From Patescibacteria group bacterium (GTDB lineage Bacteria; Patescibacteriota; Microgenomatia; Curtissbacterales; GWA2-41-24), in contig JBBTUN010000002.1 of assembly GCA_038063735.1 (NCBI GenBank), positions 13,321-77,320 of the forward strand: 64,000 nt of DNA. Direction: 5' to 3'. The position numbers and the translations under genes were made by a program. Positions 1-64,000 of this stretch are shown here, piece after piece (within the stretch, counting starts at the first letter, position 1; every line of letters begins with the position of its first letter). Under the pieces are notes generated by a model that worked only from the letters and a program-made list of their open reading frames with translations, did not search any database and was not told the DNA's origin.

Positions 1-252
1 GCACTGGAGCTGAAGCGCGCCGGGATTATTGCGTCCCGTGAAGGTGCAGGCGGTGGTTACTCTCTGGCAAAAGCGGCAAATGAAATTAAAATTCTGGATG
101 TTTTGACAGTTTTGGATGGAGGTTTGGTTAAAGGTGAGTGTTTTGAAGACGACCATGAATGTAAGTGTGGGGCAAAAGGTATGTGGGGAGATATGAAAAA
201 ACAAATGGAGAAGACAATCGGCAAAAAAACAGTGGCTGATTTGGTGGCCTAA
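1..252 (+). CDS. Rrf2/IscR-family transcriptional regulator, C-terminal part (5' end outside window)
   Basis: Frame-1 translation ALELKRAGIIASREGAGGGYSLAKAANEIKILDVL...CFEDDHECKCG matches the Rrf2 wing-helix and C-terminal Cys cluster; sits directly upstream of suf genes. Confidence 0.55.
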   Translation, partial: ALELKRAGIIASREGAGGGYSLAKAANEIKILDVLTVLDGGLVKGECFEDDHECKCGAKGMWGDMKKQMEKTIGKKTVADLVA

Positions 253-253
253 C

Positions 254-556
254 ATGGATGAGAGAAAAGACCCTGTAAATGAGGTTCTCGGATATTTAGT
301 TAATCATGCCGACCCTGTAGAAGGTTCAATTCCAGATTTGGTATCTGACGCAACATGGGTAAATGAATTTATGGCTATAAGGGTAACTGCCCATGGTTTT
401 GGAGTGAAATTTGCTTGTAATTCTATGGCTGAAGAGGTTTATCTCGCAATTCGGAATGATCGTAAAGAAAATCCAGATGCAATGTATTACTTGTATAAAC
501 CAGTGATTCAAGGCCAACCCAGAGAAGGATTATTAATAGGCGGGTTGCTTAAATGA
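254..556 (+). CDS. hypothetical protein
   Basis: 100-aa ORF packed between flanking genes; no recognisable motif. Confidence 0.3.
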   Translation: MDERKDPVNEVLGYLVNHADPVEGSIPDLVSDATWVNEFMAIRVTAHGFGVKFACNSMAEEVYLAIRNDRKENPDAMYYLYKPVIQGQPREGLLIGGLLK

Positions 557-975
557 AATACTGGATTTTAGTCACGCATCCAAACAACTTTAAACTAATG
601 AAGGCCAAGAATATGGCGGCGATGAAGGCGAAGAGAAAAAGTTTTGCTCTCGCAGTTGAGCCGGGGGACAAAGTTGTTTTCTATTTGACTAAAATTGGCA
701 AATTTGGGGGAACAGCGGAGTTTACAACAAGAGCCAGAAACGAAAGTTCAAAAATATTTACGGAGGAAAAGCCCGGTGAAGTCCATCCCTGGAGGTTTGA
801 CGTGAAGTTTGAGAAAAAGCTGGACGAGGCGGATTATGTGCCGTCGGAAAAGTTTAAAGACAAACTTGTTTATCTTAAAAAATGGCCGGCAAAGTACTGG
901 AAACTGGGTTTTCAGGGAAATGTGCACGAAATTGGCCGTGATGATTTTGAGACTTTAAAGAAGGGATTGGGTTAA
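553..975 (+). CDS. hypothetical protein (possibly EVE/PUA-like)
   Basis: 140-aa ORF overlapping the upstream stop by 4 nt; N-terminus MKYWILVTHPNNF weakly resembles EVE-domain starts. Confidence 0.35.
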   Translation: MKYWILVTHPNNFKLMKAKNMAAMKAKRKSFALAVEPGDKVVFYLTKIGKFGGTAEFTTRARNESSKIFTEEKPGEVHPWRFDVKFEKKLDEADYVPSEKFKDKLVYLKKWPAKYWKLGFQGNVHEIGRDDFETLKKGLG

Positions 976-1223
976 TGGTAAAAGAAGACGGAAGAAGTTT
1001 TGGTATTAAGCCGGCATTAGAGTTTGTCAGAAGTAGATTAGGAAAGGCAAATCCAGTTGCGGCTTCTGTTGAAGGGCCGGAGTTGACGGAAGAAGAGCAA
1101 AGGGAACTTTGTCTCTCGGGAATTCCGGGGACAGCTGCGCATGCCAGGGCAGCGCAAAAACTTGTGGATTCTTTCGATCAGGTTGAATTACATAGAAAGA
1201 GGAGAAAGAAAGGAGGGAAATAG
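975..1223 (+). CDS. hypothetical basic protein
   Basis: 82-aa ORF, start overlaps the previous stop. Confidence 0.3.
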   Translation: MVKEDGRSFGIKPALEFVRSRLGKANPVAASVEGPELTEEEQRELCLSGIPGTAAHARAAQKLVDSFDQVELHRKRRKKGGK

Positions 1224-1226
1224 TAT

Positions 1227-1451
1227 ATGAACAATGGAAGAGCCAAAATGATAAGGGATCAGGCTGCAAGGAGGATGGCTGTTTTTGAGGAGGCACGAGG
1301 ATGGAGGCAGCAGGGCGTGGATTTGCAAAACAAAGGAGAAGTAGTACATGGACATTATGGTCCGTTGGTGCCGAAACGTCGCCCAGTTTCTGTTGAGGGT
1401 ACGGTTTCAAGAATTCCTGACGAGTTAAAACCTTCACAGAGGGAGAGATAA
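1227..1451 (+). CDS. hypothetical small protein
   Basis: 74-aa ORF with upstream GGAGG-like site (aaaggagggaaatagtatATG). Confidence 0.25.
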   Translation: MNNGRAKMIRDQAARRMAVFEEARGWRQQGVDLQNKGEVVHGHYGPLVPKRRPVSVEGTVSRIPDELKPSQRER

Positions 1452-1676
1452 ATGGAAAGAAGATTGCCAAAACCTGTCGAGGTGGGGAGGTTTGCCAGAA
1501 AACAAGCTACCAGTATTTCGGTGGTGGTTGGAAGTAGTGGGTTGGTTACGACTACATTTATGTCGGGACGAGTAGACACTTTGATAGGTGTTGTGGGAGG
1601 AATGGCTGCAGGTTATGTTGCGCATCGGATTATTACGCACCCAAAAGGTAGTAGAAATGAACTTAAAGATAAATAA
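1452..1676 (+). CDS. hypothetical small membrane protein
   Basis: 74-aa ORF with a hydrophobic stretch; overlaps the chosen sufC start by about 20 nt. Confidence 0.25.
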   Translation: MERRLPKPVEVGRFARKQATSISVVVGSSGLVTTTFMSGRVDTLIGVVGGMAAGYVAHRIITHPKGSRNELKDK

Positions 1677-2547
1677 ATTAAAGGTTAAAGTTGGGGGCCC
1701 ATCCTTCGCTTCATCCTACGCTAAGGCTACGGATGACAAGAAAGCTATGGAGGGCAAGGAAATTTTAAAAGGTGTTGACCTGGAGGTTGGTGCCGGTGAA
1801 GTCCATGTGGTGATGGGGCCGAATGGGAGTGGAAAAAGTACGCTGGCGCAGGTGATAGCAGGGAACCCAATGTACAAAGTTCACAGTGGACAGATCACGG
1901 TTGACGGTAAAAACATAATTAAATTAAGTCCGGATAAAAGGGCGAAGCTGGGGATATTTTTGGGTTTCCAGAACCCGATTGAAATTCCGGGCGTTAGTGT
2001 TTTCAACGTAATTAGGAAGGCAAGTCAATCTCAAGTGGGTCCTGCCAGTAGTTTCCCTCCCGTCAGTGCTCAATTGAAAACAAAATCCGTGCGTAATGGT
2101 AAATCGAGTGTCAATCTGCGCGCTGCCGGAAGCCCTTCCACTACTGTCACCCAGTTTCGTCAAGATCTTTTAAAATATGCATCTTCTTTAAAATTATCAT
2201 CCGATCATCTTTCCAGATCTTTTAATGAAGGGTTTTCCGGTGGGGAAAAAAAGAGAAATGAGATTTTGCAGATGCTGGCACTGTCGCCAAAACTTGTAAT
2301 TTTGGATGAGATAGATAGTGGGTTGGATGTGGATGGATTGAAGCTGGTAGCCGGTGCTATCAAGAAATTCTCAATTCTCAATTCTCAATCCTCAATTATC
2401 CTTATTACCCACTATGCCCGCATCCTTAAATACATCAAGGCAGATTTTGTGCATGTGATGACTGATGGGAAAATTGTTAAATCCGGAAAGCAAAAATTGG
2501 CAACGGAAATTGAGGAGAAAGGATACCAGTTCGTTAATAGTTTATAG
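1657..2547 (+). CDS. sufC: Fe-S cluster assembly ATPase SufC, with two in-frame repeat insertions
   Basis: Walker A GPNGSGKST, ABC signature FSGGEKKR, Walker B LVILDEIDSGLD and C-terminal IILITHYARIL...GYQF, typical of SufC. Start chosen at MNLKINKLKV (SufC-like MLxIxNLHV); the ORF-track start at 1588 looks like an upstream extension. Extra segments at about 1692-1739 and 2030-2160 are absent from canonical SufC. Confidence 0.85.
   Translation: MNLKINKLKVKVGGPSFASSYAKATDDKKAMEGKEILKGVDLEVGAGEVHVVMGPNGSGKSTLAQVIAGNPMYKVHSGQITVDGKNIIKLSPDKRAKLGIFLGFQNPIEIPGVSVFNVIRKASQSQVGPASSFPPVSAQLKTKSVRNGKSSVNLRAAGSPSTTVTQFRQDLLKYASSLKLSSDHLSRSFNEGFSGGEKKRNEILQMLALSPKLVILDEIDSGLDVDGLKLVAGAIKKFSILNSQSSIILITHYARILKYIKADFVHVMTDGKIVKSGKQKLATEIEEKGYQFVNSL
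1692..1739 (+). repeat. family-B in-frame element (encodes GGPSFASSYAKATDDKK) in sufC
   Basis: gggggcccatccttcgcttcatcctacgctaaggctacggatgacaag; related to 7667-7702 and 55275-55350. Confidence 0.6.
2113..2155 (+). repeat. family-A in-frame element (encodes NLRAAGSPSTTVTQ) in sufC
   Basis: aatctgcgcgctgccggaagcccttccactactgtcacccag; about 80% identical to 50494-50540. Confidence 0.7.
2375..2400 (+). repeat. CTCAATT/CTCAATC tandem tract in sufC (encodes FSILNSQSSII)
   Basis: ctcaattctcaattctcaatcctcaatt. Confidence 0.6.
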
Positions 2548-2600
2548 TTCATGGTTCATAGTATGCGATTAACGATTAACAATTTACGATTAACGAATAA
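2532..2600. repeat. family-D fragment plus (CGATTAACGA)-like tandem at the sufC 3' end
   Basis: gttaatagtttatagttcatggttcatagtatg is the reverse complement of the tatgaaccatgaac core of 40879-40945; then gcgattaacgattaacaatttacgattaacga. Confidence 0.5.
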
Positions 2601-2625
2601 AAATCTGTCCAGAAAGGAGGCATAA

Positions 2626-3093
2626 ATGGAAAAACATTGGCGCAGATTAATTGGAAAGCCGGATATGGATCCAAAGCGAGCTTTACAGATGGCAGACGAG
2701 TTATCTCAACCTTTGGATTTGGTGCAAATGTTGGTTCAAGGATATGCAGAACATGGCCCCGAAAGCACTCGGAAGTTATGCCGGAAATTTTTGGAGCACC
2801 GTGAGAATGATAGAGTGGGTTTAATTGCTTTTCCTCATGAAACATTACAAAGACCGATCGCAATTAGCAATGAAGAAATTGTAGGAAAAAGAAAGTTTAT
2901 GTTGATGGTTTCACCACTACTACACCAACAAATGTGCAGTCCAGACACCAGCCTCGAAGTTGAAAAACAGGTGCTTAGAGCAGTGAAGGCTTTAGTTGAA
3001 GAGATTGATGAATCTTTACAAAAAGGTGATGAAATAATGACAAGTGCTGAATATGACGAACTTATCAGATTGAGTAGACAATCAAGAAACTAA
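2626..3093 (+). CDS. hypothetical protein between sufC and sufB
   Basis: 155-aa ORF with strong RBS (aaaggaggcataaATG); no known motif. Confidence 0.45.
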
Positions 3094-3094
3094 T

Positions 3095-4486
3095 ATGAAC
3101 GATGTCCAGGTAACTGATTACAAATACGGTTTTTCCAAGCCGGAGAATTATGTTTTTAAATCCAAACGTGGTTTGGATGTTGGTGTGGTGGAAGAAATTT
3201 CTTCTATGAAGGGTGAACCTGTGTGGATGAGGGATTTGCGCATAAAAGCATTGGGTATTTTTGAAAAAAAGAAAATGCCGAGTTGGGGTGCGGATTTGTC
3301 TTCCATTGACTTTGACAACATTTTCTACTACATAAAGCCCACAGATAACCAAAAAACAGATTGGCGGGATCTGCCCAAAGAAATTAAAGATACTTATGAC
3401 GCAATCGGAATTCCGGAGGCGGAGCGGAATCTACTAGCGGGGGTTACTGCTCAATATGAAAGTGAGGCGGTTTACCATTCTTTCCAGAAAAAATGGGAAG
3501 ACATGGGCGTTATTTTTTGCGATATGGATACAGCGCTAAAAAAATATCCGGATATTGTCAAATCTTATTTCGGAAGAAGCATTCCGGCAGCCGACAATAA
3601 ATTTGCAGCCTTAAATTCTGCGGTTTGGTCTGGCGGTTCTTTTATCTACGTGCCTCCCGGGATAAAAGTCGATATTCCACTGCAAGCGTATTTTAGGATT
3701 AATGCTGCCAACATGGGGCAGTTTGAAAGGACGCTGATTATTGTGGACGAAGGCGCGTATGTACATTATGTCGAAGGTTGCACGGCGCCGGTTTATTCAA
3801 CGGATTCGCTGCATGCTGCGGTTGTTGAGATTTTTGTCAAAAAGGGCGCGAGGTGCAGGTATACAACTATCCAAAATTGGAGCAATAACGTTTACAACCT
3901 TGTGACCAAGCGGGCGTTTGTAGAAGAAGATGGCGTAATGGAATGGGTGGACGGTAATTTGGGAAGTAAGATTACCATGAAATATCCGAGCTGTTATTTG
4001 GTTGGGCGAGGTGCGCGGGGAGAAATTTTGTCTTTGGCACTGGCGGGGTCTGGCCAACACCAGGATGCGGGCGGAAAGTTAGTTTTTTTGGCGCCGGATA
4101 CAAGCGGGGAGATTATTTCCAAGTCAGTTAGTGTTGGAACGGGTAGGACTTCTTATCGCGGTTTGGTTAAAATAATCAAAAATGCGCAGAGGGTGAAGTG
4201 CAATGTGCGCTGTGATGCGCTGGTTATTGATGAGGAAAGTCGATCGGACACGTATCCGACAATGGAAGTTGCGGAGGATAATGTGCAGATTGGGCACGAG
4301 GCGAGTGTTTCGCGAATTGGCGAGGAGCAACTTTTCTATTTGATGAGTAGAGGTTTAACGGAGGTTGAGGCAACGTCTCTTATAGTAAATGGCTTCATCG
4401 AGCCGATTGTTAAAGAATTGCCGCTTGAATATGCAGTGGAGTTGAATCGGTTGATAAATTTAAGTATGGAAGGAGCGGTAGGATAA
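3095..4486 (+). CDS. sufB: Fe-S cluster assembly protein SufB
   Basis: 463 aa; C-terminal ...RGLVKI..N.....C..C.ALVID.....TYP..EV......[28 protein letters not shown] is characteristic of SufB. Confidence 0.9.
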
Positions 4487-4487
4487 T

Positions 4488-4907
4488 ATGGAAACTGAAA
4501 GACCAAGAAACGTAATAAATTTTAAAGAATCAGTTAGAATTCTCAAAAAGCGGCAGGTGAGAAAGAGGGTTAACTTTGATTTACATAGGACGGTGAAATT
4601 ACATGCGTTTTTAAGTGATCGATTGGGTGATGAACATGAACTGACTAGCACCTTCATGCCCCCAAAGTCACTAAAACCAAGATTTGATTTGCTAGTCACG
4701 AGACGAGGAATAGATCAGATTGCCAGGATGTTACTTGATGAACAAGATGCCAATGTCAGGAAATCTGTTGGAGAATCTTTGATCGGGTTGGATTATGCAT
4801 TTACCGGGGTCAGTGGATATCCGTGGGGTAATGTTGCATACGAAGCATTTATTGCAGAACACTATGAAGATATTAGTAGGCAAGAGGCTTTAGATATTGT
4901 TCAATGA
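4488..4907 (+). CDS. hypothetical protein (cassette 1 between sufB and sufD)
   Basis: 139-aa ORF starting 1 nt after the sufB stop; followed by repeat copy R1. Confidence 0.45.
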   Translation: METERPRNVINFKESVRILKKRQVRKRVNFDLHRTVKLHAFLSDRLGDEHELTSTFMPPKSLKPRFDLLVTRRGIDQIARMLLDEQDANVRKSVGESLIGLDYAFTGVSGYPWGNVAYEAFIAEHYEDISRQEALDIVQ

Positions 4908-4950
4908 ACCATATTATTTTACAAAAAGACGAAAAGAGGTTAAATGGGGG
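4903..4950 (+). repeat. direct repeat R1 (copy of the sufD 5' leader)
   Basis: caATGAACCATATTATTTTACAAAAAGACGAAAAGAGGTTaaatggggg; 40/40 identical to R3 over the core. Confidence 0.8.
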
Positions 4951-5363
4951 CTGAAGATTTGATCGCTCAAGCGGAGAGAGCTGCATACCATGAAGACTAC
5001 CGGAATTTCCGAGTTCGATTAGAGACTGAAACGTTTTTGGCAGTACATGGTTTATTAAAAGTCGATAAAATTTTAGAAGAAACTGATCTTCATAACAGAC
5101 AATTGTCTTTAGGAGAAGGACTTTTTACTATGCTGGCAGACAGGTTTAGAGACGCAATGCGCAAGGCGGAAGATCATGGTACGGAAACAATTGAAGTCGA
5201 TTTAAGCTACAGGGAATTGAATACGTTAGGAGATGTAGCAGTAGTCAAGGGAAATGCTGCTTTGGCACCTTATGTCTTAAACTTGAATGGGGCGTTTGTT
5301 GCTGCGGGTGGGCGCGATAATCAAAGACTGAGAGCGTATTTTGAAATGCTTACAGGGATATGA
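4944..5363 (+). CDS. hypothetical protein (cassette 2)
   Basis: 139-aa ORF; its start ATGGGGG lies immediately after repeat copy R1, which carries the RBS AAGAGG. Confidence 0.45.
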   Translation: MGAEDLIAQAERAAYHEDYRNFRVRLETETFLAVHGLLKVDKILEETDLHNRQLSLGEGLFTMLADRFRDAMRKAEDHGTETIEVDLSYRELNTLGDVAVVKGNAALAPYVLNLNGAFVAAGGRDNQRLRAYFEMLTGI

Positions 5364-5390
5364 ACCAGATTATTTTACAAAAAGACGGAC
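5361..5390 (+). repeat. direct repeat R2 (degenerate copy)
   Basis: tgaaccagattattttacaaaaagacggac. Confidence 0.7.
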
Positions 5391-5429
5391 TTAAATTCGG
5401 GTCTTTGGCTCGGAGGGGAGGATGGTAGG

Positions 5430-5990
5430 ATGAACGAGATTTTAGCGACCGCTGACTTTACAGACGAGGTTTTTGATGATGTTTATTTAAATTATTTATC
5501 GGATGCGGCGATTGCACATTTGGTGTTTGGTGTCGAAAGCGTATTAAGGTTAAATCAAGAAGCAGAGCCTAGGCTTGATTTTAACTTAAAACCAGCTCAT
5601 CCACTATTTGAGTATGACATTATGAGTAAATCTAGGCCGGATTGGCAGGATTGGAAACAAGTGCTTTTGCATCACGAAAGTTATAGTCAAATTTCCAAGT
5701 CGATGGAAGAAACCATTGGTTCTCCACCATATGCTTTTGGTTATTTAAAAGGAAAATTGCTTTTGTTAACTGCGAAAGATGCGGATACGATTAAATATGG
5801 CACGAGTTTATTTTGGGCATACTTAGATGGTGATTGTGAAGTTTCGGAAGACGGGGAATATATAAAAAGACTGATGCAACTATCGAGGGGAGTTTCTCCG
5901 GAATTTCATTATAGGCATGATATTCCTGTAGAAGACAAACAAGGTGGGGGAAAGTGGAGATCATTACTAAGAAGGATCAAAGGTAGCTAA
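5430..5990 (+). CDS. hypothetical protein (cassette 3)
   Basis: 186-aa ORF, RBS ggaggggaggatggtaggATG; followed by repeat copy R3. Confidence 0.45.
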   Translation: MNEILATADFTDEVFDDVYLNYLSDAAIAHLVFGVESVLRLNQEAEPRLDFNLKPAHPLFEYDIMSKSRPDWQDWKQVLLHHESYSQISKSMEETIGSPPYAFGYLKGKLLLLTAKDADTIKYGTSLFWAYLDGDCEVSEDGEYIKRLMQLSRGVSPEFHYRHDIPVEDKQGGGKWRSLLRRIKGS

Positions 5991-6044
5991 TCAATGAACC
6001 ATATTATTTTACAAAAAGACGAAAAGAGGTTGATTGGGATAATG
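5991..6044 (+). repeat. direct repeat R3 (sufD 5' leader)
   Basis: caatgaaccatattattttacaaaaagacgaaaagaggttgattgggataATG. Confidence 0.8.
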
Positions 6045-6614
6045 CTAGGAGACGATAAACCCGGTCATCCTGAACTTGGTTCAGAATCTAGATCCCGAAA
6101 CCCTTCGACTTCGCTCAGGGCGAGCAAGTTCGGGATGACAGAAGGGCGATTGGATGTTGTTCTTGCCGGAGAAAATTCGGAAATTGAGGTTGTAGGATTA
6201 CTAATGGCCAAAGGCGAAAGCCAAACGGCGCTGGAAGTTTACATAACCCACGTGGGGGAAAACACGAAATCAAAGGTTAATGTTAGGGCGGTTTTGCGGG
6301 GAAAATCAACGTTTGCATTTCGGGGGAATGTCAAAATAGAAAAAGGTGCAAAGGGTGCGGATGCATATTTGCGGAGTGATGCGCTTTTGTTTGACGATGC
6401 CAAAATGGGCGACGATACGCCGGCACTGGAGATTTTAGAGAGGGATGTAAAAGCCGGGCATGCGGCGACGATTGGAAAAGTGGATGAGCAAATGTTGTTT
6501 TATTTAATGAGCAGGGGAATTACAAGGAAACAAGCGGAAAAGCTGTTAATTCAGGGATTTGTGGAGCTAATACGATCAAAGCTTAACGACGAACGACTAA
6601 GGACAAAAGCATGA
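6042..6614 (+). CDS. sufD: SufD-like protein, short form (C-terminal SufBD domain only)
   Basis: C-terminal ...[36 protein letters not shown] matches the SufB/SufD C-terminus. Start placed at the ATG following GAGG in the repeat leader; the ORF track starts at 5994 inside the repeat. Carries an in-frame family-C element at 6065-6140. Confidence 0.6.
   Translation: MLGDDKPGHPELGSESRSRNPSTSLRASKFGMTEGRLDVVLAGENSEIEVVGLLMAKGESQTALEVYITHVGENTKSKVNVRAVLRGKSTFAFRGNVKIEKGAKGADAYLRSDALLFDDAKMGDDTPALEILERDVKAGHAATIGKVDEQMLFYLMSRGITRKQAEKLLIQGFVELIRSKLNDERLRTKA
6065..6140 (+). repeat. family-C double-hairpin element with a nested family-B-like core, in-frame in sufD
   Basis: catcctgaacttggttcagaatctagatcccgaaac[ccttcgacttcgctcagggcgagc]aagttcgggatgac; compare 9021-9075. 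Confidence 0.6.
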
Positions 6615-6979
6615 GCGGGAAAGGATATTTTAGATTTGAAAAACTTGATGTTTGGATTGATGCAAGACAGTTTGTATCTTTAATATACAAAGTCACAGAA
6701 GATTTCCCTGCAAAGGAGAGATTCGGATTAATCGATCAGATTAGAAGAGCAGCAGTTTCGATTGCTTTAAACATTGCGGAAGGTTCGACTAAAAATTCTG
6801 ACCCGGATTTTAGAAGGTTCTTGAGAATGTCTCAAGGTTCTGTGAATGAAGTTGTTACAGCACTTTATATTGCTTTGGATCAAAAGTTTATTAAAGAGGG
6901 AAAATTTGATGAACTATATGAATTTACATTAAGGTTAAATGCAAGGCTAAATGCACTAATAAAAAGCATTAGTCATTAG
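6611..6979 (+). CDS. four-helix-bundle protein (23S rRNA intervening-sequence protein family)
   Basis: FEKLDVW..A..F...IYK.T..FP..E.FGL..QIRRAA.SI..NIAEG is the signature of this family. Confidence 0.7.
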   Translation: MSGKGYFRFEKLDVWIDARQFVSLIYKVTEDFPAKERFGLIDQIRRAAVSIALNIAEGSTKNSDPDFRRFLRMSQGSVNEVVTALYIALDQKFIKEGKFDELYEFTLRLNARLNALIKSISH

Positions 6980-7016
6980 TCTTTTGTCTTTAGACATCCG
7001 ACGAAAGGAGGATTAT

Positions 7017-7328
7017 ATGAAAGTAAAAGTCGCTAAAAAGTCTGATATTGCTAAAGGGAAGGTGATTCCTGTTAAAGTTGGTGGCGAGGAAGTTGCGATT
7101 TATCACACAGAAAGCGATGAGTGGTTTGCGACTTCCGACATTTGCACACACGAAGCGTGCAATTTGAGCTATGAGGGTGGAAAACTGCAAGGGTATGAGA
7201 CGGAATGCGATTGTCACGGTTCCAAATTTGATATCAGAACCGGTGCGGTTACATTGCCGCCGGCATTTGAACCGCTAAAGACTTTCAAAGTTGAAACCCA
7301 AGGAGAGGATATATTAGTTGAAGATTAA
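7017..7328 (+). CDS. Rieske [2Fe-2S] ferredoxin-like protein
   Basis: CTHEAC...(17 aa)...CDCHGSKF matches CxH...CxxH Rieske ligands; RBS aaaggaggattatATG. Confidence 0.75.
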   Translation: MKVKVAKKSDIAKGKVIPVKVGGEEVAIYHTESDEWFATSDICTHEACNLSYEGGKLQGYETECDCHGSKFDIRTGAVTLPPAFEPLKTFKVETQGEDILVED

Positions 7329-7633
7329 TGGATAGAGAGCGTTTTTCAAGAGGAAAACTTAAAAAAGATTTTGTAAATATTGTGTCTGGTAGACTCAAAA
7401 GATTATTTTCCATGGAGGAATGGGATAGTATCATGGGTCATTTGAAAACCGATCGTGCTGTAGTTGTGCGTTTCCATTCAGATTCGGAAAAGAATGTCAT
7501 GTGGGGTTTATATTCGTCAAAGGGCAGGACTGAGCGTTTTTCCCAGCAATATGTCCTGGGAGGCGACCGACCAGAAGAGTTTGGAAATTATCCGGTTATT
7601 AATAAGGAATTGGGAGTTGTAGATGAATCGTAG
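7328..7633 (+). CDS. hypothetical protein
   Basis: 101-aa ORF packed between the Rieske gene and sufS. Confidence 0.35.
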   Translation: MDRERFSRGKLKKDFVNIVSGRLKRLFSMEEWDSIMGHLKTDRAVVVRFHSDSEKNVMWGLYSSKGRTERFSQQYVLGGDRPEEFGNYPVINKELGVVDES

Positions 7634-8876
7634 GCAAGATTTTCCAATATTGAATCGGAAAATAAATGGTCCCTCCTATGCTAAAGCTTCGGAGGGCAAG
7701 AAACCTTTGGTTTATCTGGACAGTGCGGCGACGTCTCAGAAGCCAAAGCAAGTTCTTAACGCAATTTCCGACTATTACCAAAAACATAACGCCAATGTGC
7801 ATCGGGGAATCCACACTTTATCTGTGGAGGCAACGGAAATGTACGAAGCGGCACGGAAGAAGGTAGCTGATTTTGTTGGTGTAAAAGATCCGGCGGAGAT
7901 TATTTTTGTGAGAAATGCTACCGAGGCGATCAATCTGGTTGCTTATTCTTGGGGTCGGTTCAACATATCAAAAGGTGATGAAATTGTAGTGACTGTCGCA
8001 GAGCACCACAGCAATTTTGTGCCGTGGCAGCAACTGGCAATCCAGAAGCAGGCAAAATTTAAAGTAGTTCCCATCAATAAAGAAACCGGTGAGATTGATC
8101 TTAAGGCGCTTGGTAAATTACTGACAAAGAAAACGAAAATAGTCGCTTTTGCCCATGTTTCTAATGTTTTAGGGACGATTAACGATGTTTTGCATTTGTC
8201 GTTAGTCGTTCGTCGTTTGGCGCCACAAGCAATAGTACTTGTGGATGGTGCCCAAGCTGTTCCGCATATGCCTGTTGATATTTCTGAAATCGGTTGCGAT
8301 TTTTATGTTTTTACCGGACACAAAATGCTGGGGCCAACCGGAATTGGGGTTTTGTGGGGAAGGCGGGAGCTTTTGGAGACGATGACACCATTTTTATTTG
8401 GGGGAGAAATGATTTCCAAAGTTTCTCTAGAAAAATCCACTTGGAACGAATTGCCGTGGAAGTTTGAAGCGGGAACCCCGGATATTGCGGGGGCGATTGG
8501 ATTAGGAGCGGCGGTTGATTATCTTGATAAAATTGGCATGGATAAGGTTCGGGAGCACGATGTAGAACTAACAAAATATGCGATTGAAAAGTTATCAAAA
8601 ATTGATGGTGTGATTATATATGGACCGAAAGATGTCAAAAAGCGCAGCGGAGTGGTTGCATTTAATGTTGGGTCAATACACGCCCATGATGTGGCATCGA
8701 TTTTGGATAGTGAGGGGATTGCTGTCCGGTCCGGTCACCACTGCGCCCAACCACTCATGGATTTTTTGGGAGTTTCGTCTGTTGCGAGAGCCAGTTTTTA
8801 TCTATATAACTCCATTGAAGAAGTGGATAGGTTAGTGGAGGGTGTTTTGAAAGTTAAGGAGGTTTTTAAAATATAA
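7623..8876 (+). CDS. sufS: cysteine desulfurase SufS (class V aminotransferase)
   Basis: Motifs ...VYLDSAATSQKP, the PLP-lysine region FYVFTGHKMLGPTGIGVLWG and the active-site region RSGHHCAQPLM are typical of group II SufS. N-terminal GPSYAKASEGKK is an inserted repeat-encoded segment. Confidence 0.9.
   Translation: MNRRQDFPILNRKINGPSYAKASEGKKPLVYLDSAATSQKPKQVLNAISDYYQKHNANVHRGIHTLSVEATEMYEAARKKVADFVGVKDPAEIIFVRNATEAINLVAYSWGRFNISKGDEIVVTVAEHHSNFVPWQQLAIQKQAKFKVVPINKETGEIDLKALGKLLTKKTKIVAFAHVSNVLGTINDVLHLSLVVRRLAPQAIVLVDGAQAVPHMPVDISEIGCDFYVFTGHKMLGPTGIGVLWGRRELLETMTPFLFGGEMISKVSLEKSTWNELPWKFEAGTPDIAGAIGLGAAVDYLDKIGMDKVREHDVELTKYAIEKLSKIDGVIIYGPKDVKKRSGVVAFNVGSIHAHDVASILDSEGIAVRSGHHCAQPLMDFLGVSSVARASFYLYNSIEEVDRLVEGVLKVKEVFKI
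7667..7702 (+). repeat. family-B in-frame element (encodes GPSYAKASEGKK) in sufS
   Basis: ggtccctcctatgctaaagcttcggagggcaagaaa; CCCTCC...GGAGGG arms. Confidence 0.55.
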
Positions 8877-9311
8877 GTGGATCTTTACCGCGAGGAAATT
8901 TTGGAACATTGGCAAAACCCGTTAAATTTTGGGGAAATGAAAAATGCCGATTTAGTGATTGAACAGGTTAACCCGCTTTGCGGAGACGAAGTGACGTTTT
9001 ACTTTAGGTTTTCGATCAGTCATCCTGAACTCGATTCAGGATCTAAAAAGATTCCGAAACAAGTTCGGAATGACGAGTGGCAAATAGCGAATGGTCAGTG
9101 GCGAATAAGTGAAGTATCGTTTACCGGTTCTGGCTGTGCTATATCTATCGCTTCGGCTTCGATTTTGTCGGAAAATATCAAGAATAAGAAAATCTCTACG
9201 TTATCCAAAATAACGGGTGAGGATGTTTTGAAATTGATTGGCGGACCAGTGGCACCGGCAAGACTTAAGTGTGCTTTTTTGTCGCTTGAGGTGATTCGCA
9301 AAATTCGATAA
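8877..9311 (+). CDS. sufU: SufU/IscU-like Fe-S scaffold protein (GTG start)
   Basis: NP.N.G.......V...NPLCGDEV and GSGCAIS..SAS with a C-terminal ...KCA.L motif are characteristic of SufU; contains the in-frame family-C element. Confidence 0.75.
   Translation: MDLYREEILEHWQNPLNFGEMKNADLVIEQVNPLCGDEVTFYFRFSISHPELDSGSKKIPKQVRNDEWQIANGQWRISEVSFTGSGCAISIASASILSENIKNKKISTLSKITGEDVLKLIGGPVAPARLKCAFLSLEVIRKIR
9021..9075 (+). repeat. family-C double-hairpin element in-frame in sufU
   Basis: cATCCTGAActcgaTTCAGGATctaaaaagaTTCCGAAacaagTTCGGAAtgac: two perfect 8-bp/7-bp hairpins. Confidence 0.65.
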
Positions 9312-9323
9312 AATACACAGATG

Positions 9324-9403
9324 GCTGATAAGAAATAAGATATCAGCAGGTCGCCTTGGCACCTTTCAGTCATGCCAAAGGCGCTTCTCTGATATTTTTA
9401 TTT
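9324..9403 (+). terminator. rho-independent terminator after sufU (two hairpins then T-rich run)
   Basis: Palindrome GCTGATAagaaataagaTATCAGC, then GGTCGCCTTGGCA...TGCCAAAGGCGC, followed by ttctctgatatttttattt. Confidence 0.5.
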
Positions 9404-9407
9404 AATT

Positions 9408-9638
9408 ATGAGTAAGATTGGTAAATATAAAATAAAAATAGACCGCAATCTCTGTATCGGGGCAGCTTCCTGTGTTGCCTTGGCGATGAAGACGTTTGAG
9501 CTGGATGAAGAGAATAAGGCAATAGTTATAGATGAAGGCGGAGATGAGGCAGAAACGATAAAGTTGGCTGCCGAATCTTGCCCGACAAAGGCAATAATTT
9601 TGGAAAATGCTGAGACCGGTGAGCAGGAATACCCCTAA
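9408..9638 (+). CDS. small single-cluster ferredoxin
   Basis: 76 aa; CIGAASC...AAESCPTKAI resembles Fe-S ferredoxins of the C-x-G...SCP class. Confidence 0.55.
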   Translation: MSKIGKYKIKIDRNLCIGAASCVALAMKTFELDEENKAIVIDEGGDEAETIKLAAESCPTKAIILENAETGEQEYP

Positions 9639-9694
9639 CTCTGCAGATGCAGAGTAATTTCAAATCTCAAATTTCAAATGTCTAATGTTAGAAT

Positions 9695-10498
9695 ATGGGC
9701 ATGGCGGAGGAAAAGGCTTCCAGGGAAAAAATAGACGGATATTTAAAGGATGTTCTGGCGCGCAAAGAAAAATACTTGTCCGAAAATGCCCAGTACAGGA
9801 AACATGAAAGCATGTATCACCGGCATACTGCCGGCAAATATATCGGTGATTTTATTTATGGTGCTAACGACGGGATTATTACAACATTTGCGGTAATTGC
9901 CGGATCGTTTGGTGCTTCGCTTACCCCGATCGTAATTATTATTTTGGGGTTTGCAAACCTTCTTGCAGACGGCCTATCAATGGGCGCAAGCAATTTTTTG
10001 GGAAGAAAATCGGAACAGGATTATGCGCGGGCACAGAGGCAGAAAGAGGAATGGGAAATTGACCATTTAAGGGAAATTGAGATTGAGGAGATTAGGGAAA
10101 TTTATGAACGCAAGGGTTTTAGCGGGAAAGACTTGAAAAGAGCGGTTGAAATTATCACCTCCGACCGTAAGATCTGGCTGGATACGATGATGAGAGATGA
10201 ACTGAACATAATTGAGGAAACGGACAATGATCCGGTAAGACACGGGATTGCCACGTTTGCTTCGTTTGTAGTGGCCGGTTTGTTTCCCTTGCTTCCTTAT
10301 TTGGTACCGAATATGCCCAGCCCGTTTTTGTTATCAATATTAGTTGGAGGTATCACATTGTTTTTCTTGGGAAGCCTTAGGTCTTTGGTTACAACTGTTT
10401 CCTGGTTGAAGGGTGGCTTAGAAGTTTTGGCAATTGGTTCGGTTGCCGCAATTGCAGCTTATATGGTTGGGAAAATAGTTGAGGGATTTATAAGATGA
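9695..10498 (+). CDS. VIT1/CCC1-family iron/manganese transporter
   Basis: GANDGIITTFAVIAG motif, acidic/helical central region and a second hydrophobic half are typical of VIT-family proteins. Confidence 0.65.
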   Translation: MGMAEEKASREKIDGYLKDVLARKEKYLSENAQYRKHESMYHRHTAGKYIGDFIYGANDGIITTFAVIAGSFGASLTPIVIIILGFANLLADGLSMGASNFLGRKSEQDYARAQRQKEEWEIDHLREIEIEEIREIYERKGFSGKDLKRAVEIITSDRKIWLDTMMRDELNIIEETDNDPVRHGIATFASFVVAGLFPLLPYLVPNMPSPFLLSILVGGITLFFLGSLRSLVTTVSWLKGGLEVLAIGSVAAIAAYMVGKIVEGFIR

Positions 10499-11760
10499 AA
10501 AAGACGGATTATTTGATTGTAGGCGGTTCGGCGGCGGGGACGACTGCTGCAGATACCATTCGAAATTTAAATTCGGATGCCACAATTGCGATTGTGACTG
10601 AAGAGGACTATCCGCAATATTCGCTTGTTTTAATTCCACATTATATCCGCGGCAAAATAAGCCGTGAACAGGTTTTTTTGAAAAAGCCCCAGTGGTATAA
10701 CGAACGGAAAATAGAGCTTATAAAAGGGGTTAGGGCGGAGGGTTTAGGGTCTAGTGAGAAGACTGTTAAGTTATCAAATAGTGAAACTATCCAATTTGGA
10801 AAGCTGCTTTTGACGGTTGGCGGGAAAGTAATTCCATTTAATGTTCCCGGGGCGGATGTCAAAAATCTTCTTTATATGAGAACCATTGATGATGCGGACA
10901 AAATTATTGATATAGCCAAAAAAAGTAAAAAAGCTTTGATTATTGGCGGAGGGTTTATTGGGCTGGAGTTTGCGTCGTGTTTTGCCAAAAATGGGGTTGT
11001 TGATATCACGGCATTAGTTCTTGAGGATTTTTACTGGCAGGGGAAGTTGGATAGTCAGTCCAGTCAAGTTGTTGCCGGAGTATTAACCAACAACGGAATT
11101 AAAATAGAGACCAAAGTTTCCGTGGATCATTTTGAAACTAAAGAAGGTATGATAACGGCAGCAATTGCCAAGGACGGTCGAAGGTTTGAGGCCGATGCTG
11201 TTGGGGTTGGTGTCGGCATCCGCAGCGATTTAAGTTTTCTTGAGGGATCCGGGCTTAAGATTGATAGAGGTATAGTCACAAACGAGTATCTGGAGACAAA
11301 TTTACCCGATGTTTACGCTGCCGGGGATTGTGCCCAGTTTTGGGACAGTGTTTTTAAAAGGGAGCATATTTTGGGTAATTGGGCAAACGCAACAAGTCAG
11401 GGTTTGGCTGTTGGAAAAACCATGACTGGCCTGCGAACGAAATTTGAGACAGCTTCTTCTTATACAACTAATTTTTTTGACGGATCTTGTTCATTTTTGG
11501 GTGTGACAGACGAAAAGTTTGCGGAAAATATAATTATTCGTGGATCTGCAGATGAAGGGAAAATCAGTAGGATATTTGTTAAAAAGTATCCTTCGCTAAG
11601 CTCAGGACAAGTGGCTCGAATTATTGGTGCAACGGTCGTAAATAATGTGGGGGAAGTTGCCCCACTTACTATGGCGATTAAGAACAAAGTCGATGTGACT
11701 AATCACGTATCCGATTTAGACAAAGTGGATTTTGATTTGAAGTCGCTTATTGCTTTGTAA
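10495..11760 (+). CDS. FAD-dependent pyridine nucleotide-disulfide oxidoreductase (NADH oxidase / rubredoxin reductase-like)
   Basis: N-terminal YLIVGGSAAGTTAA (FAD GxGxxG), second Rossmann motif LIIGGGFIGLEFA, and ...AAGDCA. Confidence 0.7.
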   Translation: MKKTDYLIVGGSAAGTTAADTIRNLNSDATIAIVTEEDYPQYSLVLIPHYIRGKISREQVFLKKPQWYNERKIELIKGVRAEGLGSSEKTVKLSNSETIQFGKLLLTVGGKVIPFNVPGADVKNLLYMRTIDDADKIIDIAKKSKKALIIGGGFIGLEFASCFAKNGVVDITALVLEDFYWQGKLDSQSSQVVAGVLTNNGIKIETKVSVDHFETKEGMITAAIAKDGRRFEADAVGVGVGIRSDLSFLEGSGLKIDRGIVTNEYLETNLPDVYAAGDCAQFWDSVFKREHILGNWANATSQGLAVGKTMTGLRTKFETASSYTTNFFDGSCSFLGVTDEKFAENIIIRGSADEGKISRIFVKKYPSLSSGQVARIIGATVVNNVGEVAPLTMAIKNKVDVTNHVSDLDKVDFDLKSLIAL

Positions 11761-11827
11761 ATTTGCGATTACACCCAGAAAACTAGTAAGCTTAATGTAG
11801 AGGTGCCAGGTGCATCTTTTTTCGTAG

Positions 11828-12274
11828 ATGAAGATTTATATTGCTGCAGATCATGCGGGTTTTTATTTAAAAAAAACACTAATCCAGTATTTGGGTATTA
11901 AAGGTTACGAGGTGGAGGATTGTGGGGCGTATGAGATGGATGAAAAGGACGATTACCCGGATTTTATAGTACCCTGTGCAAAAAAAGTTGCAAGCGATAA
12001 AGATTCACTAGGCATTGTGATTGGGGGTAGTGGGAATGGTGAGGCAATTGCGGCAAATAAGGTTAAGGGAATACGGGCTGCAGTTTATAACAGTGGAAGG
12101 GCAGAAATAGCAAAGTTAGCTCGCGAACATAATAATGCCAATATACTTTCGCTTGGTGCACGATTTATCACGCCAGATGAGGCAAAACGTGCAGTTACTG
12201 CATGGTTGGAGGCGGAATTTGAGGGTGGCAGGCATGAGGCAAGGCTAAAAAAAATGGAGGAAATAGATAAGTGA
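11828..12274 (+). CDS. rpiB: ribose-5-phosphate isomerase B
   Basis: MKIYIAADHAGFYLK...DCG...GIVIGGSGNGEAIAANK matches RpiB/LacAB. Confidence 0.85.
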   Translation: MKIYIAADHAGFYLKKTLIQYLGIKGYEVEDCGAYEMDEKDDYPDFIVPCAKKVASDKDSLGIVIGGSGNGEAIAANKVKGIRAAVYNSGRAEIAKLAREHNNANILSLGARFITPDEAKRAVTAWLEAEFEGGRHEARLKKMEEIDK

Positions 12275-12633
12275 AGCACACGAGATTGTACCTTTATTTA
12301 AATTTTATTTTTATTTTTATTTTTCTGAATGTTTGGGACTTTGCTATAAACCGTATTTTTTTCAACGGTATGCTACTTGGGCTTATTATGTTTGCCCCGA
12401 TTGGTCTGTTGTGGTTTATAGGCAAGTTTAATGCTGTGGTTTTAATCACGTTGATTTCTATTTTCGAGTTTGTTGTAATGTCTATTTTTGTCTGGGAAGG
12501 TTTTGAACTGTCGGGTGCCAGTTCTTCTGTAAAATCCGTTTTTTGGATTCCGTATTTGTTGGCTGCAGGCATAAATGGTTTTTGGGGTTTGAATATTTAT
12601 TCGAAGGCTAAGAAAAACACACAACCAGTTTAA
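12271..12633 (+). CDS. hypothetical membrane protein (GTG start)
   Basis: 120 aa, three or four hydrophobic helices; contains a (ttttatt)3 tract near the 5' end. Confidence 0.35.
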   Translation: MKHTRLYLYLNFIFIFIFLNVWDFAINRIFFNGMLLGLIMFAPIGLLWFIGKFNAVVLITLISIFEFVVMSIFVWEGFELSGASSSVKSVFWIPYLLAAGINGFWGLNIYSKAKKNTQPV

Positions 12634-12698
12634 CTTACGCCTCCTGCTTCTTTCTAATTTTGGAACATGTAATAATCTAGTAAGAGAAGGAGATCATT

Positions 12699-13580
12699 AT
12701 GACTGCCCGTGATTGGTTTACTAAAGCGAGAAAAGAAGGGTTTGCTATTGGCGCGTTTAATGTAGATTCGCTGGAGATTTTTAAAGCGATTGTGATGGCA
12801 GCCCAGCGCACGAAGTCACCGGTGATTGTGCAGTTTTCTCCGGGTGAAGTGGGATATTTTGGCATCAGGAATATTATTGATTTTACAGTCAACGCCAGGG
12901 AAGAGTTAGGAATAGCTCTCCTATTAAATCTTGACCATGGAAAGCCGGAGGAGGCAGTTTCCAAGGCGATTGATGTTTCTGAATCTATCGAAAATGGTTT
13001 CACCAATGTCCATTTTGATGGATCAGACCTTGAGTTTGAGGACAATATTAGTCAGACACAAAAAATTGTTGAATCGGCACATAAAAAGGGGATATTGGTG
13101 GAGGGGGAGATTAATAAAGTGAGTGGTTCGAGTGAAATCCACAACGAAGACATTGATTTGGAACTTCTTAAAAAAAGTTACACGGATCCCCAAAAAGCTA
13201 AGCAGTTTGTTATGGGGACAAGGGTTGATATTTTGGCTCCTATTTTCGGCAATATTCATGGTACGTTTCCTGTCCAACCGGATTTGGATATTGATCTGAT
13301 TGCCAAAATAAAAGAGGCATTAGGGGAAACATTTTTGTCACTTCATGGAGGATCCGGGATTCCTGCTGTGCAAGTTAAGGAAGCCATAAGGGTTGGTGGG
13401 ATTGTAAAAGTAAATGTTAACACGGAACTTAGGGTGACTTATAAACAGGCACTCGAAGAAAAGCTGGGTGAGCAACCCGATGAATACAAGATTTATGACC
13501 TGATGCCGGAAGTTATAGCTGCTGTGGCTGCTGTAGTCGAAGACAAAATAGATGTTTTTGGGTCTGGTGATAAAGTCTAG
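12699..13580 (+). CDS. fba: class II fructose-bisphosphate aldolase
   Basis: FAIGAFNV...PVIVQFSPGE...LNLDHG...LHGGSGIP are class II FBA/tagatose-bisphosphate aldolase motifs. Confidence 0.85.
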   Translation: MTARDWFTKARKEGFAIGAFNVDSLEIFKAIVMAAQRTKSPVIVQFSPGEVGYFGIRNIIDFTVNAREELGIALLLNLDHGKPEEAVSKAIDVSESIENGFTNVHFDGSDLEFEDNISQTQKIVESAHKKGILVEGEINKVSGSSEIHNEDIDLELLKKSYTDPQKAKQFVMGTRVDILAPIFGNIHGTFPVQPDLDIDLIAKIKEALGETFLSLHGGSGIPAVQVKEAIRVGGIVKVNVNTELRVTYKQALEEKLGEQPDEYKIYDLMPEVIAAVAAVVEDKIDVFGSGDKV

Positions 13581-13650
13581 TTCTTGATATTATTATTCTT
13601 CACTAGTTTTTGGGTTTTCAATGAATTTTTTGCAAAGGAGGGTGATAATA

Positions 13651-14073
13651 TTGAAATTTAATAAATTGAAAGTTATTGGGTTAGTTGGGGTTTTGGCGAT
13701 AATGCTTTCTGCTTGCAGTACGAATCAAAAGCAAAATGAAACAAGCGGACAGAATCCGGATCAAAATCAACTAACTGAGGTAAGCAATGCGACAGATGAG
13801 GCTAATTCTGTAGTAATTATCTATTCAGAAAGTGGATTTGCACCTGCTTCGGTAACAGTAAAGGCAGGACAGAGCGTGGTTTTCCGAAATACCAGCTCTC
13901 GTGCAGTTCAGGTAAATTCTGCTCCTCATCCTGCTCATACACTGTATCCTGAACTAAATATCGGTGTAATAAACGTGGGGGAAACAAAATCTTTGACCTT
14001 TACAAATACTGGAACAAAGAAATATCACAATCATTTGAACTCGTCGCAGAAAGGAACAATAGTTGTTGAGTAA
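13651..14073 (+). CDS. cupredoxin-like lipoprotein
   Basis: TTG start 8 nt after AAGGAGG gives MKFNKLKVIGLVGVLAIMLSAC, a lipoprotein signal. C-terminal H...H.H pattern with beta-rich sequence is cupredoxin-like. Confidence 0.4.
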   Translation: MKFNKLKVIGLVGVLAIMLSACSTNQKQNETSGQNPDQNQLTEVSNATDEANSVVIIYSESGFAPASVTVKAGQSVVFRNTSSRAVQVNSAPHPAHTLYPELNIGVINVGETKSLTFTNTGTKKYHNHLNSSQKGTIVVE

Positions 14074-14638
14074 AGTGCGCGAAATGTTGGCAAGAGTACC
14101 AATTTTAGTTTGGTTTTTATTGCCCACGCTTATTATTGTTGGAGTAGGTGTGTTTTTTGTCTCAAAATCTACGATCGGCAAGGAGGAAGACTCGTCCAAA
14201 CCTGCTCCGGTTTCCAAAGATGTTCCGGGTACGCAAGAATTCACTATTGTTAGTCGAGAGCATATTGCCTCGGGAACAAGTGGCAGTGGCTATAATTCTG
14301 ATCCGCCAACTTCCGGTCCACATTGGAATGGTCCTGCCAGTAAGGGAGTTTATGATAAAGAATTTCCGGACGAGCAGTTAATTCACAACCTGGAGCACGG
14401 TTATATTTTGATTAGCTACAAGCCGGATGTGGGGGACGATGTTATTAATAAACTTAAGGCGATAGTTCTTAAAAACGATTGGAAAATTGTGATGGAACCT
14501 AGGGAGAAAGATGACGCCAAAATTGTTCTGGCTGCCTGGGGGCGGCTGCTGAAAATGAATGATCTTGACGAAAATACGGTTCGCGATTTTATAAATACTT
14601 ACAGAAACAGGGGCCCTGAAAAGACTACGGAGAATTAA
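14063..14638 (+). CDS. DUF3105-domain membrane-anchored protein
   Basis: N-terminal TM segment; SGPHW and HNLEHGYILISY motifs are typical of DUF3105. Confidence 0.5.
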   Translation: MLSKVREMLARVPILVWFLLPTLIIVGVGVFFVSKSTIGKEEDSSKPAPVSKDVPGTQEFTIVSREHIASGTSGSGYNSDPPTSGPHWNGPASKGVYDKEFPDEQLIHNLEHGYILISYKPDVGDDVINKLKAIVLKNDWKIVMEPREKDDAKIVLAAWGRLLKMNDLDENTVRDFINTYRNRGPEKTTEN

Positions 14639-15281
14639 AGATTGTTAGGATGCTTGCTACTTTTTTTCTTAACTCAATTTGATGTTCCATATTTAATAAC
14701 TCACCCTTTCTTTCTTCGTCTGCCCAATCAAGTCTTACACCTTTGCTTTTTCCAGATTCGTATGCCTCTTGATATAAAAGATGATTGTGCCAATGGCTAA
14801 CTGTCTCTGCGGCTTCGTCAAGCACACGCTTTTTACCCATCATCCAGTCAAGATCTGACTTTTTAAAGTTCGCGTCGGATGCTGTATATACGTCGTGTAC
14901 CGCCCCAATTAAGTTGCCTGCGTAAATGTGCCTATTAATTTTGTAAGGACCTTCTTCTTCAAAAGCAAATTCGAATGCTTGGGCTGCAACTTTAAGTAGA
15001 TTTGGCCTGTCAGGGTGGTTAGGGGGCATGTCAGTTATCCTTTGTCCCAAATCATTACTCAGGAGACAGTAGTCGTTGAGACCTTTTGATTGGTGTTGCT
15101 CGTAAGCGGAGGCGTAGAGAGCCGTTATTTCTTGGGCGGAATCGTTGGACAGTTCAACATTTCTAGTGATTTCTTCAGAGTATTTTTCAAAGCTAATGCG
15201 ATGTGGTTCTTCGTCGCCAATTGCTCGGGTTAAATCTGGTAATGGTTGCACGGCTTGTGCTGTTTCCGGGGAATCGGGCAT
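14625..15281 (-). CDS. hypothetical protein
   Basis: 218-aa ORF converging on the upstream gene; no recognised motif. Confidence 0.4.
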   Translation of the reverse strand: MPDSPETAQAVQPLPDLTRAIGDEEPHRISFEKYSEEITRNVELSNDSAQEITALYASAYEQHQSKGLNDYCLLSNDLGQRITDMPPNHPDRPNLLKVAAQAFEFAFEEEGPYKINRHIYAGNLIGAVHDVYTASDANFKKSDLDWMMGKKRVLDEAAETVSHWHNHLLYQEAYESGKSKGVRLDWADEERKGELLNMEHQIELRKKVASILTIFNSP

Positions 15282-15325
15282 TGGTTAATTATGACCACAG
15301 GCGGCAGGTAGTAGTCAAATAAGAT

Positions 15326-15982
15326 TTATACGAGAGGTTTTTGGCCACTCTTTTTAAAGTCGTCCAAGAACTTTTTAAGTCCTATGTCGGTTAATGGGTG
15401 CTTAACAAGTTTTTCTAGAATATCAAACGGGCAAGTTGCAATGTCACAACTAAGCAGAGCGGCTTCTTTAACATGCTCCGGGGATCTGACGGAGGCAAAC
15501 AGGATTTGTGTTTCAAAATCATAGTTGTCGTAAATTTGTACTATTTCGTTTACAACATCAATTCCGGTTTGCCCGATATCGTCAAGCCTTCCAACAAAAG
15601 GCGAGACGATGTAAGCCCCTAATTTGGCAACGAGAAGAGCCTGGTTTGCGCTAAAAACGAGAGTCATGTTTACGCGGATTCCCTCGGCGGTTAATATTTG
15701 CAAGCCCTTGAGACCGTCCAGGGTTGTTGGTAGTTTAACCACAACATTGTGGTGGAGCGTTGCCAGCTCTCTGCCTTCTTTAACCATGCCGACCGTGTCC
15801 GTTGCAAGAACTTCCAGGGAAATGTCACCATCTACAATATCCAGTATTTCGTTAATCGCTTTTTTGTATTCTATGCCAGCCTTTGTTGCCAGAGTTGGAT
15901 TAGTTGTTACACCGTCTATAATTCCGGCGTCCCACATTTCTTTGACTTCTTTGGGGTTTGCGCTGTCGATAAAAAGCTTCAT
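15326..15982 (-). CDS. tal: transaldolase (fructose-6-phosphate aldolase family)
   Basis: MKLFIDSANPKEVKE....GIIDGVTTNPTL matches short-type transaldolase. Confidence 0.85.
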   Translation of the reverse strand: MKLFIDSANPKEVKEMWDAGIIDGVTTNPTLATKAGIEYKKAINEILDIVDGDISLEVLATDTVGMVKEGRELATLHHNVVVKLPTTLDGLKGLQILTAEGIRVNMTLVFSANQALLVAKLGAYIVSPFVGRLDDIGQTGIDVVNEIVQIYDNYDFETQILFASVRSPEHVKEAALLSCDIATCPFDILEKLVKHPLTDIGLKKFLDDFKKSGQKPLV

Positions 15983-15989
15983 ACAGACA

Positions 15990-16195
15990 TTGTAACAAGT
16001 CGGTAAAGGGATCGGTGAGTCGGTAGGTCGGTAATGTCTTTAGAGTCGGTGAGTCGGTAGGATGAGGGGGTCATACTGAATTTACTGACAATACTGGTTT
16101 TACTGATTTTACCGACGTTACTGATAATACTGATTTTACTGAAATATACTGATTTTTACCGATTTATCCTGATAGGATTCCTGATATAATTTTTG
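15990..16195. repeat. intergenic imperfect palindrome built from TCGGTA(G) and TACTGA(T)/TACCGA repeat units
   Basis: Left half carries tcggtgagtcggtagg twice plus tcggtaa; right half carries tactgac, tactggtttt, tactgatttt, taccgacg, tactgataa, tactgatttt and taccgattt, which are reverse-complement-like to the left half. Lies between divergent tal and the MIP gene. Confidence 0.6.
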
Positions 16196-16197
16196 TA

Positions 16198-16902
16198 GTG
16201 AAGTTGTCTTTTAATTTTTTACATGAATGGGTAGAGCCCTGGAGAGCATATGTGTCGGAATTTTTGGGTACGTTTTTGTTTGTCTTTTTGGCAAGTGTCT
16301 TAGTTGTTGTTTCTAAAATTTATGATCTGGACGCAATTTCTATGCCGGTTGGAATTGCATCTATTTATACCGCCCTTATTTTTGCAACTTTGCATTTGTC
16401 CGGGGGATTTTTAAATCCGGCAATTACGGTTTCTTTGTGGATTGCAAAAAAACTGACTACGTCCAAGGCGATATTTTTTATTATTTCTCAGCTTGCCGCC
16501 GGAATTGCTGCAACGTTTTTAGTGGTAACTGTTTTTGGCGGTGGTGTTTACGATTTTGCACAGGGAGCACCTGTACTTGGACTGGGTATATCGGGTGATG
16601 TTGCAATGCTTTTTGAGGCTATATTTACTGCAGGCCTTGTTTTTGTTGTATTTGCAACAATTATCGATAAGAGAGGCTTTGCTTCCTTGGGGCCACTGGC
16701 GATAGGATTTTTCTTAATTGGTGCAGAACTTATTGCAAGCCCCTTAACGGGCGGAATTTTTAACCCGGCGAGGGTAATTGGTGCGACTGTTCTTGGTCGC
16801 GACTTTGAACTTATTTCGCCCTTTATTGTAGGCCCTTTTGTGGGTTCTTTATTTGGGCTGTTTTACGAGTATGTTTTTTTGACGTCTTACAAGAAGAAAT
16901 AA
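16198..16902 (+). CDS. MIP-family channel (aquaporin/glycerol facilitator-like)
   Basis: Two NPA boxes, GGFLNPAITV and GGIFNPARV; six hydrophobic segments. Start is uncertain: GTG lies 8 nt after a TATAAT, so possibly leaderless. Confidence 0.65.
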   Translation: MKLSFNFLHEWVEPWRAYVSEFLGTFLFVFLASVLVVVSKIYDLDAISMPVGIASIYTALIFATLHLSGGFLNPAITVSLWIAKKLTTSKAIFFIISQLAAGIAATFLVVTVFGGGVYDFAQGAPVLGLGISGDVAMLFEAIFTAGLVFVVFATIIDKRGFASLGPLAIGFFLIGAELIASPLTGGIFNPARVIGATVLGRDFELISPFIVGPFVGSLFGLFYEYVFLTSYKKK

Positions 16903-16940
16903 AAAACAATACCCTTATTTCTGCTACAATTACAACATAA

Positions 16941-17498
16941 ATGTCTGTCCAAAGTAACGCACAAAAACCTCCCGTACAGACATCCGACGATACGCAAGCG
17001 TCTTCTGTTGCCGTACCTGTCGATGATGACCAGATTTCTGTAAGAGGTGGAAGTAAAGAGGTAGATTCTCAGAGGTTCGAGGAAGCAAAGTTGCTCCGGG
17101 AAGTTGTAAAAGAAAGTCATGATGCGGATAAAGAAGCTGAGAGACAGGTAAAAGATGCAATCGGAGAAGCAAAGCTGGCAAGGCCCGAGGTTAAGATAAG
17201 CGCGGATATTGCCCAACACGGTGTAAAGTCTCCGGAGGAAGATGCGTATGAGACGCTGGAAAAGGGGAGCACAATTACTCTAACTGCTACCGAGGAAGCT
17301 TATGAGAAGGGCAAAGGAACAAAAGTTAAAGGAAAAATTTCTTCAATTACGGGTAACGTTAGTGGTGTTTTATCAATCGCCGCTTTGGCTATGTATATAG
17401 GAAGGATTATTAAAATAGCTCACAGGCATGCAAGACGTGTAATTTTTAGAAACTCTTCAGCAGAGAATAGTAAAGGCGAAGGTAAGGAGAGTGAATGA
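16941..17498 (+). CDS. hypothetical acidic protein with C-terminal membrane anchor
   Basis: 185-aa ORF, D/E/K-rich, hydrophobic C-terminal segment VLSIAALAMYIG; immediately upstream of the VirD4-like gene. Confidence 0.4.
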   Translation: MSVQSNAQKPPVQTSDDTQASSVAVPVDDDQISVRGGSKEVDSQRFEEAKLLREVVKESHDADKEAERQVKDAIGEAKLARPEVKISADIAQHGVKSPEEDAYETLEKGSTITLTATEEAYEKGKGTKVKGKISSITGNVSGVLSIAALAMYIGRIIKIAHRHARRVIFRNSSAENSKGEGKESE

Positions 17499-17501
17499 CA
17501 T

Positions 17502-19868
17502 ATGCCAATAGAGAGTGTAGGTAGACAAACGGGTCAGATTGATCCGCTTTCCGGATTTCAAATAATTTTAGGTACTTTGGGAATAATTGCTTTGGTTATT
17601 CTCGTTTTAGGTGGGCTGACATTTGTTGTTGGCTGGCTGTGGATTATCTGGATGAAGAATAAAAACCGGGAAGTAAAATCTTTGGACTTTGTCCTCATGC
17701 AAATTGCAGTGCCCAGGGATAATGAGATAAAGATTGATGCTGCCGAGCAAATGTTTGCGTCAATTTATTCAATACACAAAAGTCATGGGACTTTTGGATT
17801 TTTGACCCCACAAGAACATTTTTCCTTGGAGATTGTAGCAACACCCGAGCAGATTAAATTTTATATTTCTTGTCCTAAATCGCTTCAGGATCTGGTGGAG
17901 AAGCAAATTCATGGATCATATCCGGGGGCCGAAGTAAGAGAAGTAGACGAGTACAATATTTTTTCTGAAGATGGGAAGTTGGCTTTTGCAGCTCTTAGGC
18001 TTAAGGAATCTAATTATTACCCCTTAAAGACTCATAAAGATCTTGCTGTTGATCCCTTATCTCAAGTCACTTCGGCGCTTGCCAAAATGGCTCCGGGAGA
18101 GGGTGCTGTTATTCAAATACTGGCGTCACCCGCGGATGGCAGATGGAGAAGCGCAGGCAAGAAATTCGTTTCTAAAACAAAGAGCGCGGAGCTGGACCCC
18201 AAAAAGGAACACAGTGTGCCACCTGACCCCAAGAAAATGGAGGCCATTGAGAGCAAGTGTTCAAAAGTTGGGTTTAATGTGGTTATTAGAATTATGGTTT
18301 CTGCAAAAACCGATGAAGAAGCAAAAGTTCACTTGGATAATATTAAAAGCACTTTTTCCCAGTTTGATGGTGAATACAACGGTTTTGGCAATGCCGGAAT
18401 TAGGTTTAAGAAACAGTTTTTAGTTGATTTTATTTACAGGTATATGCCGCTTTTTGGCCAGTATGGGATTATAAATAGTGAAGAGTTGGCAACCCTATTT
18501 CACTTGCCGAATAAAACTGTTGAGACGCCGGGTATTTTTTGGGTTAATGCAAAAAGAGCACCGGCTCCGGCACAAATTCCGTCATCCGGGCTACATTTGG
18601 GAAAGAGTGTTTACCGCGGTTCTACTAAGGAAGTTTTTGTTTCCGATGATGATAGAAGGCGCCATATTTACATAATAGGGAAAACCGGTACCGGAAAGAC
18701 CGAGCTTTTGAAGTACATGATAATGCAGGATATTCGTGCCGGCCATGGAGTTTGTTTTATTGATCCTCATGGTGATGCTGCCGAAGACTTACTATCTCAA
18801 ATCCCACCAGAGCGGGCAGAGGATGTTATTTACTTTAATCCGGCGGATACCGAAAGACCGATTGGAATGAACATGCTGGAGGCGTCCACCGACCAGGAAA
18901 AACACTTTGTGGCAACCTACATTGTGGGTTTGATGTATAAGCTTTACGACCCACATAAGACGGGTATTATTGGCCCCAGATTTGAGCACGCAATCAGGAA
19001 TGCAATGCTTACCGTAATGAGTGAGCCCGGAAGTACTTTTATGGAAGTTGTCAGGGTACTAACTGACGCCAATTTTGTTCAGGAACTCCTACCAAAAGTT
19101 CAGGACCCGGTTGTAAGGCGCTATTGGACGGACCAGATTGCGCAGACATCTGACTTTCATAAAAGTGAAGTTTTAGATTACATCGTTTCCAAGTTTGGCA
19201 GATTTGTAACGGACAGAATGATGAGAAACATTATTGGGCAATCGCAAAGCGCATTTAATATTCGGGATATTATGGATAACCGTAAAATACTTTTGGTTAA
19301 CCTATCTAAAGGTAAAATTTCCGAAGAAAATTCCAACTTTTTGGGCTTAATACTGGTTCCTAAAATATTAGTCGCGGCCATGAGCAGGCAGGATGTGCCG
19401 GAGGCTCAGCGGCCGGATTTTTTCCTGTATGTTGATGAGTTTCAAAACTTTGCGACAGAAACGTTTGCAGATATTTTGGCAGAAGCCAGAAAATTTCATT
19501 TGAACCTAATTGTTGCAAATCAGTTTATAGGGCAGATAGAAGAGGATGTTAAAAACGCTATCTTTGGTAACGTAGGCACGATTGTTAGCTTTAGAATCGG
19601 CGTAACAGATGGAAATTACCTGCAGCATGAATTTACGCCGGTATTTAGTGAGACGGATTTAATAAATGTTGAGCGCTTTCATGCATATGCAAAAACCATT
19701 GTTCATAATGAACCGGTACCGCCGTTTTCTTTGGATACAACCCGCGATATATCTAAGATAGAGAAGGATGATAGGATAGCGGAAATGATTAAACAGTTGT
19801 CTCGTTTGCGATACGGACGGGATGTGAACGTGGTCGATGCGGAGATAGTACATAGAGCAAGGCTTTAG
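17502..19868 (+). CDS. VirD4/TraG/TraD-like coupling-protein ATPase (type IV secretion family), membrane-anchored
   Basis: N-terminal TM helix; Walker A IIGKTGTGKTELL, CFIDPHGD and Walker B-like FLYVDEFQNF..E resemble T4SS coupling proteins and TraM-recognition domains. Confidence 0.5.
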   Translation: MPIESVGRQTGQIDPLSGFQIILGTLGIIALVILVLGGLTFVVGWLWIIWMKNKNREVKSLDFVLMQIAVPRDNEIKIDAAEQMFASIYSIHKSHGTFGFLTPQEHFSLEIVATPEQIKFYISCPKSLQDLVEKQIHGSYPGAEVREVDEYNIFSEDGKLAFAALRLKESNYYPLKTHKDLAVDPLSQVTSALAKMAPGEGAVIQILASPADGRWRSAGKKFVSKTKSAELDPKKEHSVPPDPKKMEAIESKCSKVGFNVVIRIMVSAKTDEEAKVHLDNIKSTFSQFDGEYNGFGNAGIRFKKQFLVDFIYRYMPLFGQYGIINSEELATLFHLPNKTVETPGIFWVNAKRAPAPAQIPSSGLHLGKSVYRGSTKEVFVSDDDRRRHIYIIGKTGTGKTELLKYMIMQDIRAGHGVCFIDPHGDAAEDLLSQIPPERAEDVIYFNPADTERPIGMNMLEASTDQEKHFVATYIVGLMYKLYDPHKTGIIGPRFEHAIRNAMLTVMSEPGSTFMEVVRVLTDANFVQELLPKVQDPVVRRYWTDQIAQTSDFHKSEVLDYIVSKFGRFVTDRMMRNIIGQSQSAFNIRDIMDNRKILLVNLSKGKISEENSNFLGLILVPKILVAAMSRQDVPEAQRPDFFLYVDEFQNFATETFADILAEARKFHLNLIVANQFIGQIEEDVKNAIFGNVGTIVSFRIGVTDGNYLQHEFTPVFSETDLINVERFHAYAKTIVHNEPVPPFSLDTTRDISKIEKDDRIAEMIKQLSRLRYGRDVNVVDAEIVHRARL

Positions 19869-19897
19869 AATTTTTTCATAACTGCCCAATATTTTAA

Positions 19898-20236
19898 ATG
19901 TTTTTCTTAACTCCAATTTTGGCGGGAATAATTTTGGTTGGTACTCTTGGTGCTGGTACTTATGTAACCGAGCAAGCAAGGGAAGTTGTCTCTAAATATA
20001 ATTTATCGCAAATTAGTCATGTTTTGGAAATTTATTATGTGGAGGATAGCAAATATCCGCAGAGTTTGGAAGAGGTTGTTAGAAGAGGAGAGGTTAAGAA
20101 TTTAAACGTGGCGGATTATTCGTATGAGCTTTTTGGGGATACAAAAGATGTGAAGGTTTGTGAGATTAAAATAAATATTTGTTGGACTTCTTTAGTGGGT
20201 CTGGATGGATTCGAACCATCGACGTCCACCTTATAA
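19898..20236 (+). CDS. type IV pilin/pseudopilin-like protein (3' extent uncertain)
   Basis: N-terminal hydrophobic helix ILAGIILVGTLGAGTYV followed by ...YPQSLEEV, typical of pilin-like proteins. The ORF runs antisense into the tRNA at 20195-20267, so the real stop may be earlier. Confidence 0.35.
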   Translation: MFFLTPILAGIILVGTLGAGTYVTEQAREVVSKYNLSQISHVLEIYYVEDSKYPQSLEEVVRRGEVKNLNVADYSYELFGDTKDVKVCEIKINICWTSLVGLDGFEPSTSTL

Positions 20237-20267
20237 GAGTGGCGCTCTAACCGCTGAGCTACAGACC
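20195..20267 (-). tRNA. tRNA with anticodon UAU (reads AUA; tRNA-Ile)
   Basis: Reverse complement GGGTCTG-TA-GCTC-AGCGGTTA-GAGC-G-CCACT-CTTATAA-GGTGG-ACGTC-GATGG-TTCGAAT-CCATC-CAGACCC-A folds as a cloverleaf with 7/4/5/5-bp stems and a T-loop TTCGAAT; anticodon positions 34-36 are TAT. Confidence 0.7.
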
Positions 20268-20303
20268 CAATAATTTACTGGCAAGTATACCAAAATTTAT
20301 ATT

Positions 20304-20567
20304 TTATCTACCAAGACCGTCAAAAATTAATTTTTTGATCAATGATTGGTAGGGAATATCCATCTTGTGAGCCTGAATCTTTAACCTGTCTATCATGCCT
20401 GCTGGTAGACGCAATGTAATTGGCCTACTGGTAAGCTTTAGATTTGGAAAACTTACATGTCTGGCTGATGAATAATCCACGTATTGGGTAGAATCTACTC
20501 TTTGCCAGAAATCTCTTTCCTCTTTTTCAGATTTAAATTTTGGAATCAGTTTTAACTTTTTCTTCAT
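20304..20567 (-). CDS. brnA: BrnA-like antitoxin (CopG/RHH type)
   Basis: MKKKLKLIPKFKSEKEERDFWQ..DSTQYVD matches BrnA antitoxins; RBS GGAGG 5 nt upstream. Overlaps the toxin gene by 35 nt. Confidence 0.6.
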   Translation of the reverse strand: MKKKLKLIPKFKSEKEERDFWQRVDSTQYVDYSSARHVSFPNLKLTSRPITLRLPAGMIDRLKIQAHKMDIPYQSLIKKLIFDGLGR

Positions 20568-20847
20568 ACAACCTCCTTTCCTTAAAGTTTGCAATTCTTG
20601 CCGAAATTATTCTGACTTTATCGTTTCGTACTGTAAATGCAACAAATAACATCTTTACTTTTTTTATTTTACCTATCGCAATAAATCGAACCTCTTTTCC
20701 TGAGTGTTTTATATCCTCTTGAAAAAATAGGTTTTCATCAAGAAATGCGCTTTCTGCTTCGTTTTGAGTAATCCCATGTTTGTGAAGGCTTTTGTCAATG
20801 TTACCTCTATCCCACTCAAAGCCTTTGATTTTAGTTAAATCAATCAC
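20533..20847 (-). CDS. brnT: BrnT-like toxin (DUF497 ribonuclease)
   Basis: FEWDRGNIDKSLHKHGITQNEAESAF...RFIAIGK.....LFVAFTVRNDKVRIISAR matches the DUF497/BrnT consensus; GTG start chosen just before KGFEWD. Confidence 0.6.
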   Translation of the reverse strand: MIDLTKIKGFEWDRGNIDKSLHKHGITQNEAESAFLDENLFFQEDIKHSGKEVRFIAIGKIKKVKMLFVAFTVRNDKVRIISARIANFKERRLYEEKVKTDSKI

Positions 20848-20883
20848 TGTACATATGATATATGTACAGAGTAGGCTTGTCAA
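20847..20883 (-). promoter_or_regulatory. sigma70-like promoter (TTGACA-17-TATCAT) with palindromic operator TGTACATATGATATATGTACA for brnTA
   Basis: Minus-strand reading: TTGACAagcctactctgtacataTATCATATGTACAgtg...; the 21-bp perfect palindrome overlaps the -10 and start, typical of TA autoregulation. Confidence 0.5.
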
Positions 20884-20908
20884 TATTTTATACTGGTATA
20901 ATTTCCCC

Positions 20909-21697
20909 ATGAAGATTGGAATTGTTTTCAAAGAAGGTAATGTGAAAGCGCAAAGCTTGGTAAAGGAGGCAAGTGCATACATCCGATCTAGGGGGCATGA
21001 GGTTTTAGGTGAAGATGCACTTGAAGGAGCCGATTACATAGTAACCTTTGGTGGCGACGGTACTTTGATCCATAAGGCTTGCGAGCACGTAGAGCGTAAT
21101 GTCCCATTTGTAGGTGTAAATACCGGCAATATTGGCTTTTTGACCGCTGTAGAATCGGATAGTTGGCAAGAGGCAATGGACAAGATTTTGGCTGGGAAGG
21201 TTTTTGTTTCCGAAAGGATGAGTTTGCAGGTTGCGGTGGGTGATAAATTGTACAGTGCTGTTAATGAAGTGGCGGTAAAAGGCTTGTATAGAGTAGTGAA
21301 TTTAAAAATTAATATTAAGGGTGAGGATTTTTTGAGTATTCTGGGGGATGGGGTAATTGTAGCCGGACAAACCGGTTCTACGGCTTATTCTTTATCGGCA
21401 GGAGGTCCGATTGTGGATCCGGATTTGGACTGTTTTTTGCTAACACCGATTAACCCGATAGGTTTGCCAATTCCATCGGTTGTTTTGTCATCTACCGACA
21501 CTATTTCTATTTCTGTCGCCAAGGGTGGAGATGTTTCTTTAATCATCGACGGCCAGGAACACACAAAGCTTGAAAGTGGAGCAGTGGTGGGGGTAAAAAA
21601 AGGGGAAAATAATATTAAATTTGGATATTTTGACCAGAACCACTTTTTAAAGGCATTGAATGCAAAGTTTGGATTAGGAAGTCGGGCGAAGGGTTAG
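20909..21697 (+). CDS. nadK: NAD kinase
   Basis: MKIGIVFKEGN...TFGGDGTLI (GGDG motif)...NE.....G matches PpnK/NadK; start chosen at MKIG rather than the ORF-track extension. TATAAT lies 6 nt upstream of the ATG. Confidence 0.8.
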   Translation: MKIGIVFKEGNVKAQSLVKEASAYIRSRGHEVLGEDALEGADYIVTFGGDGTLIHKACEHVERNVPFVGVNTGNIGFLTAVESDSWQEAMDKILAGKVFVSERMSLQVAVGDKLYSAVNEVAVKGLYRVVNLKINIKGEDFLSILGDGVIVAGQTGSTAYSLSAGGPIVDPDLDCFLLTPINPIGLPIPSVVLSSTDTISISVAKGGDVSLIIDGQEHTKLESGAVVGVKKGENNIKFGYFDQNHFLKALNAKFGLGSRAKG

Positions 21698-22212
21698 CTG
21701 TTAAATTTATCTACAATTTGTTTTAGCACTTCTTCTTCGGGCTTGTTCGTAGTGTCGATTTGCAGATTAAAAAACTTTGGATCGAGGTAATCTTCGTTTG
21801 AATACAGTTTTTTAAATTTAGCGTCCAGCCCAACTTCGCGTTTTTTGATTTCTTCTACCGTTTCCGCGTGGGTATGGTGTCTGGCGAGGGCCCTTTTAAA
21901 TCTTTCTTTGTCCTCGCACTTTAACAGAACTTTTAGGACTTCCGGATTATCTTTGGTAAAGTAGCCCAGATAATGGGCGTCGATAACCCAGCCACCGCTT
22001 TTGGCAAGCTCTGCTAGTTTGGCATCAGCCTCTTGGTCTACATTATCCGGAATTTGAGCTTTATCATAGAGGGGAATATTGTGCTCGAGAGCGTATTTAC
22101 GGAAGAAATCGCCCGCAGATTCGTATTTAAGATTGAGTTTTTGAGCCACATTCTTTGCAGCAGTAGATGTGCCTGAGGCTATTTGGCCGGAAATGACGAT
22201 GGAGCGATACAT
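21694..22212 (-). CDS. archaeal-type cytidylate (CMP) kinase / P-loop NMP kinase
   Basis: P-loop ISGQIASGTST at the N-terminus (start at MYRSIV), about 170 aa, characteristic of short CMP kinases. Confidence 0.5.
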   Translation of the reverse strand: MYRSIVISGQIASGTSTAAKNVAQKLNLKYESAGDFFRKYALEHNIPLYDKAQIPDNVDQEADAKLAELAKSGGWVIDAHYLGYFTKDNPEVLKVLLKCEDKERFKRALARHHTHAETVEEIKKREVGLDAKFKKLYSNEDYLDPKFFNLQIDTTNKPEEEVLKQIVDKFNS

Positions 22213-22281
22213 GGTTAATTTCCAATTACAAATTTCCAATTTCCAAATTTTGGAGCTTGGGGTTTTGTCATTTGGAATTGA

Positions 22282-22692
22282 TTATACACGTCTGTGTCTT
22301 CTTTTTATCCTGAGTTGGGCGAGGGCTTTTTGGAGATTGGCAGCAGCGTAGGCGTATTCTTCCTCGCTGAGCTCATGTTTTTTGGCCAGTGCTTCTTCTG
22401 CCTCTTTTTTGGCTGCCTCGATTGCTTTTTCTTCCAGTTCTTCTTCCGGTGCTGCCAAATCTACCAGAACTTTGACGTTGTTTTGGGCGACTTGGGCAAA
22501 ACCAAAGCCGGCCGCAAGATGATTTTCTTTTGAATGTTTTTTGTAGAGCAGCTCTCCGGGTTCTACTAAGGTGATGAGACTGGTGTGATGGGGGAGAATT
22601 GTGATTTGACCGCTTTTTGTCGGGAGACTGATCTGGTCAACCTCATCGTCGAAAACCGTTTTTTCGGGAGTGATTATTTGAAGGTGGATCAT
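22282..22692 (-). CDS. atpC: ATP synthase F1 epsilon subunit
   Basis: MIHLQIITPEKTVFDDEVDQISLPTKSGQITILPHH; last gene of the atp operon. Confidence 0.8.
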   Translation of the reverse strand: MIHLQIITPEKTVFDDEVDQISLPTKSGQITILPHHTSLITLVEPGELLYKKHSKENHLAAGFGFAQVAQNNVKVLVDLAAPEEELEEKAIEAAKKEAEEALAKKHELSEEEYAYAAANLQKALAQLRIKRRHRRV

Positions 22693-22741
22693 GTGAATAA
22701 GTTACAAATTGATTTGTGCTAATTTATGTGAATGGGCCATA

Positions 22742-23035
22742 TTAATTAAAGAAAGGGATACCTAATAAAGGGAATATTGAAATTGCACCAATAAGTAAAG
22801 GCCAGAATAAGATAATAATGATCATTGTTTTTGGTCCAGCAATGAATTGACTGGCTGCTGTAACGTCTAGATATTTCGCAATGAGTAAGGTAATCACACC
22901 AAAAAGAAAATAAATACTAAGACTGGTGATTAGTGTTGGAATTTTTCCTGAAAATAACTTTCTTGAGATGAACCAACCTAATAAATAACTAATAACTATT
23001 CCAATAATTAATGTAAAGATTAATATGATTGCCAT
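22742..23035 (-). CDS. hypothetical small membrane protein
   Basis: 97 aa, three hydrophobic helices, between atpD and atpC. Confidence 0.3.
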   Translation of the reverse strand: MAIILIFTLIIGIVISYLLGWFISRKLFSGKIPTLITSLSIYFLFGVITLLIAKYLDVTAASQFIAGPKTMIIIILFWPLLIGAISIFPLLGIPFFN

Positions 23036-23040
23036 TTATA

Positions 23041-25295
<2,255 letters not shown>

Positions 25296-26918
25296 TTATT
25301 TGTTTTTGCGGGTCCTGCCACGCTTTTCCCCCGTCCGACGTCCTCGCTTTGAGTTTGAATTTGGTAATGATGTTTTCTTTTCGCTTGCTGCGGGCGCTCG
25401 ACGGGGTCCCCCAAGCGTGTCACCCGCGTCTGGGTTTGTTGAGGTAGTTTTTCCTGTCACTAATTTTTCCAGTTGGCCTTTAACAAAATCGTCTATTTCT
25501 TTTTTATCTTCCAAATAGTCTTTTAGCTTTTTGTTTGCTTCAAACAGTGCGAGAATTTTTTCTTCCTGTTTTGCCACATCTTCTATCGGGACGCTGTCGA
25601 GATGCCCATTGGTGACTGCCCACAGTATGACTACCTGAGCAGTAACGTCCATGGGTTTTAATTGCGGTTGTTTAAGAACCTCGACGATTCTCCGGCCACG
25701 TTCGAGGCGAATTCTGGTACTTTCATCCAGGTCCGACCCAAATTGGGCAAATGCTGCCAGAGATCTGTATTGAGATAAATCCAGCCTTAGGGTTCCGGCA
25801 ACTTGTTTCATCATTTTTGTTTGAGCTGCTCCACCGACACGCGAAACTGATATTCCAGGATTTACAGCGGGGCGGATGCCAGAATTAAAAAGATCTGCTT
25901 CCAGAAAGATTTGACCATCCGTTATTGAAATAACATTGGTTGGGATGTAAGCAGACACATCTCCGGCCTGGGTTTCGATAATGGGTAGGGCAGTCAGCGA
26001 TCCACCGCCGTATTTTTCGTCCATACGGGCTGCCCGTTCCAGGAGCCTCGAGTGAAGATAAAAAATATCTCCGGGGTAAGCTTCACGACCGGAAGGTCTT
26101 TTCAAAAGAAGAGAAAGTTGACGGTATGCCCAGGCGTGTTTGGATAAGTCGTCATAAATTACCAGTGCGTCCTTTCCCTGGTCCATAAAATATTCGCCCA
26201 TTGCACAACCTGTGTATGGAGCAACATACTGCATAGAAGCGGAGTCTGCGGCAGAGGCAGCGACTATTATCGTGTGATCGAGTGCTTTGTGTTTTTCGAG
26301 TGTTGCAACAACTTGGGCGATTTTACTGGTTTTCTGGCCAATTGCTACATAGATACAAATGACACCTTTACCTTTTTGGTTAATTATGGTGTCGAGTGTA
26401 ATTGCTGTTTTTCCGAGTCCCCTGTCTCCGATAATTAGCTCCCTTTGTCCGCGTCCAATTGGTATCATGGAATCAATTGCTTTAAGGCCCGTCTGTAGGG
26501 GAGTGTTAACAGATTTTCTGTAGATTACACCAGAGGCTATTTTTTCAACAGGATAAGCTTTTTTGGCCTTTATCGCACCTTTGTTGTCGATCGGATTTCC
26601 TAGTGCATTGATCACCCGACCAATTAATTCTTCGCCAACGGGGACTTCCAGAATCCTGCCGGTTGTTTGGCACTCGTCACCTTCTTTAAGTTGTGTCCAG
26701 TCTCCGAAGATAATCACTCCGACCGAATCTTCTTCGAGATTTAAGGCCAGGCCGGTGATGTCGTGTGGGAATTTAATAAGTTCGGATGCGGCTACATCGG
26801 AGAGACCGGCAACTCTGGCAACACCGTCACCGATTTCCAAAATTGTCCCGACATTTTTCGGAGCTTGTGAGAATTTTGACTTTTCTATTTGTTTTTCTAT
26901 TTCTTCTACAATACTCAT
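25296..26918 (-). CDS. atpA: ATP synthase F1 alpha subunit with repeat-encoded C-terminal extension
   Basis: [10 protein letters not shown]-loop and alpha-subunit motifs; about 35 extra C-terminal residues encoded by the family-A element at 25390-25430. Confidence 0.95.
25390..25430 (+). repeat. family-A-like element forming the atpA C-terminal extension (opposite orientation to the gene)
   Basis: gcgggcgctcgacggggtcccccaagcgtgtcacccgcgtc aligns with gcgcgctgtcggtagcccttccaatcgtgccacccgcgaa. Confidence 0.45.
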
Positions 26919-26930
26919 ATATATAAATTT

Positions 26931-27314
26931 TTAATTTAAAATTATTTGTTCTAGCTTTACCTCCAGCGTATTATCCCAGATCCAGTCACCCTGATAAATT
27001 CGGGCGCCATATGTGATATTTGGATTTGTTTTGTTAGTAACTTTTGTTATGTGACCAATTTTTTTTAAATTATCAACAACACTTTTTTGGAGAGTTATTT
27101 TGTTGTTTGTTTCGATAATAATCTCTTCTTTTTTGAGTTTTTCGCTAATTAACCTTTTGTATGTCTTTAATATATGGGTAAGTTTAAAAGGATTTTGATT
27201 TATCAACTTGCCGGTTATAATCCGTACCTTTTTCTCGTCTACTATGCCTGCGGTTAAACTTCTTTTATATAAAGCTTTGGCAAGAACGTCTAAATATTTT
27301 TTACTTGTATTCAT
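26931..27314 (-). CDS. atpH: ATP synthase F1 delta subunit (short form)
   Basis: Position between atpF and atpA; C-terminal ...ARIYQGDWIWDNTLEVKLEQI resembles the OSCP C-terminus. Confidence 0.55.
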   Translation of the reverse strand: MNTSKKYLDVLAKALYKRSLTAGIVDEKKVRIITGKLINQNPFKLTHILKTYKRLISEKLKKEEIIIETNNKITLQKSVVDNLKKIGHITKVTNKTNPNITYGARIYQGDWIWDNTLEVKLEQIILN

Positions 27315-27818
27315 TTATATGTTTTTTGTAATTTCTGCAATAGATTTTTTTGTTAATTCTTGTTTTTCTTGAGGTTTCAGGTTTCTGCCAAGAACCTTTT
27401 TAACTACCTCTGTAACCAAGACAAGAGTTTCTTGGGCAATTTCTTCTTTCATTTTAACCTTTTGCGCTTCTATTTGATTTTGGGCAGAAGCTAGCGCTTC
27501 CGTAATAGTTTTTTTAGCTTCTTCTACGGCTTGTTTTGCTATTTCATCTGATTTTGCTCTGGCATCTTCGATTATTTGTTGTGCTTGGTCTTGGCTGGAA
27601 GCTATAATTTTTGCACTTCTTTCTTCTGTGTCTTTTAACTTTTGCTCAATAAGATCGGCGTTTTTCAGGCTTTCCTCTATAGTTTTTTTGCGGTCATCTA
27701 AAATTTTTAAGATTTTTCCATAAAAAAACTTCCTCAGTAAAAAGAGGATTATTAAGAAATTTACTATTTGTCCAAATAAAAGTGTTGGTTGGACGCCAAA
27801 ATCTTTTAGAATATCCAT
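27315..27818 (-). CDS. atpF: ATP synthase Fo b subunit
   Basis: N-terminal TM helix then a long charged coiled coil; operon position. Confidence 0.7.
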   Translation of the reverse strand: MDILKDFGVQPTLLFGQIVNFLIILFLLRKFFYGKILKILDDRKKTIEESLKNADLIEQKLKDTEERSAKIIASSQDQAQQIIEDARAKSDEIAKQAVEEAKKTITEALASAQNQIEAQKVKMKEEIAQETLVLVTEVVKKVLGRNLKPQEKQELTKKSIAEITKNI

Positions 27819-27828
27819 TTACATGCTT

Positions 27829-27918
27829 AAAGACTAACGCTTAACGACAAACGCTAGTTACCATCTAATGACTGCCTTCTAATGCCTTAGTCGTTAGACG
27901 TTGGTCGTTTAGCGTAAT

Positions 27919-27920
<2 letters not shown>
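27829..27920. repeat. palindromic intergenic element between atpE and atpF (TAACG/CTAATG units)
   Basis: ctaacgcttaacgacaaacgctag ... ctaatgactgccttctaatgcc ... gtcgttagacgttggtcgtttagcg: the arms are near reverse complements and fill the whole atpE-atpF spacer. Confidence 0.55.
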
Positions 27921-28137
<217 letters not shown>

Positions 28138-28216
28138 TCACCTCCTTTGATTAACTTGAAACAATAAACAATAAACTTAAAACTGCTTTTTTTGTTTTCT
28201 GTTTCTGGTTTATAGT

Positions 28217-28954
28217 TTAATGTTCGACAGCATGTTTTTCAGTTAAGATTACCATAAAAACCAAAGTGAGAATAGAGAAAATGAGTGCTTGGACAAAGGC
28301 GACCAGAAATTCCAAAAAGTAAAATGGGATTGGCACAATATAGGCGAATATTGATGTTGTGGCAGTTGTTAATAAAACCTCTCCTGCAAAAACGTTTCCG
28401 AAAAGCCTGAAGGATAGGGAGGCGATTTTGGTGAATTCCCCAATTAATTCCAGGATGCCAACAAACAAAAAAATAGGGTTTAGACTGAAAAATTTTCCTA
28501 AGTATCCACCAAGCCCCAGGTATTTGATTGCCAAATAATGTGTGGCAATCACAGAGACGATTGCAAGTGCCATCGTGGTGTTAAGGTCGGCATTCATACC
28601 TCTTAGAAAAGGGACAAATTTGTCGTGTTCCCAGAAGCCAATGGATCCGACACCAGGCAGGAGCCCAAAATAATTTCCGAATAAAATAAACAGGAAAAAT
28701 GTGGCAATGATTGGCAGGAATGCGTTGGTTTTTTCGGCAGCAATGGAGGAGACAAGGCCGTGAAGACCGTCGATCATGATTTCTGCAATATTCTGTAAAG
28801 TTCCGGGGACTGCTTTTGCTTTTCTGGTTGCGAGGTATGCAAAGGTGATAAGAATAATTGTTACAATCCAGGTGGTAAGAACGGAGTTTGTAACCGGAAA
28901 CGGGCCAATATTAAAAAGTTTTTCTGCTGCTAGTTCTACGTGTACTGCTGCCAT
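28217..28954 (-). CDS. atpB: ATP synthase Fo a subunit
   Basis: 245 aa polytopic; ...FRLFGNVFAGE... contains the conserved Arg region of subunit a. Confidence 0.8.
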   Translation of the reverse strand: MAAVHVELAAEKLFNIGPFPVTNSVLTTWIVTIILITFAYLATRKAKAVPGTLQNIAEIMIDGLHGLVSSIAAEKTNAFLPIIATFFLFILFGNYFGLLPGVGSIGFWEHDKFVPFLRGMNADLNTTMALAIVSVIATHYLAIKYLGLGGYLGKFFSLNPIFLFVGILELIGEFTKIASLSFRLFGNVFAGEVLLTTATTSIFAYIVPIPFYFLEFLVAFVQALIFSILTLVFMVILTEKHAVEH

Positions 28955-28979
28955 GTTTTAATTATACTTTTTTATTTCC

Positions 28980-29000
28980 AAAAAAAGGACTTCTTGTCCG
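28980..29000 (-). terminator. putative terminator after the 512-aa hypothetical gene
   Basis: Minus strand reads GGACaagaaGTCC followed by TTTTTTT. Confidence 0.35.
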
Positions 29001-29065
29001 CCTAGCTGGCGAGACAAAAGCCCTTTGGGCAAAAATATACCAAACAATTAATAAATAGGCAAGGG

Positions 29066-30604
29066 TTAATACGAGCTGGAGTGATCGAGCACGTCTAAGA
29101 CTTCACCTGTTGTGTCATCGGTTAAAACATTTATTATAGTTAGCCTGTTTTCTGTTATCCATTCTCTTATTTTTGGGTCGTAAATTATTTCATGAGTAAT
29201 ACTATCGTTGTTACTTGAGGCTCTTTTTCTTGCTTTCTTATCCTTTTTAAAGGCTTCACCACTTATTGAGTTACTGATGTAGACGATTCTGGGTCTTTCC
29301 ATGTCTACGCCTACTTTGTCCATAACTCCGTATTCTATCTTTATTTGTTCGATTGCGTCTGCGGCGTCTGCGGCTGTGCTGCCAAACGCTTGTTTGGTAT
29401 CAAATTTCCCAATGTATTCTCCGCGTATAGAAATACCCATGTAGCCTTCGGAGTGGGATGAAAATGGATGATTTGGGCCACCAGCAGGTATTTCGCTTAA
29501 TCCTGTTAGGTACTGAAAAGCGACTGATTCGGCAATCAAAAACCTTAATGCTTGGGTTTGTCCATCGGTCAAGTCAGGGTAAACATTTTCTATATGGGTG
29601 CTTATTTCATTGTAGAAATCTTTTGAGGCTTCGTTTGTGAGTAAGAATTCCATTATGTCGACCTTTTTTTCAGCAAAATCCAGAAGTAGATTAGCATCGG
29701 TAAAGTTTTGGTTAAATTCCCCGTATGTGATATCCAGCTGGGTAGCTATGGTTTCCTTATATTTATTTGTTAGGTTGGTAGCTGCCAGATCGTCGTGACC
29801 ATCTTCTCTGAGGGTTACCCCCATTGTGGCGGTGTCGTAAAGCGCACCTATCGCTATTGTTGGAAGCCCATCTTTACCTACTGTTTCTCTAACTTTGTTG
29901 TAATACTGGGTAAATGCGGGAACACTTGTTTTCCTGAGTATAATTAGGTTGGCGTCTTCTGCTCTTTGGGTGTGATTAATCTTTGAAAAATCATCGAAGG
30001 TTAATTCTCCTTGATTTGCTGGAGACATATTGTCTTTAATTACACCTAGAATTGCTGCGTTTGCCGCACAACCATGACGGGGATCCGTAGAGTCGTAGTG
30101 GGCGAACACTACCTCAAGTAGCTCTCGGTCTTCGATTGCGTCATTTTTGATGTGCCCTCTGAGTTCGGGTGAATCTGGAATAAATCGGCCGTCGGAGGTT
30201 TTTTTAACTTTGATTGATCCAAGAGGTACTTCCCAGATGTCAACAAGAACGCCCATTGCCATTCCATCGAGTCTACCGTCTACGCACCAAACTGCACCAA
30301 GTTCCGTCTTTCCCCGTAATTTCTCTTTTCTTTCTTTTAGGTGTTGGAATTTTTCGCTGCTTAAGGTTTCGGAAATTGTATTTATCCTTTGTATGTTTTC
30401 CCAAACCCTGCGTTCGACACCACTGATTTCGTTGTCCTCATGTTTGTGGCCATTTTCTGTGAGGGGTAAGTGGTAAAAATTCTGGATGGCGATAGAAGTT
30501 TTCTTTTTTAATAATTGATTTTTATTTGAAGCTGTTTCTGGATTTGGTTGTCTCATTTCGGTTTTTGGATCAAAATCGGTTATTAGTAATTTCTCTGAAA
30601 TCAT
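29066..30604 (-). CDS. hypothetical protein, 512 aa
   Basis: Long uninterrupted ORF, RBS GAGGA; no recognised domain. Confidence 0.5.
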   Translation of the reverse strand: MISEKLLITDFDPKTEMRQPNPETASNKNQLLKKKTSIAIQNFYHLPLTENGHKHEDNEISGVERRVWENIQRINTISETLSSEKFQHLKERKEKLRGKTELGAVWCVDGRLDGMAMGVLVDIWEVPLGSIKVKKTSDGRFIPDSPELRGHIKNDAIEDRELLEVVFAHYDSTDPRHGCAANAAILGVIKDNMSPANQGELTFDDFSKINHTQRAEDANLIILRKTSVPAFTQYYNKVRETVGKDGLPTIAIGALYDTATMGVTLREDGHDDLAATNLTNKYKETIATQLDITYGEFNQNFTDANLLLDFAEKKVDIMEFLLTNEASKDFYNEISTHIENVYPDLTDGQTQALRFLIAESVAFQYLTGLSEIPAGGPNHPFSSHSEGYMGISIRGEYIGKFDTKQAFGSTAADAADAIEQIKIEYGVMDKVGVDMERPRIVYISNSISGEAFKKDKKARKRASSNNDSITHEIIYDPKIREWITENRLTIINVLTDDTTGEVLDVLDHSSSY

Positions 30605-30622
30605 TTTACTTGGGTCTTCCTC

Positions 30623-30650
30623 TAAAAAAAAGGCCTCGGTGTTGAACCGA
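30623..30650 (-). promoter_or_regulatory. hairpin + T-run (terminator/attenuator-like) 20 nt upstream of the RBS of the 512-aa gene
   Basis: Minus strand reads CTCGGTtcaacACCGAGgccTTTTTTTT then agaggaagacccaagtaaaATG. Confidence 0.45.
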
Positions 30651-30716
30651 GAATCCTTTGGGCTGTATACTAACAGAGCTGAAGGGTATTTTCAAGCTAT
30701 AGTCGCTCGCAGAATG

Positions 30717-30745
30717 CTGCTCGCTCATGTAAACTTAAAGAACAA
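30717..30745 (-). repeat. 29-nt element shared with 52035-52063 (opposite strand)
   Basis: ctgctcgctcatgtaaacttaaagaacaa is the exact reverse complement of ttgttctttaagtttacatgagcgagcag at 52035-52063. Confidence 0.7.
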
Positions 30746-30775
30746 CAAAAGCCTTTAGCTTTTGAAGTTTATAGG

Positions 30776-30931
30776 ATGAATTTGCTGGTTAAAATCTGTT
30801 TTGTTTTGTTGGCAATTGGGGGAGTAGTTTTGGTTTTTTATGTTTCGTGGTTTTGGCGAGCGCTTATTATCCCGATGATATTTATTTTGCTTGTTGACGT
30901 TGTCTCCAGTTTGTTTAAAAAAAAGGTTTAG
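30776..30931 (+). CDS. possible small membrane protein (51 aa)
   Basis: MNLLVKICFVLLAIGGVVLVFYVSWFWRALIIPMIFILLVDVVSSLFKKKV: two hydrophobic helices. Below the ORF-track cutoff; may be fortuitous in a UTR. Confidence 0.2.
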   Translation: MNLLVKICFVLLAIGGVVLVFYVSWFWRALIIPMIFILLVDVVSSLFKKKV

Positions 30932-31869
30932 GCTACAAGAGTTGTTGGGTTTGGAGTTGGAACTGGCCTTAGGATTACACCATTTGGGGCTGTGATAGGT
31001 TCCTGGGGTTTGGTGCCTGCCAGGTTTATTGTGGGTGCTTTTGGCGCTTCTGGGGTTTGGACAGCTTGGACACCACGAGCTGCTTCTTCCACTTTTCTTT
31101 GCATTTCTTGCTGCATCAGGGGTGTTGGAATGGGTATCGGATCGTGGGCTACATCGGGTTTTTCCTGAAGATGTGCAATAGGTGCGGGGGTTGGCGTCGG
31201 TTCTGTTTTTGCAAACGGTGTTGAAATTGGGGTAGGTTCTTGCGTTGGAGTTGAAGCTTTAATTGGCTCGGAGGCAGAAGTTTCTGATTTTGCTGTGACG
31301 CCTACAATTTGGGAAATGGCTTCGTAGATTTTGATTCTGGTTTCCTCGTCGGTCGCATATGTTTCTCCAAGTTTTTTTATAACTTCCGCGTTATGGATGA
31401 TCCCCCCTTCGGTTGCTATATTGTAAGCTTGGATTGCTGTTTCCCAATCTTTGGTATCCAGCGCGGCTTCTCCAAAACCTTTTGTAAACCCTTCGAGCTG
31501 CATTTTTATTTTTTTGATATCGTCCGGGTTCATGACTGCTTCCATTTTGCTTGTTTGTGTCTGGAGAGAGCTTGGGAGTTCTGCTTTACTTTTAGTGTTT
31601 GGGTTGAGAGCAATTTCGCCAAGCTTAACCGGAGGAGCACTGGTAATGTCGCCCATTGAAGCAATGTCTTTGTAGTATGAGGCGCCATACTTTATAGCCT
31701 CGGCCTGCAGTAAGTTTTTTTGATGAGCGTCGATCGTCTCTTGAGTTAGTCCTAAAAGAGGCAGTATTTCTGCAGCCGTGCTCGCTGTTTCTTGGACAGG
31801 CGTGATATTTGTTTTTCCGGAATTGTTAAAAAGACCCATGGCAGAAACGTTTCTTATATTAAGCGCCAA
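30928..31869 (-). CDS. hypothetical Pro/Thr-rich protein
   Basis: 313 aa; folded N-terminal part then low-complexity PTPTP..APK tail. Confidence 0.45.
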   Translation of the reverse strand: MALNIRNVSAMGLFNNSGKTNITPVQETASTAAEILPLLGLTQETIDAHQKNLLQAEAIKYGASYYKDIASMGDITSAPPVKLGEIALNPNTKSKAELPSSLQTQTSKMEAVMNPDDIKKIKMQLEGFTKGFGEAALDTKDWETAIQAYNIATEGGIIHNAEVIKKLGETYATDEETRIKIYEAISQIVGVTAKSETSASEPIKASTPTQEPTPISTPFAKTEPTPTPAPIAHLQEKPDVAHDPIPIPTPLMQQEMQRKVEEAARGVQAVQTPEAPKAPTINLAGTKPQEPITAPNGVILRPVPTPNPTTLVA

Positions 31870-31938
31870 AGTGTAGGTGAGTCAAGAGAGGGACTGGAAT
31901 CGTCAACTATTGTCTGTGGACTATCGACCGTAGACAAA

Positions 31939-32814
31939 TTATAGCTGTTCGAGTTTGAGTTTTTCCTCACCCTTAGGAAGTTGAATAAGGGAGAGGTAGC
32001 GCTCGGTAGTTGATAGCCTTTTGTGGCCGGCTATTTTAGAAATCAGAACGAGGGATGCTCCGCTTGAGAGGTGGTGCGCAACCCAGGTGTGTCTAAGGTC
32101 GTTGACTTTAGCGCCGGTTATGCCTGCTTTTCTGTAATATCTGTCGATTGCCGTTCTTATGTTTCTAACCAGAAGCGGTTTGCCGGTTTTTGTTACGAAT
32201 AGGGCTCTATTTGTAGTTTTTGGTCTTATTTCCAGATACTTTTTAAGGGCATTTTCGGCTGCCTTATTTAAAGGAACTGTTCTTTCTCCACGATTTTCTT
32301 GAGGGCGTACGAAAAGATGGCCTTCTTTGTTTTCTTCTCCAAAAAAGACATCGTCGATTCGTAAATTTGCGAGTTCACCAATTCTAACGCCTGTTTGAAG
32401 AAGAATTTCAATAATTGCGGCAATTCGAACGTCGTCTCTGGCTGCATCTCTTAGTGCTCTGTATTCAATAGGGGTTAGGATTCTGGGAGGTTTAGTTTCG
32501 AATTTTGGGTGTTCAACAAGGGAAGCCGGGTCGTCGGTTATGTATTCTTTGATTTTAAGAAAACGGAAGAACGTTTTTGTGGAATTTAGCTTTCTGGAGA
32601 GTGATTTTTGAGTGTAGCCCGTAGATTGCAGTTTTTCCAGGAAGTTCTTAATATCGTCCGGTTTTATTTCGTGGACGTGCACCTTTTGAAGGTCGGCGAA
32701 GAATTTGATCAGCTGTTCTATGTCCTTGCCGTATGCAAGCACAGTTGCCGATGCTCTTTTCCTGCCTTTTAAATGGTCAACAAATTCCTGATGTGCTTCT
32801 TGTAATTTCTTCAT
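31939..32814 (-). CDS. tyrosine site-specific recombinase (XerC/XerD/integrase family)
   Basis: C-terminal catalytic region ...LRHTWVAHHLSSGASLVLISKIAGHKRLSTTERYLSL (R..H..R.Y motifs) and an N-terminal SAM-like domain. Confidence 0.8.
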   Translation of the reverse strand: MKKLQEAHQEFVDHLKGRKRASATVLAYGKDIEQLIKFFADLQKVHVHEIKPDDIKNFLEKLQSTGYTQKSLSRKLNSTKTFFRFLKIKEYITDDPASLVEHPKFETKPPRILTPIEYRALRDAARDDVRIAAIIEILLQTGVRIGELANLRIDDVFFGEENKEGHLFVRPQENRGERTVPLNKAAENALKKYLEIRPKTTNRALFVTKTGKPLLVRNIRTAIDRYYRKAGITGAKVNDLRHTWVAHHLSSGASLVLISKIAGHKRLSTTERYLSLIQLPKGEEKLKLEQL

Positions 32815-33025
32815 TCAACTAACAATTTTTGGGCGAGAACTTTGTGCAGGTAAGTTCAGTGGCAAGCTGAAATTACGATTAGTATACTGCTTGCTATGGG
32901 CCTTGTCAAGAGTATTCAAATGGTGTTTGTGGATTCTTCTATAAGCTCACAGATTATAAACTCGCGGCCGTGCTTATGGCGCCTATCGGTTTTTAATAAT
33001 GCTAAGCGCGTATCTTATATATATA

Positions 33026-33385
33026 ATGGTAAGGATGAGAAGAAATTTAATACTGTTGTTGGCGATTGTTGTTGCAGTGTTTTTAGGTATAAATAGTGTA
33101 AAGCGGATACTTTCGCTTCATGGGACGAGTCAGCAGGTGGAGGAGGAAGAAGCTCATCTTGAAAAACTAAGAAAGGAAAATGAGGCTTTAAAGCAGGAGC
33201 TTGAGTATAAAAAGAGTGAAAGGTTTGCAGAAGGTGAGATTAGAAACAAATTGGGAATGGCAAAGGATGGGGAAGAGGTTGTGGTGATACCAAAAGAAGA
33301 AGAGAGTAGTAAACAGGAAACAGAAAGCAAGAAACCGGTTGCGAATTGGAAGAAATGGCAAAAATTATTCTTTGGAAATGGTTAA
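33026..33385 (+). CDS. FtsB/DivIC-like septum formation initiator
   Basis: Single N-terminal TM helix LILLLAIVVAVFLGI followed by the coiled coil HLEKLRKENEALKQELEYKKS. Confidence 0.5.
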   Translation: MVRMRRNLILLLAIVVAVFLGINSVKRILSLHGTSQQVEEEEAHLEKLRKENEALKQELEYKKSERFAEGEIRNKLGMAKDGEEVVVIPKEEESSKQETESKKPVANWKKWQKLFFGNG

Positions 33386-33438
33386 TTTGATTGACAAAGA
33401 GTTGTTTTGAAGCTAGAATTAACGTTTGAAATTAATCG

Positions 33439-33510
33439 ACGCGGGGTAGAGAAACGGCATCTCGGGAGGCTCATAATCTCCAGAAGTGGGTTCGACTCCC
33501 GCCCCCGCTA
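33439..33510 (+). tRNA. tRNA with CAT anticodon (candidate initiator tRNA-Met)
   Basis: CGCGGGG-TA-GAGA-AACGGCA-TCTC-G-GGAGG-CTCATAA-TCTCC-AGAA-GTGGG-TTCGACT-CCCGC-CCCCGCT-A. Stems are consistent with a cloverleaf; anticodon CAT; positions 1 and 72 are unpaired (C-U), as in bacterial initiator tRNAs. Confidence 0.5.
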
Positions 33511-33631
33511 CAAATTTCGGCAGAAATTTGGAGCGAGGTTCGCTCAAATTTTTGAGCGACCCGCTACACGTAAACCAGACTCGGCAAAGTTGTCGGGTCT
33601 TTTTTTGTTTGATACAATTCAGTCAGCTCAT

Positions 33632-33705
33632 GGCAGGGTAGCTCAGTTGGTTAGAGCGTGGCACTCATAACGCCAAGGTCGTGGGTTCGATCCCCACCCC
33701 TGCTA
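33632..33705 (+). tRNA. tRNA with CAT anticodon (Met elongator or Ile2)
   Basis: GGCAGGG-TA-GCTC-AGTTGGTTA-GAGC-G-TGGCA-CTCATAA-CGCCA-AGGTC-GTGGG-TTCGATC-CCCAC-CCCTGCT-A: canonical cloverleaf with GG in the D-loop and TTCGATC T-loop. Confidence 0.8.
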
Positions 33706-33771
33706 CACTTTTTAAGTGATTATACACTCTACGATTGACAAGACCCATAATATCGTATACAATCCACCGTT

Positions 33772-34296
33772 ATGAATGAAGTAATGTTCGGTGAACGCGC
33801 GACTGTTGAGGCAGTAAAACAGGCTTCCAAAGATTATTTAAGACAAGCAAAAGCAAGAAGAGTGGCTGCGCATGTGGCGCGGGAAAAGGCCAACGTTGGT
33901 TTTCGGATGCTTCGTCACGGGAAATTTGTAAGGATTATACAGGAGGATGCGGCATCGTATTGGCATGGGGCCGCTGCTGAAAAAGTTGATGAAATAGTGT
34001 CTGGAGCAACTTCTCTTAGTTATTCTGAAGAACCAGAGGAAGACAGATTCGTTAAATGGGATTTGGAAATTGTTTCTGGTGGTAAAAAAATAAAAATGGG
34101 TGCTCGTCATTTTCTGGGAGGGCCTAGTTATGCAAGTGGATATATCGACCCGTTTGAGCATAAACCGTATGTTTTATATGAGGGAAAACCGGCTGGAGGC
34201 GAGGAGCTTTATACGACTACAGGAAGATTTAAAGATTTTATTGACAACCTGAAAAGCCAGGGTATTATTGGCACAAAAGTCGCAGTTAAGGCTTAA
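33772..34296 (+). CDS. hypothetical protein
   Basis: 174-aa ORF after the tRNAs; contains GGPSYASGY, resembling the repeat-encoded motif. Confidence 0.4.
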   Translation: MNEVMFGERATVEAVKQASKDYLRQAKARRVAAHVAREKANVGFRMLRHGKFVRIIQEDAASYWHGAAAEKVDEIVSGATSLSYSEEPEEDRFVKWDLEIVSGGKKIKMGARHFLGGPSYASGYIDPFEHKPYVLYEGKPAGGEELYTTTGRFKDFIDNLKSQGIIGTKVAVKA

Positions 34297-34328
34297 TTAT
34301 CACTCCCAGGCTTTGTCCGCTTATAAAT

Positions 34329-34358
34329 TTGACACTTTAAGATTTCAACTGATATAAT
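34329..34358 (+). promoter_or_regulatory. sigma70-like promoter TTGACA-18-TATAAT
   Basis: ttgacactttaagatttcaactgatataat: both hexamers are perfect consensus. Confidence 0.5.
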
Positions 34359-34563
34359 TCTGCTAGGTAATGCTCTTTTGAGGTGAAAGCTTAGCAGAGG
34401 GCAGACTGATCTGCTAAGCAGAAATTATTTCGCAGAGATTTCTGCGCATTTGTATTTAAATGAATATTAACTTAACAATTAACCGATTTTGGTTTTATTA
34501 CTTTGCTCGCTAAGGCGGGTTTTGTAGGTTGTTGAGCTAACTAAAACTTAAGAACAGATACAA
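34359..34563 (+). ncRNA. candidate structured ncRNA or regulatory leader (no ORF) between promoter and terminator
   Basis: Hairpins GCTTAGCAGA...TCTGCTAAGC, GCAGAAAT...ATTTCTGC and CGCAGAgatttTCTGCG; no ORF of 30 aa or more; ends at an intrinsic terminator. Confidence 0.3.
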
Positions 34564-34588
34564 GACTCGCGAGAATGCGAGTTTTTTT
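34564..34588 (+). terminator. rho-independent terminator
   Basis: GACTCGCgagaatGCGAGT followed by TTTTTTT. Confidence 0.6.
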
Positions 34589-34613
34589 GTGGTCTGAAAG
34601 TAGGTGAAACATT

Positions 34614-34898
34614 ATGGAAAGAAAAGAAAATTGTCAAAGACAAAGCGGTATGGATTGCCGAGGTTGCGATGTGGCGGTTGATATTGCAAAAAATGTATTA
34701 TCTAACCCTGGCGAATCTGTAGTTAAGTAGATTTTAGAAGTTGCGGCTGAGAGTTGTCCTGTAGACACAAAATTTCTATTGCACGGAGATTTTGCCGAAT
34801 TGATGGAAGTAGAGAAAAAAGTAATACAATTAAGAACGATAAATGGCGAACCTAGTACAAATACAGAAACATTTGCGTCTGTTGCAGCTGGACTTTAA
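34614..34898 (+). pseudogene. ferredoxin-like gene interrupted by an in-frame TAG at 34738-34740
   Basis: Translation MERKENCQRQSGMDCRGCDVAVDIAKNVLSNPGESVVK*ILEVAAESCPVDTKF...: both halves align with the intact ferredoxin at 9408-9638 (C.G..C ... AAESCP); RBS aggtgaaacattATG. Confidence 0.3.
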
Positions 34899-35298
34899 AG
34901 TAATTGACTTGGATCAGGAAGCTTTTACGGTTGCTGACGTGGTTGATGCTGGGATAAAGGTTGATGAAGTTGTAAAGACGCTGATCGTGCGTGTGGGCGA
35001 TGGATCTTTTATCGCACTCGCTCTGCGAGGGAATGATCGGGTGGATTTTAAAAAAGTGCGGAAGCTGTTTGGATCAAAAGCCGAGCTTGCAAAGCCGGAG
35101 GACGTTTTGAAGGTTGTGGGCGTGCCAATTGGTGCTGTTTGCCCAATTTTGGTTGGAGTGCCAGTGTATGTGGATAAGAATGTTATGGATTTGCAAAACG
35201 TGCATATGGGTTCGGGGGATTTGATGCATGGATTAGAAATGAAGCTTAAAGATTTATTAAAGGCGGTTGGAGAATATCAGGTAGAAGAATTAGCATAA
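34843..35298 (+). CDS. YbaK/ProX-family aminoacyl-tRNA deacylase
   Basis: 151 aa; ...KTLIVRVGDGSFIALALRGNDRVDFKKV...VGVPIGAVCPI resembles YbaK/EbsC deacylase domains. Confidence 0.6.
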   Translation: MANLVQIQKHLRLLQLDFKVIDLDQEAFTVADVVDAGIKVDEVVKTLIVRVGDGSFIALALRGNDRVDFKKVRKLFGSKAELAKPEDVLKVVGVPIGAVCPILVGVPVYVDKNVMDLQNVHMGSGDLMHGLEMKLKDLLKAVGEYQVEELA

Positions 35299-35307
35299 TT
35301 ATTTAAA

Positions 35308-35523
35308 ATGATGATAGAACAAGAAAATTTACAAAGAGGGTTGGTAGGTAAAGGTGTTTACTCATTCAAGTGCGTTGGTTGTGGAACAAATGAGCAAACA
35401 CGAGTAGTTGTTGAATCTGTTCAAGATCGAGGAGGTCGTATTATACGAACGACTAAGGTGCGTGTTTGCGACCCTTGTTCTGTGGATGGTCTTTCTGATG
35501 TTATGATGAGGGTGGAAATATGA
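35308..35523 (+). CDS. small zinc-ribbon protein
   Basis: 71 aa with CVGCG...(30 aa)...CDPC, i.e. C..C...C..C. Confidence 0.3.
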
Positions 35524-36524
35524 AAAAACGTATTTTGACAGGGGATAGGCCGACGGGGAAATTGCATTTGGGCCACTATGTCGGGTCACTTGCAAACAGG
35601 GTAAAGCTGCAACATGAATATGAAACTTTTATTATGGTTGCGGACGTCCAGGCCTTGACGGATAATTTTGAGCATCCGGAAAAACTGGGCGAAAATATTC
35701 GGGAAGTTGTTTTGGACTATCTTTCTGTTGGGATTGATCCTAAGGTTTCGACAATTTTTATTCAGTCCCAAGTTCCTCAAATTGCAGAGCTAACGGTTTT
35801 TTTTATGAATTTAGTGACTTTGGCACGGCTCGAGAGAAACCCGACGGTTAAGGATGAAATGAAACAAAAAGGGTATGGAGCCAATGTTCCTTTGGGGTTT
35901 TTGGCTTATCCGGTTTCTCAGGCTGCCGATATTGCGTTTTTGAAAGCAGATTTGGTGCCGGTTGGGGTTGACCAGGTGCCGATGATTGAGCAGACGCGCG
36001 AAATTGTGCGCAAGTTTAACGAGCTTTATGGAAAAGTCCTGGTGGAGCCGGAGGCGTTAGTTGGAGAGGTAGAAAGATTACCAGGGACTGATGGTAAAGC
36101 GAAGATGAGCAAGAGTTTGGGGAATGTTATTAATTTATCCGATGATCCCCAGACTGTCAGAAAACAGGTAATGGGCATGTATACGGATCCGGCGCGGGTC
36201 CATGGGGACGAACCGGGAGATGTTGAAAACAATCCGGTCTTTATATATCTTGATGCTTTTGCTTCAGAAAGTCACAAGTCACAAGTTATGAGTTATAAAT
36301 CAAAATACAAGGAGGGTAAGGTTAAAGATGTGGAGGTTAAGGAGTTTTTGGTTGGTGTTTTGGAGGAATTCTTGGAACCAATTAGGAAAAGAAGAAAAGA
36401 ATTTGAGAAGCAACCTGGTTTGGTCGATAAAATCTTGAAAGATGGGACAGAAAAAGCGAGAGCGGAGGCAGAAAAAACTTTAAAAGAGGTTAAAGCTGCC
36501 ATGAAAATTAGCTACTTTTCCTAA
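35520..36524 (+). CDS. trpS: tryptophanyl-tRNA synthetase
   Basis: [16 protein letters not shown] (HIGH-like) and KMSKS motifs with class I TrpRS-like architecture. Confidence 0.9.
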
Positions 36525-36587
36525 ACGTTTTTACATAGTTGTCTTTCTTCTTGATGCACATGTGGTTCTGGCAATTGGAGGTTTTCG

Positions 36588-38561
36588 GTGATAAAATATC
36601 CGATTACACGAATGAAATCCCAAGAACAAGACAAAATTCAAACTAATAATCAGCCAACTAATCCAAAAAAGGGTCCTATCCCCAAAGTTAATATGCCCAA
36701 AATCGGCAAAAAGACGTCCTGGCGGGGTTTTGCAATTTACGCGGTGTTTGGCCTTTTATTGTTTATTTTCTTTGCTGTTACTTCAAACCCTGCTGACCGG
36801 TTTTTGCCTGTTGAGCCGATTTCTACTGTAATAACAGACATCAAAAACGATAAGGTACAAAGCGTAGAAATTGATGGTAGCAAGATAAATGTAAAACTTA
36901 GGGATGGTAAAATTTATACTTCCAGAAAAGAAGACAATGAGTCTATCTTTGGTGCTCTTCAAGCAGGAGGTGCGGATCCAACAAAAGTTGCAATTACGGT
37001 GAAGGATAGGACAATGTCGGAAGCGTGGTTAACCCTTTTGACCACATTTTTACCACTTGGGATTATTATTCTTTTCTTCTTCTTCATTTTCCGTCAGGCA
37101 AGAGAGGGTGCGTCCAGTGTATTTTCGTTTGGACAGTCCAGGGCTAAGCAATTTTCGCGCGATATGCCCAAGATTACTTTCAAGGATGTTGCCGGTGTTG
37201 ATGAGGCGAAACAGGAGTTAATGGAGATTGTCGATTTTTTAAGACATTCGGAAAAATATAAAGCAATTGGAGCCAGGACTCCTAAAGGTGTACTTTTGGT
37301 AGGGCCTGCAGGTACCGGCAAGACTTTGCTGGCAAAGGCTGTTGCAGGTGAGGCAGGGGTACCGTTTTATTCGGTTGCAGGAAGTGAATTTATGGAAATG
37401 TTAGTAGGGGTGGGAGCCGCCCGTGTTCGGGATCTTTTTGCACAAGCCAAAAAGACGGCGCCTGCAATTATTTTTATAGACGAAATAGAGTCGATCGGTA
37501 GAGTGCGGGGTTCCGGCTTTAGTGGCGGACACGATGAGCGTGAACAAACCTTAAATCAAATACTGGTGGAAATGGATGGTTTTGCGCCGAACGAAAATGT
37601 AATGGTGATGGCGGCTACCAATAGGCCAGACATGCTAGACCCGGCACTAACTAGGCCGGGCAGGTTTGACAGGCGTGTTGCTCTGGACCTTCCGGACATT
37701 GAAGGCAGAAAGGCTATTATTCAGATTCATATGAAGGGTAAGCCGTTTGACAAGAATGTTGATATTGAAAGGTTGGCTAAGCGTACGGTTGGTTTTAGCG
37801 GTGCTGACCTTGCGAACATGCTTAACGAAGCGGCCATTTTAGCAGCCCGCGAAGCGCGTAAGGAAATAACCAATGTGGATTTGGAGGAAGCCGCAACAAA
37901 GACAAAATTGGGACCACAGAGAAAGAGAATGCAAAGCGAAGAAGAGAGAAAGATGACAGCTTATCACGAAGGAGGTCATGCAATTGTTGCTCATTTTCTG
38001 CCGAATGTTGACCCGGTACACAGAATTTCTATCGTTGCCCGTGCCAATACCGGAGGGCACACGGAGGTTCATCCACAGTTTGACAGAAACCTGGAAACAA
38101 AAACGAGGCTTTTGGACAGAATTGCGATGGCTTTGGGTGGTAGGGCGGCCGAAGAATTGATATTTCATGAGCTTACCAGTGGGGCGTCTTCCGATTTGCT
38201 GGTTGCAACTAATATTGCCCATGCGATGGTTGAGGAGCTTGGTATGAGTGATTTGGGGCCGACTGTGATGCAAGGGCGGGCGCAGTTTGGAATATGGCCT
38301 GTTCCGGGTGAGGGGGCACAAATGTCCCAAGATACGGCAGCTAAAGTTGACCGTGAGGTACAAAAAATGATTGATACCGGGTATAAAAAAGCGAAAGAAA
38401 CGCTTATTCGGCACAAGAAAGATTTGGATAAAGTTGCAGCGGCTCTTTTGGATCGCGAAACTTTGGAGCGTGACGACTTTGAGAAGATTGTTGGTAAACC
38501 TGCAACAAATGGTGAAGTAAAGTTTCATATTCCCAAAAAAACAAAGCCTGCTCAGGCTTAA
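36588..38561 (+). CDS. ftsH: ATP-dependent zinc metalloprotease FtsH
   Basis: Two TM helices, AAA module [13 protein letters not shown] / [14 protein letters not shown], and zinc site HEGGHA. Confidence 0.9.
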
Positions 38562-38588
38562 ACTTGTAGATTTCCTTTGTGCTAGAAT

Positions 38589-39605
38589 TTGGGCATGAGT
38601 TCTCCAAAAATTCTTCTGTTAATTGATGGGAATAATCTTTTCCATCGTGCGTATCATGCCTTGCCTGCATTAACTGACAAAACGGGTGAGAATGCCAACG
38701 CCGTTTTTGGATTTTCTAATATGCTGATTAGGGCAGTAAAGGAGGTCGAACCTACTTATATCGCCTGTGCATTTGATACCAAGGCGCCAACATTCCGCCA
38801 TGTAGAATTTGAGGCTTATAAAGCGCAAAGAAAAGCCCCGCCGGAGGATTTATATCCACAGCTGCCAAAAGTTAAGGCAGTATTGGATGCTTTTGGTGTT
38901 AAATATTTTGAAAAAGCGGGTTATGAAGCAGACGACATACTCGCGACTGTAGCGTCGCGAGCAGTTAATAGTTCACAGTTAATAGTTCACGGTAAGAAAA
39001 ATGAGAAAACTGTGAACCCCTCTGGAATCGGGGTAAACCGTGAACCGTCTACTGTTGACCAAGTGGTGATTCTTTCCGGCGACCGTGACCTACTTCAACT
39101 CGTTGATGGAAATATCAAGGTTCAGGCGCCCGGGTGGAACCTGAGCTCAACCACATTATATGGTTCAAAAGAGGTGGAAGAAAAGTTTGGAATCACACCC
39201 CTTCAAATGGTCGATTATAAGGCGATGATCGGAGACCCGAGTGATAACATTCCGGGGATTGCCGGCATTGGACCAAAAACGGCCTCGGCATTACTTCAAA
39301 AATACAAAACACTTGAGGGAATTTATGACAATATTGATGAAATTTCGGGAACAACAAAAGATAAGTTGGAAAAGGATAAAGAAATTGCCCTGGCTGCTAA
39401 AAAACTTGTTAAGCTGGATTGTAATGTAGATATTAGCTTTAAGCTGTCAGAGCTTAGATTTAATCCGGATTGGGAAAAAGTAATAAAAGAATTTGAAGGC
39501 TTGGGGTTTAAAAGTATTGTTGCTAAATTGCAAGGTAAAGCAGTGGGCAATGCAAAATCTGTACATGTTGCTGATAATAATAAAGACCAGCTTGAGTTAA
39601 TTTAA
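38589..39605 (+). CDS. 5'-3' exonuclease (DNA polymerase I N-terminal/FEN-like domain) with in-frame repeat insertion
   Basis: ILLLIDGNNLFHRAYHA..., acidic catalytic residues and the H3TH region GIPGIAGIGPKTA; about 30 extra residues encoded by the family-D element at 38962-39056. Confidence 0.8.
   Translation: MGMSSPKILLLIDGNNLFHRAYHALPALTDKTGENANAVFGFSNMLIRAVKEVEPTYIACAFDTKAPTFRHVEFEAYKAQRKAPPEDLYPQLPKVKAVLDAFGVKYFEKAGYEADDILATVASRAVNSSQLIVHGKKNEKTVNPSGIGVNREPSTVDQVVILSGDRDLLQLVDGNIKVQAPGWNLSSTTLYGSKEVEEKFGITPLQMVDYKAMIGDPSDNIPGIAGIGPKTASALLQKYKTLEGIYDNIDEISGTTKDKLEKDKEIALAAKKLVKLDCNVDISFKLSELRFNPDWEKVIKEFEGLGFKSIVAKLQGKAVGNAKSVHVADNNKDQLELI
38962..39056 (+). repeat. family-D nested-hairpin element in-frame in the 5'-3' exonuclease gene
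   Basis: GTTCACAGTTaatagttcacggtaagaaaaatgagaaAACTGTGAACccctctggaatcggggtaaaccgtgaaccgtc: 10-bp and 8-bp inverted repeats. Confidence 0.65.
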
Positions 39606-40286
39606 ATGATGGAAGGTCAAACAAAGAGAGAAACCGAAAAACAGCGCATTAACGCCATAATTTTTGATTTGGATGGTTTGCTTATCGACTCCGAACCTGT
39701 CTGGAATGATGCGTATGTGAAATTCATTTCTGTTAAAGGTCTTCCTGATGAGCCTGCTGTTTCTAGTCACTTTAGAGGAATGGGTATTAAAGAGATTGTT
39801 GGAATTTGGAAAAAAGAATATGGTTTGGAGGGAGAAATAGATCAGCTTGCAGCCGAATATAGGTCGTGTTTGTATGGGCTGATTTTAGAACCCGGAAGAC
39901 TTAAATTAATGGATGGTGCTACAGTTCTCCTTGAAAAATTGAAAGGGAAATATGTTCTTGGTGTGGCGACAAGTGGGCATCGTGATGAGATGGCGAGGAA
40001 GATTTTGGGATTGCTAGGTGTAGAAAATTATTTTGATCAAATAATTTCGGGGGATGATGTCACTCATGGCAAACCAGCTCCGGATGTCTATTTAGAAAGT
40101 GCGAGAAAGATTGCGCAGAGACCTATTAATTGTTTAGCTCTTGAGGATTCTGTAAACGGAGTGTTGTCAGGAAAGGCTTCAGGTATGAAAGTGATTGGGG
40201 TTAACGCAGATGAGAAACTAAGACAACAATTACAAGAAGCTGGGGCTGATGAAGTTTATAGTACCTTGGGGGATGTCCGGCTATGA
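39606..40286 (+). CDS. HAD-family hydrolase (beta-phosphoglucomutase-like)
   Basis: Motif I IIFDLDGLLIDSE, ...VATSG... and C-terminal ..EDS.NGV..G..AGM..I. Confidence 0.7.
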   Translation: MMEGQTKRETEKQRINAIIFDLDGLLIDSEPVWNDAYVKFISVKGLPDEPAVSSHFRGMGIKEIVGIWKKEYGLEGEIDQLAAEYRSCLYGLILEPGRLKLMDGATVLLEKLKGKYVLGVATSGHRDEMARKILGLLGVENYFDQIISGDDVTHGKPAPDVYLESARKIAQRPINCLALEDSVNGVLSGKASGMKVIGVNADEKLRQQLQEAGADEVYSTLGDVRL

Positions 40287-41482
40287 AAGTAGCTCTAGTC
40301 CATGATTATTTAAACGAGTTTGGGGGTGCGGAGAGGGTGCTACTAGCATTGTCGGAGATTTATCCGGACGCGCCGATTTATACGGCTTTTTACCAGGAGG
40401 GATCTTCGGCTTACAAAAGGTTTAAAGGAAAAAAAATAATTACTTCCTGGGCACAGAATGTGCCATTTTTTGCAAGTAAATTACATAGTCCATTACGGTT
40501 TTTGGCCCCGTTTATTTGGAACAGTTTTGTCCACCAGCTGGCGGATTACGATGTGGTGATTGGTTCGAGTAGCTGGTACGTAACGAAGGGGTTCAAACGT
40601 ATCAAAAGTATCAAAGGTAACAAAAGTTTCGTTGAGATTTGTTATTGCCATACTCCGCCAAGGTATTTGTATGGATATCCTACTGCTTCAAATTTACAAA
40701 AGCATTTTTTGGTTAGGGTATATGCACTTTTGGTTAACCATTTTATGCGAGTTTATGATTTTGAGGCGGCGCAACGCGTTGACTGGTTTATTGCCAATTC
40801 CAAAGAGGTTGCAGGTAGGGTTAAGAAGTTTTATCGAAGAGAATCCACGGTGATTTATCCACCGGTGGATGTAAAAAAGTTCACAGTTAATAGTTCACAG
40901 TTAATAGTTAATAAAAATACTATGAACCATGAACCGTCAACTAATTACTTTCTGGTTGTTTCCCGGCTTGTGGCGGCGAAAAATGTAGACATTGCAGTGG
41001 AAGTTTGTACAAATTTGAAATTGCCTTTGAAAATAGTTGGAACGGGTAAGGAGATGCAAGCTCTTAAGGAGCTAGCAAGTTCACAGTCCTCAGTGAACGG
41101 TGAACAGTCAACAATTGAGTTTCTCGGTGATGTTAGTGATAGTGAACTGGTTGAGCTTTATCAAAATTGTCGTTCCTTAATTTTTTCCGGGAGCCAGGAA
41201 GATTTTGGGATTGTGCCGGTTGAGGCAATGGCCGCGGGTAAGCCTGTCATTGCTTTAGCGGAGGGCGGAATCAAGGAGACTGTAATTGATGGTAAAACCG
41301 GGCTTTGGGTAGAGGATTTGGCGCCGGGCGCATTTGTCATTGCCATTAATAAATTTTTGGAAATGGAGAAAAAGGGGCAGTGGGATAGCGAATTTATCCG
41401 CAAACACGCCCAAAAATTCAGCAAGGAACGTTTTAAGCGCGAAATTAAGAAATTTGTGGAAAGTAAGCACAAAAAAGCTTGA
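40283..41482 (+). CDS. glycosyltransferase family 4 (GT-B)
   Basis: C-terminal EDFGIVPVEAMAAGKPVIA (E..7E-like) with preceding Rossmann-like segments; start overlaps the HAD stop. Confidence 0.8.
   Translation: MKVALVHDYLNEFGGAERVLLALSEIYPDAPIYTAFYQEGSSAYKRFKGKKIITSWAQNVPFFASKLHSPLRFLAPFIWNSFVHQLADYDVVIGSSSWYVTKGFKRIKSIKGNKSFVEICYCHTPPRYLYGYPTASNLQKHFLVRVYALLVNHFMRVYDFEAAQRVDWFIANSKEVAGRVKKFYRRESTVIYPPVDVKKFTVNSSQLIVNKNTMNHEPSTNYFLVVSRLVAAKNVDIAVEVCTNLKLPLKIVGTGKEMQALKELASSQSSVNGEQSTIEFLGDVSDSELVELYQNCRSLIFSGSQEDFGIVPVEAMAAGKPVIALAEGGIKETVIDGKTGLWVEDLAPGAFVIAINKFLEMEKKGQWDSEFIRKHAQKFSKERFKREIKKFVESKHKKA
40596..40628 (+). repeat. GTATCAAA tandem units in-frame in the GT4 gene (encodes KRIKSIKGNK)
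   Basis: acgtatcaaaagtatcaaaggtaacaaaag; same unit as 62765-62805. Confidence 0.55.
40879..40945 (+). repeat. family-D element in-frame in the GT4 gene
   Basis: ttcacagttaatagttcacagttaatagttaataaaaatactatgaaccatgaaccgtcaactaat. Confidence 0.65.
41078..41112 (+). repeat. family-D short hairpin in-frame in the GT4 gene
   Basis: aGTTCACagtcctcaGTGAACggtgaacagtcaac. Confidence 0.5.
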
Positions 41483-42273
41483 ATATGACTGGAAATGCCC
41501 CAATCCTTGAAGTAAAAAACCTGGTCAAAAATTTTGCTACGTATTGTGCTGTCGACGACATCTCTTTTTCTGTTGGAGAAGGCGAAATTTTGGGTTTTTT
41601 GGGACCAAATGGAGCTGGGAAGAGCACGACAATAAATTGCTTGCTTGGAGTTGTTGAGAAAGACAATGGACAGATAAAGATGTTTGGCCTGGATGTTGCA
41701 AAACATCGGGTCAGTGTAATGCAAAATGTGAATTATTGTTCTGCGGAATATGTTTTACCTTGGAACTTAACATTGTACGAAAATTTGTTAGTTTACGCTA
41801 AATTGTATGAAGTAAAAAAAGCCAAACAACGAGTCTTGGAGGTTTTAGAAGAGCTAGAAATGACAGATATGAGAAATACAATAATAAGAAGTCTTTCCTT
41901 AGGCCAGCGGGCGAGAGCTAACTTTTGCAAGGCACTTATAAACAGGCCTAAGCTGTTGCTTTTGGATGAACCAATGGCGTCGATGGATCCGGATGTAGTT
42001 GACCGTGGTATAAACTTGATTAAAAAGATACAAAAAGAGGAAAAAATGACAATTTTATATACGTCTCACAACATGTGGGAAATTGAACAAGTTGCCGATA
42101 ATGTTGTTTTTATTAATCATGGCAAAATAATTGCTCAAGGTAGCCCACTTGAATTAACGAGGCAGGAATTGGCACTCGAAGCAAAAGAACCGAATTTGCG
42201 GGAGGTATTCATACAGCTTTCAAGAAAAAAGCTCAGTAGGGATTCTGGAGGGGATAAAGATGTCTCGAGATAG
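41479..42273 (+). CDS. ABC transporter ATP-binding protein
   Basis: Walker A GPNGAGKST, signature LSLGQRAR, Walker B LLLLDEP. Confidence 0.8.
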   Translation: MNMTGNAPILEVKNLVKNFATYCAVDDISFSVGEGEILGFLGPNGAGKSTTINCLLGVVEKDNGQIKMFGLDVAKHRVSVMQNVNYCSAEYVLPWNLTLYENLLVYAKLYEVKKAKQRVLEVLEELEMTDMRNTIIRSLSLGQRARANFCKALINRPKLLLLDEPMASMDPDVVDRGINLIKKIQKEEKMTILYTSHNMWEIEQVADNVVFINHGKIIAQGSPLELTRQELALEAKEPNLREVFIQLSRKKLSRDSGGDKDVSR

Positions 42274-43036
42274 AATTTACGCAATGTTACTCCGGCATTA
42301 TTTTCTGACTACTCATCATTTGGAGCGATTTGCCGACTTGTTGATATTTCCAATTGTGGGGCTTGTTATGTGGGGATTTTTAGCAAATTACATTCAGGTA
42401 CAATCATCATCTTTGGCTGCCTTTTTTTTGGGTGGAATGATTTTATGGGTTATTTTTGAACGGGTTGGAACATCCATTGGGATTGATTTTATGTATGAAC
42501 TTTGGGAAAAAAATTTGGTTAATATACTGGCTAGCCCAATTACTACTGTTGAGCTTATTTTTAGTTTGGTTTTGGTATCGGTTACAAAAGTTCTGATTTC
42601 TTTTGCTGCAATGGTAGTTTTGGCAATATTATTTTATGGATTTAATATTTTTTCGTTGGGTTTTATGTTGATACTTTTTTGGATTAATTTAATATTATTT
42701 GCGGTGTCCCTTGGAGTTTTTAGTATAGGTTTAATTACAAGGTGGGGGCATTCTGCCGGCCCTTTAACTTGGGTTTTGCCTTTTATGATTCAGCCATTTG
42801 CTGCTGTTTTTTATCCCGTTCGTGTGCTACCTCAGTTTTTCCAAAAATTGGTTTGGTTTTTGCCGATCTCCCATGTATTTGAAGGTATGCGTTATACTTT
42901 TGAGACGAAAATGTTTAATTCGGGCGAATTTTTTATATCTTTAGGACTAAACGTTATTTATTTTTCTATGGCTGTTGCCTTTTTTACCTATATGCTAAGA
43001 GGATCGAGAAGGAAAGGGACACTTGCCAAGCTTTAA
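42260..43036 (+). CDS. ABC-2 type transporter permease
   Basis: Six hydrophobic segments; overlaps the upstream ABC ATPase by 14 nt. Confidence 0.6.
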   Translation: MSRDRIYAMLLRHYFLTTHHLERFADLLIFPIVGLVMWGFLANYIQVQSSSLAAFFLGGMILWVIFERVGTSIGIDFMYELWEKNLVNILASPITTVELIFSLVLVSVTKVLISFAAMVVLAILFYGFNIFSLGFMLILFWINLILFAVSLGVFSIGLITRWGHSAGPLTWVLPFMIQPFAAVFYPVRVLPQFFQKLVWFLPISHVFEGMRYTFETKMFNSGEFFISLGLNVIYFSMAVAFFTYMLRGSRRKGTLAKL

Positions 43037-43038
43037 AA

Positions 43039-43950
43039 ATGCCTGAATTACCCGAAGTAACGGTTGTAGTTAATAGTTTGAATAATGCAATAAAGGGCTT
43101 AACTTTTGATTCAGTTGAATACGACTGGAAGCCGAAGTTTTATTGGAATGGATTTTCGATAAAAGATTTAAAAGGGGCAAAAGTAAAGGATGTCCGTAGG
43201 TGGGGGAAAGTGATTGTAATTGATCTAGAGACAAGCAAAAAGCAAAAAGCAAAAAGTAGAGGTATGTCGATAGTTATCCACCTTAAATTGACCGGGCAGC
43301 TGGTCTATCAGGACAAAAGGATAAGGGTGGGCGGTGGACATCCTATTCCGCCTCTTAATAAACCTGTTCCAAATGGTACTACCCGGGCTACTTTTGCTTT
43401 TACAAATGGAGGACATTTGTATTTTAACGACATGCGTAAGTTTGGATGGGTAAAGATAGTTGCAAGCGATGAGCGATCTATAAAGGACGCTATCGGAAAG
43501 ATTGAGCTGGGGCCAGACCCAATGACGATGAAATTTGAAGAATTTCGCCAAAGGCTAAAGGCCAAAGGCCAAAGGCGGATAAAACAATTATTAATGGATC
43601 AGGCTTTTGTTGCCGGAGTTGGCAATATTTACAGTGATGAAGCTTTGTGGCGTGCTAAGGTGCACCCAAAAAGGTCTGTTGTGAGTTTAACTGATGCTGA
43701 AATAAAGGCAATATTTAAAGGTTTGATTGACAGTTTTAATTTGGCTATAGAAAAAGGCGGATCTAGCGCTAATTCTTTTGTAGATGGTCGAGGCGAAAAA
43801 GGACTCTATCTTAGTTTTGCAAATGCTTATCATATGACCGGTACGCCATGTAAGCGCTGCAAAACACCAATTGTGCGCGAAAAAATGGATGGCAGGAGTG
43901 CACACTACTGTCCAAATTGTCAAAAGTTGCAACAGCAACTGTTGGTATAG
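43039..43950 (+). CDS. fpg: formamidopyrimidine-DNA glycosylase (Fpg/Nei family)
   Basis: N-terminal MPELPEV catalytic Pro2/Glu3, H2TH region, and C-terminal zinc finger C.RC......GRS...CP.CQ. Confidence 0.8.
   Translation: MPELPEVTVVVNSLNNAIKGLTFDSVEYDWKPKFYWNGFSIKDLKGAKVKDVRRWGKVIVIDLETSKKQKAKSRGMSIVIHLKLTGQLVYQDKRIRVGGGHPIPPLNKPVPNGTTRATFAFTNGGHLYFNDMRKFGWVKIVASDERSIKDAIGKIELGPDPMTMKFEEFRQRLKAKGQRRIKQLLMDQAFVAGVGNIYSDEALWRAKVHPKRSVVSLTDAEIKAIFKGLIDSFNLAIEKGGSSANSFVDGRGEKGLYLSFANAYHMTGTPCKRCKTPIVREKMDGRSAHYCPNCQKLQQQLLV
43231..43258 (+). repeat. AAGCAAAA tandem units in-frame in fpg (encodes KKQKAKS)
   Basis: aaagcaaaaagcaaaaagcaaaaagtag; compare 49921-49944. Confidence 0.55.
43555..43575 (+). 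repeat. AAGGCC tandem in fpg
   Basis: aaggccaaaggccaaaggcgg. Confidence 0.45.
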
Positions 43951-44007
43951 TGCCTAAAATGCACTATATACAACAATTGTCACATCAGTCGAAGTTAACT
44001 TAAATAA

Positions 44008-45240
44008 ATGCCGTTTTTGCCAAAAACCTACTTAGCACTTTTTAAAAATCGTGATTTTTTTATTCTGTCAGCAATAATTTTTTTTGGTCAAGCAGCGTCT
44101 GCTTTTTTAGTGCTGACGCTTATTATTTCTGTATTTTTAAAAACCGGTAGCAATATCGGAGTATCCGGAGTAGTTCTTTCCTTTACAATCCCTTCATTTT
44201 TTTTGATGGCATTTTCTGGGCTGCTTGCCGATATTTTTGATCGCAGAAAAACGATAATTTTTGCCAATGTGTTTATTACACTGGTTGTTCTTATGATTAT
44301 TTACACTCAAAAGGCTGTTTATGCTTCTATCCCCTTGTCCTTTTTATATTTTGCAGGGAACTCTTTTTTTATACCGGCGTCCAGTGCTGCGACTGCACAA
44401 CTTGTCAAAAAGAATGAGTTACTGGTTGCCAATTCTATTTTTATATTTAATTTGGCTGGGGGTGTTCTTTTGGGTCTTTTTGCGGCGGCTGTCGTTTATT
44501 TTTTCTTTGGGGCATATGTGACACTTGTGATTTGTGAAGTGTTTTTGCTGGTCGCGGCAGTACTTTCATTCTTTTTACCAAAACTTGTACCTCTTGAAAA
44601 AAGTGAAGATTCTTTTCGAAAGCGCGTTAGTAATATTTGGGACGGTTTTGTCTATATGTTTAAATCCCGAACAGTCTGGTTCTTTTTTGTAGCTTTTGCG
44701 GCAATACAGGGTGTAATTGTTTTTGGAATAACCTTGGCGCCTGGCTTTTTTACAGAAATAGTCGGAATTTCTATTGAAAAAGCTTTAGTTTTCGTTTTCC
44801 CGCTTATCACCGTGGGGGTCCTGTTTGGCATTGGGGTTATTAATAAACCTAAAATTAACGAACTGTCCCTCTTGTCGCTTGGAAATTTGGTGATGGGTGC
44901 AAGCCTCTTTTTTTATGGTATTTCTTTAAAAATTCAACTGTTTTCCAGATTGGCACTGGCTTTTTTGGCTGTGCCATTTTTAATTGGTTTAGGGTTTGGG
45001 ACTATCCTTATTATGATTGCCTCCCGGACTGTTCTTCAAAAAAAAATACCGCACACTCACCAGGGGACAGTTTTTGGGGCAAATATAATACTGGCATCGC
45101 TATTCGCCGCATTTGCATCTCCACTTGCAGTAATGTTTGAGGTTATTTTTGGCTATTTGGGCACTTTGGTGTTGGGGGGAACTGCTTTAGGGTTTTCTGG
45201 AGCGCTTTTTATTTATTTGGGTAAAAAGTGGAAATATTAA
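44008..45240 (+). CDS. MFS transporter
   Basis: 410 aa, about 12 hydrophobic segments; GLLADIFDRRK after TM2 resembles the MFS signature. Confidence 0.6.
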   Translation: MPFLPKTYLALFKNRDFFILSAIIFFGQAASAFLVLTLIISVFLKTGSNIGVSGVVLSFTIPSFFLMAFSGLLADIFDRRKTIIFANVFITLVVLMIIYTQKAVYASIPLSFLYFAGNSFFIPASSAATAQLVKKNELLVANSIFIFNLAGGVLLGLFAAAVVYFFFGAYVTLVICEVFLLVAAVLSFFLPKLVPLEKSEDSFRKRVSNIWDGFVYMFKSRTVWFFFVAFAAIQGVIVFGITLAPGFFTEIVGISIEKALVFVFPLITVGVLFGIGVINKPKINELSLLSLGNLVMGASLFFYGISLKIQLFSRLALAFLAVPFLIGLGFGTILIMIASRTVLQKKIPHTHQGTVFGANIILASLFAAFASPLAVMFEVIFGYLGTLVLGGTALGFSGALFIYLGKKWKY

Positions 45241-45304
45241 AAAGTGATAGAGATATTAAGGGTCAGAGTGTGAGAGAGAGAAGAGTTATAATTCCCCTAA
45301 AATA

Positions 45305-46468
45305 ATGCGCATAGATTCTCTTAAGCTTACGAACTACCGGAATTTTACTGCTCAGAAGATATCGTTTGACGGAAAACTCACAGCGATTGTGGGTAAAAAC
45401 GGTGCCGGTAAAAGCAATATTTTAGAGGCTGTCGCTATGCTATCCGGAATTAGGCCGATAAGGGTAGAAACGGATTTGGATTTAGTCCGTTTTGGGGCAG
45501 AAAGTGCCAAAGTTGAAGGGGAAATTTCTTCTGAGGGTGACACCAAAAGTTTAATAGTTAACCTACAAGTTATAGATAGGCGAGTTGGTAAGTCTTTTTA
45601 TATAGGTGCATTTAAAAAGAGGCTCGTGGATTTTGTGGAAGTTTTTTCTATAGTTGTTTTCGAGCCAAGTGATTTAGATTTGGTTTCCGGTTCTCCGTCT
45701 TTGCGTCGTCGTCACCTGGACAGGTTTTTATCATCCATTGACGGTAAATACTGGAGAAGTGTCAGCGCTTATGGAAAGATTGTGACGAGAAGAAATAAGA
45801 TTTTGGGAAGAATTGGAGAAGGCAGGGCGAAACCTTTGGAGCTTGGTTTTTGGGACTCACGCCTCTTGGAGCACGGAAAGTATGTTTCGAAAGTGCGTGA
45901 GGAGTTTTTTGAGTTTTTGAATTTTGTCGAAGCGGTTAATGACTCGGGTCCTGTCAGTTCTTTCCTTCCCACTCCTTCGATCGTCTCAGGACAAGCAGTG
46001 CAGCGCGTTTATCCTGAGCGAAGTCGAAGGGCTGTCGGGAACCCTTCTAGAACTGCCACCCGCGAAAATATTAGCGGATTTTTCTGGAACTTAAAGCAGA
46101 GTGTTTTAACTGAGGAGAAGCTCAAGAATAATAGAGAGCGCGATATTGCAGCAGGCATTACGCTTTCTGGCCCGCATCGCGATGATTTCAGATTTGTTCA
46201 CAAAAAACGCGATTTGGAGTTTTTCGGTTCTCGCGGGCAGCAGCGTATGGCAGTTTTGGCACTAAAGCTTGCAGAGCTTGAGTACCACCGTGTCAAGCGC
46301 GGGCAACGGCCGGTACTAGCGCTGGATGATATTTTTTCGGAATTGGATTGGGAGCACAGGAATACTGTTTTGTCGGTAATATCAAATCAACAAACAATTA
46401 TTACGGCAGCGGAAAAAGAATCCATCCCGAGGGAAATTTTCAAAAAGGCAAAGATTGTGGAACTGTAA
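45305..46468 (+). CDS. recF: DNA replication/repair protein RecF, with in-frame repeat insertion
   Basis: MRIDSLKLTNYRNF......F.....AIVGKNGAGKSNILEA and C-terminal ...LDDIFSELD; about 40 extra residues at 45960-46080 encoded by the family-A element. Confidence 0.75.
   Translation: MRIDSLKLTNYRNFTAQKISFDGKLTAIVGKNGAGKSNILEAVAMLSGIRPIRVETDLDLVRFGAESAKVEGEISSEGDTKSLIVNLQVIDRRVGKSFYIGAFKKRLVDFVEVFSIVVFEPSDLDLVSGSPSLRRRHLDRFLSSIDGKYWRSVSAYGKIVTRRNKILGRIGEGRAKPLELGFWDSRLLEHGKYVSKVREEFFEFLNFVEAVNDSGPVSSFLPTPSIVSGQAVQRVYPERSRRAVGNPSRTATRENISGFFWNLKQSVLTEEKLKNNRERDIAAGITLSGPHRDDFRFVHKKRDLEFFGSRGQQRMAVLALKLAELEYHRVKRGQRPVLALDDIFSELDWEHRNTVLSVISNQQTIITAAEKESIPREIFKKAKIVEL
46029..46068 (+). repeat. family-A in-frame element (encodes RRAVGNPSRTATRE) in recF
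   Basis: gggctgtcgggaacccttctagaactgccacccgcgaaaa. Confidence 0.65.
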
Positions 46469-46494
46469 GGACATTATCTGTATAATTCTCGTTT

Positions 46495-48057
46495 ATGGTT
46501 GAGCATAATGATTTACGGTTTGAAGTTGGACCGACTTCCCAGGAGAGTGATAAACAGGGGTCAAATAAAAAACAAGCGAATCGTGTAGTTTATGCAGGCT
46601 GCGCTGTGGTGATTGGAGGATTTGCTGGAATCTCGGGTTTGGCTGGATATGGTTCTTATCGTCTTGTGAAAGATAATGAACCTCGAGTTCAATATAGTTA
46701 TTCATATCAACCTTTGAATGAGAGACCAATTGATCGCTTGGAAGAGTATATAAAATTTCCCGTTGATAATCCTCCAAAACCGGAAATTGTAAAACAATAT
46801 TTAATTAATAATTACTATTTGGGCAGAATTGGTCTTGATACTTTTTCTGATTTTGAATTAAAAACAGAAAAAAGTGATGAAATTAAAAAGACAATTAGCG
46901 AAAAGCGAATCAAACTCGCATTTTTAGGTGCTGAGATTTTAGCCAAAGAGGTTCCTAATAAAAATATAGCATTTGATGAAAAAAATGGCATTATTACGTT
47001 TGAGGGTAGATATTTTGATGTTAAAAACCCTAGACACTTATTTATCTTAGATGAGTTAATTGAGCAGAATTTATATTTGTTAGATTCCGATAAAAGTCCA
47101 CAAGAAAAATATAAGGCGAGTTTATGGATAGAGGATTTGAACTGGCTTGCAGACTCTCAAGTTCCGGTACAATTTGAAGCAAATGATATTGGTTACCCTG
47201 CAGACGGCTCACTACGAGCGCTTGCAAGGTTTTACAGGACATTGGATGGTGTTGGTATTAAAAATCTTCCCAAAAAAATTATATATGTGCCTTATTTGAT
47301 GGATAAAGACACTGGTTATGCAGGTGGAATTTATAGAAGTGAAAATCAGGAAATAGATGTGTCAGAAAGTTCTGGGCCGGATACGATACCCCACGAAGAA
47401 GGGCATCATCAAGCATATAAAAATGCTGATTTTAACCAGGATAAATACAACCAGCTTGTAGCGGAGGCAAAGGCAAAAACCAAAAACGGTTATGACGAAA
47501 AAGACGTTTATATTACACCAGGGGTTATAGATGCCGGTAAAATGAGGAGTAATGTAGAGGTTGAGGATTATGCCGAAACAATGGGGGCATATTTTTGGGA
47601 TGGTGTGGCTTTTAGGCGCAGGATTCAGGAATTGAAATATGCAAAAAGTGATGCTGCAATCGTTCTTGAAGCAAAATATGATTTTGCAAAATTGTTTTTC
47701 AAAGGACTGGAGTTTACAAAAGAAGGCGAAGTTTTTAGTGTGCAGATAGGGGATGTTTTTGCAATTTCAGACTCTGATCCGGTAAAAGAACCGATTCCTT
47801 TGCGCCAGGAACCTATGCAAAATACTGTAAAAACTTATTATGTTTTAGATACAAATTCGGTAAAAATACTTGAAGGACCCATTACGACAATATTTAGAGA
47901 AGAAGAGGTAATAATGTGGAAGGTTGAGATTAGTAGTAAAGAGAAAGACGTTGGGTTTGTAGAAAAGCATGATGCTGGTCAAGGCTGGATTTCAGAGGGT
48001 TGGTTTGGGGAACAAGTTTGGGCAAACGTTGCGGAACTTTTTAAGAGTGAGAAGTAA
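46495..48057 (+). CDS. membrane-anchored hypothetical protein with HExxH zinc-metallopeptidase-like motif
   Basis: N-terminal TM helix VVYAGCAVVIGGFAGISGLAG; IPHEEGHHQAY contains HEEGH; otherwise unassigned. Confidence 0.45.
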   Translation: MVEHNDLRFEVGPTSQESDKQGSNKKQANRVVYAGCAVVIGGFAGISGLAGYGSYRLVKDNEPRVQYSYSYQPLNERPIDRLEEYIKFPVDNPPKPEIVKQYLINNYYLGRIGLDTFSDFELKTEKSDEIKKTISEKRIKLAFLGAEILAKEVPNKNIAFDEKNGIITFEGRYFDVKNPRHLFILDELIEQNLYLLDSDKSPQEKYKASLWIEDLNWLADSQVPVQFEANDIGYPADGSLRALARFYRTLDGVGIKNLPKKIIYVPYLMDKDTGYAGGIYRSENQEIDVSESSGPDTIPHEEGHHQAYKNADFNQDKYNQLVAEAKAKTKNGYDEKDVYITPGVIDAGKMRSNVEVEDYAETMGAYFWDGVAFRRRIQELKYAKSDAAIVLEAKYDFAKLFFKGLEFTKEGEVFSVQIGDVFAISDSDPVKEPIPLRQEPMQNTVKTYYVLDTNSVKILEGPITTIFREEEVIMWKVEISSKEKDVGFVEKHDAGQGWISEGWFGEQVWANVAELFKSEK

Positions 48058-48111
48058 TTTGAGCTTCTGAGCGTTGATTTTTGTTTTTATTTAACGCATA
48101 ATTAACGCATA

Positions 48112-49179
48112 ATGTACTCCCCGAAATATCGAGTTTCAAATTTAATTTTAAAATATATCGGTAAGATAGAAGCCTCAAAGGAAGTTATCGAAAACGCACC
48201 ACTAGTGCCTGCGTACGAAGCTAAATTTCGACAGGAAGCGATAATCAGGACTGTCCATCACGGAACACATATAGAAGGCAATCCATTGGATAGCGGTGAG
48301 GTGGCTGCAGTACTCGAGGGTGGTAATGTTCCGGCTCGTGATCGTGATGTCCAGGAAATTTTAAATTATCGGGAAGTACTAAAGTACATTGATAAAACTC
48401 AAAACTCGAAACTCAAAATTCCAAATTTTAGCGAGAAAGATATTCTTACAATTCACAAATTAACGGTCGATAAAGTTTTGTCTGCTGCGACCGCAGGTAC
48501 ATATCGTCTAAATCAGGTTGTTGTTAAAAATTCTAAAACTGGAGAGATTAGTTTTAAACCTCCCGAGGCGAACAAAGTTAAAAAACTGGTAGGGGATTTT
48601 TTGGATTGGTTAAACGGAAAAGAAGCCAGCGATGTGCATCCGGTTCTAAAGGCAGGAATTACCCATTATGTTTTGGCTTTTATACATCCGTTTGTGGACG
48701 GAAACGGAAGGGCGTCACGTGCTTTTGCGACTTTGGTTTTGTTTCGTGGGGGTTATGATATTAAAAAGTTCTTTTCGATAGAAGAATATTTTGATAGGGA
48801 CTCTAAAAGATATTACGAAACTTTGCAGAGTGTTTCAAACCAAAAGGTGAATAGTCTATCTGAGCGGGATTTAACAGGTTGGCTTGAATATTTTTGTGAG
48901 GGAGTGGCGGAAGAGCTGGAGAGAGTCAAACAAAGAGTGCAAAAATTGTCACTGGATACAAAATTGAAAGGGAGAACGGGGCAGATAGTGCTTAACGAGA
49001 GGCAGGTAAAGCTTGTTGAGTATATCGAGGCTAATGGGTCTATTAATAATAAACAGTGGAGGGTTATTTTGCGTGATTTTTCCGATGACACAATTTTGCG
49101 GGATTTGAAGGATTTGCAGAAGAAAAAACTGGTAAAAAAGAAGGGGTCTACAAAGGGGGCCGTTTACGTACTGAGATGA
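48112..49179 (+). CDS. Fic-family protein (AMPylation fold) with C-terminal winged-helix domain
   Basis: Fic motif HPFVDGNGRASR (HPF.[DE]GNGR) and a C-terminal basic wHTH-like tail. Confidence 0.75.
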   Translation: MYSPKYRVSNLILKYIGKIEASKEVIENAPLVPAYEAKFRQEAIIRTVHHGTHIEGNPLDSGEVAAVLEGGNVPARDRDVQEILNYREVLKYIDKTQNSKLKIPNFSEKDILTIHKLTVDKVLSAATAGTYRLNQVVVKNSKTGEISFKPPEANKVKKLVGDFLDWLNGKEASDVHPVLKAGITHYVLAFIHPFVDGNGRASRAFATLVLFRGGYDIKKFFSIEEYFDRDSKRYYETLQSVSNQKVNSLSERDLTGWLEYFCEGVAEELERVKQRVQKLSLDTKLKGRTGQIVLNERQVKLVEYIEANGSINNKQWRVILRDFSDDTILRDLKDLQKKKLVKKKGSTKGAVYVLR

Positions 49180-49580
49180 AGAGTGATAGTGAGAGAGAGT
49201 TAGAGAGTAAAAGTGTCAGAACTAAGGGTTATCATAAGTTGATTTTGTGGCAGAAGGCAAGGGAATTTTTAAAGTTGGTGTACAAGCATTCAGAAAAGTT
49301 TCCTAAAAGTGAAGAATATGGTCTAAAGAGTCAGCTAAGGAGAGCGACAGTTTCAGTACTTTTAAACATAGTAGAGGGATATCGGAGAAATTCTACAAAA
49401 GAATTTATCAGGTTTTTGAATATTTCTGGTGCCTCTTTAAGCGAGGTAGAAGCTTGTATTGAGATAGCCATCGACCTTGGGTATTTTACTCAAACGGAAT
49501 ATAAAATTCTTGAAGAAAGGAGAGTGGAAATAGAAGTTATTTTATTCTCTTTTGAGAAATCTCTAAGAAAAAAACTATAA
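49176..49580 (+). CDS. four-helix-bundle protein (23S rRNA intervening-sequence protein family)
   Basis: ...GYHKLILWQKAREF...YKHSEKFPKSEEYGLKSQLRRATVSVLLNIVEGY, same family as 6611-6979. Confidence 0.7.
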   Translation: MKSDSERELESKSVRTKGYHKLILWQKAREFLKLVYKHSEKFPKSEEYGLKSQLRRATVSVLLNIVEGYRRNSTKEFIRFLNISGASLSEVEACIEIAIDLGYFTQTEYKILEERRVEIEVILFSFEKSLRKKL

Positions 49581-49593
49581 CTCTATTACTCTT

Positions 49594-51507
49594 ATGCTCT
49601 TTGCAACTTTATCGAAATATTACGAAAAGTTGGAGTCAACGAGTAAACGTTTGGAGCTTGTTGATATTTTATCCAAACTTTTTGGAGAATCGGACAGTGC
49701 GGAAATTGGCAAGATTTGTTATTTGTTGCAGGGAAGAGTTGCGCCGTTTTATATGCCTGTTGAAATGGGAATGGCCGAATCTATGGTCGCGCAGGCAATT
49801 GCCAAGGCGTATGGCCCCACTTCGCCAAGGCTTCGAGGGGTAAACATTACAAAAGATGAAGTTATTAAGCTTTATCGTAAGTTGGGGAATATGGGGCTAG
49901 CGGCACAAGAGTTAAGCAATAAGCAAAAAGCAAAAAGTAATAAGTTGTCAGTAAGCGATGTATTTGAGGAGCTTTTAAAGATTGCAAATACTGGAGGAGA
50001 AGGGTCGGTAGAGCAAAAGATAACAACCCTGGCAAACATTTTGAAAGATTTGGATTCTGTTTCCGTTAAACATGTGGTAAATATTCCGTTGGGAACGTTG
50101 AGGTTGGGAATTGGTGACCCGACGGTTATGGACGCACTTTCCATTGCCAAAACGGGAGACAAAAAACTGCGGCCGGTAATCGAAGATGCTTATAACAAAA
50201 CCAGCGATCTTGGATACGTTGCCGAAGAATTTTTTAAGTATGGAGAAAAGGGTTTGGCGACTATTAAATTAATCGTTGGAAAACCGGTTAGGCCGGCTTT
50301 GGCCGAGCGGATGCCAAATGCAGACGAAGTTGTTAAGCGAATGGGCGACAAATTTGCGGCAGAACCCAAGTTTGACGGATTTAGGGTGCAAATTCATTTG
50401 GACCGGCGCGGTATTGCGGGTCCTGTCACGATTTTCCCTCCCGCCAGTGCTCGATCAGGAAAGAAAACAGATCGTGATCAGTCGGAAAATGTTGATCTGC
50501 GCGCTGTCGGTAGCCCTTCCAATCGTGCCACCCGCGAAGTCGAGATTTTTTCCCGAAACCTGGAAGATATGACACATTCTTTTCCGGATTTAGCGCAAGG
50601 GGTTTTAAAAGAAGTCAAGGCAAAATCTGTGATTATGGAGGGGGAGGCAATTGCTTATAACCCGCAGACGGAGGAATTTTTACCGTTTCAGGAAACAACA
50701 AAGAGAAGGCGCAAATATAAGATCGAAGAAACTGCAAAAGCACTGCCACTTGTCTGTTTTGCCTTTGATATTTTGTATTTGGACGGGCAGGATATAACGG
50801 GAAAGCCGGAGGTTGAGCGCAGAAAACTGTTGGAAAAAATTGTTTCGAAAGACCTGCCTGCCGGCAGGCAGGGTAACCAAACGATTAGAATTGCCGAACA
50901 AAGGGTAATTTCTACTGCCAAAGAAATCCAGGAATTTTTTAATGAGGCAATTTCGGATGGGCTCGAAGGTTTGATGATTAAAAAACTGGATGCGCCATAT
51001 AAAGCAGGCGGGCGGGGTTTCCATTGGATTAAGTTTAAGCGGGCTTCCAGCGGAGATTTGGCAGATACGGTGGATTGTGTTTTGTTGGGGATTTATAGTG
51101 GCAAAGGCAAAAGGACGGAATTTGGGGATGGTGGGCTTTTGGTTGGGATTTATAACGATAAAGATGATGTTTTTGAGACGATTTCGCGGGTTGGGACGGG
51201 TTTGACGGATGAAGAGTTTAGAAAAGTCCATGAAATTGGCAAAAAGTTAAGGCTTGGTCATAAACCGGCAAGAGTAAGGTCTAAAATTGAACCGAGTTAT
51301 TGGGTAGAGCCGAAAGAAGTTTTGGAAATTTACGCCGACGAAATTACCAAATCTCCGATTCATACGGCTGGAGAAGAAGATGGAATTGGGTATGCGTTAA
51401 GATTTCCGAGATTAGTTAAATTTAGAGAGGCAGACAAAAGGGCTGAAGATGCAACTACGGTTGAGGAGATTAAAAAATTGTATAAAAATCAGTATGGCAA
51501 GAAGTAG
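49594..51507 (+). CDS. ATP-dependent DNA ligase, with in-frame repeat insertion
   Basis: Adenylation motif I AEPKFDGFRVQIH (K.DG.R), ...EGLMIKK.... and ...GIY..KG; about 40 extra residues at 50440-50560 encoded by the family-A element. Confidence 0.8.
   Translation: MLFATLSKYYEKLESTSKRLELVDILSKLFGESDSAEIGKICYLLQGRVAPFYMPVEMGMAESMVAQAIAKAYGPTSPRLRGVNITKDEVIKLYRKLGNMGLAAQELSNKQKAKSNKLSVSDVFEELLKIANTGGEGSVEQKITTLANILKDLDSVSVKHVVNIPLGTLRLGIGDPTVMDALSIAKTGDKKLRPVIEDAYNKTSDLGYVAEEFFKYGEKGLATIKLIVGKPVRPALAERMPNADEVVKRMGDKFAAEPKFDGFRVQIHLDRRGIAGPVTIFPPASARSGKKTDRDQSENVDLRAVGSPSNRATREVEIFSRNLEDMTHSFPDLAQGVLKEVKAKSVIMEGEAIAYNPQTEEFLPFQETTKRRRKYKIEETAKALPLVCFAFDILYLDGQDITGKPEVERRKLLEKIVSKDLPAGRQGNQTIRIAEQRVISTAKEIQEFFNEAISDGLEGLMIKKLDAPYKAGGRGFHWIKFKRASSGDLADTVDCVLLGIYSGKGKRTEFGDGGLLVGIYNDKDDVFETISRVGTGLTDEEFRKVHEIGKKLRLGHKPARVRSKIEPSYWVEPKEVLEIYADEITKSPIHTAGEEDGIGYALRFPRLVKFREADKRAEDATTVEEIKKLYKNQYGKK
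49921..49944 (+). repeat. AAGCAAAA tandem units in-frame in the ligase gene (encodes NKQKAKSNK)
   Basis: aagcaaaaagcaaaaagtaataag. Confidence 0.5.
50494..50540 (+). repeat. family-A in-frame element (encodes DLRAVGSPSNRATRE) in the ligase gene
   Basis: gatctgcgcgctgtcggtagcccttccaatcgtgccacccgcgaagt. Confidence 0.7.
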
Positions 51508-51528
51508 GAATATGACTAAATTTTCGAA

Positions 51529-51867
51529 TTACTCTTTTTCTGTTTTTACCTGCATTGTATCTATTTCTTTTTGAATTTTTAACTTTGTCTCCGGATTTCT
51601 GGTAGTTTTTTGCCAGGTTTTCATAAATAGGTAGTGATGTGTGCCCTTTATTGTATCCATTAAGCCGTCTAATGCCAAAAATGTATAAGGAGTACAAAAT
51701 ATTGTTTCTAAACTGGCTCTTAATATGGTCGGGTCTGTGTCTTTGAATCTGTAAATTACAAGTGCGTCAAGTGAGGTACCGATTCCAGTATTAATTAACC
51801 CAACGATTCTTGCTTTATTTCTCCAACTTTTTAGCTTTTCATCGTATGATTTTTGTCGTTCTGACAT
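51529..51867 (-). CDS. hypothetical protein
   Basis: 112-aa ORF with a hydrophobic central segment. Confidence 0.35.
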   Translation of the reverse strand: MSERQKSYDEKLKSWRNKARIVGLINTGIGTSLDALVIYRFKDTDPTILRASLETIFCTPYTFLALDGLMDTIKGTHHYLFMKTWQKTTRNPETKLKIQKEIDTMQVKTEKE

Positions 51868-52034
51868 GTGCAGATTATATTCTTGGCTATAGTATTTTTC
51901 AATTTAGCCCCTCGATGCTTCGGGCAACAGGAAACCTTAAACTAGAAACTTCACTGCGTTTTAACTAAACTATAATTGTCATGCTGAACTTGTTTCAGCA
52001 TCTATAAACTTCCGAGGGATAAGAGCCCTCGGTA

Positions 52035-52063
52035 TTGTTCTTTAAGTTTACATGAGCGAGCAG
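52035..52063 (+). repeat. 29-nt element shared with 30717-30745, embedded in hairpins
   Basis: ttgttctttaagtttacatgagcgagcag; flanked by CTTCCGAG...CTCGGAAG and CCGAGGGataagagCCCTCGG stems. Confidence 0.7.
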
Positions 52064-52148
52064 AACACTTATCTTCTCGGAAGTATGTATTTTCTCGCAT
52101 TCATCCTTGGACTGATAGTCCATGGTGTTCTGCGAACAAATATAAATA

Positions 52149-52175
52149 AGATCCTGAATTAAATTCAGGATGACG
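52149..52175 (+). repeat. family-C first hairpin, intergenic copy
   Basis: gATCCTGAATtaaATTCAGGATgac. Confidence 0.5.
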
Positions 52176-52188
52176 TTGAAAGAAATGT

Positions 52189-53403
52189 ATGGACACTTCT
52201 AAAATTGCTAAGCAGATTCGGGTTAGTGAGAAAGATCTCCAATCAGTACTCAAATACATTGAAGACTACTGGCCTAAGTTGGTAAGAGAGCATAAAAAAG
52301 ATGTCCGCAGTTTGATTGGTTTGCCAAACCCCTACATTGTGCCTACAGACGGTGAAGCGTTTCAGGAACAGTATTATTGGGACAGTTATCCGATTGTGCG
52401 GGCTCTTATCGACCACCCAAAATATTCTAAGCTGGCGATTGGGATGGTAGACAATTTACTTTATTTAGTTAAACGGTTTGGGATTATTCCCAATGCTTCG
52501 CGCTATTTTTTTCTTTCACGGTCACAGCCGCCGGTTTTATCTATGATGGTTTTTTTGGTTTACGAAAAAACAAAAAATAAAAAGTGGTTTGCCAACGCGA
52601 TCAAGTTAGTTGAGGAAGAATATAGAGATGTTTGGATGGGTAGAGTGCATCTACGAAATTTTCGCAATGTTCACAGAGGACTTTCGCGCTATTATGACCT
52701 AAATGCTTTAAATGTTTTGGCGGAAGCGGAAAGTGGTTGGGATATGACTAGCCGTTTCATGGGGAAGTGTTTGGATATTTTGCCGGTTGATTTAAACTGC
52801 CTTCTTTATTTATATGAAGTTGATTTGGCCCGTGCATATGATATTTTGGGAAGTCCCGGGAAAAAGAAAAAATATCTGGATTTGGCTAAGAAAAGAGTTA
52901 GGTCAATTAATAATTTAATGTGGAGTGAACGAGGGGGATATTTTTTTGATTACGATTGGGTTGAGCGCAAAATTAGCCATTTGATTACGGTTGCCGGTGT
53001 TTTTCCGCTGTCGGTAGGATTAGCTTCTAAATCTCAGGCAGAGCGGGTTGTTAACGTAGTTGAAAAGACGCTACAGAAAAATTATGGTGTGGTGCAATCG
53101 GTACGTTTTTTTCAGAATATGCAGTGGGATTACCCCAATGGATGGGCGCCAATGCAGCTACGGGTTGTGGAGGGTCTTTTTAACTATGGCTTTGATCATT
53201 TGGCTGAGCGGATTATCAAAAAATGGCTTTTTCTGAACATTAAAGTCTTTGGCGAAACCGGATTTTTGTGGGAAAAATATGAAGTTGTCCATGGGCGGGT
53301 TGGGGTACCGGACAGGTACCCGACACAAGCCGGGTTTGGCTGGACAAATGCCGTGTTTTTGATTTTTTGTGAGATGCTTTCAAAATCTTCTAAAATTGCT
53401 TGA
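52189..53403 (+). CDS. trehalase (glycoside hydrolase family 37)
   Basis: Both trehalase signatures: ...F.EQYYWDSY and QWDYPNGWAPMQ. Confidence 0.8.
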   Translation: MDTSKIAKQIRVSEKDLQSVLKYIEDYWPKLVREHKKDVRSLIGLPNPYIVPTDGEAFQEQYYWDSYPIVRALIDHPKYSKLAIGMVDNLLYLVKRFGIIPNASRYFFLSRSQPPVLSMMVFLVYEKTKNKKWFANAIKLVEEEYRDVWMGRVHLRNFRNVHRGLSRYYDLNALNVLAEAESGWDMTSRFMGKCLDILPVDLNCLLYLYEVDLARAYDILGSPGKKKKYLDLAKKRVRSINNLMWSERGGYFFDYDWVERKISHLITVAGVFPLSVGLASKSQAERVVNVVEKTLQKNYGVVQSVRFFQNMQWDYPNGWAPMQLRVVEGLFNYGFDHLAERIIKKWLFLNIKVFGETGFLWEKYEVVHGRVGVPDRYPTQAGFGWTNAVFLIFCEMLSKSSKIA

Positions 53404-53426
53404 CATAACAGTTCTTATATTCAAAA

Positions 53427-54065
53427 ATGGTTGTGGCAATTATGGATAAAAAATCACAACTGTTGGATCTTAAAAAACGTATGCAGGATGATGTAAAGCT
53501 GCCGCTTAGACATGGAGCAACCCAGCTTGTTTTTGGTGAAGGTAATGCCAACACAGATGTGTATTTTTTGGGGGAAGCTCCGGGTTATTTTGAGGATAAA
53601 CAGGGCAGACCATTCGTGGGTTTGGCAGGGCAGCTTTTGGATAAATTAATAGAATCTATTGGACTCGTTCGGAAAGATGTTTATATTTCTAACGTTATCA
53701 GGTTTAGACCTCCCGGAAATCGAGATCCCGAGCCGGACGAACTTGGAGCGTTTGCTCCTTATGTTGATGAAGAAATAAAGATAATCGAGCCTAAAGTTAT
53801 TGTCACTCTAGGGCGTTTTTCGATGAATAAGTTCTTGCCGGACGCGAGAATTTCTGCTGTCCATGGCAAAAAATTTGTGGTTGAATTTAATGGAAAAAAA
53901 CAAATTGTTCTTCCTATGTATCATCCGGCAGCAGCTCTTAGAAATGGGGCTATTATGAATTTGTTAAAGGAGGATTTTCAAATTATAAAGCTTGCACTTG
54001 CCGGTGATATAGCAGAATCTGGCGCTCCAAAAAGCGGTAATAATTCGCAGTTAAGTTTAGTTTAG
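53427..54065 (+). CDS. uracil-DNA glycosylase, family 4
   Basis: GEGNANTDVYFLGEAPG (motif A of family 4 UDG) and ...HPAA.LRN. Confidence 0.8.
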   Translation: MVVAIMDKKSQLLDLKKRMQDDVKLPLRHGATQLVFGEGNANTDVYFLGEAPGYFEDKQGRPFVGLAGQLLDKLIESIGLVRKDVYISNVIRFRPPGNRDPEPDELGAFAPYVDEEIKIIEPKVIVTLGRFSMNKFLPDARISAVHGKKFVVEFNGKKQIVLPMYHPAAALRNGAIMNLLKEDFQIIKLALAGDIAESGAPKSGNNSQLSLV

Positions 54066-54098
54066 GGTGGGAAGAGGTAAAATAAATAATAAAACAAA

Positions 54099-54440
54099 AT
54101 GAGTAGTCGGGATTCCAGTAGAAACATGGTTGCTGCTATGTCTTATTTTTTGGGATTTGTGAGCGGAATAGTTATTTTGATGGTGGAGGCAGATGACAAA
54201 TTTATCCGTTTTCATGCGATGCAGTCGACGATGGCAACAGGCACACTTTTTATTTTAAATCTATTGCTTGGGGTTGTATTGAATCCACTGGGGATATTTA
54301 GTTTTATTTCTACTATTAGTGGGCTTATTATTTGGGCAGTAATCATTTACATCTGTGTGCGCTGCGCGACTAGTGCGTATCGCGGTAAAGTATATAAGTT
54401 ACCCATTTTTGGCAATATAGCCGAAAGGCGAGTAAGGTAA
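54099..54440 (+). CDS. hypothetical membrane protein
   Basis: 113 aa with three hydrophobic helices. Confidence 0.35.
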   Translation: MSSRDSSRNMVAAMSYFLGFVSGIVILMVEADDKFIRFHAMQSTMATGTLFILNLLLGVVLNPLGIFSFISTISGLIIWAVIIYICVRCATSAYRGKVYKLPIFGNIAERRVR

Positions 54441-54449
54441 TATTTTTAG

Positions 54450-55010
54450 ATGAAATTAATAGTTGGTTTAGGTAATCCTGGAGCGAAATATGGAAAAAAC
54501 AGGCATAATTTGGGATTTATGGTTGTGGATCTCTTTGTGAAGAATTTTGGGCTTTCGTGGAGGTATAGCCCGGATTGGATTGCTTTTTATGCAAAAGATA
54601 AGAATGTTTATTTAAAGCCGTCCACTTTTATGAATAAAAGTGGAGTGTCAATCGCAGCTCTTGCAAATTTTTATAACATAGACAGTAAAGATATTCTGAT
54701 AATTTATGATGAAGTAGATTTACCGCTTGGCAAAATAAGGCTGGCATTTAATGGGTTGTCTGCCGGCCACCATGGAATTGATTCTATCATTGAATGTTTG
54801 GGTGGGGTGGAGTTTGCAAGACTCAGGGTAGGAATTGGTAGGCCGGAAAAAAGTGAAAAAGGTTATACAAAAGAGGTTTCTGATTATGTGCTTGAGGATT
54901 TTAACAAAGAGGAAGAGAAACGATTGCCAGGGTTGATAAAAAATTGTGAAGAGGCAATAAACTCGTATATTTCGGACGGAATTGAGGCGACTATGAACAA
55001 ATTCAATTGA
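54450..55010 (+). CDS. pth: peptidyl-tRNA hydrolase
   Basis: MKLIVGLGNPGAKYGKNRHNLGFMVVD matches the Pth N-terminus with catalytic His. Confidence 0.85.
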   Translation: MKLIVGLGNPGAKYGKNRHNLGFMVVDLFVKNFGLSWRYSPDWIAFYAKDKNVYLKPSTFMNKSGVSIAALANFYNIDSKDILIIYDEVDLPLGKIRLAFNGLSAGHHGIDSIIECLGGVEFARLRVGIGRPEKSEKGYTKEVSDYVLEDFNKEEEKRLPGLIKNCEEAINSYISDGIEATMNKFN

Positions 55011-55013
55011 ATA

Positions 55014-55442
55014 GTGATAAGCAAGAAGCAACCCATTCGAGGGGCTCAGGGCAAGCAAGCAACAAGACATCAAAATAAAAACTTTAGGGAAGAGGTTTTT
55101 AAGCAAGTTAAGAAAATTCCCAAGGGAAAGGTGACAACGTATGGAGAAATCGCGACTAAACTGGGAAACCCAAGATTGTCTCGACAAGTTGGTTGGGCAT
55201 TACACCAAAATAAATCGGCTGATGTTCCGTGTCACAGGGTTGTTGATAGAAATGGCAGACTAGCCCCTAATTTTGGCGGCCCTTCGCTTGAAAGCTTCGG
55301 ACGCCGAGCATTTTCGTCCAGAGGACGACCAGCCTTTGGCTGGGATGGGGCAAGTGAGCAGAAAAGAAGACTAGCGGTTGAGGGAGTAAAGTTTGTTGAC
55401 GAGATGCATGTAAATCTGAATACCTCTTTGTGGCAAAAGTAG
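55014..55442 (+). CDS. methylated-DNA-protein-cysteine methyltransferase family protein (DNA-binding domain) with in-frame repeat insertion
   Basis: ...YGEIA...G.P...R.VG.A....N......PCHRVV matches the MGMT C-terminal domain; about 25 extra residues (PSLESFGRRAFSSRGRPAF...) encoded by the family-B element. Confidence 0.55.
   Translation: MISKKQPIRGAQGKQATRHQNKNFREEVFKQVKKIPKGKVTTYGEIATKLGNPRLSRQVGWALHQNKSADVPCHRVVDRNGRLAPNFGGPSLESFGRRAFSSRGRPAFGWDGASEQKRRLAVEGVKFVDEMHVNLNTSLWQK
55275..55350 (+). repeat. family-B in-frame element in the MGMT-like gene
   Basis: ggcggcccttcgcttgaaagcttcggacgccgagcattttcgtccagaggacgaccagcctttggctgggatgggg; shares GG.GGCCC.TCGCTT and aaagcttcgga with the sufC and sufS copies. 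Confidence 0.55.
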
Positions 55443-55520
55443 AAAGTGTTGAGGTAGAGTGGAAAAAGAATTTAGAAGACTTAGTGAGTTTGAGGTACCT
55501 GGATGATATAATTCTCCTCC

Positions 55521-56696
55521 ATGAAAGCAGGATCCATAAACATTTCTGTACTTGGTTCGACGGGGTCGATTGGTACACAAACTCTTGAAGTAGTAGACCA
55601 GTTCAAAGATTCCATTAAAGTGGTCGGTCTGGCGGCCGGTGGAAATGTAAATTTAATAAAGAATCAAATCGAGAAATACAAGCCTAAAATTGTATCCGTG
55701 GCGGAAGAAAAGACAGCAGGGCTCTTGCGAAAGTCTAAAAAATTAGGATCGACCAAAGTTAGTTTTGGGGACGAAGGTAATTGTGCCGTTGCGATTATAA
55801 ATTTGGCAGATAAAGTTGTAATTGCTACGCCTGGGCTATTTGGAATAAAACCAACTCTACTTGCTATCAAAAACAAAAAAACGATTGCACTGGCGACCAA
55901 AGAGGTTTTAGTCGCGGCAGGCGAATTGATAGTATCGGAGGCTAGGAAACATAAGGTGGATTTGCTACCGATTGATTCGGAGCATTCGGCGATATTTCAG
56001 TGCATTGCCGGTCGAAGTGCTGATGAGGTTAAGAGAGTAATCCTGACTTGCTCCGGGGGTCCTTTTAGGGGAATGAAGCCAAAGCAGCTGAAAAAAATCA
56101 CTCCGGCTCAAGCGCTTGCGCATCCAACTTGGAAAATGGGCCAGAAAATTACGATAGACAGCGCAACACTTATGAACAAAGGTTTTGAGGTAATTGAGGC
56201 GATGTGGCTTTTTGGCGTTCCTCTTTCTAAAATCGAAGTTGTTGTCCATCCCCAGAGTATTATCCATTCGGCAGTCGAGTTTGTAGACGGTTCAATAATT
56301 GCCCAAATGGGTGCATCTGACATGCGTTTGCCAATTCAATACGCACTTTTTTATCCCGGTAAACGTTTAGGAAATAAATTCAGAAGGTTTTCATTTACAG
56401 ATGGCAAAGGACTTTCGTTTGAAGAGCCGGATAGAAAGACATTTAGGTGTTTGGACTTGGCATTCAAAGCAATTGGCGAGGGGAAAACGGCTCCGGCGAT
56501 TCTGACCGCTGCAAATGATGTTGCAGTTGAGGCATTTATTGCCGGACGATTGTCTTTTTTGAGGATCGCGGATGTAGTCGAGGCGACACTTAATGCTCAT
56601 ACTCCAAAGAAATACTCAAATTTAGAGCAGATTTTGGTTGTTGACGGGTGGGCAAGGGATAAAGCAGCCCAGTTTGTAGTAAAATTCGGCAGATAA
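55521..56696 (+). CDS. dxr: 1-deoxy-D-xylulose-5-phosphate reductoisomerase
   Basis: ISVLGSTGSIGTQTL NADPH-binding N-terminus, ...LPIDSEHSAIFQC... Confidence 0.9.
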   Translation: MKAGSINISVLGSTGSIGTQTLEVVDQFKDSIKVVGLAAGGNVNLIKNQIEKYKPKIVSVAEEKTAGLLRKSKKLGSTKVSFGDEGNCAVAIINLADKVVIATPGLFGIKPTLLAIKNKKTIALATKEVLVAAGELIVSEARKHKVDLLPIDSEHSAIFQCIAGRSADEVKRVILTCSGGPFRGMKPKQLKKITPAQALAHPTWKMGQKITIDSATLMNKGFEVIEAMWLFGVPLSKIEVVVHPQSIIHSAVEFVDGSIIAQMGASDMRLPIQYALFYPGKRLGNKFRRFSFTDGKGLSFEEPDRKTFRCLDLAFKAIGEGKTAPAILTAANDVAVEAFIAGRLSFLRIADVVEATLNAHTPKKYSNLEQILVVDGWARDKAAQFVVKFGR

Positions 56697-56757
56697 TATA
56701 TCACAGGTCGCACTTCGATAAACTCAGTGCGCTCCTCTGATATTTTTGTAGACAAAT

Positions 56758-57465
56758 ATGAATCACTTGATAATAGTTGCCGGGGGCAGCGGTAAGCGCA
56801 TGAATTTAGGGTTTAATAAGATTTTTGTTAAGCTTGGCGGTTTTCCGATAATTTACTGGACAATTTTGGCTTTCGAGAGAAGTAAGACTGTCCAAAACAT
56901 AATTATTTCGGCAAGCGAGGAGGATATTTTAAAAATTAGAGCTCTTGTTAAACGAAGCGGATTTGGTAAAGTTAAGGATATAACTGTTGCAGGTCCGACA
57001 AGGCAGCAATCCACTTTTGAAATTCTAAAAATGATTAAGTTAAAAATTAAAGACAAAGATTTAGTAGGTATTCATAACGGTGCAAATCCGTTTGTGACAG
57101 CGGAGGAAATAAAAAAGGTGTTTTTGGCTGCAAAAAAACATGGGGCTGCACTTCTGGCACAGCCTGCGAGGGACACTGTTAAGATAGCGGACGCGGATAC
57201 TTTTGTTGAAAGTACCCCACTGCGACAGTTTTCCTGGTATGCGCAAACTCCGCAGGTAGCCACTTTTGGAAATTTATGGAAGGCATTTGTTTTTGCCGAA
57301 CGCCAAAAGTTTACGGGAACAGACGATGCCCAGCTTTTGGAAAGAGTAGGTATAAGGCCGAAAATAATCGCTTGTACAAATTTAAACGTTAAGATTACTT
57401 TCAGGGAAGATATACAACTAGCAAAGCAGATTTTAAAAAATTTCTTGAAAAACAATAAGTTATGA
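56758..57465 (+). CDS. ispD: 2-C-methyl-D-erythritol 4-phosphate cytidylyltransferase
   Basis: IIVAGGSGKRM...K.F matches the IspD N-terminal motif. Confidence 0.85.
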   Translation: MNHLIIVAGGSGKRMNLGFNKIFVKLGGFPIIYWTILAFERSKTVQNIIISASEEDILKIRALVKRSGFGKVKDITVAGPTRQQSTFEILKMIKLKIKDKDLVGIHNGANPFVTAEEIKKVFLAAKKHGAALLAQPARDTVKIADADTFVESTPLRQFSWYAQTPQVATFGNLWKAFVFAERQKFTGTDDAQLLERVGIRPKIIACTNLNVKITFREDIQLAKQILKNFLKNNKL

Positions 57466-57956
57466 AAAATACTTCCGACTTTAGAATCGGGATAGGTCAG
57501 GATTCACATAGATTCGAAAAAAGATCAAAACCTTTGTTTTTAGGAGGAATTGAGGTTGCGAAGTCGGGTGGGCTCGCAGGCAAATCTGATGCCGATGTTA
57601 TTTTGCACAGTCTTTGTAATGCGCTTTCTTCGGCAATCGGCGGAGATTCGCTTTCTACATGGTCTGATAAAATGTGCAGCCAAGGGATAGTAAACAGTCA
57701 AAAATATTTGGAGCATATATTTGATGTAATCTGCAAAAAGAACTATAAAGTTTTGAATGTTTCCATATCGGTTGAGGCGAAAAAGCCCTATTTTGTACTT
57801 GAGACGATCAAAAAAATGAAAAACAAAATTGCCAAGCTTTTGGACATTGATGCTGCGCTGGTAGGAATTACGTTCACATCGGGTGAAGGGCTGACGCCGT
57901 TTGGCCGGGGACTTGGAATTCAGTCTTTTGCCCAAGTATTGCTGTGTCGAAAATAA
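57462..57956 (+). CDS. ispF: 2-C-methyl-D-erythritol 2,4-cyclodiphosphate synthase
   Basis: FRIGIGQDSHRF...G......GL.G.SDADV.LH. Confidence 0.85.
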   Translation: MKNTSDFRIGIGQDSHRFEKRSKPLFLGGIEVAKSGGLAGKSDADVILHSLCNALSSAIGGDSLSTWSDKMCSQGIVNSQKYLEHIFDVICKKNYKVLNVSISVEAKKPYFVLETIKKMKNKIAKLLDIDAALVGITFTSGEGLTPFGRGLGIQSFAQVLLCRK

Positions 57957-58825
57957 CCAAAAAAGCGTTTGCCAAGTTAGACTTAGGCATTCATATAAAC
58001 CCGAAAAAATCCAAAGAAGGATTTTTCCCTGTTTCCTATATAGATTGCCAATTGGATATTTGTGACGAACTTCTATTTGAGAGGGCAAAGGGCGGGATTG
58101 AAATTATTTGTGACGAGCCGGAGGTTCCGATAAATGAGGATAATTTTATTTACCAGGCAGGGATTTTATTAAAAGAAGCGAGTGGTAAGGGGGAATTGGG
58201 GGCAAAAATTACTCTGAAAAAGAGGATTCCGATAAAGGCCGGTTTTGGCGGAGGCAGCAGTGATGGGGCGGCGGCACTTTTTGGGCTTTCGCAGCTTTGG
58301 GATATTCGTCTTTCGCCAAATCAGATGCGCGAATTTTCCAAAAAATTAGGTAAAGATTTCTACTACAGTTTATATGGCGGTCTTTCGGAAGTTCAAAGTG
58401 TCGGCAGGAATTATAAAACAAGCAGGATTTCCGGTCGACTTGACGGATTTTGGACGGTTGTCGTAGTACCTGTTTTGGAAAAGCCTTCTACGGGTTGGAT
58501 TTATGAACACTTGGATAGAAAAAAAATTGGCAAGAGTCTTAGTCGATTCAAAAAATTAAAGCAGGCGCTTTTAAAAAAGGACAAAGAAAAGATTATGGCG
58601 AGTTTATTCAACGATTTTGAGAGTTCGGTTTCTGTTTATTACCCCATAATTTCCCAAATAAAGCGGGATTTGGCAGAAGCTGGCGCATCTGGTAAACTCA
58701 TGGCTGGCGCGGGTCTTTCGGTTGTAGGTTTTTTCGACAGCCAGAAAAGTGCAGAATCTGTAGCCTTTGGATTAGGCAAGAATCAAAAATATAAACAGAT
58801 TCTGATTTCAAAGACAATTTTTTAA
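57944..58825 (+). CDS. ispE: 4-diphosphocytidyl-2-C-methyl-D-erythritol kinase (GHMP kinase)
   Basis: AFAKLDLGIHI...K.IP..AGFGGGSSDGAAAL is the GHMP ATP-binding motif; operon context. Confidence 0.75.
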   Translation: MSKITKKAFAKLDLGIHINPKKSKEGFFPVSYIDCQLDICDELLFERAKGGIEIICDEPEVPINEDNFIYQAGILLKEASGKGELGAKITLKKRIPIKAGFGGGSSDGAAALFGLSQLWDIRLSPNQMREFSKKLGKDFYYSLYGGLSEVQSVGRNYKTSRISGRLDGFWTVVVVPVLEKPSTGWIYEHLDRKKIGKSLSRFKKLKQALLKKDKEKIMASLFNDFESSVSVYYPIISQIKRDLAEAGASGKLMAGAGLSVVGFFDSQKSAESVAFGLGKNQKYKQILISKTIF

Positions 58826-58830
58826 AGTTT

Positions 58831-59931
58831 ATGTTTACTCGTGATAAAACCAGACCGGTTAAAATAGGCAAGCTGACAATTGGCGGCGGCAATCCTGTGC
58901 GGGTGCAGTCTATGACCCAGACCAGAACTCACGATGTTGCCGCAACGGTTGCTCAGATTAACGAACTAGCCAAGGCAGGCTGCGAAATAATAAGGGTGAC
59001 TGCGCCGGATATGGACAGTGCCAAAGCACTAGGCCCTATAAAGCGTCAAATTAAAATTCCGCTTATTGTTGATATTCACTTTCAGTATCAGTTGGCGCTT
59101 GAGGCGATCAGGCAGGGTGTCGACAAGGTGCGCATTAATCCGGGCAATATTGGCGGGGAAGACCGGGTAAAAGAGGTTGTTTTGGCCTGTAAAAAGAAAA
59201 ATATTCCAATTAGGATTGGGGTTAATATGGGGTCTTTGGAAAAGGATCTTTTTGCAAAGTACGGAAAATATGGTGTGCCGCGGGTAATGGTGGAATCGGC
59301 AACGCGGCATGTAAAAATTCTGGAAGGGCTAAAATTCTATGATATTGTTGTTTCACTAAAAGGTGATAACCCCGTGTTTGCCAAAGAAGCGTATATGCTT
59401 TTTGCTAAACGTTTTAATTACCCACTGCATGTTGGTATAACTGAGGCTGGAACTCTTTGGGCCGGGACTATTAAATCAGCCGTGGGGATAGGCGCGATTC
59501 TTTCTGAAGGAATCGGAGATACGATTCGTGTTTCTATTGCAGACGACCCTAAAGATCAGGTTAAGATCGGTTGGGAAATTCTAAAATCACTGGAACTTAG
59601 GCAAAAAGGGGTTAATATTATTGCCTGTCCGACTTGCGGGCGAACGGAAATTAATCTGATTGAACTTGCCAAGGAAGTAGAATCGATCGTTTCGGTACTT
59701 GATGCGCCTCTTAAGATTGCGGTGATGGGTTGTGTGGTAAACGGGCCGGGGGAGGCCAGTTTTGCGGATATCGGTGTTTGCGGCGGCAAAAACCAGGGCG
59801 CAATATTTAAGCGCGGAAAGCTGGTTGCTACTTATAAGGAAGCGGAACTTTTGCCGGCTTTTATAGGAGAAATTAAAAAGCTCTTGGTGGAAAAAGGCTA
59901 CAAGTCAGAGGTTAAAAAGCTGCACATATGA
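58831..59931 (+). CDS. ispG: 4-hydroxy-3-methylbut-2-enyl diphosphate synthase
   Basis: ...VQSMT.T.T.DV.ATV.QI..L..AGCEI.R...IACPTCGR.... Confidence 0.9.
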   Translation: MFTRDKTRPVKIGKLTIGGGNPVRVQSMTQTRTHDVAATVAQINELAKAGCEIIRVTAPDMDSAKALGPIKRQIKIPLIVDIHFQYQLALEAIRQGVDKVRINPGNIGGEDRVKEVVLACKKKNIPIRIGVNMGSLEKDLFAKYGKYGVPRVMVESATRHVKILEGLKFYDIVVSLKGDNPVFAKEAYMLFAKRFNYPLHVGITEAGTLWAGTIKSAVGIGAILSEGIGDTIRVSIADDPKDQVKIGWEILKSLELRQKGVNIIACPTCGRTEINLIELAKEVESIVSVLDAPLKIAVMGCVVNGPGEASFADIGVCGGKNQGAIFKRGKLVATYKEAELLPAFIGEIKKLLVEKGYKSEVKKLHI

Positions 59932-60932
59932 TTTCGAAAATAATTCTTGTTAGGCCACGCGGGTTTTGCGCGGGCGTTGATCGAGCGATTGATGTTGTGG
60001 AGACTGCGCTGGAGATTTTCGGGGCGCCAGTTTACGTTAAACATGCAATTGTTCATAATACTCACGTTGTTGGTGACCTTACCGAAAAAGGTGCTAAATT
60101 TATTGAAGAACTTGCTGAAATACCCAAGGGGAAAAAAGTCATTCTGGTTTTTTCTGCGCACGGAACGCCACCTTCTGTAAAGGAAGAGGCTAAAGCTCGC
60201 GGTCATAGGGTTATTGATGCGACTTGTCCACTGGTAACAAAAGTTCATTTGGAGGCAAAACGCTATGCCAATGAGGGTTACTTCATTATTTATGTCGGGC
60301 ATCGCGGCCATCCGGAACCGATTGGGGTAATGGGGGAGATTAACCCCGCGTTGATAGTTCTTATTGAAAATGCAAACGAAGTGGAGACCCTCAAGGTTCC
60401 TCAGGAGGAAAAATTAGTGTACTTGAATCAAACAACGCTTTCCATACCCGATGTTTCCCAAACAATTGAAGCTTTGAAAAAACGTTTTGTGAACATTGTC
60501 GCTCCTCCTTCTTCGGATATTTGTTATGCGACCACAAACAGGCAAAAATCGGCAAGGGAACTTGCAAAAAAAAGTGATGCGGTTTTGGTGATCGGTTCGG
60601 TCACAAGTTCTAATTCTCAAAGGCTTAGAGACGTAAGTGAAGAAGAAGGTGCGAAAGCTTACTTAATTGATGATGAGACTGTAATTGATCCAAAGTGGTT
60701 TGAGGGAGTGAAAACTTTGGGAATAACCAGCGGCGCGTCTGCCCCCGAGTATTTAATCGAGAGACTTGTTAACTATCTTAAGGAGAGATTCCCAGGAGTT
60801 GAAATTACAAATCTTGACGTTATGCGTGAGGAGATTAAGTTTCCTCTGCCGGATGATCTGGTTTCTATGGCCAAGCAAACAGAAAAAGGTAATGTTTGGG
60901 TCGAGAAACACAGGGTGGCTACACAAAAATAA
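59928..60932 (+). CDS. ispH: 4-hydroxy-3-methylbut-2-enyl diphosphate reductase
   Basis: ...PRGFCAGVDRAI...HN..V.... Confidence 0.9.
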   Translation: MISKIILVRPRGFCAGVDRAIDVVETALEIFGAPVYVKHAIVHNTHVVGDLTEKGAKFIEELAEIPKGKKVILVFSAHGTPPSVKEEAKARGHRVIDATCPLVTKVHLEAKRYANEGYFIIYVGHRGHPEPIGVMGEINPALIVLIENANEVETLKVPQEEKLVYLNQTTLSIPDVSQTIEALKKRFVNIVAPPSSDICYATTNRQKSARELAKKSDAVLVIGSVTSSNSQRLRDVSEEEGAKAYLIDDETVIDPKWFEGVKTLGITSGASAPEYLIERLVNYLKERFPGVEITNLDVMREEIKFPLPDDLVSMAKQTEKGNVWVEKHRVATQK

Positions 60933-60933
60933 A

Positions 60934-61998
60934 ATGAGTTTAGCTTTGCTGGGAAATGAAGGTTTTTCGGACCTTTTGGATGAATTTTTAACGGTATTTG
61001 AGCCATATGCCCGATTGTATTTTAAAAAGAGGAAGACAGAACTTAATAAATATCCGGAGTTAATTGGCAGATTCTACGAGGACCTTTGGGACATATCTGC
61101 AGGGGGTAAGAGGTTGAGAGGCTTTTTGGTTTATTTGGGTTATCTGGTGGGCGGCAGAAGTGACCTCGAGAAAATTTTACCGATATCGCTGGCTATTGAA
61201 ACAATTCATACGTTTCTTTTGATTCATGATGACGTGATTGATAAGTCCGATACAAGGCATGGTAAGCTTACTATCCACAGGCGGCTGGAAAAGCTATTTG
61301 GGGCCCACTACGGGATGAGTCAGGCCATTATAGTTGGGGACATTGCCTGTTTTGAGGCGTTTGCGCTTGTTAATTCTTCGCGGCTTAGTGCGCAGGCGAA
61401 AGTTGAATGTCAGAAGAAAATCTATGAAGTTCTTTTGGAAACTGCATACGGTGAAGCGCTTGATGTTGAAAACAGTTACAAGAAGGCAAGTGTTGATGAC
61501 ATCAAACAAGTGACTGATTTAAAGACAGCGAGGTACTCTTTTGTCGGGCCACTCGCTATTGGGGCAATACTCGCAGGCAAGGCTAGTAGCAATCAACTAG
61601 ATGCAATAAGTAAATTTGGACGACTCGTTGGTGTTGCGTTTCAATTACAAGATGATTTATTGGGTTTATTTGGAGATGAAAAGGTGCTTGGTAAATCTGT
61701 TCTCTCGGATATGCGGGAGGGTAAGAATACCCTGGTTATTTACAAGGCGCGAGAATTGGCAACAAACAGTGATAGACAAATGCTTAGCACCTTGTGGGGA
61801 AAACAGACTGCGAGTAAAGCGGATCTAATAACAGTGCAGGAAATAGTTAAAAGATCCGGTGCATACGTATGGTGCACTGGCGAAATGGACAGGTTAAATA
61901 AAAAAGCGAATATGTGTAGAAGTTTGATTTCTAAGGATAAAAATATTCAGACAATTTTTGCGCAAATGGCACAGTTTATTGTTTCAAGGAGGAGCTAG
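60934..61998 (+). CDS. polyprenyl diphosphate synthase (trans-isoprenyl diphosphate synthase family)
   Basis: First DD..D motif LIHDDVIDKSDTRHG, second FQLQDDLLGLFGDE; start placed at MSLALLGNEGF just after the ispH stop. The ORF-track start at 60766 overlaps ispH. Confidence 0.8.
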   Translation: MSLALLGNEGFSDLLDEFLTVFEPYARLYFKKRKTELNKYPELIGRFYEDLWDISAGGKRLRGFLVYLGYLVGGRSDLEKILPISLAIETIHTFLLIHDDVIDKSDTRHGKLTIHRRLEKLFGAHYGMSQAIIVGDIACFEAFALVNSSRLSAQAKVECQKKIYEVLLETAYGEALDVENSYKKASVDDIKQVTDLKTARYSFVGPLAIGAILAGKASSNQLDAISKFGRLVGVAFQLQDDLLGLFGDEKVLGKSVLSDMREGKNTLVIYKARELATNSDRQMLSTLWGKQTASKADLITVQEIVKRSGAYVWCTGEMDRLNKKANMCRSLISKDKNIQTIFAQMAQFIVSRRS

Positions 61999-62057
61999 AG
62001 GTAGAATTAAGTTGAAAGGCTAGCGCCTTTTTGATATCCTTTCCAATAGGTTTAAGT

Positions 62058-62756
62058 ATGCATAAAACTAGTAAGAATTTTCCAAAACACGTGATAATTA
62101 TTCCGGATGGTAATCGCAGGTGGGCCAAAAAACGGGGTCTGGCGCCTATTGAAGGCCACAAAAAGGGTTTGGAAACAGCACTTGAAGTTGTGCGTGGTTC
62201 AAGAAACCTGGGTGTGAGGATGCTAACTCTTTGGGGGTTTTCTACAGAAAATTGGAAGAGGCCTAATATTGAAGTTAAATACCTAATGCGCATATATGTG
62301 CTGTTTTTTAAAAAGCATCTTCGCGAATTGATGAAAGAAGGGGTAAGGTTCAGGTGGCTTGGAAGACGAGACAGGGTTCCAATTTCACTTCGTGAGGTAC
62401 TTGTAAAAATGGAAAAAGCGACTGCAAAAAATAAAAAATATATGCTTAATATTTGCATAGATTATGGCGGACACGAAGAAATTGTGAACGCATTCAAGAA
62501 AATAGTTTCTAAAAAAATCAGGCCATCCCAAATAACTCCGGAGCTAATTTCCCAAAATCTGCAGACCCGCGGAATGCCGGATCCGGACCTTTTAATTAGA
62601 ACATCCGGCGAAATGAGAACGAGTGGAATAATGCCGTGGCAAACGGCCTACACAGAACTTTTCTTCTCCAAGCTTCTGTTCCCGGATTTTTCTGTGCTTG
62701 AGCTCAAAAAGGCGATTAATGGTTATCAAATGAGACAAAGACGCTTTGGGCAGTAG
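62058..62756 (+). CDS. uppS: undecaprenyl diphosphate synthase (cis-prenyltransferase)
   Basis: HVIIIPDGNRRWAKKRGL..........G.......LT.WGFSTENW.R. Confidence 0.85.
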   Translation: MHKTSKNFPKHVIIIPDGNRRWAKKRGLAPIEGHKKGLETALEVVRGSRNLGVRMLTLWGFSTENWKRPNIEVKYLMRIYVLFFKKHLRELMKEGVRFRWLGRRDRVPISLREVLVKMEKATAKNKKYMLNICIDYGGHEEIVNAFKKIVSKKIRPSQITPELISQNLQTRGMPDPDLLIRTSGEMRTSGIMPWQTAYTELFFSKLLFPDFSVLELKKAINGYQMRQRRFGQ

Positions 62757-62764
62757 GTAGAAGT

Positions 62765-62805
62765 ATCAGAAGTTACAAAGGTATCAAGGGTATCAAATGT
62801 CGAAA
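62765..62805 (+). repeat. GTATCA(A/G) tandem units, intergenic upstream of the SIS isomerase gene
   Basis: aagtatcagaagttacaaaggtatcaagggtatcaaatg. Confidence 0.5.
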
Positions 62806-62822
62806 AACGAGTTAACCCAAGT

Positions 62823-63863
62823 ATGGTAAACGCTGTGAATTCCCCACATAAATTTGATAAATCCAATTTAAGACAGGTAATAATAGACGCGCCGAAACAA
62901 TTTGCGGTAGGTTTTGATATCGCAGGTGATGTAAAAGTTGAAGGTGAATTTGAAAGGGTTGTCTTTTTTGGTGAGGGTGGGTCTGCTTTTCCGGCATCTT
63001 TTGTGCGAATTTTGATTGCCGATAAAAGGTACCTTTCGGGACAATTGCCAATAAAATTCATGCAAAATTATACATACAACCTTACTCCGGATAGTTTTGG
63101 CAACACACTTAACGTCTTTTGTTCATATTCCGGAAACACAGAAGAGACAATCTCTACACTGAGACAAGCAATTGAGAAAAAACTTCCGGCGGTTGCGATT
63201 TCATCCGGCGGACAGGTTGAGCAAATATGCAGGCAAAGTGATATTCCATTTGTAAAATTGCCGATGCCAAGCGAGAGTTTTCAGCCAAGAATGGGAACTG
63301 GTTACTTTGTAGCGGCAATGCTTGCGGTTTTGGAAAATGCCAGATTGACGAGCGATTTTTCGGATGAAATTTTAGAAAGTGCAACAGGATTCGGAGAAAA
63401 AATGGAGGGTTTTGAGAAAAAAGGTTTGGAGTCGGCTTTGAAAATTGCCGGAAAAACTCCGCTTGTTTGGGCAAACCAGATGTATCATGAATTGGCTCGT
63501 GTTTGGACGATCAAGTTTAACGAACACGCTAAAAACCCAGCTTTTTGGAACTACTTTTCCGAACTTAACCATAATCTGATGGTTGGGATGTCCCATTTGG
63601 GAGAGGGGTATTTTGTCATTATGCTTAAAGACCCAGCCGATGACCCCAGAAACCATAAAAGATACGAGGTGACAGCAGGGATTTTGAGAGAGGTTGGAGT
63701 GGAATCTGAAATTTTGGAACTTGAGGGCGAGACAGTTTTTGAAAAGCTTTTTAATTCAATTTACTTAGCGGATTTTGCCGCTTATTATCTTGCAGAAAAG
63801 AACCAAGTTGATCCTACCCCGGTTGTGATGGTTGAGGAGCTTAAAAAAAGGCTCAAAGGCTAA
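62823..63863 (+). CDS. SIS-domain sugar isomerase (bifunctional phosphoglucose/phosphomannose isomerase-like)
   Basis: 346 aa with two SIS-like segments (FFGEGGSAFPA..., VAISSGG...); located immediately before glmS. Confidence 0.5.
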   Translation: MVNAVNSPHKFDKSNLRQVIIDAPKQFAVGFDIAGDVKVEGEFERVVFFGEGGSAFPASFVRILIADKRYLSGQLPIKFMQNYTYNLTPDSFGNTLNVFCSYSGNTEETISTLRQAIEKKLPAVAISSGGQVEQICRQSDIPFVKLPMPSESFQPRMGTGYFVAAMLAVLENARLTSDFSDEILESATGFGEKMEGFEKKGLESALKIAGKTPLVWANQMYHELARVWTIKFNEHAKNPAFWNYFSELNHNLMVGMSHLGEGYFVIMLKDPADDPRNHKRYEVTAGILREVGVESEILELEGETVFEKLFNSIYLADFAAYYLAEKNQVDPTPVVMVEELKKRLKG

Positions 63864-63908
63864 TTTATCCTTTACATAAGTCTTCTTAAAATATAAAATT
63901 CCCAAGGT

Positions 63909-64000
63909 ATGTGTGGAATATTTGGATATGTAGGCAAGCGTACAGATGCCGAAAAGATTGTTTTTGAGGGCATAAAAAGTCTTGAGTATAGAGGATACGA
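63909..64000 (+). CDS. glmS: glutamine--fructose-6-phosphate aminotransferase, N-terminal fragment (continues beyond window)
   Basis: [31 protein letters not shown]: Ntn amidotransferase Cys2 start. Confidence 0.7.
   Translation, partial: [30 protein letters not shown]

What the first reader, a model, noticed from the sequence alone, without database searches (positions are those of the whole stretch)
50494..50540. Family A: a conserved ~45-nt GC-rich element inserted in-frame into sufC, DNA ligase, recF and the atpA 3' end
Three copies are about 80% identical at the DNA level: 2113-2155 in sufC, 50494-50540 in the ligase and 46029-46068 in recF. All sit inside otherwise canonical enzymes and are translated in the host reading frame. 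They encode a recognisable peptide: NLRAAGSPSTTVTQ, DLRAVGSPSNRATRE and RRAVGNPSRTATRE. A fourth, more diverged copy at 25390-25430 lies in the opposite orientation and supplies the unusual ~35-residue C-terminal tail of ATP synthase alpha. Each host protein is 30-45 residues longer than its family norm, exactly at these positions. The element is locally GC-rich in an AT-rich genome. This behaves like a selfish, in-frame-tolerated mobile palindromic element, comparable to the Rickettsia palindromic elements, but here in a CPR-like genome and with a defined peptide consensus. Nothing in the window encodes an obvious transposase for it.
Basis: seen in the sequence. Interest (0 to 1): 0.85.

Follow-up and report, generated by a model that had tools for sequence, protein, structure and literature searches.

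The report
In-frame hairpin repeat in Curtissbacteria genes
A roughly 120-base hairpin-forming repeat has copied itself, in frame, into the coding sequence of dozens of essential genes of Curtissbacteria (candidate phyla radiation bacteria), always facing the same way relative to DNA replication; it resembles the Rickettsia palindromic elements but is a new family in a new phylum.

Summary
The finding is real but under-measured. The flagged 45 nt are the 3' arm of a ~120-nt imperfect palindrome. The window holds four copies, all on the + strand: sufC 2034-2153, atpA 3' end 25307-25429 (antisense to the gene), recF 45945-46067, and ATP-dependent DNA ligase 50414-50538.

Pattern scans found 135 distinct copies, mainly in Candidatus Curtissbacteria. 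Of these, 110 lie inside long ORFs that fall into 36 host protein clusters.

- Structure: four stem base pairs covary fully.
- Translation: 87 of 88 sense copies use one reading frame, lengths differ by multiples of 3, and none carries a stop.
- Protein effect: solved orthologues lack the segment. AlphaFold models it in SufC as a disordered loop.
- Mobility: near-identical copies sit in unrelated genes. Filled and empty alleles interleave among close ligase relatives. The same loops hold other hairpin families in other lineages.
- Orientation follows replication, not transcription. The top strand is the G-rich strand in 116 of 120 loci, and antisense copies sit in lagging-strand genes (Fisher p 9e-17).

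The window has no transposase, but four related loci encode an IS200-like (Y1/HUH) transposase; its link to the element is unproven.

Best reading: a non-autonomous, RPE-like mobile hairpin, probably moving through single-stranded DNA at the fork. It is a new variant of a known kind.

The parts
50414..50538 (+). Complete element copy in the ATP-dependent DNA ligase gene (the flagged copy). It encodes GPVTIFPPASARSGKKTDRDQSENVDLRAVGSPSNRATR.
   Evidence: nhmmer E 1.2e-32; sequence; hairpin -40.7 kcal/mol, z -2.5; insertion relative to 2hiv residues 290-294 and relative to the empty allele in L045.
50418..50428 (+). 5' terminal box GGGTCCTGTCA. GGGT pairs with ACCC of the 3' box; CCT is a conserved bulge; the Y of TGYCA faces a Y.
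   Evidence: Identical in all copies, but this box was part of the scan pattern, so that is by construction. Pairs counted.
50429..50432 (+). 5' half (CGAT) of the four hypervariable stem pairs. Its partner is 50522-50525 (ATCG).
   Evidence: Alignment columns 15-18 / 115-118: 12-20 of 35 copies changed on both sides at each pair, with 1-3 unpaired. All four window copies differ here yet still pair.
50433..50453 (+). 5' inner box TTTCCCTCCCGCCAGTGCTCG.
   Evidence: At least 90% conserved at most positions in 35 copies. Apart from its first five bases (TTTCC), it was not part of the search pattern.
50454..50496 (+). Apical variable region. It differs between subfamilies a, b and c.
   Evidence: Alignment; subfamilies seen; central-region identity analysis.
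50497..50521 (+). 3' inner box CTGCGCGCTGTCGGTAGCCCTTCCA.
   Evidence: At least 90% conserved, including fourfold-degenerate third positions.
50522..50533 (+). 3' half of the variable stem (ATCG) followed by the 3' terminal box TGCCACCC.
2034..2153 (+). Element copy in sufC, read in the sense orientation. It encodes GPASSFPPVSAQLKTKSVRNGKSSVNLRAAGSPSTTVTQ.
   Evidence: nhmmer E 2.7e-30. Insertion between 2d2e residues 111 and 117. AlphaFold pLDDT below 50 and coil for model residues 130-160.
45945..46067 (+). Element copy in recF, read in the sense orientation, subfamily b (apical part encodes ..SIVSGQAVQRVYPERSRRA..).
   Evidence: nhmmer E 7.6e-27; hairpin -51.1 kcal/mol, z -4.2. The RecF of the syntenic genome L045 carries an 11-residue segment (PTFAKTAKGKG) at this site in place of the window's 45 residues. 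The central region is 95% identical to a copy in a different host gene, in L067.
25307..25429 (+). Most diverged copy. It lies on the + strand but inside the 3' end of atpA (- strand), so it is read antisense and supplies the C-terminal tail ...[42 protein letters not shown].
   Evidence: nhmmer E 1.7e-23; translation. Homology to solved alpha subunits ends near residue 489 of 540. An orthologous antisense copy sits in the atpA of L011.
49594..51507 (+). Host gene: ATP-dependent DNA ligase. The insertion lies in the turn just after the adenylation motif KFDGFR.
1588..2547 (+). Host gene: sufC. The likely true start is 1657.
45305..46468 (+). Host gene: recF.
25296..26918 (-). Host gene: atpA (F1 alpha subunit), a lagging-strand gene in this window.
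   Evidence: GC skew is positive on the + strand across almost the whole window.

Best explanation
Family A is a non-autonomous mobile DNA element of about 120 bp. One strand folds into a long imperfect hairpin made of conserved boxes, a conserved CCT bulge, a pyrimidine-pyrimidine mismatch and freely varying but paired stem segments.

It is copied from place to place within Curtissbacteria genomes (shown). These genomes have almost no intergenic space, so most surviving copies are those that landed in a permissive surface loop of a protein, in the one reading frame (GPVSSFPPASARS...LRAVGNPS..ATR) that is open and hydrophilic. The host then translates it as a disordered ~40-residue loop or tail (translation inferred from frame statistics; disorder predicted).

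Insertion or survival is tied to the replication fork. The top strand is almost always the leading-strand sequence, which is the lagging-strand template (shown through GC skew). The most likely mechanism is therefore movement of a folded single strand at the fork, as in IS200/IS605 elements and REP/REPIN repeats. It would be catalysed in trans by the IS200-like Y1 (HUH) transposase found in four related element-bearing loci (inferred, not shown).

New copies land preferentially where a hairpin repeat already sits, so the same loops are reused and turned over (inferred from hot spots, complementary flanks and remnants of older repeats).
For: Repeat and structure:
- Four window copies at E 1e-23 to 1e-32.
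- On 35 copies, 94% of cells pair against 83% in shuffles; 102 double-sided changes against 28; none of 500 shuffles reaches the observed values; sliding the 3' partner by 1-3 columns drops pairing to 31-45%.

Spread:
- 135 distinct copies, 110 of them in ORFs of 150 aa or more, falling into 36 host clusters.
- Hosts include SufC, RecF, DNA ligase, AtpA, topoisomerase I, CarA/CarB, RadA, ComEC, Obg, LeuRS, CysRS, ArgRS, DnaX, transketolase and PRPP synthetase.

Translation:
- 87 of 88 sense copies are in one phase. Most in-ORF copy lengths are 116 plus or minus 3n (98 of 110: 107, 110, 113, 116, 119, 122, 125); the rest are 115, 118 or 123.
- A second top-strand frame is stop-free in 81 of 135 copies but is not used by any of the 88 sense copies in long ORFs.

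Insertion rather than ancestral loop:
- Solved orthologues lack it.
- Ligase alleles reading K.GDK (empty) and LDR... (filled) interleave in the tree. P0006 (empty) is sister to P0003/4 (filled).

Recent movement:
- 185 pairs of copies in different host families are at least 80% identical in the variable centre, up to 100%.
- Only 27 of 91 copies have their nearest relative in the same host family.

Replication link:
- GC skew is positive on the element's strand in 116 of 120 loci: sense 80/81, antisense 18/20. Fisher p 9e-17.
- All four window copies are on the leading + strand, including the one in the - strand atpA.
- IS608 shows the same coupling to the lagging-strand template (PMC5027513).

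Candidate enzyme:
- A Y1_Tnp gene in L036 (Pfam E 7e-12), with homologues in L072, L105 and L029, and a cluster present in many Curtissbacteria MAGs.

Protein tolerance:
- In the SufC model the insert has pLDDT below 50 and is coil, while the rest of the fold is confident.

Hot spots:
- The ligase and SufC loops hold seven or more unrelated hairpin-derived inserts in different lineages.
- Flanks are complementary over 5 or more bp in 26 copies against 1.8 expected.
- Remnants of an older repeat flank the ligase copies.
Against: - No clean empty-versus-filled pair was found. At the ligase site the element is accompanied by replacement of KTGDK with LDRRGIA...E. The 'empty' RecF, Obg and LeuRS sites hold other repeats. 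True ends, target sequence and any target duplication therefore remain undefined.
- No direct target-site duplication is visible.
- The Y1 transposase is not in the window, is not flanked by repeats, and lies near elements no more often than chance would give (4 hits, about 2 independent loci, in 1.26 Mb).
- The conserved T.G wobbles of the top strand suggested that this strand folds better, but with DNA parameters the bottom strand folds more stably in 129 of 135 copies. The orientation bias may therefore be a survival effect rather than an insertion effect.
- GC skew is only a proxy for replication direction. No origin or terminus was mapped.
- The scan pattern required exact ends, so the sample is biased toward well-preserved copies.
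- Translation is inferred, not observed.
Confidence: 0.7

Rival explanations
1. The element is the same kind of mobile hairpin, but the replication-linked orientation is a survival filter rather than an insertion rule. Copies whose more stable hairpin strand lies on the lagging-strand template stall forks or are deleted by slippage or hairpin nucleases, so only the other orientation persists. Spread could then occur by any route, such as template switching between hairpins or transformation plus illegitimate recombination, without a dedicated single-strand transposase.
For: - With DNA parameters the bottom strand hairpin is more stable (mean -19.3 against -16.1 kcal/mol; 129 of 135 copies), and it is the bottom strand that sits on the leading-strand template.
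- Established knowledge, not from these tools: asymmetric palindromes are deleted preferentially when the more stable hairpin is on the lagging-strand template (Trinh and Sinden 1991).
- Internally deleted copies exist, for example P0072 AGPVSREAPFGRASRATRQPY.
- No transposase is linked to the copies.
Against: - The energy difference is small (~3 kcal/mol) and vanishes with RNA parameters.
- The orientation rule is nearly absolute (116 of 120), which is more typical of a mechanistic constraint.
- A Y1 transposase family is present in these genomes.
Confidence: 0.2
2. The copies are not merely tolerated parasites. They are maintained in place because the DNA hairpin or its boxes serve the host, for example as binding or recombination sites for a tyrosine recombinase or nucleoid protein, or as fork or chromosome-organising signals whose polarity must follow replication, like KOPS or Chi.
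For: - Boxes outside the search pattern are 80-96% identical between copies at the same site of orthologous genes whose fourfold sites are saturated at 0.27-0.50 identity.
- Polarity is strict with respect to replication.
- Non-canonical features are conserved: the CCT bulge, the T.G wobble in 34 of 35 copies, and a Y.Y mismatch that flips T.C to C.T.
- A Xer-type tyrosine recombinase is encoded in the window at 31939-32814.
Against: - Copies at orthologous sites are no more alike in their variable centre than copies in unrelated genes (0.58 against 0.54), and the nearest relatives are usually in other genes. This points to turnover rather than preservation.
- Close relatives lack the copy altogether.
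- The atpA copy is decaying (box identity 8/20 and 5/25).
- Other, unrelated hairpin families occupy the same sites.
- The Xer-type recombinase is expected in any bacterium.
Confidence: 0.12
3. The segments are ancestral, lineage-specific protein loops, or a protein-level module selected for its peptide, and the DNA similarity merely follows from that.
For: - A recognisable peptide consensus exists.
- Several orthologues in different species carry it at the same site: topoisomerase I, RadA, ComEC, CarB, ligase and AtpA.
Against: - The same DNA occurs in 36 unrelated host clusters.
- Antisense copies encode an unrelated peptide.
- Synonymous third positions are conserved and stem positions covary.
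- 25 copies lie outside long ORFs.
- Empty alleles occur in sister lineages.
Confidence: 0.02
4. The hairpin is an RNA-level element, such as a small intron or processing signal, that is removed from or acts in the mRNA, so the proteins are not really longer.
For: - The RNA fold is stable (z -2.5 to -4.2).
- The flanks often extend the stem, which would bring the two 'exon' ends together.
Against: - If it were spliced out there would be no need for an open frame. Yet 110 of 135 copies sit stop-free in the host frame, 87 of 88 sense copies share one phase, and most lengths differ by multiples of 3.
- Orientation follows replication rather than transcription, so about 20% of intragenic copies would be transcribed as the complement.
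- No Rfam family matches.
Confidence: 0.03

Closest known systems
Rickettsia palindromic elements (RPE-1 to RPE-10; Ogata et al. 2000, as summarised in PMC10969869)
   Same: Palindromic repeats of about 100-150 bp, inserted in frame into many unrelated housekeeping ORFs, encoding a family-specific peptide, judged compatible with protein fold and function, with no transposase of their own and no known mechanism. The setting is likewise a small, reduced genome.
   Different: The phylum is unrelated (Patescibacteria/Microgenomates rather than Alphaproteobacteria) and there is no evidence of sequence relatedness (not tested directly). Features seen here that I did not find reported for RPEs in the papers read: strict polarity relative to replication, fully covarying hypervariable stem pairs between fixed boxes, reuse of the same loops by several hairpin families, and a co-resident Y1 transposase family.
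REP / REPIN repeats with RAYT (REP-associated tyrosine transposase), and IS200/IS605 single-strand transposition (IS608; PMC5027513, PMC6006769)
   Same: Hairpin-forming repeats dispersed in many copies, with an IS200-like Y1/HUH enzyme present in few copies per genome. IS200/IS605 elements also show orientation tied to the lagging-strand template and no target duplication.
   Different: REPs are 20-40 nt, extragenic, usually carry a GTAG or CGTC head, and flank their RAYT gene. Here the unit is a single ~120-nt hairpin, mostly intragenic, without that head, and the Y1 gene is not flanked by repeats. No enzyme-element link has been shown.
Bacterial MITEs that make in-frame fusions (for example Coxiella QMITE1/2, PMC5896051; ERIC, BOX, Correia)
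   Same: Short non-autonomous repeats with inverted ends that sometimes extend or interrupt ORFs in frame. A QMITE2 copy supplies the C-terminal 33 residues of EnhC, much as the atpA copy does here.
   Different: Most MITE copies are intergenic, carry direct target-site duplications and can be traced to a parent IS. Here most copies are intragenic, no direct duplication is seen and no parent IS was found.
Integron attC sites
   Same: Imperfect palindromes of 57-141 nt whose structure, extrahelical bases and short terminal boxes are conserved while the centre varies. They are recombined as a folded single strand, with orientation relative to replication mattering (title and abstract of PMC5371416 only, seen in the listing; the attC details are otherwise from my own knowledge).
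   Different: attC sites lie between gene cassettes downstream of an integron integrase, not inside housekeeping ORFs. No integron integrase or cassette array is present; the window's tyrosine recombinase looks like an ordinary Xer protein.

Membership tests
Rickettsia palindromic elements (RPE) | Palindromic repeat of about 100-150 bp able to form a long hairpin | tested here: met
   ~120 nt; minimum free energy -35 to -51 kcal/mol; z -2.5 to -4.2; covariation.
Rickettsia palindromic elements (RPE) | Inserted in frame in many unrelated protein-coding genes, giving a family-specific peptide | tested here: met
   110 of 135 copies lie in long ORFs; 36 host clusters; 87 of 88 sense copies in one frame.
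Rickettsia palindromic elements (RPE) | Sequence relatedness to an RPE family consensus, or occurrence in Rickettsia | not tested
   No RPE consensus was available in the tools. All hosts here are Patescibacteria MAGs. Rfam gave no match.
Rickettsia palindromic elements (RPE) | Insertion sites lie on the protein surface and are compatible with the fold | tested here: met
   In the SufC model the insert is coil with pLDDT below 50, between two confident helices. The ligase insert lies in the turn after motif I when aligned to 2hiv. Only SufC was modelled.
MITE | Terminal inverted repeats | tested here: met
   GCGGGT...ACCCGC plus TGYCA...TGYCA.
MITE | Direct target-site duplication flanking each copy | tested here: not met
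   Flanks are inverted complements (TGC/GCA, TCG/CTC and longer variable stems), not direct repeats.
MITE | A parent autonomous IS with the same ends | tested here: inconclusive
   None was seen in 1.26 Mb of loci, but the tools cannot scan for the two ends separated by a long gap.
REP/REPIN-RAYT system | A RAYT-type Y1/HUH gene in the same genome | tested here: inconclusive
   Y1_Tnp genes occur in L036, L072, L105 and L029 and in many Curtissbacteria MAGs. None is in the 64-kb window, and the rest of that genome was not available.
REP/REPIN-RAYT system | Repeats flank the RAYT gene (REPtron) | tested here: not met
   No significant inverted repeats within ~400 nt of the gene in L036, L072 or L105. 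The nearest family A copy is 0.8-3.8 kb away.
REP/REPIN-RAYT system | Short (20-40 nt) extragenic palindromes with a conserved GTAG or CGTC head | tested here: not met
   The unit is ~120 nt, 81% of copies are intragenic, and there is no conserved GTAG or CGTC at the ends.
IS200/IS605-type single-strand elements (including PATEs) | Orientation biased so that one strand lies on the lagging-strand template | tested here: met
   116 of 120 loci by GC skew; Fisher p 9e-17.
IS200/IS605-type single-strand elements (including PATEs) | Insertion 3' of a specific tetra- or pentanucleotide, with distinct subterminal hairpins at left and right ends | tested here: inconclusive
   The flanks show the preferences T-G-C | element | G-C-A, but these pair with each other and may belong to the element. 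The element is one long hairpin rather than two subterminal ones.
Integron attC | Associated integron integrase and cassette array | tested here: not met
   Copies lie inside housekeeping ORFs. The only tyrosine recombinase in the window is Xer-like.
Any Rfam RNA family | Covariance-model match | tested here: not met
   cmscan of the whole window at E up to 1 returned only tRNAs and two weak unrelated hits.

The most novel reading that the evidence does not exclude
Curtissbacteria carry an active REPIN/RAYT-like single-strand hairpin system that has moved from intergenic DNA into coding sequence. A domesticated Y1 transposase pastes ~120-nt hairpins into the lagging-strand template, preferentially at existing hairpins. 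In this way it continuously rewrites a fixed set of surface loops in essential enzymes (ligase, SufC, RecF, topoisomerase I, tRNA synthetases, ATP synthase). This would make hairpin repeats a major, ongoing source of protein-sequence novelty in candidate phyla radiation bacteria.
Probability: 0.35. Interest if true: 0.8.

Novelty: new variant of a known kind. Interest (0 to 1): 0.68.

Why it matters
In-frame palindromic repeats have so far been a curiosity known mainly from Rickettsia, and their mechanism has stayed unknown since 2000. This is an independent case in an uncultivated phylum, and it has enough copies and enough related genomes to extract rules:

- one tolerated reading frame;
- strict polarity relative to the replication fork;
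- reuse and turnover of the same protein loops by several hairpin families;
- a co-resident Y1/HUH transposase as a testable candidate enzyme.

If confirmed, it would give a mechanistic handle on how selfish hairpins enter genes. It would explain part of the unusual insertions seen in candidate phyla radiation proteins. It is also a warning for annotation and structure prediction, because 40-residue disordered loops in core enzymes here are repeat-derived. Finally, it shows that very compact genomes can push mobile DNA into coding sequence rather than exclude it.

Tried and rejected
- Rfam scan of the whole window at E up to 1: no family at any copy.
- Peptide-profile word search of the 5.8-billion protein set: useless, returning only 4 short ORFs. 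The word filter apparently does not suit a 43-residue query.
- Profile search of 1.84 billion cluster representatives: only 25 hits, because representatives at 50% identity seldom carry the insert. It still added LeuRS with three copies, Mur ligase, Obg and glycosyltransferase hosts.
One E 0.03 hit nevertheless led to the real Y1_Tnp gene in L036.
- phmmer of the Y1 protein against PDB sequences: no relative.
- Search for a clean empty site (ligase, recF, Obg, LeuRS, SufC): every 'empty' counterpart either had other residues replaced or held another repeat. Ends and target could therefore not be fixed.
- My first argument, that the top strand folds better because it holds the G.T wobbles, was not borne out by energy calculations and was dropped.
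- Spliced-intron, ancestral-loop and peptide-module readings were rejected on frame, orientation and synonymous-site evidence.
- Literature searches for a prior description in CPR/Patescibacteria found none in the held library.
Full report
**1. Observation**

Reading the four reported places shows that the similarity starts about 80 nt upstream of each reported stretch. Every copy begins (G)CGGGTCCTGYCA-NNNN-TTTCCCTCCC and ends CTGCGCGCTGTCGGnAGCCCTTCC-A-NNNN-TGYCACCCG(C).

A profile of the four full copies finds exactly these four in the 64-kb window:
- 50414-50538, E 1e-32
- 2034-2153, E 3e-30
- 45945-46067, E 8e-27
- 25307-25429, E 2e-23

Nothing else scores below E 1.7. The distance from GGGTCC to CACCC is 116 nt in all four.

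All four lie on the + strand. The 'opposite orientation' of the fourth copy is that of its host gene atpA, which is on the - strand. The copies have 53-59% GC in a window of 38-44%.

**2. Anatomy**

Each copy folds into one long imperfect hairpin, with RNA energies of -35 to -51 kcal/mol and z-scores of -2.5 to -4.2 against dinucleotide shuffles. Among the four window copies alone, 11 of 24 consensus pairs show compensatory changes.

On 35 copies from many genomes, a structure I specified has 94.3% of cells paired against 83.3% in shuffles. It shows 102 double-sided changes against 28. No shuffle out of 500 reaches the observed values, and sliding the 3' partner by 1-3 columns drops pairing to 31-45%.

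The features are:
- Four hypervariable, fully covarying base pairs (window 50429-50432 with 50522-50525), lying between invariant boxes.
- A basal stem GGGT/ACCC, extended by variable complementary bases.
- A conserved 5' CCT bulge.
- A pyrimidine-pyrimidine mismatch that flips between T.C and C.T.
- A T.G wobble kept in 34 of 35 copies.
- An asymmetric internal loop (TTTCC against CCCTTCC).
- A variable apex that defines at least three subfamilies.

No Rfam family matches.

**3. The segments are insertions and they are translated**

Alignment to solved orthologues places each segment where the relatives have a short turn or nothing:
- SufC residues ~153-188 against five residues of 2d2e.
- Ligase residues 270-314 against three residues of 2hiv, immediately after the adenylation motif KFDGFR.
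- RecF residues 206-264, in a variable region.
- AtpA, roughly the last 50 residues.

An AlphaFold model of SufC is confident overall (pTM 0.76). It leaves residues 130-160 as coil with pLDDT below 50, between helices 115-125 and 164-177.

The frame statistics argue that the segments are read by ribosomes rather than removed. Of 135 distinct copies, 110 lie in ORFs of at least 150 aa. Eighty-seven of the 88 sense copies use the same phase. Most in-ORF lengths are 116 plus or minus 3n, and none is interrupted by a stop. A second top-strand frame is stop-free in 81 of 135 copies, yet none of the 88 sense copies in long ORFs uses it. That frame would encode a hydrophobic, cysteine-containing peptide, so the peptide's nature as well as its openness appears to be filtered (inference).

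**4. Distribution**

An exact-end pattern found 46 matches in 44 loci of the one-genome-per-species collection. Nearly all are Candidatus Curtissbacteria, with a few in Levybacteria, Roizmanbacteria, WWE3 and some MAGs labelled Gammaproteobacteria that carry Curtissbacteria-type genes.

Hosts identified by Pfam include SufC, RecF, ATP-dependent ligase, AtpA, topoisomerase I, CarA, CarB (three sites), RadA, ComEC, Obg (two sites), LeuRS (two sites, and three copies in one protein), CysRS, ArgRS, DnaX, transketolase, PRPP synthetase, polyprenyl synthetase, Mur ligase, sortase, glycosyltransferases and membrane proteins. Clustering of the host ORFs gives 36 families.

**5. The conserved unit is DNA, not the peptide**

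Antisense copies encode a different peptide (GG.SGRAPDSAQ...STGGKET.DRTR). Within the boxes, fourfold-degenerate third positions are at least 90% conserved.

Boxes that were not part of the scan pattern are 80-96% identical between copies at the same site of orthologous genes, while the fourfold sites of those genes are saturated at 0.27-0.50 identity.

This is better explained by turnover than by preservation in place:
- In the variable apex, copies in the same host family are no more alike (0.58) than copies in different families (0.54).
- Only 27 of 91 copies have their closest relative in the same host family.
- 185 pairs in different host families are at least 80% identical there, up to 100%. 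The window's recF copy is 95% identical to a copy in another gene in L067.

**6. Presence and absence, and hot spots**

Among 120 close ligase homologues (65-100% identity), about half read VQIH-K[NDST]G[DN]K-VEIF (empty). The others read VQIH-LDR..., followed by very different inserts:
- family A;
- an internally deleted family A;
- at least six other hairpin-derived sequences, such as SLMVNSSS..ERSTINDK, AKARPL..ELRPGLK, LSLGHSLGRDQ.., GPVIARNSKNDEAILE.., GHWPLAKGEG.. and HVILGSEATPES...

In a neighbour-joining tree made with the insert masked, filled and empty alleles are interleaved. P0006 (empty, from a 1.08-Mb contig syntenic with the window) is sister to P0003/4 (family A).

The SufC loop behaves the same way. 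In ComEC and topoisomerase I the same site holds different family A subfamilies in different species.

The flanks just outside the conserved core are complementary to each other, with variable sequence, far more often than chance: runs of 5 or more bp in 26 copies against 1.8 expected, and 7 or more bp in 14 against 0.3. In the ligase, the flanks of family A copies retain pieces of the SLMVN-type repeat seen alone in sister lineages. Small GC-rich hairpins are in turn nested inside family A copies in L040.

Together these observations suggest that new hairpins land in, or replace the tip of, hairpins already present. I could not find a clean empty site, so the exact ends, the target and the origin of the shared 'LDR' junction remain unexplained.

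**7. Orientation follows replication**

The window has positive GC skew on the + strand across almost its whole length. All four copies are on that strand, including the one in the - strand atp operon.

Across all loci with at least 2.5 kb of flank, the element's top strand is the G-rich strand in 116 of 120 cases: 80 of 81 sense copies and 18 of 20 antisense copies. Antisense copies therefore sit in lagging-strand genes and sense copies in leading-strand genes (Fisher p 9e-17). The 25 copies outside long ORFs obey the same rule, 24 of 25.

The top strand thus has the sequence of the lagging-strand template. This is the signature described for IS608 and other IS200/IS605 elements, which move as folded single strands at the fork (PMC5027513).

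A caveat applies. With DNA energy parameters the bottom strand folds more stably in 129 of 135 copies. Selective loss of copies whose stronger hairpin lies on the lagging-strand template is therefore a live alternative. That orientation-dependent palindrome deletion effect is established knowledge, not something tested here.

**8. Candidate enzyme**

The window encodes no transposase. Its unknown ORFs include a Xer-type tyrosine recombinase (31939-32814), a TrwB-like ATPase, a Fic protein and a 23S-IVS family protein.

A weak tblastn hit led to a 218-residue ORF in L036 (4689-5345), 0.8 kb from a family A copy. It carries the motifs NHFHFLI, QGRF and YIHLNP and matches Pfam Y1_Tnp at E 7e-12, above the family's curated cut-off. 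Homologues lie in L072, L105 and L029. The cluster occurs in many Curtissbacteria MAGs, where one source names it 'Transposase IS200-like domain-containing protein'.

The gene is not flanked by inverted repeats. Its nearness to elements is no more than chance would give in 1.26 Mb of sampled DNA. It is a lead, not a demonstrated partner.

**9. Comparison with known systems**

In outcome the element matches the Rickettsia palindromic elements: 100-150-bp palindromes inserted in frame in many unrelated genes, each family with its own peptide, compatible with the protein fold, and of unknown mechanism (PMC10969869). Like a Coxiella QMITE2 copy in enhC, the atpA copy provides a new C-terminus (PMC5896051).

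In likely mechanism it resembles REP/REPIN-RAYT and IS200/IS605 systems. It fails their defining features of short extragenic units, a GTAG/CGTC head and repeats flanking the transposase gene. It also lacks the direct target duplications of classical MITEs.

I found no description of such elements in CPR/Patescibacteria in the held literature. That library is incomplete, so prior description cannot be excluded.

**10. Verdict**

This is a real, well-supported family of in-frame mobile hairpin repeats. It is a new variant of a known kind rather than a new category. Its interest lies in the replication-locked polarity, the hot-spot turnover of loops in essential enzymes, and a testable enzyme candidate.

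Noticed in passing
L036:4689-5345 (-), L072:1663-2322 (+), L105:632-1228, L029:2-400: IS200-like Y1/HUH transposase genes (Pfam Y1_Tnp E 7e-12; motifs NHFHFLI, QGRF, YIHLNP) in element-bearing Curtissbacteria loci. They form a cluster of 16 sequences found in many Curtissbacteria MAGs. The genes are not flanked by repeats.
   Followed up: partly
window 6064-6090, 9019-9074, 51978-52004, 52149-52174: A second hairpin family (GTCATCCTGAAC...GTTCAGGATC type). Two copies are translated inside suf-cluster ORFs: ...GHPELGSESRSRNPSTSLRASKFGMT... in the 5994-6614 ORF and ...SHPELDSGSKKIPKQVRNDE... in the 8877-9311 ORF. The same peptide type fills the ligase loop in P0014.
   Followed up: no
window 2525-2564, 38961-38996, 40876-40956, 41076-41111: Heptamer tandem repeats (AGTTCAC/AGTTAAT) in direct and inverted copies. 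Some are translated inside ORFs (..VNSSQLIVHG.., ..TVNSSQLIVNKNTMNHEPSTN..). Related SLMVNSSS..STINDK inserts fill the ligase loop in sister lineages. 'Empty' Obg and LeuRS sites in L041 and L042 hold (TTCGAAA)n-type heptamer arrays.
   Followed up: partly
window ~1693-1743 (sufC N-terminus) and within 7623-8876: Short inserts of the type GGPSFASSYAKATDDKK / GPSYAKASEGKK. The SufC one is present or absent among close orthologues and has lowered pLDDT in the model. RecF of L045 carries PTFAKTAKGKG where the window has family A.
   Followed up: partly
window 30717-30745 (-) and 52035-52063 (+): A 29-nt perfect match, TTGTTCTTTAAGTTTACATGAGCGAGCAG, lies about 115-125 nt upstream of two unrelated genes (29066-30604 on the - strand and 52189-53403 on the + strand), in the same orientation relative to each gene. 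It may be a shared promoter or leader.
   Followed up: partly
Ligase homologues P0001-P0120; window 50398-50540: All filled ligase alleles start LDR/LNR/LDK whatever repeat family follows, and they lack the K.GDK of empty alleles. Filled and empty alleles are nevertheless interleaved in the tree. Some orthologues (P0014, P0024, P0026) also carry an intein right after KFDGFR.
   Followed up: partly
L040:5365-5511 and L040:3228-3428: Family A copies of 147 and 201 nt that carry a ~30-nt GC-rich hairpin (GCTGAAAGCGAGGCTCGCCTTCGGCGGCCC) nested in the 5' arm. The longer one also has extra apical sequence.
   Followed up: partly
window 31939-32814 (-), 17502-19868 (+), 49176-49580 (+): A Xer-type tyrosine recombinase, a TrwB/VirD4-like coupling ATPase, and a 23S rRNA intervening-sequence family protein. 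A second look-alike of the last, at 6611-6979, was judged by eye only.
   Followed up: partly
L004, L005, L006, L008, L018, L020, L022, L024, L028, L030, L036, L039, L041: TPA MAGs titled 'uncultured Gammaproteobacteria' carry the element. L039 also encodes a Curtissbacteria-type ATP-dependent ligase, with the element at the same site as in the window. The labels are probably wrong.
   Followed up: no
alignment A3 columns 12 and 121 (window 50429-1 region; for example 2048/2147): The pyrimidine-pyrimidine mismatch in the basal stem is either T.C or C.T (TGTCA...TGCCA or TGCCA...TGTCA). It is C.T in 7 of 35 copies from different hosts, which is a covarying non-canonical pair.
   Followed up: no
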